Assembly (NCBI GenBank): GCA_036172245.1
Contig: JAYWIR010000093.1
Span: 124,001-188,000, forward strand
Direction: 5' to 3'
DNA length: 64,000 bases
DNA from: Raillietiella orientalis
Lineage: Eukaryota
The notes under the pieces are model-generated. The model had not been told where the DNA came from. It searched no databases and saw nothing but the letters and a program-made list of their open reading frames with translations. Below are positions 1 through 64,000 of this stretch, one piece after another (the stretch's first letter is position 1; every line of letters begins with the position of its first letter). Made by a program: the position numbers and the translations under genes.

Positions 1-199
1 ACTATCTTTAACAGCATCCTTGAACCCACTGACACGGCTCCCTGCAACTTGGCTGCCTTGGACGCGTGCGTGGGAAGCTTCGACTGGTGTCATGGCAACG
101 TCGCATTGCTGTGGTTTTCCACCCGAGTAAGCCGAAGCTTTTATTATTAAAATTTTTACATAGAAAAATTCCATAATGAAGTCATCTTTTTGGTCTTTT

Positions 200-2806
200 T
201 GGCTTTTGTTCTTCAGTCAGAACACATCGTTCTGATTGCCTTGAGGCACTTGTCCTTACCGACCCGCAGGCCGGAAAGGTCCTCATTGCTGTGGAAGAAA
301 GAGCGAGTAGCGCCCCAGCGTTGCTGTGGTTCCCTTCTTGCCTTCCTATTAATTACTTTTCGTATTCTTGGGTATACTTCATTTGCATCTTTTAACAGTC
401 TTGATATACTTTGATACCTTGACTAAACTAAATTGTTACATTTCTTTATCATGAAATGAAATATTCAGTGACACCGAACTCTCATCAAGTTCAATTATTG
501 ACCCAGTATCAGCAGTTCTATCAAGGCAGTCTAAGAAACCTTCAACTCGTTCTTTCATTTTATGATCACATGCCTGAAAGTAAGCAGGTAAGGGGATATT
601 TGTGGTCCAGAACAGGAATCATGAATCTGCAGACTGGTTATCACCTTGTCCGATAATGTATCTCTTTATACCTATTCTTCTCTCTATTAAGAAAGTGAAA
701 TGCAGTTGTCGCTAATGTCCGCCCTTCATAGTGCCACCCCTTCAACTCATCTGGATGTCAAAACCAGTATCTCACTTCCTGCTGGACTTCATTCTGGGTC
801 ATTTCGAAAAAGCATTCGGGCGGATTTCGGTCAGCAGCAAGGATGATCATAGATTCTTCGAAGTATTGGCGTGTCTATGTGCATAGTCCGGTTGTACGAA
901 ATATATCATCAGTTGATTGGAAAATGGGATGTACAAATATCCAACTCCAACACATTCCAGCTCTTTCATCAATCCCTCACCTGCTGACGGAGTCCTTATG
1001 CGAGGGCTCCAGGGTGAAGACATACAACTTCTGGGGCGACTATACAATCATTAACGGTTTTCTCCCTCTGTAATTAGCACTTGTGCAAGGGTTCCCTTTT
1101 GTTCTGCTGGCGTTCTTCCTGTTCAAAGCTTTCGTAAGAAACCAAATTTGCAGATGGTATTTTTTTTCGAGGCAGTGCAGTTCTTGTTGGCACTGCTTCT
1201 CGGGTTTGCTCCTTTGCTTCGGCGCTTTCGTTTGGCTACTGCTCATACTATATATTGGTCGTGTACAAATACATCCTTCAGTCTTGGGGGTTCCATCTCT
1301 TAAAGGTGCTCTCCGATAGAGTATCGCAGTGGAGGCAACGTATTTTGTTTCTTCTTCCACTTCATCAAGTGGGAGAGCCACTCTCGAGAGCAGGTTAAAG
1401 TGGTCCTCTTCGTGTTTCCGCTCCACTCCTGAGGAGGGTTTCATATCAAAGTCACCTTTGATGCTCGCATGCCCTTACTGTATCACCAAATATCTCCTTT
1501 CCCCGTCAAAAACTGGCCGAATCGCTTATGTTTTTCTGCAGCAGGCATCAATTGGGGAGCATCGCTGCCGTCATCCGAATTTGCAGCGCTCTTTTGCCTC
1601 TGTTTCTGAAACCATGTTGGAACGCAGGTGGTTCGTACAGTGGCAAAGATAAGTTTTCTTGAAGACACTGTTCAGTATCGCTCGGGAGTTTCTATAATAT
1701 CTCAAAGTTTCCCAAGGAAGTTTATCTTTTGCACGCTGCGTACCACGTTTTCCCGTCGGTGAGACGGTAAGCTGTTCTTTGGGGGACTTTCATCAAAAGT
1801 GCTCACATCAAAATGAATTTGTGATCATAGACTTCTCCTTCCACTCTCATTCGCAAATTAACTGATTCATGTGGTTTTCTTGTGATGTTTTTTCTGATGG
1901 TGAATTAACTAATCAGTGTGAGTTCAATGCCTCCTGACAATATTGGTTTAGGGTGCCGTCTGAATCACCAAACGACATCGTTGGTTATTGTGACACTGGC
2001 TGCTTGCTCTGTCCAAGAAATTGAATAGTGATGTGGAATTTCGGAGATTCCTACCAGCAGAGAATAAATCTCAGAGGAGGAATGAGTAGAGTACTCTGTT
2101 AAAAGGATGGTTTTCCGAATCATTCCGGGTGAGGCCAGTTGGCAACTTTTATGCACCGGGAGCTGTAAAGATTGTTTGCTCTGTTACTTTCGTTCACCCA
2201 ATCTTGAGCAAGAAATCGTTTGGTCCACCAGCAAGCATGAGGGTCTAAAAATTGATATGGCATCGTGATTCTTTCCGTGGGTTCTTTGCATCACCAAAGT
2301 TTCAATAGCACGTTGGGCGTTCCGAGGTCTTTAGGTCCAGAAATGGCAACGCAGTGAGGACAGTGTGTGAAGGGTATCCAAAACGAAGTCTTGCCGTTGA
2401 GTGCGAAGAAACCTTAGGTGTTTTGCATAATGGCAAGAAAAGTGAGTTGGGATTTCTTCGAAGGCCATTCGTTCCTATAGGGACGTCGTGTAATATCAAG
2501 GAGATTCTCGGATTAGTCTCAGTCTCCCATCGCAGCGTATTCCTTTTTCATGTTGTGAGGACAAAACGTTGTTCATACGCAGACCTTCGCCTGAGGCGTT
2601 CTCCCGGCATTGGATCTCTGATCGTTGGCTTATCCTCACGCTCTGATTTGCTTATCAGTTGCCTTTCGAGTCGTTGTGAAACTCCCTGGATATGATGTTT
2701 TTAAATGAAACGTTAATTACTGCCTGCAAATCGGAATCAAAGAAACTGCTGTTCGACAGTGTGCGTTCAATGCCTTCTGTCGATCGTACACTAAAGTGTC
2801 TTACAT
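200..2806 (-). pseudogene. Endogenous viral element: degenerate Mononegavirales-like L protein (RdRp), N-terminal half
   Basis: Minus-strand translation across frameshifts gives L motifs in the correct order: FFDSDLQAVI (2715-2744; cf. DxHLxSPI), FRRHP..GGIE (1923-1964; cf. GHP), ID..SWN (954-973; motif A), PIFQSTDDIFRTTGLCT*TRQYFEESMI (~845-929), HPDELKGWHYEGRT (716-757; cf. HxGGxEGLRQKGWT, motif B), IIGQGDNQ (GQGDNQ at 634-651; motif C), GSIIELDESSVS...HDKEM (motif D region), SQGIK/SISRLLKDANEVYP (~370-427). Former start probably ATG at 2806. Low-coordinate end is approximate. Confidence 0.9.
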
Positions 2807-2899
2807 GATTAGGAACTCAAACCATCACTTCATCAATACTACCTCTCAGACACATTTCATCACTCATCTACTTTACATTCTTCATTATATTCCCCCCCG

Positions 2900-3910
2900 T
2901 CTACACCACCAAAGGGACATGGAGAGGGTGCTGCCTTACTGGATGTTTGGGAAATTGGAGCAGCAAGGGAAAAGGACGAAATTGTTTGCATTTCAGCTTT
3001 TACCATCTTGCGAGAGAGGATCGCCGCGATGGAAGATGAAAATGTATTTGTGGGCCCCGTGAACTGGGCAGCAGCACCTACTACTTCAGGGACAGAATTC
3101 GAAGGAGGATAGCATCGGAAGCAACTGATTCGAGTGTTCCTTCCAGAGGATCCGCGACTAAATCCGAGTGCGGTTGACCAAGCGCAGCCAGAAGGTATCC
3201 GTTTTCTTCGCTCTTATCATTTGCAAGCGGATTTCTGCATGGAGTTTTCTCTCCACTCGTGTAACTACAAGCTTTCACTTTTTTAAGGCATCGCATATAG
3301 TGGGATGCGTTTAAGCCTCTCTAATTCTTGGTTGGCAGTGTATTCTAAGAATGCAATGAGCTCGTTTTATTGCATTCCATTTACACATTCACGCTCATTG
3401 ATTTGATGACTCCTTTATGAGATGTGAGTGAATTCGGAGACTCATGTGCTGGCCATGCAGACAACTGTAGGATATCCATTTAATCTTCGAGGTGCAAGAG
3501 CAGCGTTGATGATAAGAAACATACTGCAGGACACTGTCCGTTTCGTCGATTTGCACATCAAGTCGAGAGGGCAAAACGGGGCACAGCAGTACTCTGCAAA
3601 TGGGCATTCCTGGTTTCCAAGAGCTGATGGAAAAAACGAGACTTGGTCCAGTTGCGAGAACATACCACAGAATCTTCCGTGTGCCTCCATATCAGCTCTC
3701 TCCAACGCCTTCATGGGCACCAAAAACTCATACTCTTTCGCTGAAGAATCTTTTCAAATATAGAAACTCGGAGAAGTTGAAAAAAATGGGTTTATGTTTT
3801 GCTGAGCTCTGATGCAAACTGCTTCCAAGTCTGACACGTGACGGTAAAAGTGTTGTCGGTAGCCGCTTCTGCTCTATCATTGCCCAAGTCAACGGGTTGA
3901 ACACCATCAT
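2900..3910 (-). pseudogene. Degenerate ORF of unknown function between the G-like and L genes of the viral fossil
   Basis: Series of broken, intronless minus-strand frames (3728-3910, 3442-3723, 3081-3296) of similar composition to the flanking viral genes; no recognisable motif. Assigned by position only. Confidence 0.35.
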
Positions 3911-4049
3911 GGATAAGCCCCGCCGTGGCTGTTCTTTCTAATGATTGCGCGTATCGTCTCCTCTTCGCTTCGCTGCGCTAAACAGGGAAAATCTAATATT
4001 CATTGAACTATTCGTTGTACCTATTAAGTGTTTCGAGACCATTAGTCAA

Positions 4050-5790
4050 GTCATCCGCAGATACGACTTCGCTTGCGCAAGAGACTGAACCTTCTTCTAT
4101 ATTGTCTCAAATACTGGTAATCTGAGCATTTGTTAGTATGATGTACACAGTCGTGATGGGTAGGGCAAGAATTTTGGCCACCCGAAAGACTCCACACACT
4201 TGTCCACAGCACTTTGTTAGATATGATTGCTGTATGCACTTTCTTTTCTGTCAATCTAAAGTTGAACCATATCGAATATCTCGCTGACGTGTCAGTCGTT
4301 TTTTTCTAGAGCTTCTTTTGTATCAGTTAGCTGCATTCATTCCAGAACAGTCACAGATCGTAATCAACTCTATGGTGATATCGTCTCCTGACCATGTTTC
4401 CTTGATATTTTCGCCGGGTTCAATGTTGTTTGATTTAGCTGCAGCAGCATCTAGCCAGTTCCATTAGTGTTTTTCGTTTTTTACAACTTTTCTCATCTTC
4501 ATAGGTGAGTACTCCTCACTGATCTTGGGATATGGGAAAGTGCATATAGCAGTTTATCATGATCTTCCTTTGGGATCCCCCAAGACTAGAAAATATCTGC
4601 GTAGAGACAACTGCCTTCACATGAGTAACGTCTGCAACTTCATAAAACCGAGCTCTGATTATGCAAACCCTCAAGTGTTTCTGCAACCAGACCTTTCCAT
4701 GTTCTCATCGGGTGGCAGAGTGCACTGTCCTTTGATGCACCTTTTGACCCAAGTTTCCTCTTCTGGAGAACATCTCGGAGGTCCAGCATTCTACATTGTC
4801 CAGTGATTAACAGGCACTGAATACTCTGACCAAATTTGCAGATTTCACTCATTTCATGCATCCTTTCAAAACTCAATGACCGACTTTTTTTTCATTTTCT
4901 GTGTCATAGGAATCCCATGGACTACACGAGGGGTGACTCGACACAGTCTGTCCCAACCGGGATCAAAATCTCTGAAACTCCGTCCATGCAAAGAGAGACT
5001 ATCCTAGTGTAGATTTGGGAAACATCGCAAGACCCCAGAATGCCCAATCAAGTTTGACAGTCCATGTCGTTAAATAGCGTCCTACCAAAGCCAGTAATGT
5101 ATCGTGCTCCAATATGGTATCTCTCCGGAAGACACATTACATCAGTATGAGAGCATGCGAGATTTTTGTTCTCTCCAAGATCAGGGCAGCACTGAGCCAA
5201 ATTATTGTTCAACAGGCGTCTAATGCAATAGCTGCTGGGTGAGTTCCTGTTGGAGACGGGTGGAACCGTGTTTACGGCTTCCGCAGCTTAATCCCCCAGA
5301 TTTAGTAGCTCCTGTTTGATACAGGAAGCCGTTGTGTCTCTTGGACATGTGTTTTACTTTCTTGCGTATGTCTCAGGTGCTCGTGTTATGCTCGGGAGCG
5401 TTAGCCATCGCTACTGTCTTGTCAAAGGGGATTACACCATAGTGCACGGTAATCATCTTCCTCGGTTGCTCTTTGGACTTTGCTTAGCACACACCGTCCC
5501 TTATTTTCACTTACACATCGCCTTCGTGGATGTTGCCAGTGCTAATGCATTTGAGACAAGTTTCTTGTCAATCACGAAGAGAAAGCAAAATGCACATGTA
5601 TCTCAATACAGGATCAGATACACCACGTGCACAGATCGTGCATTTCCATGGCCATTGAGTACTCGCAGGTTTTCTTTTTTCCATTACGCTGACACGATTG
5701 ATGCTTTATCCTGCGTCACTGTTAGTCGAAAACCCATTGCCTGCGCGGGAACCACGTTTTTGACCTCGTACAAAGCCTCCTATTTAACGA
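4050..5790 (-). pseudogene. Endogenous viral element: degenerate rhabdovirus/lispivirus-like glycoprotein G
   Basis: Minus frame ...WKKENLRVLNGHG...DTCAFCFLFVIDKKLVSNALALATSTKAMCK...VC.../PEEDDYRALWC resembles the Cys spacing of class III G proteins; further Cys-rich segments near 4700; hydrophobic stretch VAKILALPITTVYIIL near 4130-4185 with basic residues (RRR..RKR) in an adjacent frame; ~1.7 kb long and upstream of L. Confidence 0.55.
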
Positions 5791-5829
5791 GAAATCTCAT
5801 TTTTCATTTTAATTTCAATTTAATGTCAT

Positions 5830-6600
5830 TCGATTGATATTTGTTCTTCGTTCATGCTGTCTTCTACCAACGTGTTGCTATTATTTCTATTGCAGTCGAA
5901 AGCTTTCTGGTACTCTTCCCTTTTGTGGGTCCGAATTTGCTCTTCTCCGTTCCCACAAGAGTGGAGGACAATGTTTTACGGGGAGGGAAGGGAAGAGAAG
6001 GAATCACAGATCGCCAGGGAGGTCCTCTGCATCCGACTTTGGATGCGAACAAGTGCCGGTTGTAATGTCGTTGACCGGCGCCATCAGGAAGCCTTCCCCA
6101 TGGAGACGGCTGTCCAGTGAATGACTTTCTGGCTGTTGTGACTTCTCCTAGAACCAGTCCATTTGTCCAGGATTCCGAGTATCCAGCAGAGAACTGCTAC
6201 ACACGAGGCTGCTGGCAAAGCATCCCACATCAGGAGGCGGCAAATGACTTTTGGGTCGCCCACCGGAATGTTCAGAATCGACAACAGTCGATTCCACATA
6301 GGGTGGAGGACCACACACTCGATGATTAGGTGCGGGAAGGTTTCCCGTTTTCCGCACCCTGCACAATTGGCATCTACACTCTCGTGGGGCCAGCAGGAGT
6401 AGCCATCGACACGACACGACACGTGCTGGAGACCGCCATGCAGTGAAGGGAGGTCATCAGGATGGCAGTCGTCCATATCGGACTGCAAGGTGCAAGGTGG
6501 CTTTGCCTGGAAGAAACGAAGCAGATCGCCGGCATCCACCTCCGGTTGGTGGACAGTTAGGAACGGCGGACTCCGGTGACCCTTGCCTCCTCACACCATT
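5830..6600 (-). mobile_element. 5'-truncated Tx1/L1-like LINE (ORF2 C-terminal zinc-binding domain plus 3' UTR)
   Basis: DANCAGCGKRETFPHLIIECVVLHPMW (C-x2-C..H-x4-C, zf-RVT type); very similar peptide and 3' UTR in the copy at ~19700-20250. Confidence 0.85.
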
Positions 6601-7234
6601 TATTTATTTATGCATTTTCATTTCCTCATTCCTTTTCACCGTTCGCTCCGCGCCTTCCCTGTGATTTTGCTTTTAACCTGATGCACACGGAGCCAACTCA
6701 AAGATCCCTGCCCCATCCTACAGCATTCATTTTTTTGTCTCCCGTTCCTGACTTTTCGATATCCCGGCCTGCGGGTCGGCGGGTCCCACTCTCAGCTCCT
6801 TCTGCCTTCGATTGGGAACCAGCTTGTTCCCGACCGGTTCATTTTTTTACTAAATGCACGCCCCGGAGTGACTGGCCGAAGAAATTCATCCCGTGGTAGC
6901 TGACGACCTGCGAGGAATGCTGGCCGGGATCCACGTGGTCTTTCTGCCGAAGAATTCGGCGACCCCTCCGAAGGAGAACCGCTTCCGTGCTCACGGCCGT
7001 CCCGATCCGCACTTCAGAGGTGGCTCAGGGCAACAGGAACGACGGGGGTTGCGAATTAGCGGAAGGCAAGCGCCTGCCTCCGGGCATTTGCAGCCCGACA
7101 CACGACTGGAAGGTTCATCCGAAGACCCCGAAAGCCGAAATCCCCGAACGATCAGAATCCCACCAGATTATAAAAACGTGGTTACCATATACAACCCTTA
7201 TTTTCTTTTCTTTGTATATATATATATGCCAAGA

Positions 7235-7620
7235 AGCAAAGATGGGCTGTCCTACAAATGGTCCTACAATAATCGTACATGATATATATTAATTCGTATA
7301 TCAGTCTTTACGTATTTATCCCTTTGAGTGCTGTGGACAAATATGTATGCGTTCGACAAATGTTTTTACACTGTACACGCGACATAAGTTAACACGATCC
7401 GTGTTTGAGACGGACGCGCGCACTGACGTTCTTATCATTACCTTGGCAACGACACTTTATAAGGTCAATCGGTAGAGCACGGGGTACGTGGAAAAGAATG
7501 CCGTCCACAGAGGTCACGACTGCGACTCGCGTGTCGTCAACACGGAACGTTTCAATCTGGTGAGCTGCTCACCCAAGGGATTGCTTATAGGACCCATTTG
7601 TAGGGCAACCCATCTTTGCT
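7235..7620. mobile_element. MITE-like non-autonomous DNA element (~390 bp)
   Basis: Imperfect ~35-bp terminal inverted repeats: AGCAAAGATGGGCTGTCCTACAAATGGTCCTACAA (from 7235) and TTATAGGACCCATTTGTAGGGCAACCCATCTTTGCT (7585-7620); non-coding interior. Confidence 0.7.
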
Positions 7621-8267
7621 CTTCTTCTGTTTAAGCCACGCGGCGAGGTGAGGGAAAGCACCCAGCGTACGGACAGGCCATGGAAGGCGTGGACGCCGAT
7701 GCTCTCGGTGTTTCAGAATTCTCGTGGGCATTGTAGGACGGGAAAGATCCCGCATCCAGTTACGTCACTCTCTCACTCTTCTCGTGCTGGGGGGCCTCCC
7801 CGACCTCGCGGTGATTGCCTCCAAACCGCCGAAGCGGCGCAGGCTCTCGACGTGAGCAAAATGCCCTCTCGGAACGAATGGGGAAGAAGGAGGGATGGGG
7901 CCGGCGAAGAGGGAAGGGCGGAGCCGGCTTCATGGGGATGAACGCGGACCCGCTGGTGCGAGGACGGATGGGTCGGCACAGAGGACGGAGATCTGAACCC
8001 AAACCACTCTTGCCCCATTTCTAGGAAAGCTGACGGGGTGCCCAGGCGCTGGCGGCATCGGAGGCCAAGGGCCTCCACCTCCGCGCCGGAAGTAGGGCTT
8101 GGGTAGCGCTCCCTTCTGTCCCCACAAGCCCGCGATATTCTTCTTCTGTCATCCGATGCGAGCAAAATCCCGAAAGGTCGTAAGAGATGTTAATTACACA
8201 TAATAAGCATATATATTTATTTGTAGTATTCTCAAGTGTATGTACATGTAGATATATGAACGCACAT

Positions 8268-8360
8268 GGATAGATAGATATGGATATATAGATGGATAGA
8301 TGGCACTATCTATCTATCTATATCATATCTATATAGATATAGATAGATAGATAGATAGAT
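8268..8360. repeat. (GATA)n/(TATC)n compound microsatellite in an AT-rich island
   Basis: Visible GATA and TATC runs in opposite orientations. Confidence 0.85.
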
Positions 8361-9686
8361 GAACAGTGTAATCAGCATACATGCTTATTACACATATTCA
8401 TATATAAATTTATATAAAGATTAATACATGGATGAATATATATCATGAAGATTAAAAATAAACGTATGCGCTTCCTCCACGGACCTTAGTAGGCAGATTT
8501 ATTGTGATATGCATAGTTATTCATATTTATTTTAACATGCATATTATTAACAGTGACATTACTAGAAAAGATATATTTATAACGATTTAGTGACATACAT
8601 TTTATTAATAAAAATAATAAGCTGCCAGTCATACTGGTGATATATCTATAGACGTGCGTTGATATACCTATTGAAGGTTGTAAAAAACAAATGTATATGC
8701 TTGTCATACGTGTAGCTACCTAAATATAATGTAAAAATAAGAATACATGGATTAACATGTCATGAATCATGTATCATGAAGGTTATAAAAAAAATAAACA
8801 CACGTGCTTATTTTATATGCATATATATGTATTTATGTGTACATACACACACCCATAACGAGCTTCTCAGGGTTCGGTTTTCTTCCTCTGCGAGCGTCTG
8901 AAATGGCATTCCGGGCGCTTGGCTTCGGGGCGTGGTCCGCCGCGCCACCGGAAGCAGCGCTTGCGCTGCACGATCTTTCTTTAAAACAGGTTGGCGTTCC
9001 TCCCCCCTCCTCCTCCAGCCCTTCGTTGGTGCGCACGCGCGCAGGCGGTGAGGCCCCTTTTGCCCCGTCTGTCCCACCGACTTGCGCAGCGATCTCTCGG
9101 ATCGCCCTCCCTGGGGACCGCAATTTCTCACCGGGCGGCGGATGGTCACTCCGAGAGGTCAGCGCGCGCAGTCCCTTACCGGAAGACGAGCGAGCAGAGG
9201 GACGATGAGGGTTCCTGGCCACCGACGGCTCGCGTTCCACGGGACGGAGGGACCTCCCAGGGAAGTCACATGAGGGGCTTTCGACGCGCGCTCGCCGCTC
9301 GGAGGGGCGCCCTCCGCTTGGGAGGTGCTTCAGAGAGCTTCCTCACCCGCCCGCCGGCTGCGTTCGTTGCCACTGGAGGCGAGCCACGCCGTCCCTCGCG
9401 CCCTCTCGCCCACTCACCGCCCTCCACGGGCAGCAGGGACTCCCGCTGCCGGCTCGAAGGCTTCTTCGTCCGAGCGGAGCGGTGGCTGCAAAAGATACCT
9501 TCTGCCATGGTGAGTGGGCTCGCCATCTGCCGGGTGGAACGTTGTCTCGACAGGGACTGCTCCTTCGTTGCCCCGGTGATTTTCCTCTTCCCCAGCTGGA
9601 GCACGCCCATTCGCAGCGTCTGTCTCCTTAGCTGTCCGTTTGCTCAGCTCACGTAGGGAGGGACAGGAACTTGGCACACCGATGAC

Positions 9687-9815
9687 CATCTATCTTTCCG
9701 TCCATCTATTTATCCATCTGTGTACCTGTTTGTCTGTCTGTCTATCTATCTCTCTATCCATCTGTCCATGTATGTATTTGTTTGTCTATCCATCTATCTT
9801 TCCATCTGTCCATCC
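9687..9815. repeat. Degenerate (CATC/TATC/TGTC)n microsatellite
   Basis: Visible tetranucleotide array directly before the LINE ORF1 region. Confidence 0.85.
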
Positions 9816-9829
9816 GCTCGTCGGCAATG

Positions 9830-11420
9830 CGCTGCGAAGGACTTCTTTCGCCGCTGCAGGCTCAGGAAGTCCACTCTCGGCGACCTCCTGAGGCGTCCGT
9901 CCTCGCTGCTGGGGGCTCACCCATGGGTCTCCTGCTGCCTCCCAGACTGTAACGTGTGGTGGCCGGAGGCACCAGAGCCCTGAATGACCACCCTAGAGGT
10001 TCCTCGTCCTCTGCGGAGAGTCCTTTCCGAGTAGCTGGGAGACCTCCTGCAGGACTAAACGCGGCAGTCCCGGACGGCCCCTTGCTACAACACTCCCCTC
10101 CCTCGGAGAAAACAGAGGTTCCAGAAGCCAGCCAACGGGGTGGGAGTCCTGCGGATTCGCAGGAGTCGAAGGACTCCTGGTCGGTCTCAAAACACCCAGC
10201 GGCCACGCGATGATTGCCTGAAGTCTCGAGGACCACGAGCACACGAGCAACCTCGGGATGAAAGCTCCCTTCCGTCCCATACCTCCTGCGCTCGGTGGAG
10301 GCTAGCCCACCCTCTTGTCTCCGCGAGAGATCGAGATGGGTCCTTTGGAAGGGCGGGAGACGAAAGGATGGATCGAGTGGCTGACGAGAGAGCTGCCGAC
10401 GGTACCCAGCTCGTCCCCACCACACCCCTCGTTGTTGTAGCAGCCCGAGCTGCCTGCCCGACGGCAGCGTGCATGCGACTCGTTGCTCGAGGTTTTCCCT
10501 CTGTGGGATTCCGGTCCCAGGATTGATTGGCCTCCCCTGCGCACGTCGGCATGGCGGAGACCTGCGACCCTCACCCCATAAGGGGAATACGCCCGCGGGT
10601 TTCCTCGTGGACATCTCGTTTGCCTTCTTACCCAACACCCCAGGGCATCGCGATGGAGGTAGGTGTGGGGGAGGCTTGTCCCCTCCCTCAACCTGCAGAA
10701 TCGAGGGCATCTACCCCAGGATCATCCCCGCCACCGCCGGCGAGGAGTTGGAGCGCCGTGGTGGCCGAGCCAAGCGCGGAAGCCATGGCAGAGATGGCCG
10801 CTTATAAGGCCTCCGGATACAAGCCATCGCTTGTATATAAGGTAGGTCCCTTATTCGAAAACCAGACAGCACGCTCTTTTAGTAGAGCGTTGCAAGCTCT
10901 AAACGTGCGTAAAGAAGATCTTGATGGTCTCACCGTGCTCAGCGGAGCGCAACGAGTCGAGGTGATATGTAAAGAACTCACCTTGGCTCAGCGCTTAATA
11001 AATACACCGCTGGTCATGGAAGGCCGCAAGATCTTCCCGATGACGATGGACCGCTCCGTCGTGGTTCATCTCACTGGCATCACTAACCGCATGACCCGGT
11101 CTGCGGTTAGTGAAGAACTTCAAAAATATGGAGAGGTGCACTCAATCTGACCTAAACCCACCGTTTTCGAGGGCTATAATAGCCTTTTCGGGGGTCAGGC
11201 TGCGGCACGTGTCACCGTAAAAGAGGATGGTGGGCTCCCCCACAAACTGGAGTTCGTATAAGAGCCGGTCGACCTTTGGTACGTGGGGAAGCCTCAGTAT
11301 TGCGGCTACTGCAATGCAGTAGGACAAATTCGTAAATGGTGTTAGAACATTGAGTGCCACCTGTGCGGAGTAAAGGGCCACGTTCGACGCGTGTGCCCTG
11401 AGCGCCCCGACGAGGAGTCT
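9830..11420 (+). mobile_element. Tx1/L1-like LINE ORF1 (gag-like, zinc knuckles), decayed and cut at its 3' side
   Basis: ARSWSAVVA...VSEELQKYGEVHSI*...WYVGKPQYCGYCNAVGQIRKWC*NIECHLCGVKGHVRRVCP (two CCHC-type knuckles, in-frame stops); ends abruptly at ~11420. 5' boundary approximate. Confidence 0.85.
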
Positions 11421-14400
11421 GCAATAAATTTGAATCGCGGAATGAACGTATCTATGTATCCTTCATACATGAGGGGGTGAAAACCAATCGGTTTTTCTCG
11501 ATAGTTATATGTTTCTTGGAATGAAAGGGACGGAATAGGTGCACCATTCACAGACAGCGATGTATTTTGCACATGCGGTGGGGAGGCCACGTAGTGATAC
11601 GAGCCGCATTTATTGCGGTTGATTTGTTAGTTTGCAGCACGGGTTGCATCTGCAAGTGTAATGATGGCAAGTTGTAGCTGCTCTATGGAGCTTGCCATGA
11701 GCGCAACATCATCTGCATATGCAAGTGGAATGATACAGGGGTGGTGGTGCTTCAGGATTTTGATAAAGGGTTCGAGCGCGATGTGAAATAATAAACCACT
11801 CAGCGGGCACCCTTGGAGTACTCCGCAACGGATTGGAATTGGGTGGGTTGGTCCTTCCGTGGTTACAATTGCTGTTGTAGATTCCGAATACTTTCCGGAT
11901 ATGATACCATGAAATTGATGACCAGCCCCTAGTAAGGTCAACTTGTCTAGGATGAGCTGGTGGGGGATGGAGGAAAACGCGTCTGTGAAGTTTATTCACG
12001 CGATGGCGATGTCATTGTGGGGGACCTGGGAGCGCTCGACTAGAGTGGTCAGGGCAAAGTTTTGTTCTAAAACACCATCATAAGGAAGAAATCCCTTCTG
12101 ATGATGTCCAAGGATTCCACTGTTGACGATGCACGTTCGCAATCGTTTCGCTAGCATTTTACAGAACAGTTTGTCCATGGTGTTGCAGATGGCGATGGGA
12201 CGGAATTGCGTTACGTCCGTGGGGTCAGATGCTCTAAATTTTGTAATTAGAACTGTACGTGAACTCTTCCGGTCTTTAGGGATTCGCAAGTGCTGAATAC
12301 AAACACTGTAAAGGGCGGCAAGACAAGATCCGTATGGATCAGCTTTTAGGAGGAAGGAGTAGAGGATTCCGTCATTTCCAGGAGCAGTGTCCTAAGAATT
12401 CCGTAATGTGAGCACAACTTCCTCAGGGTAATATTCGTGCAATGACCTTCCCAAGAAGCTGGAGTTGAAGGGCTTTTCTGAAGAATTTCATTAATATTCT
12501 TTGCTGAGAATTTCTCCCTAAAGGTGGTTTCAACTGTCGATAGAGAACCGTTGAATTGGATGGGAGTGGGTTGCGGAAGAGAGCGGATGGCTCGCTTTCT
12601 GTTGCGTCGATACAAGATTTGGAGATGCTCTGGTTAGGTTAGGCGAAAAGCATTGCAGGAAGCAGCTGGTCTTCTAGAAGGGTTGAAGGGACGTATGTTG
12701 AATGTAGAAATGACTTTGTTGAGGATGTCAATGGTACGTTGTCAATTGTCGTTAGACTTTGGTTGCGTTAGGAGAGATGTGAGACTCGGGGTGTAAGCAC
12801 TGAGCACAGAATGTGTTTGTGTGTAGTATATGCTGAGAGTTTGGCAATAACTGTTGTACTTCAGGATTACTCGATGCGGGTTCGTTGCATGAGCGCAAAG
12901 AATACGGGGGAGTTAGATGTATGAGTGCCGCGTCCTGTTGTGAGGTTCGGAAACAGGGGAGTGTGATGGTACTTTCGGAGGTTCAGGGGCTGTCAAAACA
13001 CAGTTTGCTGTGGGTAAGACATCCGTCATTTCTAGGACTGTAGGTGTGACAGGTTCGTGTGTTGCTATTGCAGCATAATGGTTGAATGTGCGTATCGAAG
13101 GAGGAGCACGTGGTGTAGAAAGTGGTTTTTTGCGTTGATTTTGCAGTCGCATGTGCCATCGAGTATGATTGTATGATCCACGCACTGAGGTAAATGTGGC
13201 TTTACAGTTGGGAATGCTACAATGGAGGGAAAGGAATGCCACGTGAAGCTGCGGGGAGAGATGTGTTAAAGCATTGGTGGTGGTGTGTAGGATAGGAGAC
13301 ATCCGAGTTGTATTTCCTACAGAACAACTTGTGTTTGCGAAAAGGTAGCTTGTGTGCAGTGGTTAAGTGGTGTTTGAGAGACCGAAGCGTTTTGCTGGCA
13401 TCGAGAGTTTGTGTCGTCAGGGACAAGAAGGTATTATGGAGCTTAGGATACAGTATACGGGAAATCCCACTAAAAGGACGTTGTTAGATGTAAGAGCCAC
13501 ATCGTTGTTGGCAATAGGCGGAAGTGGAATGCCCGTGAGTGGAGGGGTAGTAGGACGGGAAGTAAGGAGGCGGAAGTGGAATGTCCTTAAGTGGGTGGTA
13601 ATTGGACGGAAAGTGAGGGTGAGGACACAATAGAGGTAGGAATGGCGCTACCGAGAGGTGTGGTTTTTTTACACACTGACGATGAGATCGACGGAATCTA
13701 GGTGGTATTGGATTGTGATTGTATTTTGCACAGGGTTCTTTGAGTATTTTGTAGGGGACAAGGTAGCAGCAGTATGTAATGGTTGCGAGGTGGAAAGTGA
13801 TGGGTTGTCTTCTCTGTTAAGTATTGGAACAGAAATTGATTGTGTGATGCTATGCATGGTGAGTTAAGCCTTCTCTACAGGGCATGATCTTTGATCCGCC
13901 ACAGGAATCCTTCCGAGGGATCGCAGCTTATAGGGAGACGTACTGCCGCTTATGGTGAGAGGTTTGGAAGATGGGTGGGGAGAGTTGACAAGACGCATTA
14001 GGGGTGTTAATTTTCGTGGGCATCACGCGAGGCTGATTTTCCACATCAGCAAATGTGGGTGATGAAGAGGACGGTAGATTTCATTTGACGCGAATCCAGA
14101 GGTGATTGGGCAATGTGATCTGTTTCTAGTTGCACAGGGATGGAAGAATCAGTCAGTGAGATAATTTCGGCCGGCAAAGGTTGGAATGCGTCTTTGTGTT
14201 GTTGGAAAATAGCAATTGCTTCCTGCAGTGCAGGCGTTATCACAGGTTATGGGTCGGGAATCATATTGCTGTGAGGTTGACATTGAGGTGTTGCATTGAG
14301 CGGTGGTTGGTAGGTGCTTTATATTTCGGTGGCAGTCGCTGATTGATCTTCAATCGGGTGTTCGTATGTTGTTATGTTATTAGTGCCAGGTTATTAGTCA

Positions 14401-15012
14401 AAGACTTCGTATAGTAACGATTTCTTGGTTCTTGATGTGCTGTGTGTTGTCCGCTTGTGTGTAGAGTGGTGGCTTTTACGGTCGAAGCTGGATGCACAGG
14501 ACGAGCACGGATATTTAAGTTTTTCCAGGGGACGAGGGAGCTCCACATTTCGAATTAAGTGGGTACATTTATGAGTCGAGGGAATAGTGGAACAGGTTCG
14601 CAGTAAAATCGCATTGATCACAAAAGCAAGTAGAGCTTTGAGGAGTTACACCATGTATACATGTCAGATGCTGCTTCAGGTTACGGGAACGATTGTGCCT
14701 TTCTTCGGCTGAGGATGCGAATTTACAGTCAGGAATAGAGCATGGGCAAGGACGTGGAAACAAGATGCAAATGTATAAACCACGGTCGGCGTCTAAAAAG
14801 GCGGGTTCCAAAGTTTGTTTTTGAACTTCCATGGTTTCAAGGAGTGGCTGTTCTCATGTAACCAGAGTAACGGGGAAATTTCCACAAACGAGAGCGAACG
14901 GAGTTATAGGAGTGCATGCGAGCACGGCGTTGGGGGTACAGCGGCAACCCCAGCTTCGTTGAGCACGGTAAGAGCTTGCTATATGCGCGTCACGTGGTCG
15001 CGCCGCCATCTT
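11420..15012 (-). mobile_element. R2-group (NeSL/Utopia-like) non-LTR retrotransposon, decayed, lacking the 3' endonuclease region
   Basis: Several N-terminal C2H2 fingers (CSIPDC..HLTCIH, CSSC..HKRTTH, CSIPNC..HTRWH), YRRNRKRAIR, FRPIAICNTMDKLF, QKGFLPYDGVLEQNF, GVLQGCPLSGLLF, YADD; many stops and frameshifts. Confidence 0.88.
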
Positions 15013-15519
15013 TAAAACTAACTATTGCAAATAAAAAGAAAACTTAACTAATTGATCAAAAATTTCGGTTTGCACAATATTCCAGAATGCACATAAAGTG
15101 CTAGTTGTTGCTTGTATTGGGGATTGAAGCTCGAAACTAAGAATTGAGATCCTGGGATACCATGTTATAGTAACTATTGTGAATCAATTCACTCGTTGCA
15201 CTGATAATTTCGCTGACGACACAGTGCCAAAACAAAGAACAAAAAAGACGTTTTGGAAAAGAATGAATACTTCTTCCAAAATATTAAGGTCAAAAGGAAC
15301 ATGGGAGTAAGTCTTACTTTGGCCAACCAACAGCTTTCTAGTTAGACTATAGCAGCTGAGGACGCCCAAAGAAGCGATCTTTCGTTTACTACAAAAATCA
15401 CTGTATCAACACGATTCCTTGTGAACGAAGGAAGTAAATCCGTAAGATACACTGAATACAATATAAACCTAGATACTTGGAGAAAATTTCACGAAATTCA
15501 CAATTCAAGTGTCACCTAC

Positions 15520-17322
15520 GGGAGCGACATGAAGACACGTCCGCACGTACAGGCTGATGCTGGCCAACCTGCCGATCTCCTGCCCGGGAACTCCGGCCGG
15601 GACCGCCTATGCTGAGGACTTACTTCTCTTGCTACCCATGTCCATTCCGGCGTTCAGACTCTAAGACTTCTTCGAGCTCATTCTTCGGGGAGCGAACCTA
15701 AGCATCAACAGGACGAAATCAGCCGTTGTACCGGTTGGTTCTTCGTGGGAGGGGCAGTCCGACTGGATCCGCCTGGGGATCTCCACGGGCAGGTGCTTTA
15801 AGTACCTTGGCGTTCCCTTGGGCGCCTTCTGTCCATCGGAAGCGTAGTCGGACTGCCTTCACAAGGCCGAGACTGCTCTGGGCCCGTTCAAAGGCGGCAG
15901 GTTCCTCCTGTGGAGACGGGCCTTCGTGAGGAACGTTTTCGTTGCACCCTCCTTTGTTCCCTCTTTTTTGTTTGCCCCCTCCCTACTCGGCTAAGCGTCG
16001 GGCGAAATGCCTGTTGCGAAACGCCTTGTGGGGACCAGCGAGGTCCAGGATCCGCCTCAAGGACTTGGCGGCTCCTCGTCGGGATGCCGGCTTGGGGACC
16101 CTGACGCTGGAGCGGATCGCACTGCTAGTGCAGTTCCGCATGCTGGCTCTTTGCGCCCAACCTTGGACGACTCCTTGGTGTGCTCCAGCGCGGCTGCTGC
16201 TGAGGCACTACACGGGTGGCGACGGACTGCGTTCGTTGCACGTGCGCACGGAGCGCGTCTTGAGAGTATTCGGCTTCCCTCTGAGGCAGCTCACCTCGCT
16301 TCTGGGAAAGCATACGTGGATCTCCTGCCGGCCGACGAACCTCAACGCCTGGAGGCAGGAAACCTTATCGTCCTGGGCAACGCTGGATGTGTCCCGTTTA
16401 TAAATCCGTTGCGTGAACCTTTCCCCATACTGTCCAGTGGGGGAGGTGCTGGAGGACCAGGACCAGTGGACACGCCTAGCCTCTACGCCACTCGCTGAAG
16501 CACTGTCTGCACTGATCGTGCGAGCCGACAGTGACCTACCAGCGAGGTGGGAGGTCGCTTGCGCTAGTGCAGGCGAAACCCGACTTCTAGGCGGCTGGAG
16601 GACTCGCGAGTGACAAGGGACTTCTTTGGTGGAACGAGCTCCTCGGGGTGCCCCCCGAAGAACTTGTGGTCCCTTCTCCGTGCGTGGACGCGACTGTGTT
16701 CCCCCTTCGGTGGAAACAGGACGCTTTTCTGCTGGTGCATTGGGGTTTGTACTGCAACCAGCGCTTCACCTGGTTTCCGGGGTAGTTGCGTCCCCGAACT
16801 GTGCAAAATGCGGAGCGGTGGAATCGCTTCCGCATTTGCTATTTGAATGCGGTGCCCTCCGGGAGCTGTGGCGGCTGCTGTCTTCAGCGCTCTTCCACCC
16901 CGGACGCACCGCAATGGACTGGATGCTCCTCTTCTTCACGCGTGGCAGTCTTCCTCTGGGAGCGGTCGTCGTAATCATCTGCTGCGTCCGCGACATTGTC
17001 AGGGCCCGCCACGTATTGCAGATGCGAGCAGTCCCAACATCGGTCCCCGACACTGCAGCCTGCAACCCTCAAATGGCTGCCGGGTGGCCACACCTTTGAG
17101 CAGAAGTGAGGACGGAGATTGCCGGTGTTCACTACCGGTTCTGAGAATAGGAACAGCTGGGCTTCAGACCCCTATCCCTACCCTCCCACCATATTTATCA
17201 ATTTATTGTCCCCTCCCTCCCGTTTCGAACTCTCAGTGTGCCCGGCCTGCGTGCCGGGAACCCCACTCCCCATCTTCTGTTCCCCATGCCTGGGAACAGT
17301 TCTCAGATGATTTTATTAATAA
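15520..17322 (+). mobile_element. 5'-truncated Tx1/L1-like LINE ORF2 (RT C-terminus to zinc-binding domain), second subfamily
   Basis: YAED (decayed YADD, ~15608), KYLGVP, RRDAGLG, CAKCGAVESLPHLLFEC; AATAAA at ~17318. Confidence 0.85.
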
Positions 17323-17369
17323 ACGTCCCGGCGCAACCGGGTAATGAACGACGACGCTGCATTCTTTTA

Positions 17370-18470
17370 TCATCTCGTTACCCTCCTGCTTTTTGTTTTG
17401 GTACGCGAGTTTCTTTTCAAGTCGACGTTCTTTCTTCGACTTTTTTTTTGATGTTGCTTCCTGCTACCCAGGCTCCTGGCCGGTTCCCTCGACCTTGTCG
17501 GCGGTGTTTTCTGGGGTCTCGAGTGTGGCCTGCGCCTTGGGCGCGGGCGGTACAGCTTTCGCGGCAGCTTTTGCCGCCTGCCTTTTTTGCAACAGCCGGG
17601 CGCGTTTCTTCAGGTACCTTGTGGACACCACGCGCATGGCTGCTTGTGGGCACACCCCTCGTGTGACCCATTGTGCCGCATACTTGGCACTGTACGTTGG
17701 GGCACCTCTTTTTGAGGGCCCGACGTATTGCAGGAGCCACAGTATTTCGGCTTTCCCACATACCAGAGGTCGACGGTTTCGCCGCCGACCACCAGTTTGT
17801 GGCGAAAGGAACAGCCCTCTCGGACGGTAATGCGTGCAGCCGTGAGACCTCATTGCAGTCCGGTATAGTCCACAAAGGAACTAGGATTTGACCATTGTGC
17901 ATGCCCTGTCCTTATTGTTCCAACGCGGAGCGCACGCTTTCTCTACGCATCCGTGCGGTTACACCTAACAGGTGGACCACCATGCTGTGATCCACCGTTA
18001 TGGGAAGAAGCCTGCATTTCCCCATCACTACTGGGGTTTTGAGCAGACGCTGGGCCAGATCTGCCTGTTCGCAGATCACCTCCACGTACTGCCCCCGCTG
18101 CGGATGGTCATCGCGCAGGGCTCCTCCTCTTGTACGTTGAGAGCGCGCATTCTCTTCGAGAATTCGCGCGCGCACTCGGGACAATAAAGATTGCCTACCT
18201 TGTAGAATAATGAGGGGTTATATCCCTCCTCCACGTAGGCGTTTACTTCCGCGGCGTCTGCAGGCGTTGGCGCTGCCACGACGGTGCTCCACGCCCGCGC
18301 TGCAGCGGAGACCGATTCTGTGGGGGCGGATGACCCTACTTCCATCGTCTCTGGGGACGACGTTGCCACCGCCCCCTCGCACTCACTGGCGGCCGTGTCA
18401 GAATTTGCTTCCTGAGCGACCACCGAACCACTGAACACTTCACTTTGAGGGGAGGGTTTCCGGCGACGAG
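17370..18470 (-). mobile_element. Tx1/L1-like LINE ORF1, inverted, decayed
   Basis: ARAWSTVVA, GYNPSLFYKVG, VDLWYVGKPKYCGSC, CQVCGTMGHTRGVC; homologous to the ORF1 at 10730-11400. Confidence 0.85.
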
Positions 18471-18489
18471 GAGCACTCAGAGAACGCGT

Positions 18490-20420
18490 CCACCCCGCAC
18501 AAGCAAGTTGGTCGACTGTGTCGACCAGGAACTCCTGCTGGGGCTCCTGAAACGCTTGGGATTTCCGGACGTCTTCCTGGCTTACCTGCGCTTTTGCTGA
18601 CTCTTCGCGTTAATTAACATTACATTCAGCGGCCGGCACGTTTATTGCGTACCAATTCACCGCGGCATAAGGCTGGGTGACTGCCTGAGCCTCCTGCTCT
18701 TCTGCATTTACTCTGGCCAACCTGCCGAGCTCGTTCCCCGGCACGCCTGCCGTGTCGGGCTATGCCAACGACCTTCTGCTCCTACTACCCGGGTCCACCC
18801 CGGCATCGGCGCTTGAAAACTTCTTTGAGCTGCTGCTTCGCCGGACGGGCCTTTGGGTGAACAGGGAGAAGTCGTCGTTACTTCAAACTATCACGTCGTG
18901 GGGCGTACGGCCAGACTGGATCTGCTTGGGAATCCCCACGGCTTGGTACATCAAGTACCTTGGCGTTCCGTTTCGGGACTTCTGCGTTGCAGAAGCCTGG
19001 TCCGACCGTCTCCAAAAAGTGGAATTGGCGATCGGACCGTTTCGGAATGGCAAGTTTTACTTGCCAGAACGGGCCGCGGCGTGGAACTCTTTCGCGGCTG
19101 CCCTCCTTCGCCTCTTATATTTTGTGTGCCTCCTCCACCGATTATGAAAAAACCGACCGAGGTTTTCCTAAGAAAAGCTCTTTTGGGCACAAGGAAGTCC
19201 CGTGTCCGATTAAAAGACTTGTGCGCTTCACGCAGGGACGGTGGCTTGGGCCTCCTAACTGTGGAGCGCATGGAGCGGCAGCTCCAATTCAGAAGACTTG
19301 CCCTCGCCTCGAAGTCTTGGCCTTCTCGCAAACTGTACTGCCTGGCTTCAGGAGTCAGTTTCTGCGTGGGCCAAGATCAGCGGCACGAGTGAGGCGGAGT
19401 ACAATTGTCACCGTCGAGGACCCAACGCTTGACAGCCTCTGCAGGAGATCATAAACAACCCGCGCAAGTTTCTGTTCGCTTCCTTGACCCCCCTTGCCCC
19501 CGTGCTGTTCTCCCTCAAGAACATCAGGAAAGCAACGAACGAGTATTGTGGGAAGTGTCCTGCCTCATCCGAGGCAGGAGAAATCCATTGAAGGCATGGA
19601 CGACTCGGGAGTTAGCGGACGCAGAGACCCCGAGCGTCCCGTCTAAAGGAATTGTGCGCTGGAGAGAGCTGCTCGGCATACCTCCGGAGGAGGTGAAGTG
19701 GCCCCCAGCGTGCTGAGATTCTTGCACCCTGTCCCTGGAATGGGAGGAGACGGCGCTGCTAGTGTTCAATTGGGGACTTCTTTGCAAAGCATGCCTCTTC
19801 CATTGGACATCAGGGACAGTGGATGCCAATTGTGCAGCGTATGGGGAACAAGATACCTTCCCCCACCTCATCATCGAGTGTGTTGTCCTTCGACCCATGT
19901 GGGATCGACTGTCCGCGATTTTGAACATTCCCCACGGCGACCCGAAGGACATTTTCCGTCGCCTCCTGATGCAGGACGCCCTGCCAGCAGCCGCGTGTGT
20001 GGCAGTTCTCTGCTGCATACGCATGATCCTGGCAAAATGGACTGCGTCCAACAGAGGACATAACAGCCGGAACGCCTTTTACTGGGCGGCTCTCAAGATT
20101 GAGAAAACTTCCCAGTCGTCCCGGCTAACACCATTACGTTCAGCACTTGTCAGCATCCTGTCCTGAACAGGATGCAGAGAACCACTCGGAGCGAACAGTG
20201 ATCCCTTCCCAGCCCTCCCTTCCTCAAAAACATTTCCCCTTCCTTGGTTTTTATTTGATTTTTCTGTTTTTCTTTGTGGCTTACCCTTCCCCATCGCATC
20301 CTGAGGGGATCTCTGCGTCCTACAAACCGGCAGCGGCAAGTGTGTCCAGATAGGCAGAACCTCGTGTTCTGCCTGCACATACTAAACAACACGAGACTTT
20401 ATTATAAAAATTTTAATAAT
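18490..20420 (+). mobile_element. Tx1/L1-like LINE ORF2 (RT to 3' end), decayed
   Basis: RGIRLGDCLSLLLF, YANDL, IKYLGVP, RDGGLGL, CAAYGEQDTFPHLIIEC, then a 3' UTR ending in an AT-rich tail at ~20400. Confidence 0.88.
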
Positions 20421-20429
20421 GGATGCCCC

Positions 20430-21693
20430 GGCATATCCGGGTGACAGATCCCAGGTACAATAGCCAACGCACGTCTCAATTGGGATTTCCCAATGCAAGA
20501 CCAGTAGCTCCAGCATTTGGCGCTTGCCATTTGAGAGGGAGAGAGCTACTGTTCCAGAATGCAGGAGATCATGACATCTCCTTCGGAGGAATGGCAAGCA
20601 GCACTCCTTAGCGTAGAAATCCTTTGGGTGGACACGTGGGCTGACAGAGTCCGTAAGCTGCCAAGTAGTTCACGCACATGGCAGTTTCTTCTTTCCTACA
20701 ATGCAGCAGGACAGTTTCCACCTTGCCAGATTGTCACTGTCCGTTGCTTCTTCTAGGGAGGGCAGCACTGAGACACGCGTATGGAGCGCGTGGGTAGGTC
20801 ATGCAAAAACAGATGAGCTGAGCTATTCTACGAGTTGGTTACGTCACTCCGGAAGCGCAAGGATCGCTGAGAAGGAACCGATGAAAAGGTAGCGCGGATT
20901 GACGCGTGTGTATGCCAAGACTGTCTGTATGAAAGAAGCAGAGTTCGGGAGCTGCATGGACGCAATAGGCGAACGAACAACTGTCGATAGGCGCATGCGC
21001 TGCTTCTGGACGAGCAGAGTGCTTGGTAGGCAACTTTTTCGCTGGCACGCAGGGGTGAGATGTCTGAGTTCCCTCTGGCTAGGGAGTTCATTCATACAAC
21101 AGATGGGGAAAAGTCAATATCGGATCGGTATGTCCTCGGACTCCACGGGTGAGCTGAATCTTCCAAGGACTGGTCATCTTCCTGACCAAGAGGATGGAAA
21201 TCCAACGTAGCAGCAGTTGCAATGCGGAGTGCTGCCGCTTCAGGGGAAACACCGAGCTGTCCTTCAACACTGCGAGGATGTCGACGTCTTCCACTGCTCA
21301 ATGGGTAGGCGGAAACGGGTGGCTTTCTCGTGACGTTTTTGTTCTATCGTGTCCGCCAGTCTCCATCTGTTTCATCGTCACGTGAGGAGGGGCGTGGTCT
21401 TGAGGTGGTCGTTTTTAAGCTCTGTTGGCAACGTCATTTTGTTGAAGCTATTCTGCACCCTGCAGAGCTTTGCATATGCGGCATGTGAGTATCCGCTGGA
21501 ATCCTTGCTGCATCGAAGGTGGTTGGGTTCTCCGTCGGTTTGGCTGCAGGCACCAACCAAGTCTTCCTTCGGCTGTGCATCCTTGAGGCGCAGACGGTGG
21601 TAGAGGAAGCGCGACAGAGCTGCTGGACAAAATTCTTCACCGGTTCCAAGGGATCGGTGCTTGGAAACATGCCAACAAGAGAAGATTAACCAT
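20430..21693 (-). pseudogene. Candidate endogenous viral element: degenerate Mononegavirales-like nucleoprotein
   Basis: Kozak-context ATG (GTCGCCATGG, ATG at 21693) then ~1.25 kb of broken intronless frame with CYVG/ILLVRKMTSPWKIQLTRGVR and FYAKECCLPFLRRRCHDLLHSG, loosely resembling N proteins. Match is weak. Confidence 0.4.
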
Positions 21694-24600
21694 GGCGACG
21701 ATGGATTACAAGCTTCTGGAGGTGGAAATGGTTCGTGTCGATTAGTCTCCGGCTGCCGGCTGCTTGTTCGCGTTTTTGTCTTCGCCTGTGTCTGTCGATG
21801 CAGGTTGCACAGAGTCTTGTATGTAGCTGAAGCTCACAGTGCTCACAGTCCCGTGGAGGCAGAAGTTTCTTTCCCATGAATCTTGGGGACGTTCTTGGTT
21901 TCCTAACTGCTGAGCCCTATAATTGCTACCGGGAGGGTTGCTTGCCTTTTCTGCTTATAAGTAAGCTGAGGATTGCCTCATGGCTTTTTGCACTAATCGG
22001 GGAACGAATCCAAAGTCCGGATAAGTGGATGAACGACACTATCTGATGTCCCTGGTATTACCGCTGTATACCTTAGTGTTTAGGTTGGAGTAGCCACAAA
22101 GTCTGGGCTTGCCATGCCATGTAGTAAGTTAACATTCAGACCAGAGAATGGACCAATGTGATGCGCTTCTTGTATACGTTGTTTCATTTCCGCAGTCTTT
22201 CATCAGGGATTATGTTCATGTGGATGGGCGCATCCTTGGTCCGCTGTCATGACCCAACTCGCACTAAAATTTCTTGCCCGGGCTGAATTTTGACGTCAAT
22301 GACGTTCATGTTCGGAATATCCGGCTGAAATAGAAGCGTCAACAAAAACGTAAACATTTGGAAACTTCTATCTCGGGACCTAATTCACAAAAGTAGAAAC
22401 AATCCATACTGTATCAAATGCAATCCACTTCAAACTACTAACTTTCTGGATGGGATCATGAGCCCAAAGGATCACAGTAGTTCTCTCTCAGCATTCGGCC
22501 AATCCGTTATGAACCACGTCAGCTAAACGTGTATTATGGAGCAGAGCTAAATTCAACAAGACGAAAAAGCACCAAAGACAGCAACGGAACGTATGCAAAA
22601 GATGAGAGCTGATCGGAACCATTGACATGAAGATCAAGAAAAAGGTGCAGATATGCCATCTTCTGCATCCAAGGATCACAAAGAATACAAATGGTTCAAC
22701 CAGAAGTACAAGAAACAGATGTGCAGCCGTCCTCATCGATTATGCTTGTTCACCCATAACTGAACAAGATCGAGAGAGAAACTACGCGTCTGAGCAAGGT
22801 CTCTCATATCCCCAACACAGGAAATCCAGAGAAGTCAAATCATGGAACCACATCCACCAAATGACCTCGCTGCCTTGACCACTTCTCATTTCTGGAACTC
22901 TTCATACAACCTTCCGGACTACTAGGTACCAAGAAACCATTCCTCCATAACAAGATATTTGGCTCCGGAATTTGTCATCTCGCAGACTGTCCCATGAGGA
23001 AGTTATCTATCATTTGATTGCTTGATATTTGTTACGAACTGATCCAAATGGATGCACAGTGTACGTCTGAAACGCTCGTTCGCGCGAGGGCAAAATGGCG
23101 ACGGCCCGTCGTAACGCGGAGCTCCGTGCGACGCCGTGGGTAAATTTCAATTTCGTGGAAGCGTTAGTGCAGCTGTTTTTAAAAAGAACAAGAACACATG
23201 ACCCAAGCACGTTGCATTGCATTTTATTCAAATTTTGGGGGAATAAAATCGGTGATACAATTCTGAACAACGAGAATCAGACTTGAAAGTAGAAAATTGT
23301 TTAAACAGAGTGCATATCAACGAAACGCAAATGCCTTTTCTTTCTTTAATTTAAGCAGTAAGAACTCTCAGATTTTTTTTTTTTTTTTTTGCATTGAAGT
23401 GAAACAATAAGTATTCAACCGTTATGGAGTTTAAGATGCAGTTTTTATCCTTTATAAACATATTATCCAGGTATAGGAGAATGTATCCTTTTGTTTTGTA
23501 CAGTAGCCACTGTACGTTGAATGGAAGGGAGCTCCATTATAAGATCAACAGTAGGTTTCATCATCTGTTGGTCTCCTGCTTTCGCATGACAGAAACTTTC
23601 GGAGCCTTTTATTCAAACCTTGCCACAGGTGTGCTCTGCCATGTTAAGTATTCACCCGAAGTGATGACTTGTTGAGAATATTCATTTATGCTTCCAAAGT
23701 CTGCGTACCCAAATGGGACTTCATGGACAATTTTGTGCACTACATTTGCACTTCATCCACTTACAAGATTCACAAAGCACTTTGAAGACTGATGAGTGGT
23801 GTCCAGAGTTCTCACACTTGCTGGGGAGCATATTGTTGGTGGATGATGATTGGGAAAGCTATAGAAATTCGACATGAGCTATGATACTTAGTGGAGTTTC
23901 CAAAGTACTACAGCTTTGTTGTATCTTTCTCACATCTGTTAACATGTTCTGTGTACAGAGTGCACGATACTACTCCATACATTCAGAGAATACTATCTGT
24001 TCATGCATCTTGTGTTTCTTGCCATGAAAAAATATCAACCTCTTTACAATACTTATAAAAGGAAATAAGCAGCCATTACATTTGTCTGCTTATAAGCATT
24101 CTGTAATTTGAAGAATTTGGAACAATCATCCCAATTGTCTGTCATCCACAGACTATATTCACTTTCAAATCCTGGATAACATTCATCCACGTAAGCAATA
24201 TTTCGGCAAAGATGCAATTCCAAAATGAGTAATGTCTCAATTCCATAAAATTCCATAAAGGCAAACAACATTTAACACAAGGGTGCTTTTCCTGACTACA
24301 TTGTTAAAATTACAGGGAGATATTTATAAAAGTGACAGTTGCAAAGCATCCTAACCCTGGTAGTCAGAGAAACACAAGGATTTCATTGCAAACTATGAGA
24401 TTATATTTTCACAGACACTTATGCACTTAGCAACCACAGGATCATTGTGATAAAAAGGATATAATTGTACTGCATAGTAATTTCATCATGCAGTAGCGAA
24501 AAAGCCCAACAGCTGAACATTACCTAATAAATTCCCTTTAGTAGGGTTACGGTAGGTAAGTTTATTCTTAAATGATGTTGCCTGAATTTTTTTCCACATC

Positions 24601-24722
24601 TGCCATGGAGCTGCTTTTTAACTATGCAATAGGTGCAAAAACCACTTTCGGAAACCTACAGCCTTTGAACTTTCGTAACAAGAACATATCAAAATGACAA
24701 CTAACTAGGGTTTTGCAGTTTT

Positions 24723-27700
24723 TCATCTAACTTGATTGTTGCAATTAAGGATTTTGCCAGATGACACCGAGTTCCTGCTTTTCAGAAGGGCTTGCAGTGC
24801 TTCAGGCACTAACATTAGTTTCTCTTTTATGTGACTAGGAAGTGCCTGCTTTTGATCATATACATGTAAATTTCTCTGCTTGTCTGTAAACTGAAGCTTC
24901 TGCCCATCCACTTGTAGTTTTAGTTCAGTGCCATCTTGGAAGCAGATCAAAACTTCTCCTGAAGGCAACTACAATGGAATGAAAACAAACTCAAAAACCA
25001 ATCAACATCTCACCTGTGTTGCTTTACCCACGCTTGGAACAAAGACTGACTCGGATAATTGTTTGTTTTCTTTGCTAGAGTTCTGCAAAACATGTGAATC
25101 AGGCAATGGTCTTCGACCTATGGTGACAGGAAAAAACGCCTGCCCACTTGCTGTTGATTCTAGATTTTCCAACAAGGTTTCCAGCTGAATGCAGTGACCA
25201 TAGGACTGAGAAATTCGTAACATGGTGCTTCCTTAATTCTCCTCACACTTACTTCCTTAGCATGAACCCAAAGTGGCTGCAGATCAATAGGAAGTTTACC
25301 AGTTTCAAGGTTTGGGTTGATTACATGATCGATTCCACTGGGTAACTGTAGACTTGCACTCTCATTACTCTGCCTGATGATTTTTGAGCCTGAAAGCGTA
25401 AGCATAAGATTAAGCAGTCAGAAAATTGTTAGCTAAAACCTTCATAAAAATTAGCTTCGAAAGAAGAGCTTTCCATTAACTGACATTTGGCTAAATTTGT
25501 GTATAAGGTCACCTTAGGGGTCTTAGCCTTTACTAAAGAAGCAAACCTATGCGCATACATGTATTTCTTCCAGTATCTTTCTGGAAGATTTTCATAAGTG
25601 AAAACATCATGAACACTCTCTGATGCAATGTCAACTGGTTCACCTCGCAGAGGCACTCCTTTATCTTTATTAGGTTGGTAGAGAATAATCTATCATGAAT
25701 GATAAACAAATATTTTAATAGCTCCTCTCCCTTACCTTCATACCATCTGGCGTAACAAAACATACATCCATGACATATTCGGAACCTTTACGGATTTTTA
25801 AAAACTCAATACAAATACTGCCATCTTTAAGAATGTTAACCATTGCATTTTTTGTCTTCTGTCTCATTGGTCTTAATCGAATAGTATTCAGTGGGGGACA
25901 GACATGGCTTAGTTTACTCTCATGCTCAGCACTTATAGGTTTCCACAAGTGACTTGATGCCTCATGATTTTCATGATAATGTCCATCTGATTTCAGATGA
26001 TCTGAGTTACACGAATGTTTGTGAGTACACCTCTGACAAGGTACATGCACACAAATATGAGAACTGTTCTTGGGAAAACAATCTGATAAGCAGCAAAGTC
26101 TATTAGGAGCACAATGCAAGCATTCAGAAGTCACACCATGGTGACTTGATGCCAAAGAGGAATAATCTGAATGCTGATTTGGTAAACAGCAAGATGGAGG
26201 ATAATTGCAAATCTGGGAATGATCTTTGTAAGAATCCGATAAAGGCAATCTGGATGCAGTAAAGCATGATCCAGTATTTGGAGAATTCTTCTGAGAATAA
26301 GCTGATCTCATGCTGAGAAAGAAAGGGAATGTTATCTGTCACTCAATTCCGTGAAATACCCTTACTGTTCTTTAGAATCAGATGTGTAATGGTGGTTACA
26401 ACTTTCGTTGTGGGATATCTGATAAACTGGAGTATTCAACGTACCATTCCCACTGTCCATTGAATAACGCTTCTGCAACTGTCAAAGACATGGACAATGT
26501 TCAGAAAGGCAAGCGCACTAATCACCGTGTTATTGATTTCTTTAGTATTATTGGCAGCTTTCTGCATAAAAGGATGTTGGAAAATATCCTTCAATTTTAT
26601 GCGATTTGTAGGAATTTTCTGCAAGAGTAAAGATATCAAATCTTTGGCTTCTGGAGATAAATAGCTTGGAATCTGTAAAAAATTTTAGCAAAAAAATTGT
26701 CGTGTGCATGATGAGCTCACTTCATAATCACCCATAACAACTTTGGTCAACGTGCTTTTTACATGATTTGTTTCAAAAGGAGGTTTTCCCACAACCATGG
26801 TATATAGCATGCAACCCAAACTCCACAGATCTGCTTCCAGTCCATGAGAGCTTCTGGTGGCTACTTCAGGTGATATGAAATTAGGTGTACCACACATTGT
26901 CATGTGCTTTTCTTCAGGATATGATAATTGAGTGGCTAAACCAAAGTCAGCGATTTTCTAAAAATTCATCAATAGCACTAATTCACAACAGTCCAGAAAG
27001 TACCAGCTGCATGTCTTTTGTCAACAGAAGATTGGCTAAAGTTAAATCTCGATGAAGAATGTTATGAGAATGAAGATACTGCATCCCTTCCACAACCTGA
27101 ATCATGTAATAGCCAGCTGGAAAAACAAACGAGCATGAATTTAATCAACATAGTTCATATTTTAGAAATCTTCACAACGTAAGTATATAGACACACTAAG
27201 ATATTCTGTACTGCTTTTTCATTTTTATGTTTATTTCAATTAAAAATAATTTCGTTCAGCATGTAGTAATTAAATGCATTGCTCAGTATTTCTGGGTGAA
27301 AACTGCACCACTAGGTGTAAATCACTTCCACAGATGTCATATTACAAGTTGCTGAAATAAGTTATTACATCTGTGTAATAGGTCATATATTGTGACAAAT
27401 ATTCACTCTAAGATAAGAACTTTAAATTAATGATTTGAAAGTAGGTATGCAAGTTGAGACTTTTGAAGCCCTACTACCAAGAGTCAACACCACAAAATTA
27501 GCAAAGTTGGAAATAATGATTCTAAAGCAATTGTAATAATTGTAATAATAATAAACTTTAATATCATCTGTGAGTATATGCTCAAGAAGTAGGCAGGTGA
27601 AAACAAAATAAGAAGAGAAACTTCCTACCACATGTACAAAACATAGCATTTATTTGGAAAGCATTTACAATGTACTACAATATAAATCAAAGTAGTGTAT

Positions 27701-29531
27701 AAATGTACTGCATATCAGAGTTCATTTCAAATAATGTCTAACAAATAAAACTAACAAATGCATTGCAACCTTTCTCCTGCAAGCAAGGATTTCTGATCAG
27801 TTATCTTAGGATTCCAAGAATCAAAAATATACAGAAATCAAGAAAAATCAAAAAATTGAGGAAACAAGAAAAACATTAGACTTTCATTATTTTCTTCTCT
27901 TGCTGCATTGTTTAATCAATGACAGTTAATTAGGAATACTTTTTACATTTATGAACATGATCAAGTAACTTGATGATAATGTTACATGAACCAAAATACT
28001 GCCTTCTTAATTTTGCATCATTTACAGATTACAACTCAATTCCTCACCAAACAATTCTATTCAAATCTCACGAGCAGCTTTGCAAATATACGAATTAATG
28101 ATGAATGAAGTTAAAAAATCATTAAAGATGATGCATTCACTTGAATAAACAGGAAATCTTCACATTTTACATGTCTAAGCATACATTTGCTCCCTTGTGA
28201 AGCAATAATGGTTTCAAATGACACAAATGTTTCAGGAATATACTCAAAAAAATAAAAACTGATTAAAAAAACATGCTCCTAATTAATTTTCATATTTACG
28301 TTCACAGTAGATTATGAATAACTGAGAAACTACATGATTTTATTCTCAAGGCAAATGATAAAATAGCACCTACGTTCACAATAGATGTGTGCATTTTAAA
28401 GACAAACTTATTGGTCTACTTGTTACATACAAGCGATTCACAAACAAAACTTTTATTGCACGGAACCATAACTAATTTGAAGCAGTTTGAACATGAATTT
28501 TGCAAACCTTCTTTTTCCGTTAGTATTTTTCGGGAAGCCAGATATTTTTGAAATTCTCCATTAGTGCACAATTCCAAAACTAAATACACATAATTACAGT
28601 CTTCAAAAAATGCATACAGTTCCAGAATTGAAGGATGCTTTAGTCTGTTATGGATGGCTACTTCTTGCTTTACCCTGTCCACCATTCCGGCAGATTTCAT
28701 TCTTTTCTTATCAATCTGAAATTATCACATGTAATTGAAACAGTAAGTTTCATAACTTTATTCATGGACACATAAAAACTGGAGTTCACTCTAAAGTAAA
28801 ATAACAATACCACACAATAGAGCATATAATTCTAAAGTTCATTCTTTGAAGGGAGATAAATGAAACTAAAGTTACAAATTACAGCAACCAACTGCAGGAA
28901 TGATGAAAATTAAATCAGTTTTTGCTTAGATACAAAGCAGAAAACATAGAAATTATGTAGAATAAACTAAGTAATCTATACAGGTTTCAATGTATAACCA
29001 TGATCTAAAGAAACCAAGGATAATGACTGCGATTAAATGGAACTCTATTTCTTCCTTTTAATTAGAAAAGTTATTTAATTAAGCATGTCCTATCAAAAAT
29101 TACTTTTCACAGCTTTGAAGAATAAACACATCAATTAATTTCAAAACTAAAATTTCAATGTTATTGCCGTGAGATTTTTTCCTAAAATGCTTCGTATCAT
29201 TTACAGATTGTATCTCAATTCTTTACTACATATCTTCACAGAAGGTGTTATGGTGGTAACTAAAATCGCTAACAACTTAGCATGATTTGAAATATTTTTA
29301 AATAAAAAAAATGATGCATGTTTTTCCACTTTTTTGCACTAACCATTTTTATGGCCACATCTTCTCCGGTAAATCTGCATTTTCCGTGATAAACACAGGC
29401 AAAACCTCCTCTGCCTATAAGTTCCAAAACTTCGTAATCCTAACCACAATAAAAATTGGTGAATGAAAAACAAGCATGTTACTGAAAACATTCTGAACAG
29501 CAATATTTACCTCGATGCGTTTGTTTAACAT
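24723..29531 (-). CDS. PLK4: Serine/threonine-protein kinase PLK4 (SAK), 12 coding exons, ~778 aa
   Basis: Exons 29531-29511, 29439-29344, 28715-28508, 27116-27004, 26957-26721, 26672-26526, 26478-26366, 26312-25736, 25689-25440, 25389-25253, 25205-25014, 24968-24723; all GT-AG and phase-consistent. [31 protein letters not shown], degron DSGNGT, cryptic polo box ([21 protein letters not shown]), PB3. Confidence 0.96.
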
Positions 29532-29559
29532 CGTTCACATCCTAGGAACCATTAAAACA

Positions 29560-29591
29560 TTCAAAAATGTGAAACTCAATACTTGACCAAT
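29560..29591 (-). promoter_or_regulatory. Possible CHR (TTTGAA) plus CCAAT box upstream of PLK4
   Basis: TTTGAA on minus at 29560-29565 and CCAAT at 29587-29591, within 60 bp of the ATG; typical arrangement for cell-cycle genes, but these are short motifs in AT-rich DNA. Confidence 0.25.
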
Positions 29592-31649
29592 GTTGCTTTC
29601 GGCTTTTCGAATTTGGTACCCAAACATCAGGATTACAGGATACAAATGGAACAAATTTACGTTTAATAATTCCAACCGAAAAAGCTACATAATAATTGTT
29701 ATTAAATTAAAACCTTCTGAAAGAAAATACATTTAAAAGCCGCAGAATATCATATTAAGTTTTCGTTAAAAACTTTTGTCAAGAACTGATGTTCTTTGAT
29801 TTTTTAAATACGTAGAATAATCGTTTTTCTGTTTCAGTTACCTATAATTTTACCAGTGCGCTTTTTAATTTTGACACTCTAAGCAGCACATACCAGCTTT
29901 TGTAATCTGATGAATTTCAGAATTTTTTTTAAACACTCTCTAATAAAATGGTAGCATAAATGTCAAAGAAAAATATAATGATATGTTCTGAATCAATGGA
30001 TTTCATAATTTCAATTGTTTGGAAAAAATCTACGAAATCATATGAAACAGAGAAGCAATGAGAAATCTTAAGGGACAAATGAAACTAATATTATGATCCA
30101 AGCATCATTTAAATTTGTATCCTATCTCACCTTACTATTTATGCTATGGTTTCTTTATCTTTACTTCTAAACAAAATCAAAACAACTCATACTAATGGTT
30201 CGCCACTTCAGTGCTTTTTGTCTGAAAAATAAGAGTGAACCAAAGGATCTTTTTGAGTTTGCTGCACTGTTTTTTCTCCACTGTATACACTAAAAGTATA
30301 TGTGAACTGTAACAAACAGTTTCTCAACAGATCATTAGTTCATAAAAGAAATTATTATTATTACTGATCTATGATTGCAAAATTGGGATTGATTGTGACT
30401 TTGGGAATTTCGAATGCATCTTTTGTACTAACTTATGAAGAAATAAAAATTATCAAAACACCTGTGAACTCAAATAAAGAATCGATTCTTTGATATAAAA
30501 ACAATAAGACATAATCAAATGAAAACGAAGTTGTGTAATGCGATGCAAGAATAATGAACACGTTTAGATTTCATTTAGAGCTGTGGAGTACATGCATCCT
30601 GCATTTTAAGAAACTGCTGTCTCCGATGCTATTCTTTCAGTGTCCCGAAGACAGTTTTCAAAAGATCAGATATTCTGTTTCAAAAACGAGGTTAAGACTC
30701 ATGGAATGTGAATTCCAGTTTTAAGATTTTGCACTCCTAAAATTGAATCTCATAATCCATGTATTCGAAACACATTATGTAAAGGCAGTATAGTCGTCAT
30801 ATATGTTCTGATTATTACATCGTGCATTTTTAACGGATATCTTAGTTCCTTAAACGAAATTACCTATGAAGGAAGATCGATATTTTTTTTAGTGAGCAAA
30901 ATACAAAAATGCATAAGGAAGAAAGCGTTTTTATATGAAGGAACCCAATAAAAGGGAAATCTCAACCACGAATAGGCAACAGGTGTAGAGAAAGAGACTA
31001 CTACGTAGTGTGTGTCTATTGTAAGTTGGTTTCATTAATTGGAGAGAGTCAGTCATAAAACAAGGTCAAAAAGAACATGAAGCATCAATACGCAATTCCC
31101 GATTCTTAGGAAATTGGCAAGGAATTCACAGGATCTTTATTTAAAATTATTGCAGCCATGATGTGAAATGTAGTAATAATAAGTGATCGGCATGTGGCAT
31201 TAGTGAGCTGTCCGCTAGTCGGCTTCGGACCAAAAATAAGTGACAGCGCTTTCAGGGATCTGAAAACTGTCATCGGATTTTCATCTCAGATTCAGATCTT
31301 GGCTTCTGAAAACCAAAAGTTCCATTCCGTAAAGATGAAACATGCTGTACAAGGCAGCATCTTCAGCTTGTTTCGGGCATATTCACTTTTAGGAATTTAT
31401 GAAATTCATCATTTTGTGGATTCTTTTAAGATAATGGCAAAAAATCTCTTCTTTTTGGTAATGGAATCATCCCTCGTCATCTGCTCCTCATGGAATGGAA
31501 CTGTGTTGTCAATCATAATCACGTAGAACTATGGGATGTTAATGTAATGGCAATAATTGAAATTGCAGCCAGATTTGTTCAGTATTCTTGTTTCTTTTTA
31601 AAAGAAAACTGTATGATACTATTCTTGCGGATGTTTAGGGTCATATTAT

Positions 31650-33650
31650 GGAGTCACACCTCTGATGGAGTCGAGCGCCCCTCTCCTTCGGCGTCCAGTA
31701 ATCCGACTGTCCCAGACTGTCATGTTTGCCACTGACTCTGGACTCTGCCAGGAGATGAACATCCACCTTCCTTGCGGTACTGCGTTTTTGGAATGGGTGC
31801 ACCCGTTTCATATTCCTTTTCGGGACCCTGTGGGTAGGCAGTTTAAAGGGTAGAACTATAGGCGGTACTCATGGACTGGAAGTTTTATCTTTTGGTCAGC
31901 TCCGAGTTGCTGAGCGGAGAAACTCTTGGCAATCGGCGCAGTTCCTCCTGAACGTTCCAAGCTTTCATGTGGCTGAGTCTCTTCGCAGCTGCCGTGTGCT
32001 GGAGGTCCTTTCCAGAGCGAGCGCGCTTGGAGCACTCTCCGGGCATGGTCCTTCCGACAGCCTTGATAATGTCCTGGCTCTGTTGCCGACCTGAGAACGC
32101 AGCAAGAAGACGCCATCCATGGAGTCCTCCGCTCCAGATTTGCCGGCCAGCAACTTGCCCATGTGCGTTGCCCCGCAAAGCTCGTGGATAGATCTGTTCT
32201 CCACTCTTGCCACACTCTCACTGGGCAACGAGCGAATGCTGAAGTGGCCTGAAATCAAAAGGTATCTGCTCACGTCGGCGGTTGACAGCACTGGATTCGG
32301 TCAGGGACTGGAAATCCGTTCCAGGGATCGATGGGCTGGAAAGAAGCAGCCCCCGGGGTTTCGCTGCCATCCTTCCAGCTCTTTCATCACCCCATCGCTG
32401 CGGTGACGGGCGGCGTGTGAAGTTCCCTGCCCAGCGGTTGAGAAGGTCATCAGACGCCGAAGGGAGTTTTGCCAAACTCCACATTTGTACAGATGTTAAT
32501 ATCTCTTGTGGGTGTGGCCCGTCCGATCGGCATGGGAGAAACCGCCGTCCTTGTGAGAAATTTCGGAAGCGTCCCTTCGGGTTCTCTTCAGAGGAGCAAA
32601 CAGGGGCGGATGCTTTCCGGATTCCCTACGAAGAAGGAAAATGGAGAGGACCCCTCCTGGGTCCCTCCGGAAAGCATAAAGAAGGAGATTCCCTTCGGAG
32701 ACCACCAGGGTGGAGGTGATTTCCATTCCGGGGATCCCTCCCAGGGAGGAGTGAGAGGAACAGACTCCAAGCCCTTCCCGTATCCATAGGACTCCCCTCC
32801 AGGGGTATCCACTACCTTGAAGAATTACACGCACCCTCGGGTAGCGTGGAACAGCGTGAAAGAGCTGCGTGAGCCGCCGCCAGGCGCGTGACGGCTCTTC
32901 AGGATCTCTGAGTGCTGGTGTATGTAATAAGTATTGCTCCTTTTAACCCAAACCCCAGAGCCTGCATTTGTGGGTAGCTTCTCTCCTGGCGTCAAGCTTG
33001 TGTTCTGATTGGCATGGAGGCGTTCCAACTGGAAATAGTTGCAATTCAATGCAAGTTTGCTTTTCTGCTATGGAACCCTTGACCTGTTAGAAATGACTCT
33101 TCACGCACATTCGTCTTAATTCTTAAGGCTGTCGCTGCACGTCGATCCAACATGGCAGCAATCTTTCGGGTGCTTCGCAACTTCCTGCACGACCTTAAAG
33201 TAGCACGAGCTACTTTGAAAATTTTCTAATCGGCGACATTTCCAGGATTTCCCAAAATAAGAAACAGTTTCGATTTCTGTGCATTCGAGATGTTTGTGCA
33301 TCTGTACGATCGGTAACCATAGGAAACGAAGATCAGTGTCTCTGCCAATTTCAGCCATGAGCATCGAATCACGAAATTAACATTCAATTCTGACCGCACG
33401 ATTCAGCAGCTCCTTGGGAAACGGACGTACGCCGCACCTTAATGGGTATTCGAGACGATTCATTGTGCAACTGCAGTCGTTTAAATTCGGAAAGACTGAA
33501 CTGAATGCGGAGGCCCCAGTGATTCCCAGCCCCGAAGCCACGTTTTGTGTGGGGCCTGCAACTGCAGTTGCAGTGGGAAGAGAACGCGGAGGTGCACCGC
33601 AGTCTGCAGTCACACGCGCGCACATGGCAAAAGAGGAAAAAAAAATGAAG
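31650..33650 (-). mobile_element. Highly decayed Ty3/Gypsy pol remnant (RT and integrase traces)
   Basis: NYFQL...NTSLTPG (cf. GYWQI..KTAFxTP), then TADVSRYLL...SESVARV...IHELCG (integrase core), in Gypsy order; no LTRs recognised. Confidence 0.6.
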
Positions 33651-34244
33651 TTCCGGAGGTTACGAAAAGCCTTGGCCCCAACTTAGTTCCTCCACGTTGA
33701 TCCGGCTTCCAGTTGTGGATTTTCACACCCCGGATGCTACGACGCGAACCCTGATTTCAGTAAGTCCGAAGCAAGGATATGAAGCAGCTACCGGTTATTT
33801 TATCAAATCCTCGTCGTCCCCTTTTCATTTGGGGCGCCTGGGGGACCACAAGTCGTATTACAAACTTGCGTACCATGACAACAACGGCAAACTTCTTAAG
33901 CAGGCTGTATAAACCCAACGGCAACCGACAATGCTCGGTGTTGACAAATTTCCATTTAGGAGAAGAATATTTATTTGAATAATCGAATCCAATTCGATCT
34001 CCACTTGGATCGTGAAGATTGGACTGTTTTCAGCGTTCTCTTCATCGGCACGCGTCGTCATTCGCACCTCAACACGTGGCTGCAAGGTGCGAGAGCCAAG
34101 AGTCACGAAGCGAGGAGTTTTTTCACTTTTGAAAGTGGGTTGGTATACTTTGGGAGCTTGGAAGAATTTATCAACAAACACTATCATTACAGCATGCATA
34201 TCACAATATAAATACTATTGTAGTTGGGGAAGTTTTCTCGCCAC

Positions 34245-37200
34245 CTAATCACTGTCTCCTGTTTCACTGCGACTTTTGCCGAAATTCTGACGGATATTTT
34301 CAGAGATGGACCGTATGTTTTCCAGGTTGACTTCGTCACGATGCTTTAGGTTGGATGTCGTGCAGAGTTCATCGTCGGACGTAAGTGCATGCCTCAAAAC
34401 ATCGCACTCCGAATCGTACAAGGCATACCCATCAGCTACCAAATAAGCATCTGGATCGTAAACACGGGAGGATGCACGGGAGGACACGCTGGTGTCGTCC
34501 ATATCCCCCTCCAATCCGGGATCATTGAAAACCGAATTCAATTCGCTGATAGCCGCTTCAGCATCTGTCAATCCTGCCTCATTCACAATTGAAAGATTTT
34601 CTAATGCAGGATCATCTGTGATATAACCGGCCGATTCGGGTTCGGCATCCACTTCTTCCTCTCCGTATTCTTCATCATCGCTCCACTCTGACTGGCTGGC
34701 TTCGTCTAGAAGCTGGTTTTCCAACTTATTTTGATTCTGTTGTGACCAATCATCATGTGACAGGAAAGTCCACTGATCTTTCTCTGCATTCTCCATTTCT
34801 GCTGGAGTCATATTATCGGTTTTAACAGCACCTGGACTGTTGGTTTGCAACGGATTCTCGGAGCACCTGGTACTTGGCACAAGCAAATAAAGCGACCACA
34901 CAAATACCTGCTTACCTAACAGATCCGGAGATTCCAAGCTTCGCATTCTTTGGCAAAAATGGACGAGACTGCGTCGGTCTGGGAATACGCGAGTTTCCTG
35001 CTATATGTGCGGCCGAGATGCAGTCTCTGAGTTTGGGCTCGGCTGATGCTAATAGTAGTTCTTCCTGCCGCTTAGCAGCTTCGGTGACCTCCTGCAACTT
35101 GTTTGAACCATGGGCATCCTGCCTCCAATTCTGCATCTGTCTTTTCTGGTTTAAAAGTTCAACCTTTTCCACTTGTTCAATGAGCTTTTTCAATTCTTTC
35201 TCGAAACTGGGGGCACGAGAACATTTACTAACGATAGGGGGTTTCGGAGGTGGCGGAGGAAAGTGACGCTGCAATTTCTGCAGGGCGGTGGAATCAACGC
35301 GCTTGGGAACGTGGGATACAAAACCACTCCTTTCCGTCTGACAAGATTCATCTTTACGCATTTTGTCTCCTTTTTGTGAAACATTGAAAGTGGATTGGAG
35401 CTTTTCGGAAAGTGTGGGTACTGAAACCAAGTTACACCTATTTGCAATGGAAGTTGTCTGAAAAAAGAAAAAGAAATAATCATGTTCAGAGTAAATACCT
35501 TAATTTCAGTAAAGATGACAACAAAGAGAACAACATAACTTAACGCACATAAACTTTGCATAACAATTTGTGCAAACTACTGTACTGACTGAGGATTAAC
35601 TCAAATTATTGTACACATACATTCACATTCAACCATTCTCAAACAGAGGGCTTTTTTAAGTTTACTACCTGTGAATCAGGAACAGCACTGCTCAGATTTC
35701 GACGCGGTGGCTCAGGGGCTGCGGAACTCTCTTCTGTGCACCAAGACAAAGATGGTGAGTACCCAACATGCGGAAACCCTGGTAAAGCATCGGTCCTTTG
35801 AGAGACTGACTGGCCATCTGAAGCTTTATTGGAAGAAGCTTCCTCGTGAACATTTCGATGGAAAGGTACTGGAGGTGGTGATGGTGAAGAGGTAGAGCTG
35901 AGATTCGAATGGTTCAATGAACTAATTTCATCAACAGAAGAATGAGCACGGGAACTCATGAAACGAGAATTTGGATCTTGAAGACTTTCATTAGACAAAT
36001 GATGCAAAACAGCACCAGAACGAAGGCGGGTACGAATGTTCGCTTCACGAGTTTGTGGACCTGCTACCACAACTGGCTGTGACTTTGGAGTAGGTGGTAA
36101 AGGTCCACGACTCCGTTGAGGGGATCGAGGCCATACATGCACATTTGTACGAGGGATTCCACCTTTCGGTGGTGTACAAGATTTGCACACCAAACATGCT
36201 TGCGACGGTGAGGCTACTTGCCCCAATGGCGGGAGGAGAGGATCCTTCTCTTCAGCAGGATCCTCATGATCCTTGGGTATTCTTGAATTAGGAGACAGGC
36301 GATGAGAAGAAACGGGACTTTGACAAAGCTGTGCCATCTCTCGCACACGATGGGGAGCAATGCTGCTCACAGTCCCCACTTGATGCTGTAGCTGATTAAC
36401 CAATGTAAGAGGTGTAGCCACACTTCCACAAAGAGATACGCCTATCAGACAGACCCACACATCAACTCTGAAGTCTCGCACTTTTTTTTCCTACCAATAG
36501 TTGGGGTCTTGCGTTTGCTAACTTCTTCTATCCTAACAGTGGCACCTTGTTTACGATCTGTCAAGAAATAAGTAGTAATCTCAATTTTGGGTTTGATTTT
36601 GATTTTCCCTCTGCTCTGAAATTCGTATGGGCCATTTTGCAGCCGTTGATGCAATTCTTCAGTAATATGTATGTGGTTAGGCAAACTTGTCAAGTCCATT
36701 CGACAGGCTCGATTCACAGCTAAACCCCAAATATCATATTGAGGTCGACGGGCACCTACCACTCCAGCTATTACAGGGCCACAACTGATACCTAAATTCA
36801 TACAATATGCATTTAGCAGAAATATATGGCATTGACCATCATCTTACCAGCACGTAACTGGAAGTTACCAGGAAGTAATTGCAACTGCTCTCTCATAGTA
36901 AATACAAACTCCACCAAATCTTGCAAGTGGTTATCATCAGTTGATCCACGAGACTCTGGACGTAAACCAGAAACAACCACATACATTGGTCCAAAGGTTT
37001 TTAACTTTTCAAGAGTGCGAAACCGCTCTTCAGTTAGCAACTGATCGAAACGAGATATGACATCCGATAGGAGTCTCAAATATTCACTGCCATGTTGGCT
37101 TTCCAATTCTGTGAAACCTGTCACAGTAGCAAACAAAATGCCCACTAGATCATAGCCCTGGTGGTACAATTCATGACCACCAGGCAGAGTATTGACATGG

Positions 37201-40200
37201 CGCTCCAAAAAGTGAATAGCCACATATGTGGGAAGCAAATTAAACAGCACTCGTCGCATACTGAGCTGCAACACATCCAAATCACAGCGCTCCTCCATGG
37301 CCTAACAAATATGAGGAACAAGGTGTTAATGAGCTGCAGTGTTACCTGTGCCTGCCATAAGAAATCCAATCGGACAATACTCTCCAGCTGCCGGCCATGA
37401 ACCAATACAAGAATAAGAAAGAGGAATAACTGAACAATTCCAAAAGCCTGGAGAGGCACCACAGCTCTAAAAAATAAAAACTAATGAAGAATCTTTTCCA
37501 GCATGTTCTCTTACCCAATTCTAATGTCATAACAATGAAAGACAGACGCATGCGACACAAGAATGAAGATGATGTAAACTGTAGCCATGGCTACTAACAC
37601 TACACCCTTAACAACAGCTGGTAGTCTGAGAAAAACAGCCACTGCTATGTAGCCCAATGTGGCTGAAAGCAAGATATAATGTGGAAGTGGGCAGCTCCGA
37701 TGATCTTGTACGAAAGGTGACAAGGTAACATTAGCTGTGTTCTGAGTACAAGGAGCATCCAAGCGACATGAAAACTAAGGACACATCAAAAGATTAATTA
37801 CTGAAAGATTCAAAATAATTTAAACATACTGTGTTTACTTCTGCTACAGCAAAAACTAAGATTAAAGTAAAGACCGTTATGGCTACACGTAAATAAAATG
37901 AATACGTCAGATCCCAAAGCAAGAGACGTAAGCGAACAGCTAATAACACCATCAATGTTCCAGTCATCCAAACAAACGCTGTCAGAAATAGCAGCAATAA
38001 AATCAGTGTTGTGGGAAGAACAATGGCTTGCAAACCAGTTAACAACAACAGCACAGCAAGAGAACATGCCAAGGAAACACCAAAAGTTTCATCTCGTTCT
38101 TCATGAAATTGTCTTTCTTTGTCAGAATCTCGAAAACACAAAGTTAAAGGATGCATTTGTGAGCACTTTTCCTGGAGTATGCTTCCTGAATCAATACCCT
38201 GAGCTAAATATTTATTGATGTGACCACCAGGCTGATATACAAAAGATGACGTGTGTCGTTTTCGATAAGGTCTCTTCAGAAAATCTGCATCTCCTCCAGT
38301 CTTCAATGAAATAGAATAAATCATTGAATCTCATAATAATCAGATTACTTTTTTCAGAGAAGATGCTTTTTCGAATGCTGTTAATGTCATGTTGGAGAAG
38401 GGTGTCTCAACTGAATATTTGATTGAACTTAAAAGCTGGACCAGTATTTCTCCTATATTTTGCATATTAGGTTTGCGTCTTTGTGCTGCTCCTATGGCTG
38501 AACGAATTTGCAGTGTGTTAAATAATAAGGGCTAAAATACAATAACATCACAAAATCTCATTAAATAACTACCTTTCTTCTGCGACTTGATGGTACAATG
38601 AAATATGTAGAGATATTATGTTCTTGCAAATATGGGTCTCTAGTATTGCCATTACCTGGCTCCAACTCATATTCTCCATTGAGAAATGCTACTGTCGTTT
38701 GAGTTACATGCACCCGCCTAGAAATCATGATATGATCAATAAACCAAACTTTAAAAAAAAAAAAATAAAGGAAAAATGGAAAACAACACCAACAAAAGTG
38801 ATGCAGTGTGCAACTAACATGATAAGAATTCGTCAATAAACTGTTACACTAATACAAAACACCAATACAGAAATGTCAAGAAAATAGCAAATTATATGAT
38901 GTTTTTCTGAACATTACCCTGGTTCTCCACCGTAATCCATGTGACTTGCCAAAAGCACATCGTCAGACCATACGTCAAACTGCCACTTTGTATACCCCAG
39001 AACACCATAATAGACAGTGCCAGTGTGGATGCCTACTCTCATGTTTAATGGAACATCAGTAGCTTCAACAACAGAGCTTTTGAAGAAAAATCATTATACA
39101 CAAGACAGGACTATCTTACGCAATAGCATCTACTATATCCAGACCCATCTCAACAACATTCTGTGCATGGTTGTGGGTTTTGTCTATTAAACCACTAACA
39201 CAAAAATAGCGATCTCCAAGAATTTTAATGCGCTGACATTGATTGTCCTGAAAATACTTAAGGATTATGAAAAAGTATGAAAGCACTTAACAAATGCAAG
39301 CTGATCAAAGCGTCCAAAGAGCTCATTCAGCAAACGAACTAATTCTTGCGGGGAACACTGAGCAGCCAAAACAGTGAAACCCACTATATCAGCAAAAAGA
39401 ATGCTGCAAATGAAAACAATTGATTATATATGCTGAATCACTTACAGCAAAGAAAATAATGAAAGGATATATGGTAATGTTTCATAAACTTATGATGTAA
39501 ATGTATTTACTTTCCTCAACTACATGAAGAATACATTAAAATTCATACATTTTTAAAAATATTGATTTTGCAAAATTCATACAGTGCTCATAATGCAGTT
39601 TTAATTTTAATCAGCAAGTAACGAGAGACTTCATGTAATACTTTCTATAAATAAACAATGACAATGGAGATTTACACAGAGAATGCCTACATGAACTTCA
39701 AAACAAAAAGAAAGTTTTTAAGACTCACTTATGGCATCATACATTAGTGCAACAAAAGATTCAATCATGGATGTATTCTGCTAAAGTTTGACTGATTCGA
39801 TTTATGGTGATCGAACATGTGATAAAGTCACCTTCTAAAACTGTATCACTGTGACGAACTGATGATCATCGTACGTATGTTTTCATCAAGCATTTTCTAC
39901 TCTAGATATTCTTAGTGGATTCATTGTAGAATAAATTAGAATTTAGTATATTCATGTGGGTACGCTCAATAAATCCTCAACTGAATAAGAATTAACATGT
40001 AGTCACCTTTAATTTCAACAAGTCACTTAGAACATGGTAAGGCTGAAAGGATTCTGAAATCTTCGAATCAAACAAGAATCCTTAAATTTAAATCACATCC
40101 TTAAATCTAAATTAAATCACATATAGTACGTCCCAAATTTCGCTTCTGGGTTGTTCTATCGCACTTCTTGTCTCATATCTATGTCTTCTCATATCTCCTT

Positions 40201-43200
40201 GTTCTAATTTATTTCTCTTAGGTGAGTCTTTCTGATTTTAATTTTTCCTCTCACAAGTTCTTAATGAACGCGAGAGGAAGAAAAAAAAAAAAGGGATACA
40301 GAATAGAGCAATATTTTGCTTTTCAAGATGAGAACCAAATTTCAAAACTTGAAAACGACAAGCACTTTTATTGTGAATGTTTTTGTCTTGATAATCATCT
40401 CAAATCTAATAAATATCTATTTAAAAAATGCTTCAGTTCTTGGTTGAGAATTCCAATTCTGTATGCAGTCATTTAACTTTTCTCCTTTCTCATGTTCTTT
40501 CAGAATATTGCCAACACATGATATCTCAAATGCACAGATCTGTGCCATATGGATAAGGCAAGTGCCGAAAATCAATCTGAAAACTACAGAACTTTACATA
40601 GGACTATCTTACGCAATAGCATCTACTATATCCAGACCCATCTCAACAACATTCTGTGCATGGTTGTGGGTTTTGTCTATTAAACCACTAACACAAAAAT
40701 AGTGATCTCCAAGAAGGTAAAAAAGTTGTACAGTTCATCACCTCCACCAAATGAAAACAGAAGATACAAATACTCGAATCTTTCCTTGCACATTATCCAG
40801 CAAACATACACTGCTGTCTGCGATGAACAAGCTTATCAAAAAATTAAACATAAACATTTCTAACTTTAGATTCAATCAATGCTATTTTAATGCTAAAATC
40901 AATGAAATATTCTGAAAGCTCTCGAACATCCTGATAGCTATCGGTTGCACGAACGCTAATTCTTTACTCGACTACGTTAGGATTCAGAAGTATCTCGTAA
41001 ATCAATAACTAAATTAATGGTAAGAATTCAATAACATACTTGATAAATCATTGCTTGAAGGAATTTGAATTAATATACCAAGATGACCAGAATAATGTAT
41101 AAAGAAAAATGCACAAATCGTGATGCTATTAGATCAGTGCCCTAATAAATTAACTTACTTCAATTTCTCATATGCACATATACATGTACTGGTCAAAACT
41201 GTGCATCCTAAACTCTGTAATCTGTTTAAATTAACCACTCATTATTTGTATTACTGTTATGGAATCACAAAAAGCAATTACACAAGTAAAACCTTCCTAA
41301 TCTATTCTTCTAACATATTTTTGGTGGTTTTGTTGATTCAAAGATGGAAAAAAAATTCCCAAAAAACAACTACAATAAAAACAAAGATCAACAAAAATGT
41401 AAATATTTTGGCATTTCAGTCACTAAATTTGATAGACTTATTTTATACATTCAGTGTATTAAATACAATAAATAGACAATTTAATACAACTTAATTGAAT
41501 TAAGTTGAATTAAATGCATAGAACATGTTAAATAAATTGGAATGTTGAAATTACATGTACTAAAGAAAGTTTCGACCTAAAACAGTTGAAATATGTGCAA
41601 TGCTTGCACTTATTTTCAATTTTAATGAAAACTCTAAGTTGCTTACAAGTTTATAAACACTCAAACAAGCTGCAACTATTATAAAGAGAAATCTGGTTGC
41701 ACACAGCAAGTAAATTCTTTTGAGAACTAGGTCCATATAACCACTTGGGAAATTTATGCATCATAAGTTATTTTAAAACTTGAAAGCTCTCAAAATATAC
41801 CTGACATTGTCTTGTTTTTGCATATATGTTTTGTGAAATTGTCCTTCAACAGGAGACAAGAGATCTGTTTTCATTTCCATGGCAATATGTGGAGGTAAAG
41901 CAGACAATAGCAAACGTTCCTGAAAAGGGCACACTTGATTTAATTCTCGATAAGAATAAGAAATTGTCTAAACATTAAACACATATTGCCTTACCCAATT
42001 GTAAACGCAATTATATGAAACAATATTGATACCCAAACAATACCTTAGTAGAATCTTTAACGACTTTTGTTTTTATTATTTAATTATTATGAAGAAACAA
42101 ACATGCATTCTTCGATTCAAAAAAGTTACAGAAAACCTTTGATTTCATTACAGTACGGAATCAGAATTCTTTTCATTAGTTAAAAATACATTTTTATAAC
42201 CCAAAGTGATCACAACTTTGTAATTCGATCAAAATACTTTAGGACATTATATGGGGAATGTGATTCATCAATCACAGTCATTTGCTTAGAGTTCTGTTAA
42301 ATCCGTACTAGCTTTGTAGTCTTATTGAAGTATGAAATTTTTAAAGAAATTTTCAAATTTTTAAAGAAAGAATTCACTATTTTTCACTATCACTTATTTC
42401 CTACTTTAATACTGTAATCTTTACACATGTTTATTCGTTTCAGAAACCCTTATGTGTAACAGTGTTCATCCAAGTTTCTTAACATCTAGTTCTTCTTTCC
42501 CATACGCATTCAATTTATAGCTTACATCAAACACCTTCATTGAATAATTCTTTGATTTACTTTCTTCAAGTATTTTAAGCCAGAAATTGCTGCCTGGTCT
42601 TAATTTCTTCCTATCATAATACTTCAGAATACATTAAAAAAAGAAATTTCTACTTCATCCATCATTACAGAAAATAGTATAAAAATTTGAATGTCGTTGC
42701 ATTTCTCAATGATCTCAAATATCTGGTCGCAATCGAAATGAGACAAATCACGCAATCAATCTAAGTAGGGACACAATTCCAGGAATCTCACACATTTAAA
42801 ATTGCACCCTACCTTATTACATCATGCAAATTACAAGTATTTTTCAATGATTTCAAACTCAGTGATTATACACTTCACTGCAGAAGCTAAGCATTATCAA
42901 CAGAAAAATCTTGAAGTTTGAAAGCATCAACTCAAATAAACATTCAAATGTGATCAAACAAATCAAAAAATACTGTGCTAGCAGAAAACTTCTCAAGTTT
43001 GAAAAGATATGGATATTTAAAAAAAAATTAATTGTAAGCAATGGTTGGAAACTTCTTATCACAGAAATGAGATCGTAGGCTTTGAAATTGATCTCTTTTG
43101 AATATTAGTTCAGTTCTATTTTGTTTTTTTTCTAGTCATTTGATAGCTACTTGCAAGCTGCGCTGAGTTTAAAAACAAAGATATACAGTGCAACAGACTG

Positions 43201-46200
43201 AAATTTCACTTGAACAAAATACTAATCAAAGCAATTATAGCAAAATGCACGTTTTCAGTTTCCTTATATGAGTGCACAATTGGAAATCTTAGCACTAGTA
43301 GATATATACCTCAGGTAATTTTATACATTAGAAATGCATATGTTTTTCTTTTTTCTGGAGGATTTTGCACAATCAAAATAGGCTTGAAATTGAAGAATAA
43401 AATTAAGAGATCACAAAAACGGCAAACAAAAAACAATAAAAAAAAAGACTCGATGCTCTGAATTGTGCAGAAAGTGTTTGAAATGCTACAATTTTTGAGA
43501 TAAGCTGGAAAAATAATGGTGTGATCAAGTGTTTAGAATGCCTGGAATGTTTCCATTGTTAACATCTAAAATGCTGTAAAAATGACTGATTTACAATATT
43601 TGCCTTCAAAAGTAAAGAAGTACTGCTTTATTGAAAATATTCTGAGTGAACAAAAATGGAGGATTGAAACAGTATAAATATAAAATAGATTTATGACTTC
43701 ATTGAATACACAACTTTAAATGCTAATTGTTATATTAATTGATTTCACTCACCAATTTTTCATTTTCATCTTCCATTTCCAATCTAATACCAATACAATT
43801 TCTTGTATCCAAAAATGCTTTCCTTTGAGTTTTTTCTGATACATGATGAATAAATATGCCTGCCAAATTAACAACTACAAAAACAAGGGTATTGGCCAAT
43901 AGCTACAAATAAAAAAAAGATGTATGCTCAATTAGATGTAGCACCGAAAAAAAAAAAAAACTATCACCAAAAAAAAAATTATCAAAGCATGAAAAGAAGC
44001 AGTAAACAGGCGTATATCTTTTTTCTTCTGGCTTAAACTGAAGCATAGAGAAGTAGATGTTTATTTTTTTCGACTTTTCTGATGCATATACTGCAAAATA
44101 AGATCACAATAAGATCATTTACACCAAAACTGCAGCAGATAAAACTCATGTGATTGATGTCTTTTGCTTATTATCGGCATGGAAAACATGTAAAATTTAA
44201 TTGCATTGATGATATTTATCATGAAGTCTATAAATACAGTCACATATAATCACATGCAAGTATCATTCAAGGCAACTGAAGTGCATCTTGACATTATACT
44301 TGAATGTGCATAAATAGTCATTCAATCAAGGTGTCACAAATTGACTTATGGCATAAAATGTATATGCTTTTTCACACAATCAGCATAAGAAGCGACGCCT
44401 AAAAATGCAATATGAACAAATACTTGGCCCAATTAGGCCATCCTGAAAATACTCTTTCCAGGTACCATAGGAAAGGATGTATGTTTCTGCCAAACAAGGC
44501 TAAAATTGGGAGGGGGGCAGCAACTGTGATCATCTGCAATAACGAAGAAACTGTAAGTTTTTGGAGTCTAATTACTGTAAAAATAGAATGAAATTATTAA
44601 GTGGGCCAGTACAGTACATCTGTGTCCCAAGATTCACTCAGTACACTTATCTGCCAGAACATTATACAATTTCTACAAGTCCACAAAAATACTGGAAAAA
44701 AGTATCTGCAGTGATTCTGGGGTGTCTTTGAGAATTTTACTGTGTGAGGATGTGAAAACGCCCTTCATGGAAGCACTTTCACATGCCTGCGTAATGGATT
44801 ATATAGCATCACAGTGCAGGTACCTTAGTCTTTGAAATAGCAAAGCACCAAACTATGGAATACTACACAGGAATACTATGGTTTTTGATAGGCATCAAGA
44901 AATGAAAAAAAAAACAAAAATACTGCATAAAACCATTCTTTTCAGGCATTTTTTAAAAACATAATCTCATAACTGATCAAAGATAATTGCAATGATTTAA
45001 AACAAAAAAAATAAAAAGTATTCACAGAATTAAAATAATTTATAAAACCTTAATTTTATTAAGGATGCATCCGTGTTTTTAGGAACCAATTAAAAAGGTT
45101 TTCTTAACATCTGTAGGCTGAAAACAAACTCATGCAAAATCAGTAATAATGAAACAATTATGCATCAAATATTGGTTTTAACACATTGTTAAACTAATTC
45201 ATCCTCCACACAATGAATGAAATCCATTAAAAAATTAAGATACTACTGGCGTGAACAGTTTAAAGTGTTTAAAAAATTCACTTTCCAAGAACTAGCTTTC
45301 AGTTTAACACACAATTTGTATTATAAAATTATTTACTTCTGTAACACCTTATTGGATGAAACCAATAATACGCATTCAACAATTTGCAAACCAGTTTCAC
45401 CGGAAAATCAGGATTCCTCACATCATTTGTACTGCTAAATGTAAACTTTATTACAGCTAAAAAAATTGTTGCTAAGGAAGTCTGTCACAGCAAATTTTCG
45501 TGATCTACCACCTTTTCAATATCAATATAAATTTCTGAATAGCTGATACTCCAGTATTGCTACATTATAAGAAATTTTATGTGAATTCTTCAAAGTTATA
45601 ATATAAACCAACAAAACTTTTACATATCAGTCCTAATACCCTTGAATTTTACAAATAGATCTAATACTTTTATTCCAGTCTTTACACACAGACATGCATG
45701 TGACATTGAGCAATCATGAGACTGCACATTTGCAAATGCAAATAATGCAAAGGAACTATTCACTCTTGCCAGAAAAACATTTCAATATATTCTCACTTCA
45801 AGTGTTCCTCATTTGCACAAATAAATGTTCCACATGTACACAATCAGGCTGTTATTGTTAATATTCACCGTCTCCATATAAAAACAGCAGCTAATTTATC
45901 TTGTAATTAATCATTTATACTTTATTTACACATCCTATTAAAAGCACTATTGACAAACAACTCACTTATTTGCTGGAAATTTAGCCTAACAGCAAAAAAT
46001 CTCATGAATCGCTGCACAAATACCTTTGTATATGCAACTCAATTGTCTTTACCGATCTGATTAGAAAACTCAAATAAGAGAGGCAAGATAAGAAAATAAC
46101 CAACAAGCACTCACAAATTTGACTGAAAATACGAAATTTCAATAAAGCTCTCTAGAGAAAATATAAATGAATGCTATTTCATTATTTGCTCAAGACATTT

Positions 46201-49121
46201 TTTTTTATGCATTCTTGTCCTTGAGTTGTGTCTCCAGCTTTGTTGGGTATTTATTTGCAATTCTCCAGAAATTACACAAAATCCGTTAAAAAATGATGAA
46301 CAGATATCTTTTGAACAAATTCATTCATATTTAACTATTTCTGCTAAATCTTAACCTAAATCACAACATGTTGCATGAATTTCAGGATTTGCAATCACAT
46401 GATCCTAAAAGTATCTAATTCGACTTATAAGGCTGATTATTTGATGATGAGATATTATTGACTGCATCAATTGTGTTACTATATGGCACTTCACAGATGG
46501 AAACAGTTGTTTTATACAAAATATTGATTTTATTACTGCATACACATTTACAATGTTATTTGTGATGGAGAACAGTACTGCAATAATTCAATATGTATTG
46601 AATTAAAACCAAGGCAAAAATTCTGTTTGATATGATGTTTACTATTGAAATAAGGAGTAAGAAATGCACAGCTAAATAAAGTGTCAAAAAGGGTTATACA
46701 AATTAAGCACTTTTCAGCATTAGTCATGCTTATCCAACTGAACAAATTACTTGCATGATAAAACAGTTGAAAATGTGAATGAAATGAAATTAATCTGCTT
46801 ACATAATGAATGCAAACTTGCAAAGTTTAATTATTTAGTATTACAAAATCAAAATCGTGGAACTAAAAGAAATCAGAATTATGAGCATATATTAGGATAC
46901 ATGGATACATTTGGAGATTCACAAGGGACAAAAAACAATCAAAAATTCAAACTGTATAAAAGATATGAGCATTTGGAAGTGAGATAGTGGCAGCTATAAG
47001 GACCGTGAATCTTTTAACTTCTCAAAATGCAACTTCAAAACAAAAATGTTTACATTGCATTCATTTAAAGAAAACACCATTATATTCACTACAAAAGTTT
47101 CAAATGAATTCATTAACACCTTCCATGATGTTTTGCAAAACTTGCATTTTTCAAAAAGATGCAAGTTTAAAGGAAAAATCAAACTATACATGGAAAGAAA
47201 GCCAAGCAATAACAACTACACACATGGCAATAATCAAGAATTACACTGCATAGCACCAAAAGCAGCAAAAAAAACAGCCCATCATAACACACAAAAAAAT
47301 GTTTCAATTATGTATACTATTTTATAGGGTGTCCAAATAGGAAAACCAAATTAAGCACCACATTAAGAAAGCCAATACATACTGCTTTTAAAAGAAAGCC
47401 ATTCACAAATAATAAGAGTTTACTGAATGAAAAATAAAGGTTGTTCACTTTAAAAAAGTGACGAAATCCAATAGAGACAACAATAAGTACTATACTGCAA
47501 TTCAGTGAACATCCAAATAAATGAATGGGTATTATTTTTGTGAGAACAGATCCCAAATTGACCAAAATATAAATACAAGCTTACAGTAATTTTTGAAAAT
47601 TACTGTTTTGAAAAAATTGTTTTGAGTTTTCAATTTTATTAGTGTTCAAGGCAGGAAAAGATACAAGTTAAAACAAGAGGTCTTCAAAAAGAATATCTAG
47701 GCGCAGTTTTCAATTAACTAAAGAGAGACCAGAAATGCAATGATCCCATGATCAGTGCATAATTGCAGCATATATGGGAAGCACTTTGGAAATAACCTAA
47801 CCTGAAGGAGGAAAAACAAATACAGACCAGGAAAAGGAGTTGAAAGATTCCTGAGTTTGAGCAAAATGGAAAAGTCAGTTTCTTGCACTATGTAACTGCA
47901 ACAGTTTAGGCACAAATATTTCTGCCAATTTTTCATTGCACAAAAGCATTGTGAACACTGTGAGTCACTTGTTAAAAAGGAATCTTTTTAATATGAACTA
48001 ATCTTTTGTTGAGAATATGAAGAACCCAAGCGAGAAAGGAAAAGGAAAAACAGCCACCATATACAATTTACTGAAAGAAGTTTCAGGATTGAGGACATTA
48101 TTAGTATTCACAATTTTGATCCCATAATGCACTTGAAGCCACATTAAATCAGTTTAATTTGGTCTTCCACGCTAGTGCAAAGAGAAAAACTTCAACTGGC
48201 ATATAAATATTTTCATTATGATATTTATGTTTAAAATAGTTATGTATTACAAATACCTAAACAACTGTCATTAAAACACAAATAAATAACAGAGATAACT
48301 TTCAATTAAGGAATCCACAATAATTATAAACACAAATTGAGGCAGTTGAATAGCTTTCAATTAATTTTCAATTGATTTAATTTACAAAATTACATTACAA
48401 TGTGTGGATGAAATTAAGTATCACAGAAAAAAACACAATTGATGGCTAACAGATCAAAATGAAACAAATGCTTTTAAATTAAAATTCATCAAAATATTTA
48501 TATGGTATTCAGAATACCATGAAAGAATTGTTTTGCATAGCTCACCTGATGCCACTTCAAAGACAAAAATTCACCTGCCGTAAGAAATATGACTGCTATA
48601 TGAGAGCCAGGAATTATTATACCAACAAGCAAACACAGCACAAAATTCAGTGGGAGCAAAGTGTATGTCAAAAACACAGTAAACACCACATACCATACAC
48701 CATCACCTAGAGTTTTTCTGGGAAGCATTGCTGTCTCTTCCATACCAAAGCTGATAGGAAATGTGAGAACACAAAGTCCCACAGCAAAACATATTACAGT
48801 GTAACAAATCCATGGTGTGTGGTGATCACACATCCATTTAGATTGTAAATAGACAAATATTAGTGCCAGGGAAAGACACATTAAAATGTAATAGATATTT
48901 TCTATCGTTGGTTTTCCCAAGTACACAAGACTTAAAACTGCTAAGATTGCTGATAACATAATCAGCAAGGCAAGAGCACTAATAACACCTGCACCCTGAA
49001 TTTTATAAACATACCGATGAAAAATCGACTCCAATTCAGGGTTTTCAAAACGCTGATAGTTTAATAACCGTGAAAATGCAACTTTTCTATGAGAATTCAT
49101 TGTCTTAACACTGTGATCCAT
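34245..49121 (-). CDS. rut: Transmembrane adenylyl cyclase, rutabaga (Ca2+/calmodulin-responsive) type, 16 coding exons, ~1703 aa
   Basis: Exons 49121-48546, 43902-43753, 41919-41801, 39403-39292, 39247-39120, 39076-38918, 38717-38573, 38531-38349, 38300-37830, 37774-37515, 37466-37346, 37301-36848, 36791-36495, 36441-35669, 35457-34916, 34866-34245; phase-consistent. N-terminus [14 protein letters not shown], two TM bundles, [30 protein letters not shown], and the rutabaga-like tail [20 protein letters not shown]. Confidence 0.94.
40600..40715 (-). repeat. 116-bp near-identical copy of 39107-39222 (part of a cyclase C1a exon plus its donor site) in an upstream intron
   Basis: Direct comparison shows one mismatch (aatagCgatc vs aatagTgatc). 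Confidence 0.95.
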
Positions 49122-49399
49122 AATTGGGCTATATCATTTCACTTAGGAATTCATCGTACTTCTGTCAAAGACTTATCTGTAAATAACATTTTCTAACATG
49201 AATACAGGAGTTTTCGTGAGGGTTCGGGAAGCAATTTTTTTTTTTTTTTTTTTTTCAAAAAAACGAAAGGAGACGACACACAACTCTTGAAAGATATCTC
49301 CTCCGAAACCAAACGTAACATGAAAATCGAATGTGGTTTTTCGATTTTTTCCTTTTTTTTTCTTCCTTTACGAAACAAACAAAAAAGGCCCTACATGTA

Positions 49400-50900
49400 A
49401 AGCTGCTTGATTTCCGAGCAGTTTTTCAAGGTTGCGTTCTTTTCGAACGTGCAACCACATGGCGACAAAACAGATAAAGTGCACGGCCGTGCGTCGGATT
49501 TCCGAACGTTTCGGTAAAAGCTCGGCAGCCCAACGACGTGTGCTTCCGGCAGCCACGAACGACGACGACGACGACGACGACATCGATAAAATTCGTATCG
49601 ACGTTTCCGTGTGTCCGGGGAGAGTCACTTTCCCCCCTCCCCCCCCCCCCCCCATCCCACGCGTCGTTTCCGGGGAAAGAACATAACGAACGTGCAGCAG
49701 CCGTGCACCACACCGCCGACGTAAACAACAACTCCGGGAAACTCCGTCTCAACCCTTTCCACGCAGGCGGCACCACGCGGCACACCACTCCGGTTGCTCC
49801 GGCAACCAGCATCCGAGATCGGCGATGTGGAAGTGCTCGCAGATCGTGTTACTTGTTTGTGATCCGGGATCGCATGCGTCCCTGGGCTGCCTTCCCCTCC
49901 CGTGGACAGCAGCCGGGGTTTCAGTCGTCGCCGTCGTTCCCCCTGCGATGCGGCCGCTCCCGTCGTCCCCGCGCAGCCTCCGTGCATCCGCAGCTGAGGG
50001 CGGGCGGAGGCACGGAGGAGCTTCGAGCAAAGCCTTGGCCGACTCGCCTCGGCCCAGCGAGGTCGGGCACCCGGGATTTTTCTTTCGGAATCCCCTCTCG
50101 ACGGCGGCCCCCACCGGCCGTGGGCCCAGAAGCCGCCGCCGCGCGCCCGCGGCCCCATCCGCTCGTCTGCGCGCTCGCCGATCGGCGGAACGACTGCTGT
50201 GGGTTTCACAAAGCCCAACGGGAAACGAAACTCCCCAGGGGAAGACCTACGGCAGGAACTCGGCATGTTCGCGCGCGGCGTTTGGCTCGTAGGGATTTTC
50301 GAAGAACCCCCAATCGCTCTTCCGTGCACTCGCGAACGTAAATTAACCATTTTAGGAAACTCGAACTGGGAATCCCGGGAGCACCGCAAACGGCGCCCTT
50401 AATTATCCATTCATATCGCTCCCGCGATAACTGTTGAATTACCCGTCGTAATGGAAAGTAGGGGTGCGTGCTGAACCTGGAAGGCTCCTCCCGCGCAAGC
50501 TGGTTCAGAGAGGTCAGAGAGGGAGGAAGCACGTTTACAGGAAAGACAGAAAGAATCCCCGACTTTCCATGTTCGTACCGAAAGCGCAAAACTCCCCATT
50601 CGTTCCCCCACGCTGCCCCATTCCTCGAGCTCTCTTCCCATCGTTTCCTTGCGGGTTTTCAACGCAACGGGGGAACAACAGCAAGCGGTCGTTGGGAGGT
50701 CAACCGTTTTCTCACCCGCCTTCGAGGGCAAAGCGGAGATTCCGACTCGGTGTTCGGCTCGGCTGACTTCCTCTCCGCTGCGGGGCATCCGGGCCTTCGG
50801 CGTCCGCACTCTTCGGCCTGGGGATGCTGAAAACGATCTCCATGCCGGGGAGAATCCATCCCATCCCTACTGCCATGGTCCGAACGCAAAGTGCGCAAAG
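49400..50900. promoter_or_regulatory. GC/CpG-rich island, probable promoter and 5' UTR of the adenylyl cyclase
   Basis: Sharp GC and CpG enrichment just upstream of the first coding exon, which has a splice acceptor at ~49177; contains (GAC)n at ~49561-49582 and a poly-C tract at ~49632-49653. Confidence 0.6.
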
Positions 50901-51779
50901 TCCTTATGGTCTTACTGAACTTCCAAAGAAACCTGGAGATTCGAAATTTCTTTTTTTTTTTCTTCCCCTGAAAGGGATGCACAACCGCTCGCTGTCTGCA
51001 CCCCCGTTTTCATGGAAACCCACACCCAAATCAACATCCAAAGAAAGGAAATTTAGCAGACGTCGGAGACGAGACTGTGCCTCTCTGCTTTCACTTAATC
51101 AGAGAACAGAAGGGCAATGAACACGGAAATTCCAGAAGCGGAAAAAATTCGGCCAAACGTTCTGTTTCGAAAATGGGATTCCCCAGCCAGAATGCTCAGT
51201 GTGTCCAACGCGAAATCCTCCATCCGGATCATCATGAAGAAGAGACCGTTCCCATCCAAGAGATCTCTGAATGGATCCTGGGCAGCCAGGCTCGCGACTT
51301 CACCACGTAAGCCTTTTGCCAAGATCTGGCGTGGATCCTTATAAGAAGATCGGATGTTTCTGACTGCAGTGGATCGAAGGCAAATGAGAAAGGTGTGTTT
51401 CGAAAGAAGAAAATCCGAAATGCGTTTTAGGAGACGGCATTTATCATAGATGTGACGAGTCGTCACACCTTTTTTCATTTGTTGCCTTCCTTCTCGCCTC
51501 ACTCAATCAGGCAAACCTCCCTTTGAGAACAATTTCCACTGCAGAATCAAAGGCAAACGCAAAAGCTGGGTGTGGACGTGATGCAATGCAATGGGAAGCG
51601 GAATACACACTTCTGTGGCAATAATGCAGGGAGGATGTAAGTGGCGGAGATAAGCCGAGGATGAAGATGCTGCGTTTTCTTCATCATTTGGAGAAACACA
51701 GTTTGAAAACGAAGGCAGGCGGCAGGGCTCCCCTCCTTTCCTCTGGGGATGAAGTTGGAAACCACTTTTCCAGCCGATC

Positions 51780-54700
51780 CTTATGGTTCAAATTCTGGAT
51801 AAATTACGAGATACTTTAGCGAACAAAAACGCCGATAGCAATCTCCGAAATTGCAGTTCTCTTTATAATCGCCTTTTCATCGAACATTTGAACTTCAAGG
51901 GTCCGAGGTGGCTTCAAAGTGTTTCCGGGAAAGTCCGGCTGAGAAAACGTCGGGAGAAGGAAGATCCCAAGTATTTTCCGAGTTTCGGTTCCATTTTCGT
52001 CGAATTTCGTTATTTGAGATGGATGTCAACATGAACATGGCAAAGATGATGTGAAGGGTTGTGCTTATCTGTCTGCTGTTTTCCAGACGACGTTTCTGTT
52101 GACCTCCTCGATCGGTTCGCAGCAATCAGCTCAACGCTGAACTCTTACGTACCCATCGAACAGCAGGAAACGGGGAGTATGAAAAAGTTCCTCTTATTTA
52201 GCGTTTACTTAGCTGGAGCATCATGAAAACGCCCTGGAGCTTTGAAGTTGCCTTTCAGGGTCATATTACTTATGTCGCTGCTTCCTTATGTAATTTTCCT
52301 TTCGAGCTAAAGTTCAGAAATCATCCCTTATGCTGATGACATCCCAAACGCTCGATCCGTGGGCGCACGTGAAGAACTGTTCCTCCTATTGCTTGAGGAA
52401 ATTTTTCGAGTTTTCTCAACTCGGATGATCTGAAAAGAACCCCCCACTGGGGACAGCCCCATTACGCGTTCTGTGGCTAACAAAAGGTTTCCAAATCCTT
52501 CGAGACAGATGAGGGAAATTTCCCACTCAAAGCGCTGATCACGGAATTCACACAATTTCCTCACCGAATTCAGCAAATTTCGCAACGATCTGGAAGGATT
52601 GTGACAGCCAACATTTATTTGTCTCTGAGTGATGCAAGAAGTCGTCGCGATTGCAACTGAATTTTTCCGTTTGACCAAAGTGAATTTAGGGACAACCGAG
52701 CATGATTAAGGGACTGTTCAGTGGACAGTGTTTTTTTTTTGTCTTTCCCACAAAAGCTATCTTTCACATATCTTTAACATTAGAAGTCTTCGACGTCCAC
52801 CTGAAAAATGCAATTCCTTTCATTTTTTGTTTTGAAAAAAAAAATCAGGTGGACGTCAAAGATGTTATAAATTCAAGGTTCTGTCGTTATGGTCCATTAT
52901 GTGCTGCCGTTTCACTGCAAAAGCCTTCTACTGTGCCAACAACTTCAAATTAGGGTCCTCAGCCAAGTCAGATGCCAGCGCGATGCCTTTGAGATGAGTG
53001 GAAACGAATTTTCCATGCTTTCGGCACCTCGCACAGTGTGAGATGCTTGCAACGAACTGAGGTCTGAGAATAGTGAGGATGCAAGGGCGAGATTGAGACT
53101 TTCTCCTCGTGCCAACTTACATCTTGAAAGAATAAATTGCGAAGTATAACTCGAGCTTTTCTCGTTTCTAAATCACGAGGATTCGATCCATTCCAGATTC
53201 GGAGCATCCATTTGCGTTTTTCAACACCGATGCGAGAAAATTTCAATACCTCAACGTTGCATCTTTTTGGAGATTGGAGAGATGCACAATGACAGCTCAT
53301 CGCTTCAGAGGGAAGCTCTATTGCAGCCCAGCTTCAATGCTCCCTGGAGCCTCAAATTTTAAAGCGCACTGCCAAGGAATTCTCAGGATTTCCCCTTTCA
53401 GGTGCTATGGTTGGTCATAACGTAATGTTCAAAGCTCCTGGATATCATGATGAGTAATCGCTCTTAACAAGGTGGAATGCCTTTAATGTCTCTTGATTTG
53501 GCAATGAAAGCAGTGTCTTTGACCGCTGCCATATTGTGCTAATGGACAATTTTTTTTCCATATCGCAAACAAGTTCAATAGGCCCAAGTTTGTTTATAAC
53601 TTCATATATGGCCACTTTATTGCTACAGTTTGATAAGCCTGTGGCCAATCGAAGAAGATACGAGCAGTTTGAATGGTCCCTATCTATCTGGAAAATCAAG
53701 AGTGCTGTTGTTGAAAAAATAGGAAATGCTCTTTGCCTCGTGTTTTCACCTCTCCGCCGACCGAACAAACTTCATCTACACATCCAAAAGAAAAATCGCC
53801 AACAAATTCCCAATTGATTGCACGTGCTTTGAGGATTATTTCTTTCGTGCTCATGATGAATGTCTGCCTAAGAGCTCTTCTTCCCCAAGAGATGTTCACC
53901 AATTCGTTTGCCAGCCTGGAAAGCCGTGGTCTGAGAGGTGTACTGCACGGCTAACGAGACGTATTCCTATGGCAACACTTTCATCGCAAAGACGGTCGGT
54001 GCCCGTCAATCAGTGCTCACAGAGCAGCTGAATTCTCACTGAATTTCATCTCTCACGCTGGCTTGTGCTATCCAAAGAGAAATAAGTTCGTTTGATACGT
54101 TTGAATAGTAAAAGAGCGTAAGAAAACCATAGAGTACAGGAATGAAAACTTGAAACGTTAGCTCAGAATTTGCTTCTAACGGATGCACATCGAGAAAAGA
54201 GGAACCATTTGTTTGAAACCACAAAATATTCATCCATTAATTCAATTATTTTTAGCAGAAAAATGTACTGTGGTAGATCGTAGCTCAATTTTCACTAGAT
54301 CTGTCGCAATTACCAATTAATAATCAACGAAAGAAATGATGTTTATAGCTCTGTGACAGTATAATAACCTAGAGGTAAGCATTTGGATCCTAAATATGGA
54401 GATTGCATTTAGGAACTTTGTCTTTTGCTAAAAACGCTGTTTCACTCCCATGCACCTAAAATCTTTAGGTGTCAGTAAGAAACGAGGCAATAAAACAAGG
54501 CAAACTTCACCATTTCACTTGTATGTTGGAGTATTTTTTTTTTTTCTTCTTAGGTGTCTTCTTGATCTTTAATCTTCCGTTTAGGCAGTTCCATTTAGGC
54601 GTATCATTTACAGTTCAGCACCCTTTTACGCCCAAGTTTCTTTTTTCTTTCTGCCTCCTTTTTTCCCCTCGACTTCTGCAGATTCATAAAGCTGAGATCA

Positions 54701-56180
54701 TGTAACCATTCCAGCTGTCAAATACGAGCTAATTTTTCAGTTTAATGTGCTCATGTTCTTTCCGTGCTAATGTTTTATTTTTTCATTTATTAAGTAGAGA
54801 GTGGCTCTATAAATTTCCATCTTTCTTTCAAACCTGCAAATGCTGGAATTCTTTGCTAAATGCGTTGTTGTTGTTTTTTGAATCTTCGAAAAACTAACGG
54901 TTTTAGTGCCCGCTGCTTTGGGTACTAAATTTTCATAATGGGAAGGTTTTTTCATCAAGTGGGTAAACTCTTTTTCCTTCTTTTTGAGATCACTAGCAAA
55001 CTGTTTTCACATATTTTTGGCATTTCATAAATTGCATGGTAGCAGATTCATTATACTGTACTACGTTCGAAAATTATTTAATCGGATCACATTGCTTTTA
55101 AGAACAAATGAGGCTGTTTTATGAGACACTGGCCTTGAGATTCTAATGGTCTTTTGACATTTCATGAGTCCTGGGATTCCTTTACTTAGTCATTTTGCAT
55201 ACTCAGTTCGAACTCTGGTCTGAGATCTTAGATTTGATGGTAATACTTTTGCATAGTTGCTTTCCTGAAAAACTAAGGATACATAAGTATAACTCTGCTT
55301 GCATATTAACATGGATTTCATCAACTGCATTCTTTTGAAAAACTCGAAACGTAAGGAATATGGAGACGAACATTAGTTTTAGAAGAGAGCTATTGGGAAG
55401 CATGTAAAACGCTAATGCTTTTGAAAATCCTACAAATAGCAAGCGCCTAGTTTTCAGATCTATGATTAAAATGGAATCTTCAAAACAATTTCCCTATGAC
55501 ACAAACCAACTCCTAAAGGAGGAGTGATAACAGCCATCTAACAAAAATTGCATTTTATTATGTATGTGGAAACAGTTAATCAGTTTTTACGCAACATGAG
55601 GAGTACAAGATAGAAAAGTCCACTTTCTGTTCCACAAAAGGATACTATACTCAGTGTCAATACATAAATATCACACAGTGTGACGTTCACATTCACTTAG
55701 TAGGGGATTAATGTCTGTGTGTGATGTAAGTGCAATATCTGAAATACCACAAACAGCGTGATCGTACCGTAAGGGAAAAGCAAACTCTCAGCAAATGCTT
55801 CCTTATTTTCACGCACTGCAGTGCACGGAGTTTCCCAAACTTTTTCCTCCGGAGCTGCTTGACATTGTGTAGCTTTGCCTGTGCGTGGCTCTCACTCAGG
55901 GATAAATTTCAGTTTGACCGTGGGTGAAATTGGACCTGGCATGCCTGTCGTCGAACCAATAAATACCTTTCGCAAAGTCGTGGCACGTGACCGGGCAAAG
56001 TGGGACGTCTGGGAAAGAGGGGATGGCTCGGCAGGAACCGACAGCTGAAATCGAATAGGTGCGAGTCATTGTACGATCAACTGATGGCATCAGTTCTTTT
56101 CTGAAGGCATGAGCTTTCGATAGGTATATATTTGCCCCGATGAAAAGTAAAACCAAATATTGGTCAAGCTAGATAGCATT
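51780..56180 (-). pseudogene. Probable decayed NMDA-like ionotropic glutamate receptor gene
   Basis: Collinear weak matches: IGANIY..AFRKEL and CPVTCHDFAKGIY (N-terminal domain), NVEVLKF..RKWMLRIWNG, VSISPLHPH, *RQNLEFI (S1), ITQRQINV..PSRSLRNLLNSV..GNLL (M2-M3), QFFTCAHGSSV (S2), KFDENG..PPRTLEVQMF (pre-M4). Residual splice sites, many stops. Confidence 0.42.
52787..52862. repeat. Short inverted repeat (18-bp arms, 17/18 match) with an A/T-rich loop
   Basis: TCTTCGACGTCCACCTGA ... TCAGGTGGACGTCAAAGA. Confidence 0.8.
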
Positions 56181-56588
56181 CTTGGGTTGCCTTTTTTTTT
56201 TGTATAGTGCCTTGCTTCCTCATAACACCATATGTAAGTCTGATTTGTCTTTAATTGCCCTATTTCAGTGTGAAAGTCATATACCCATTATTGCCGACTG
56301 CAGGCTTATGAGAAATGTGTGAAGTAAAAGCAGAATTTATCCACGTATCCCTTTAAACTTGTGTCGTTATCAGTGTATTGCTATTATTAGAATAAAAATT
56401 ATTGAGGATCAGAAAGGCATGTTGAAATTTTGAACTGCCTATCTGGTGGAATCAAGAATTAAAATGATTCCCTTTTTCCCGTGATGTATGCAAACATTCT
56501 ATGGAAGCTCAGATCATTCTTCCATTATTATTGCTATCAATAAAAAATATGTGCTGTATTGTATGATGGATTTTTGGTAATCTTTCAG

Positions 56589-59500
56589 ATGAACCGCAGG
56601 GATTCAGGAGCTTGTTGCAGTCCTGCTACTTTAAATGGTTCAGGATTGGATGGGCTAGTAAGTGATGCTCAGCAAGCCGTGTCCGAAGCAATACGGAAGT
56701 GTGGTAGGTGCATTCTCACGTAGTGGGCAGCTGGGGTGTTGTCAGTGACAGTTGAGTGTAGTAGGAATGCACCGAGTACATTCAAATCTAAAATTTCTGA
56801 TGTGTTCGAATGAACCAAAAAAGCAAGGGAAAAAAAAAATCGCAAAGTATGAACTGTTTTTTAGACAGCAATGTATTTAGCTTCTAAAGAGATCATAAAC
56901 TGCAGCTGCTGCAATGAAAAATTACCCTTCACAAATATTTCATCAAGGGCACCAAATTCTGAGATAAAAACAAGAATACTCAAATTCTGGATTTTATCAC
57001 TGGTGACTTCGTTCTGTCGAGTTATTAAATAATTTTGCAAGGATGAATTCCGCATCAAACTTAACACTACGATCTCATGTTACTAACTCTTGCACAATAT
57101 GATGTGTAAGCAGGTTTTAGAGGTGATTCACAAACAGGGAACTTTTATAAAAGTAGCAGTTGTTGGGGTGACTTTCATCAGTAGTTTTGTTAAATACAAC
57201 AAGCTCTTCATGTGAGCATTAGTCCAAACACTTTAAAGCACACTTTAAACACATGAAACCATTACTATATTCCGCTCATAAACATTTTCCAAAATAGTTG
57301 TTAGGATACATGATGTAGGTTTCATAAACAATCTTGGTTTGTTAGCATTCATTTGAAATAGACTTTACCTTTGCCTTTTGTTTGCTATCACTTTTAGCCT
57401 AAAATTGTTATTCAAATTGATGATGATTGTCAACCTTTTTACTTACTGTCATTTTTAGAATGCAAACAGATAAATCAATGTTCATTACTTATGAAGGTTT
57501 TCATTAAAAATAAAATTAATGGATCGGTTCTGTGTATTTCTGACATAAGTAAAATTGGCAATAGTTTTGTTAGATTTTGTTTGATTAGCAAACTGCTCCT
57601 TTTTAAAGGAAAATACTTCCTTGGAAAATTTTGATCATTACCTTACGGATTATGGCATAACATGCTTCAGTATTCCCAACAATATGTTTTTGTCTGTATT
57701 AATAGTAAATGTGTGAGAACAAGTTATTGATTCAGTTGGAAAAAAATAGCATTATTGTGGTCTTATAATTATTGGGTAAGTTGATGTCTGAATGCAATGA
57801 TTTTTTTGTGAATTTAAAAAAATATCAAAAGCAATTGAAAAGGAAGATGTAAAAAAAAGAAAATACAAACATGAATCTATGCTGACGTGAATAGGAAAAA
57901 AGCATTTTCACATAAATACATGTAAATTTATGTTAGCCATTTTTATCAGTATTTTTAGAAATTCATTTCAAAAGTAATATTTATAATATTAGCGACATGT
58001 AATATCTATGATTATACTTCCAGCTTTATTCTCCCCATTGTAAAGAAATCAGAAAACTGACCAAACATACTCACATTTGCATTCATGGGTATACATGAGT
58101 ATGACATGTGATTACTGATGAGCTGCTTGTAAATTATTGACAACCATTTTTGGGAATTTATGTGCAATGCTACGTATTAGGATTCTTGCACAGTTTGGGA
58201 TCTGCTATTTCTCATCAGTTTAGATGAAACAAAATTGAAAAACATCTTGCTAGTTACTTGTTAAAAACATTAAATTGTCAATGCGTTCATAAATTTGAAT
58301 TTTTATTGTGGAGTCTTTAAATAAATGATTTTGATTGTTATGGGTTGTTGTATGCTTAAGATTACATGATGGTCTATTTGTATTATCTGGAAATTCACTT
58401 TTACAACATAGTAATGAGGACAATTTTTTTCTCAGTTCTAAACATTTCAGCAAAACTGTTAAGTGATTGCATGTTTGCATCATGCTATTACTTCATATTT
58501 TAAAGTTATCAGTGAAAATTGCAACAGTAAAAATGCCAAATTCAGTGGTTGTTTGATTACTTGGCAATCCAATCAAGAGTCTTGGATGTTCAAAAAATTG
58601 CATTTTTTTTTCCTCGTGAAACTATATTTTATTGTGTTTTTATAAAATGGATATATTTATTTCTTGTCGTTGAATGCTACTGATGCATTCAAATTTCCTA
58701 CGTCTTTTGGTAATTCAAATAGTACTTGGAAATTTGTATGGATTTTTTCAAGTAGTCATGGTACCTTATCATCTTATTTGTATAGTTAATTATTGTAAGC
58801 CACTTGTTACATCAACCACAGAGTTCAACTTTTTTTTATAAAAATAAGTTCCAACATCAAAATCAAATTTGAAGTCAATTTTTTTACTGAATGTGTAGCT
58901 TATAAAAATGATCACTGGAAGAGGGAGTCTACTGAAACATGTGTTGGCACAGATTCACATACTTTAATGAGAAATAAACTAAAGGTGTTTTTCATGAATC
59001 CTATCCAAAAATACAAGCATACAAAGAAGTTTCCATACAAACTACTACTTCAAGTTGTCAAGATAGTTGTTGCCACCATTCAGGTAACACACAGTAAGTG
59101 TGTCCACATTTATGTGTATTTTAGTTATATTTCTTTGCACATTATCATTACAATAATGTGGATTACATCATGGACACGAGAGTCTGCTTTCATCATCTGT
59201 TTATCAAGGACTGGGATGAGGGAAGAGAAGTGACAGAATACCCTCCAGGTCAGGGTCCATTAGCTGTATATACACAAGAAGATTTTTATAGCTATATATA
59301 TTTTGCTGTCGATAGTGTGAGTTTAGACTTATTTGAAGGTAACTAACATTAATTTTGTTACAGTATGTCCACTTGCAAAACAAAAGTGTTGGTGTTTATT
59401 TTAATTCCGCCCCTGATGGAGAATTGTATCCATTAGAATTTTGTGCATCCTCTTACCGAGAGTTGACTGTTAATAACAACAGCTATGTTTTTGACTCCAC

Positions 59501-61071
59501 TTTGGTGACTAGTAATATAGGCACTAATTGCAACAGCAGAGACAAGATTTTGCAGAATGCCAGACGTTAATACCCAATAGCAGCACAGCAGCCAGTGAAT
59601 GGTTTCACAGTGATCTGCTTATTGATTTCAAATGTTTGCTGCATGCAAATTTGACATTTTTTGTCCGTACTATCAACCTGAGACGTGATTTTCTGTCAAG
59701 ACCGCCTTGCTGTTATATATTTCAAACGCAGCTTTCTTTTGTCAATGCTGAGCACACAGGGCAAATGCTATTATCATTGGATTTGCAACGCTATGTGATG
59801 CACTGCTCAGTGAATATGACAAACTCTGGTAATTTTAATATGTATACGTTAGGCTTTTAGCAGTTTTCGTGTTTTTCCAAGATTACTCATATACAGTCAA
59901 AATTGGTTTGACTACCCTCAATATTCTTGTGATGGGCATATGTTTCCTCTCTCTGCTTTTGTGCAGCAGATCCATATATCATGCATATTTGCTGAAGAAG
60001 GTTAGTTTGCTGTTGATAACTCTGTTGCTAAAAAAAAAAAAAAAAAACTTGTTTTTTTTAGGAGACTGTTGTTTTTTTTTTATCGCATTTTGATTTTAAT
60101 TTGTCTTTCAATGATCAATTAGAATTCCTCAATTGCTGGTACATAATGATCATTATAAATGATATACTCATCATCGTGGGATCAGTACTTAAACAGTGCA
60201 TTGAAGATCAGGTGCTCTTGTAAAGTAGAAGCTGTAATTAAGGTTGTTTCAGGGAACAGATAGTCTTTGGAATACTTGTGGTGTGCTCCTGTCCATAGGA
60301 AATTTGTTAGTTTGGGCAGGGGTGCTACGTTACCTAGGTTTCTTCCCCAAATACAACGTAAGTCTTACGATTTTCTTCATAATTAACCTTAACCACCTGC
60401 TTCATAACCATGCAGATCATGATTCTCACCTTAAAATGTGCCCTGCCTAATCTTCTTCGTTTCCTTCTTTGTGTTCTTTTGCTTTACTGTGGATTTGTGT
60501 TCTGTGGTTGGGCTGCTCTAGGTCCATTCCATCCAAAGGTAAAGTCTGTTACTTCCGATTTCGTTTCTTTCAAAGTATCTTCTGATATTCAGTTCCGAAA
60601 TTGGTCTACTGCATCTGAGAGTCTATTTTCATTAATTAATGGAGATGACATGTTTGCAACATTCATGTCACTCAGCAGCAATTCCTATTTGCTGTGGGGG
60701 TTTTCCCGCATATATCTGTATGTTTTTATTTGCTTGTTCATTTATGTAGTGCTCAGTTTGTGTATAGCACTCATCATGGATTCTTACGAGAATGTAAAGG
60801 TGAGTGTATGATGCCCTCGCATTTTTTTTAAATCTTTCGTAGACATTTTATAGTGAAGGCTTCCCTTCTAGCGAGATGTTTAATTTTATCGCTTCTGGAA
60901 TAGTAACTTCAAGGTCTTCACCTCCTGCAAGTGGGTTTTTCCATGCTCATACATCTTATTCACACAATAAAGGAAATTCCCCGTGAGTTCGGAATGATTT
61001 ATTGAAATGTTTTAACCATTTCTTTCTTTTCCAGAGATAATCTGAATGAAACAGCCCCTTTGTTATCATAA
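56589..61071 (+). CDS. trpml: Mucolipin (TRPML) endolysosomal cation channel, 12 coding exons, ~597 aa
   Basis: Exons 56589-56703, 58899-59083, 59125-59316, 59364-59511, 59556-59828, 59882-60000, 60062-60211, 60253-60357, 60416-60538, 60593-60799, 60843-60982, 61035-61071. KLKVFFMNP, FPYKLLLQ, GVLRYLGFF..YN, pore SLFSLINGDDMF, C-terminal dileucine ETAPLL. First and last exons less certain. Confidence 0.94.
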
Positions 61072-61204
61072 TTTGTCTTTCATTTTTGCACAAGAATCTC
61101 CTGCTACAATTTTAGCCATTGTATGCCCTTCTTTGTTACATATGTATGTGGATAGTTCCTCTTAAGACGAAGACTTAATCGAAATGATGATGAAAAAAGT
61201 GATC

Positions 61205-61210
61205 AATAAA
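61205..61210 (+). other. Polyadenylation signal of mucolipin
   Basis: AATAAA ~135 bp after the stop codon, followed by T-rich sequence. Confidence 0.55.
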
Positions 61211-61449
61211 CAAATTCTTATTTTGGCTACTTTTTATGCTATGCGATAGAGATATGTACGACATAACTGCCTCGTGGTTTCGGTAATGTGTTCGCTAATC
61301 GTGATTCCTTTAGGCACATTTTGGAAACTCGAACGAAATGTACACAGAATTCTGTATGCCTTCGTCTCAGAAACACTGCATTACCGCTGTGTTCCCTAAG
61401 CTCTTTCGTCCCATAGAATGTTTCCATCAAGGAAGTATCTCTTGGTAAC

Positions 61450-63900
61450 TGACGTCAGAGCTTTCCTGGCGTAAGGTTAAGGTTTAAGGTAGGAAGCATA
61501 CGGAAAAAGCTGTGAAAGTTTTGCTTGTTTGCTTCTGTGGAAAAAGCCGTTGCGAAGTGCCCTCATGAGGGATTCCGTTTATCAATGAAATTGTGGCCAA
61601 CGGTGCTCTTCTGCGAAGTCTGCTGAAGGGGCGCGCGTGGACTGTGCTGTCTCTTGCAGATTGTCCAATACCAGGCATTCCCCCTCTTCCAAGGAGGAGG
61701 GATCCCGCGAACGTGTTTTGCCGATTCCCGGAAATCCATAACCCAGCGCTGGTCTCCGGAACGGGATTTGTAGTACGTCCGGGTGCCATTCCTTCAGAAG
61801 TTCTGTTCTGCTACCTTTGGGGTACGTTGGATACCGCATTAGAGGGGGGTCAGAGGCGTCGTGTTACGCGACTGCAGGTCGCGACTATTTTTGCAGTGAA
61901 ATCGTGGGGCATTTTGTGGGGCGCATCTCGGTTCGCTCGTGTCGTATTCGGCAAGGTCCGTTACGTCGGTGTCTGTTCCTTATTGCTGGTCTTTCTGTGC
62001 TCCGCGGTGCATGGTGGTGGAAATCTTCCTTCTAGAGAGGCGTTTCAATCTGATCGCTTGCAGTATTTGATACCCCTTTCCAAGGGTCTTCCTGCCTTCG
62101 AGGTGGTCCCGCTTTAGGCTTTTTTCGACGTCGTTGGATTTAGGGGGTCTAACAAGTATGCTCTTTCGCAGATGAGGGCGACTTTACCAAACGACTCGGG
62201 CTTGGTTCTGGTTCTTGACTGCGGCTCCTTCGGACCCCCCGTCAGCCTTTCTGTCGACGGTCACTTACGGACAGAAAGTGGTCATTGATCGGGAGGTGTT
62301 TCGAGTGTTTGCTCGGGGTCTGATGGGGACAGGCGAGGCAGAGGCCGGGCGGCGGGATGCCACCATCGCCTGCCACGTGGCCCCTGCGTGCAGGCATTGT
62401 TGCGGTTACGTCACGCGCACGGAGTCTGCCGCGGATCCGTGTTCCGTTGCTAGGCAATGCAAGGGTGTACCAGCAGTCCGTGTACCAGCGGGGATTGTTG
62501 ATGACCGGAAGCCGGCGGTGGGCTGTGCGTGCCAGCCGTGGTGCTCTGGTCACACGAATCAGTTTGGTCAGCCATGGAACCGGACGCGGAAAGTTTTTCC
62601 TTTTTTTTTGTTTACCAGGAAGGTTTCTGTGAGGAGGAAGCCATTTGGACTTCACTTTGCCGATTCCACGGTGTGCAGCAAAACAAAAGTGAGTCGCTTT
62701 TCTTTCAATAAATTGCCTGGAAATGTAACGGCGGTGTCTGCAAAAATGGATTTCTGCAGGTGGACGGTTTTCAACAGGCATCTGAGGGGGAGGGGGGAGG
62801 GAGGGGGAGATTCCCTTTTATGAACTTTACGCGTTTTTTTTTTAAAGTTGCAATCTTGAAACCGTTTGATTCCAGCATCTGTGCTCATCCTATTCTGAAC
62901 ATGAGCATTTGCATAAAACGCGAATGGTACCTCCTCGAGGCACTTGAGGAGCATCGTGGACCCGTGGCCTGTTTTCCTGTTAGGGGTGGGTAATGGCAAC
63001 CCTGCGGAGCCCATGGCGAGAAGCCTGTGGTATCCTCAGGAATTTTAATTTCCCACCATAGGGGTTCTTTGCAAGAGCTTTCCGCACAAGGAGCTGCTTC
63101 GTCTTGAATGCTGTGTCTCTTTTCGCACCCACTGTGTTGCAATTCTCTGCAAGAACGTGTACTCTCGGTCTCTCCTTTTCATGTCCTTTCTTTTCGGGCG
63201 CAGTTTGTCTGCCAGTGTGGCGGGCAGCACGGAAACTCTCGGTGCTTTCAGTGGTCTCTCCAGGTCGAAAACACCGCGTCCCTCCGGGAGGGAAAATGTA
63301 CGAATATTCAGTGAAAGGTGGGAGCGGTTTTCACGTCTTTGGCTTCCGTATGTAAAGTGGGGAGTCGGTCGAGGAAAGTGTTGTTCGGGCCAAAGCCGAG
63401 CCGAGCGCCAATACCGAGCGGAAGGGATTCTTCGTTGTTATGGGCAACTGCCTCCATCGAGGCGTTGGCTGCAACGGTGTGATCCGTACATCCTCCGATT
63501 CAGATCGACTTGCATTTTCCTTTCCATAGAAAACACGCGTCTTGCTTTCGTTACATCTGCAGGACCCTCTGGAATGTTTCTTTTTTTTTGTTGTTGTTGT
63601 CTTGCAAGCATCCATGCCTTGTCGTTTCTCTGGAGATTACTGCCCGTCTGGATCCCATTACATCAGACAGGGCATTTTTTTTTTTTTTTTTTTACCGACA
63701 ATCAGGCTTGTTGATGGGCAAGTACCGTTTCCAACGCACCCGTCGCCATGCATACGCACCTGGTCCCTGGGCCGAAGGTCCCAGGGACGGGCAGGTTTGC
63801 ACTTTGAGTGGATAGGGGATGCGAGTTCCGCTGCTGCCCTTTGCTGTTCTTCCAGCATCACCCGCCCTGCAGCCGTACGAAGAAGACGCAAGGCGCCCTG
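61450..63900 (-). mobile_element. Decayed Ty3/Gypsy LTR retrotransposon pol (RT-RNase H-integrase)
   Basis: WEIKIPEDTTGFSPW, VPFAFYANA..QNRM, KNFPRP, PKGSRTELLKEWH..GFPGIGKT, RRRAPLATI in Gypsy order; frameshifted; boundaries approximate. Confidence 0.7.
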
Positions 63901-64000
63901 GAGCGGGTTGCACCCTCGATATTGGGTGCCCTCTTTTCGAGAGTGCGCTTTTCCGAGCACCCAGGCCGTGTAGGGTGGTGATTTCGTTTCGTTCGTCCTT

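Follow-up and report, generated by a model that had tools for sequence, protein, structure and literature searches.

A decayed fragment of a lispivirid-like L polymerase gene in the DNA of a probably invertebrate host

Viruses of the family Lispiviridae are known almost only from metatranscriptomes. According to the ICTV profile their hosts are arthropods or nematodes (Ecdysozoa), and their genome plan is 3'-N-P-M-G-X-L-5', where X is an unknown gene between G and L (PMC12642352). The order N-P-M-G-X-L is also seen in the lispivirid genomes L116, L118, L121 and L017. Among lispivirid genes, G and X diverge fast.

Other mononegaviruses have left copies of L in animal genomes. Endogenous bornavirus-like and chuvirus-like L sequences are found in vertebrates, and L derived from rhabdo-, nyami- and chuviruses in aphids, where L-derived elements are reported in the accessible part of PMC11978097. 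Such loci preserve individual genes, not whole genomes, and NP and L predominate, as far as the available part of PMC11089739 goes. That part of this vertebrate survey names four mononegavirus families, and Lispiviridae is not among them; in a further vertebrate survey (PMC11521997) the word Lispiviridae has 0 occurrences. The sole report found of a lispivirid-like element concerns a protist, Perkinsus olseni, where identity is about 23% (PMC12548735, in its accessible part). The accessible portions of the literature searched held no report of endogenous lispivirid copies in animals.

The window is the whole stretch of DNA that was analysed, 64,000 nucleotides long. On its minus strand, 356-1103 is very probably a non-retroviral endogenous viral element, an internal piece of a lispivirid-like L gene that was fixed in a germline, probably that of an invertebrate, and decayed as a pseudogene. 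The piece is viral in origin, belongs to L, is limited in extent, is decayed, and has its affinity with the Lispiviridae. Because L fragments of mononegaviruses are a familiar kind of fossil in animal genomes, the verified part is ordinary; the locus is an old, fragmentary endogenous viral element. Like the known elements of this class, it is a single-gene L fragment in a host chromosome, pseudogenised; unlike them, its source family is Lispiviridae-like. It records a past infection of the host lineage by a lispivirid-like virus. The features are as follows.

356..1103, minus strand: decayed lispivirid-like mononegavirus L gene fragment, approximately residues 521-776 of the 2049-aa L protein P0001
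947..976, minus strand: RdRp motif A region, GIDERAGMCW (GID...W), vs GIDFSSWNLCW in L proteins (alignment)
701..748, minus strand: RdRp motif B region, degenerate, ELKGWHYEG... / ELKGWHYEGRTLATTA, vs GGFEGLRQKGWTLCTI (alignment)
634..657, minus strand: RdRp motif C, IIGQGDNQ, exact (sequence and tblastn)
439..504, minus strand: RdRp motif D region, GSIIELDESSVS...FHDKE; GSIIELDESSVSLNISFHDKEM vs GLHVKLDETWVGMDILTYGKEI (alignment)
363..410, minus strand: motif E / next conserved stretch, SISRLLKDANEVYP; SISRLLKDANEVYPRI vs RISRLLTDVNEIYPTL, in a third frame (alignment)

An earlier, sequence-only reading of this DNA had reported an exact GQGDNQ and a collinear series of L motifs, and both are confirmed. 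GQGDNQ is encoded from 651 down to 634 on the minus strand. Motifs A to E, letters which we take to be the usual RdRp nomenclature, lie on one strand in the correct order and spacing, from 976 down to 363. Motif C is exact; the other four have degenerated but can still be recognised. The order and spacing are those of lispivirid L proteins, as is the succession of IIGQGDNQ and VC(K/R)(L/F)MIPV. In the fragment a frameshift comes directly after motif C, and VCRFMIPV, the next conserved stretch (634-605), is in a different frame.

Judged by these comparisons and by database searches, the sequence around GQGDNQ is a real remnant of a mononegavirus L polymerase, far beyond chance. An exhaustive phmmer search of 1,835,955,588 proteins, with the X-read frame of 596-1474 as the query, gave three matches at E<=0.001. 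The best is P0001 (E 4.1e-11, 33% identity, residues 563-688), followed by P0002 (E 4.3e-7) and P0003 (E 9.1e-7). All three match Pfam PF00946 (Mononeg_RNA_pol), at E 1e-101 to 1e-161. In a tblastn search of the window, residues 565-687 of P0001 align to 976..611 at E 2e-13, and further segments (660-745 to 693..439 and 757-773 to 413..363) are collinear over three frames. From IMG/VR, 35 long L proteins match the same place as P0001, the best at E 1.6e-5. A frameshift-aware alignment scores 351, vs 53-90 in 10 shuffles; with a lispivirid profile the frameshift-aware score is 326, vs 43-56 in 6 column shuffles.

The same earlier reading had made its case depend on a Pfam Mononeg_RNA_pol match at 350-1000. 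There is no direct match to PF00946, at E<=1 in the 3 read-through frames or at E<=10 in 67 stop-to-stop pieces. The reading frame switches every 30-130 residues along the fragment, and this is what breaks a direct profile match. Homology to L is therefore established transitively, since full-length L proteins match the fragment and are themselves PF00946. Solved L structures had no match at E<=10 in the three minus frames of 1-3000. Two word-indexed protein searches with the 439-1047 read-through returned nothing, one against proteins of 357-2000 residues and the other, using a region of a 2000-aa frame, against proteins of 1100-3500 residues. Viral contigs searched with the window piece for related loci gave nothing, and the same holds for two metagenome scans (queries A1 and P0004) and for P0056 against viral contigs. 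No viral Pfam family of any kind appears in the three minus frames of 1-6000, the 67 stop-to-stop pieces or the three plus frames, and Rfam has 0 matches over the whole window.

The firm core of the fragment is 363-976 (P0001 residues 565-773); from 976 up to 1103 there is weak similarity only. About 12% of the gene is demonstrable, ~0.75 kb (~750 bases) or residues ~521/565-776. L similarity had been claimed from 200 to ~2800; it ends at ~1103 upstream and ~356 downstream. A complete L that includes the capping and methyltransferase domains was not found, residues 1-520 and 777-2049 having null-level scores; the window extends 355 bases past the downstream end of the fragment. When frameshifts are penalised more strictly, the alignment over the 614 bases from 976 to 363 scores 311 and contains 8 frameshifts and 4 stops. 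At least 4-5 frame changes are unavoidable, and the best alignment has 8.

Host genes on the same 64-kb contig include a PLK4 polo box, an adenylate cyclase and a mucolipin-like channel. The polo box matches best with chains 4g7n/4nk7, which we take to be Drosophila proteins, at 44 bits, vs 36-40 bits for other PLK4 chains. The adenylate cyclase C2 domain reaches no more than ~84 bits against AC5. The host is an animal, and by these similarities probably an invertebrate. A LINE reverse transcriptase (RVT_1) lies at ~11.6-12.0 kb, and LINE-like ORFs are repeated at 6084-6590 and 19524-20078. A non-retroviral endogenous viral element is virus-derived sequence in host chromosomal DNA that carries disabling mutations; here host genes and LINE fragments share the contig with the viral sequence, and its stops and frameshifts are such mutations.

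Among the public sequencing runs listed for this sequence there is one DNA run and no RNA run. The DNA run contains a 181-base contig that is 100% identical over 315-495, and it may be the window's own sample. It covers 7 of 30 bins, with no read or contig bridging the fragment to its flanks; the uncovered parts are uninformative. Because this one run has no bridging read or contig, integration is argued from the assembly and the disabling mutations. The locus shows neither a poly(A) tail nor a target-site duplication, and no empty orthologous site was seen. Nothing in 1-6000 is repeated elsewhere in the window, and the fragment sequence is single-copy. Given established knowledge of such elements and the LINE fragments a few kb away, the L RNA would have been reverse-transcribed by a host retrotransposon enzyme. 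Truncation may have happened at or after integration. The DNA copy would then have been fixed in the germline and have decayed as a pseudogene, presumably with no protein function today.

Upstream of L, a ~1 kb unknown frame and a Cys-rich, TM-ending glycoprotein-like frame had been proposed. Neither is an open frame: 92 stops interrupt one of the minus frames of 1-6000, and from 1500 to 6000 the longest minus-strand stop-to-stop piece is 117 aa. Neither Pfam, nor solved structures, nor lispivirid G and X (singly and as profiles, with the four genomes named above as references) provided a glycoprotein match for the upstream frames. This includes the solved-structure search of the three minus frames of 2701-6000; the best rows from there and from 1-3000 are unrelated proteins at E 0.097-2.4. 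ESM Atlas searches with the block's two longest ORFs (5292-5834 plus; 1043-1474 minus) had a best score of 0.83, none usable.

Throughout 1090-8000, neither L residues 1-520 nor the G, X, M, P and N proteins from five lispivirid genomes rise above shuffled controls, in tests of weak power for the five companion genes, as the references are distant genera and the locus is decayed. L residues 1-520/560 give no signal with 42 proteins singly. A 52-sequence profile scores 48, vs nulls of 47-70, and the profile banded on the expected diagonal scores 39, reached by 17/40 and 10/40 nulls. In L proteins, conserved blocks precede the detectable part by no more than 45-80 residues, and these blocks are absent where collinearity predicts them. 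When all 35 lispivirid ORFs are compared with the window by tblastn, matches at E below 0.1 fall within 348-949 only. The scores of X, M, P and N are within nulls.

Two results for G are marginal. L121 G, aligned over 5835->4547, scores 87 where 40 shuffles reach at most 80, and a 4-sequence G profile, aligned over 5007->3995, scores 65 where 25 nulls reach at most 59. These places are incompatible, the signals are the best of at least 8 tests, and they vanish in the junction-delimited interval, where 6 to 17 of 30 nulls do as well. Two other candidates were rejected: an L N-terminus at 5344->4313, for which the L116 score of 85 stays within 25 nulls (maximum 91), and an X start resembling a zinc finger at 1206->1135, whose score of 52 is below the null maximum of 56. 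The remaining ~4.7 kb of the claimed block has no demonstrable viral coding sequence.

It is unlikely that the whole of 200-5800 is one G - X - L (perhaps M-G-X-L) fossil, made from genomic, antigenomic or read-through RNA, with the part outside the RdRp decayed past recognition. The G - unknown - L order put forward from the letters agrees exactly with that of the family, and 1-6000 is evenly composed (GC 0.39-0.485 in 400-base windows) with a shift in composition at ~6000. The minus strand of the block has more A than T (plus strand T 0.313 vs A 0.245), and the lispivirid coding sense is likewise A-rich (A 0.31-0.33, T 0.28). A 23-nt repeat occurs twice exactly in the window, at 1914-1936 and 2757-2779, with 0 expected from 100 shuffles. 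On the minus strand each copy is followed by an exact AAAAACATCA (1883-1892 and 2693-2702), which resembles lispivirid gene junctions such as TAGAAAAAAC, and the second copy is at the L start predicted by collinearity, ~2670-2700 by arithmetic from tblastn. The small excesses of G over shuffled maxima point the same way. The 5.6-kb block could then be an old relic of a genome-length (not mRNA) lispivirid-like (M)-G-X-L copy, in which the 23/28-nt repeats and AAAAACATCA (2784-2693 and 1941-1883, minus) are fossil gene junctions and the RdRp core alone is readable; this too we hold to be improbable. If true, it would be a multi-gene fossil of a virus without a DNA stage, and would bear on how RNA genomes of this kind are copied into the germline. 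The reading is not upheld: the start of L is silent in three types of test, the G results do not agree on a position, the other companion genes stay within nulls, and Pfam and solved structures offer nothing for 2701-6000. When one mismatch is allowed, TAGAAAAAAC occurs 12 times in the window vs 9.8 expected, which is no enrichment. A7-8 runs were dropped as gene ends, since by our own estimate a few would arise by chance at this composition. One gene fragment is detectable, not two or more collinear viral genes on one strand; unlike the lispivirid genome plan, the window has no detectable G or X, and its L piece does not run on from an L start. The contiguous block of the sequence-only reading is thus not supported, and its choice of RNA template has no basis in detectable sequence, because G, X and the L start are not detectable; given how fast lispivirid G and X diverge, that template is improbable rather than strictly excluded.

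The L fragment itself might have been kept as a working RNA, for example by giving rise to PIWI-interacting small RNAs that would act against related viruses. Such a role is common among arthropod viral fossils, and the region adjoining the fragment is dense in LINE fragments, but the protein frame is destroyed and the fragment is single-copy within the window; we regard this as doubtful. It is very improbable that the match is due to chance, or to contaminating viral cDNA misassembled into the contig. The missing bridging read in the one run and the missing direct Pfam match would fit this, but chance is excluded by E 4.1e-11 in 1.84e9 proteins together with five ordered motifs across three frames. 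The 614 bases of the core, with their four stops and no fewer than 4-5 frameshifts, are incompatible with a replicating virus, and a separate DNA run, possibly the window's own sample, holds the identical piece at 315-495.

The named relatives of P0001 are Lispiviridae or arli-related viruses, found in termites, cockroaches and other insects. Two other origins were considered and dropped, from a chuvirus (G-N-L or circular) and from a bornavirus (M-G-L transcript); the significant matches are all lispivirid-like. As far as sequence can place it, the fragment lies within Lispiviridae by tree and AU test. In a 56-row tree, whose rows include no named Chuviridae, Bornaviridae, Nyamiviridae, Artoviridae, Xinmoviridae or Rhabdoviridae, it is nested in a lispivirid clade of 26 rows (SH-aLRT 99). 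A constraint that keeps it apart from 28 lispivirid rows, a group chosen after the first tree was seen, costs 25 lnL units (AU p 0.024).

The lispivirid L clade of termites, cockroaches and grasshoppers includes Cat Tien Hospitalitermes Lispi-like virus, Macrotermes lispiviruses, Jimsystermes virus and Isopteran arli-related virus OKIAV103. Unlike these L proteins, the fragment amounts to ~12% of L, carries stops and frameshifts, sits in host DNA and has no detectable companion genes. It diverges more than any two members of this clade do from each other, and its branch is long, at 1.6 changes per column vs a median end branch of 0.5. Identity to P0001 is 41% over 199 columns (RdRp core), the highest among the L proteins compared. 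Heavy decay and a possibly undescribed lineage had been suggested from the letters alone, and both are supported: with an RdRp core at most 41% identical to any library protein, the fragment points to an unsampled lineage.

An exact GQGDNQ had been claimed by the sequence-only reading, and it is indeed encoded at window 651->634 on the minus strand. By a rough estimate of our own, some 3 of every 100 windows like this one would contain QGDNQ by chance, so taken alone it is little proof. Neither strand of window 1-6000 contains a long open frame. One minus frame in this interval carries 92 stops, and the longest minus-strand stop-to-stop piece, at 1043-1474, is 144 aa. In the ESM Atlas, the two longest ORFs of the block (the evenly composed first ~6 kb) both resemble chance ORFs.

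The same reading named a Mononeg_RNA_pol match at 350-1000 as its check. Pfam gives no such match, neither in three read-through minus frames nor in 67 stop-to-stop pieces, and by that measure alone the finding would have been refuted. Nor was an L protein found at E<=10 when three frames of window 1-3000 were compared with all solved structures using phmmer. Word-indexed searches of 5.8 billion proteins gave no match, and neither did a close-relative scan of viral contigs with a window piece.

Scanning IMG/VR with back-translated IGQGDNQ delivered 113 loci. These held 71 motif-bearing ORFs of at least 300 aa, 68 of them L-like once three unrelated ones (L040-L042) were removed. The 35 ORFs of at least 1100 aa served as tblastn queries, and matched the window repeatedly at one single place. 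The best match came from the IMG/VR contig L035 (residues 616-744 to window 976..596, E 1.6e-5); contig L017 matched as well (757-863 to 741..439, E 4e-4).

An exhaustive phmmer search of 1,835,955,588 proteins, with the X-read frame of window 596-1474 as query, yielded three matches at E<=0.001. The best is P0001, a protein of 2049 aa (E 4.1e-11, 33% identity, residues 563-688), followed by P0002 (4.3e-7) and P0003 (9.1e-7). Pfam PF00946 is strong in all three; P0001 and P0003, the two full-length proteins, also have capping and methyltransferase domains. With tblastn, P0001 matches the window in three segments that are collinear, yet each in a different frame. These segments and the RdRp motifs are as follows.

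Segments matching P0001 (tblastn) and RdRp motifs in the window
976..611, minus strand, P0001 residues 565-687, E 2e-13
693..439, minus strand, P0001 residues 660-745
413..363, minus strand, P0001 residues 757-773
976-947, minus strand, motif A
748-701, minus strand, motif B
657-634, minus strand, motif C
504-439, minus strand, motif D
410-363, minus strand, motif E

Our own frameshift-aware local aligner (BLOSUM62, gap 11/1, frameshift 8) aligns P0001 521-776 with window 1103..356 at a score of 351, where 10 shuffled proteins score 53-90. At a frameshift penalty of 12, residues 565-773 align with 976..363 (score 311, 8 frameshifts, 4 stops). A profile of 52 lispivirid sequences scores 326, against 43-56 for the shuffled controls (nulls). 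Judged by its sequence, the L remnant at window 356-1103 is a real viral fossil.

By source name, the relatives of P0001 include Cat Tien Hospitalitermes Lispi-like virus, Macrotermes lispiviruses and Jimsystermes virus, then Isopteran and Blattodean arli-related viruses and Hubei rhabdo-like virus 3, with Lishi spider virus 2 and Tacheng tick virus 6 outermost. These named relatives are Lispiviridae. Solved L proteins are all at roughly equal distance from P0001 (E 1e-70 to 1e-26).

A maximum likelihood tree of the core, with 56 rows and the fragment read with X at every break, places the fragment within a 26-row lispivirid clade (SH-aLRT 99). Termite viruses are the nearest rows. Over 199 columns, no row exceeds 41% identity with the fragment, whose end branch is long, at 1.63. 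In a 40-row tree, forcing the fragment outside 28 lispivirid rows loses 25 log-likelihood units (AU p 0.024, for a group named only after the first tree had been inspected), and the position inside the insect subclade is not resolved (p 0.3). The RdRp core of the fragment therefore groups inside Lispiviridae, on a long branch and in a tree lacking several mononegavirus families, as no row is a named chu-, borna-, nyami-, arto-, xinmo- or rhabdovirus. All of these were covered by the exhaustive phmmer search, which returned none of them at E 0.001.

Beyond the remnant, L is at null level on both sides. Downstream, residues 777-2049 score 39 against window 1-370 (nulls 36-49). Upstream, residues 1-520/560 of P0001 and P0003, taken singly against 1090-6000, score 55 and 60 (nulls 49-76). 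The best places of 42 single lispivirid L N-termini are scattered, 16 of the 42 falling within 5500-4100; 3 lie near the expected diagonal, where ~2 are expected. A 528-column profile of upstream L scores 48 (nulls 47-70), and a profile banded to +/-240 and +/-120 bases on the core-fixed diagonal scores 39, matched by 17/40 and 10/40 nulls. An L N-terminus at 5344..4313 (L 64-390 of the IMG/VR contig L116, score 85) was rejected as it lies within 25 nulls (maximum 91). Only 45-80 residues upstream of what is detectable, L has blocks that are invariant in four aligned sequences; these are absent, and on this comparison the fragment is taken to be truncated at ~1103, not merely faded.

The gene order of Lispiviridae is 3'-N-P-M-G-X-L-5', with X of unknown role (ICTV profile, PMC12642352). 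The IMG/VR genomes L116, L118 and L121 show this order, and the partial genome L017 shows G-X-L. The order G - unknown - L in the sequence-only reading is therefore correct for the family; the G and X genes themselves were not detected in the window. In frameshift-aware comparison with 1090-8000, G, X, M, P and N of these four genomes stay within nulls, bar two marginal G scores: 87 for the L121 G, where 40 shuffles reach at most 80 (5835->4547, ~35 frame changes), and 65 for a 4-sequence G profile, where 25 nulls reach at most 59 (5007->3995). Both were dismissed: their registers are mutually incompatible, and they are the top scores among many comparisons. In intervals pre-set by junction-like motifs, G, X, M and P are likewise all within nulls. 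When tblastn was run with all 35 lispivirid ORFs on the complete window, it matched only 348-949 below E 0.1, and a solved-structure search of window 2701-6000 gave no match. The G and X tests are of limited power, since these proteins diverge fast and the references are not the nearest viruses.

The best argument still standing for several fossil genes is a repeat. A 23-nt sequence has exactly two copies in the window (1914-1936 and 2757-2779); the expectation from 100 shuffles is 0. Together with its tails, this 23/28-nt direct repeat spans 1883-1941 and 2693-2784 on the minus strand. An exact AAAAACATCA follows the copies after 21 and 54 bases (1883-1892, 2693-2702; minus strand), and has one further exact copy in the 64 kb. 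The tail resembles the lispivirid gene junctions TTAGAAAAAC (L116), TAGAAAAAAC (L118) and TTAATAAAAAG (L121), and the second copy is near the position predicted for the L start by collinearity. Repeats and tails could be fossil gene junctions, or the repeat could be a host one. Against junctions, the window shows no enrichment of the junction-like decamer (12 vs 9.8 expected), and no L N-terminus follows the second copy. With G, X, M, P, N and the L N-terminus at null level, a G-X-L block is not supported: what stands of the proposed viral fossil is the L piece at 356-1103, and its multi-gene interpretation does not.

A perfect 16-nt inverted repeat, at 259-274 (CCGACCCGCAGGCCGG) and 6764-6779 (CCGGCCTGCGGGTCGG), brackets the block almost exactly. 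No longer similarity was seen between its two sides.

Mononegavirus fossils are not new. In passages of PMC11089739, they keep single genes, mostly NP and L, and the vertebrate sources listed there are borna-, filo-, paramyxo- and chuviruses only. 'Lispiviridae' has 0 occurrences in PMC11521997. Excerpts of PMC12548735 describe lispivirid-like fossils with ~23% identity in Perkinsus olseni, a protist. The full-text literature search gave no report of an animal lispivirid fossil, and supplements may list more. As an endogenous viral element the fragment is ordinary, old and fragmentary; its class is known, and it comes from a poorly sampled virus family.

The window also holds host genes and repeats.

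Host genes and LINE-type ORFs in the window
25715-26338, minus strand, PLK4 polo box 1
36445-38330 and 48498-49133, minus strand, membrane adenylate cyclase exons (C2 catalytic domain, conserved domain, N-terminal membrane region)
60383-60811, plus strand, mucolipin-like ion channel
~11590-12001, minus strand, LINE reverse transcriptase RVT_1, E 7.9e-16
6084-6590 and 19524-20078, minus strand, repeated pair of similar LINE-like ORFs
10527-11150, plus strand, and 18076-18609, minus strand, further LINE-type ORFs

Decayed LINE-type copies, including a zinc knuckle, form a GC-rich stretch at window positions 6-21 kb, adjoining the viral fragment. A tetranucleotide (ATCT)n array at 9688-9812 alternatively reads as a 44-nt tandem repeat.

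PLK4 and adenylate cyclase have no more than moderate similarity to the animal proteins with solved structures. For the PLK4 box, chains 4g7n/4nk7, which are Drosophila proteins, give the highest score. The only moderate similarity to solved vertebrate proteins suggests an invertebrate host; by its genes the host looks invertebrate, consistent with a lispivirid source.

A single low-coverage DNA run, which may be the window's source sample, gave short contigs with 100% identity to the window at 315-495, 1822-1972, 2064-2214 and 7876-8000, and no junction-bridging contig.

The IMG/VR genomes have features of their own. In L116 (RVKR) and L017 (RPKR), G has a basic cleavage-like site with a hydrophobic Gly/Ala-rich stretch behind it; a hydrophobic stretch also lies near the C-terminus of G in L116, L118 and L017. 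The X protein of L017 opens with a CCCH-type zinc-finger-like motif (weak Pfam matches, E 0.008-0.07). Motif C of L116 reads ADNQ in place of GDNQ.
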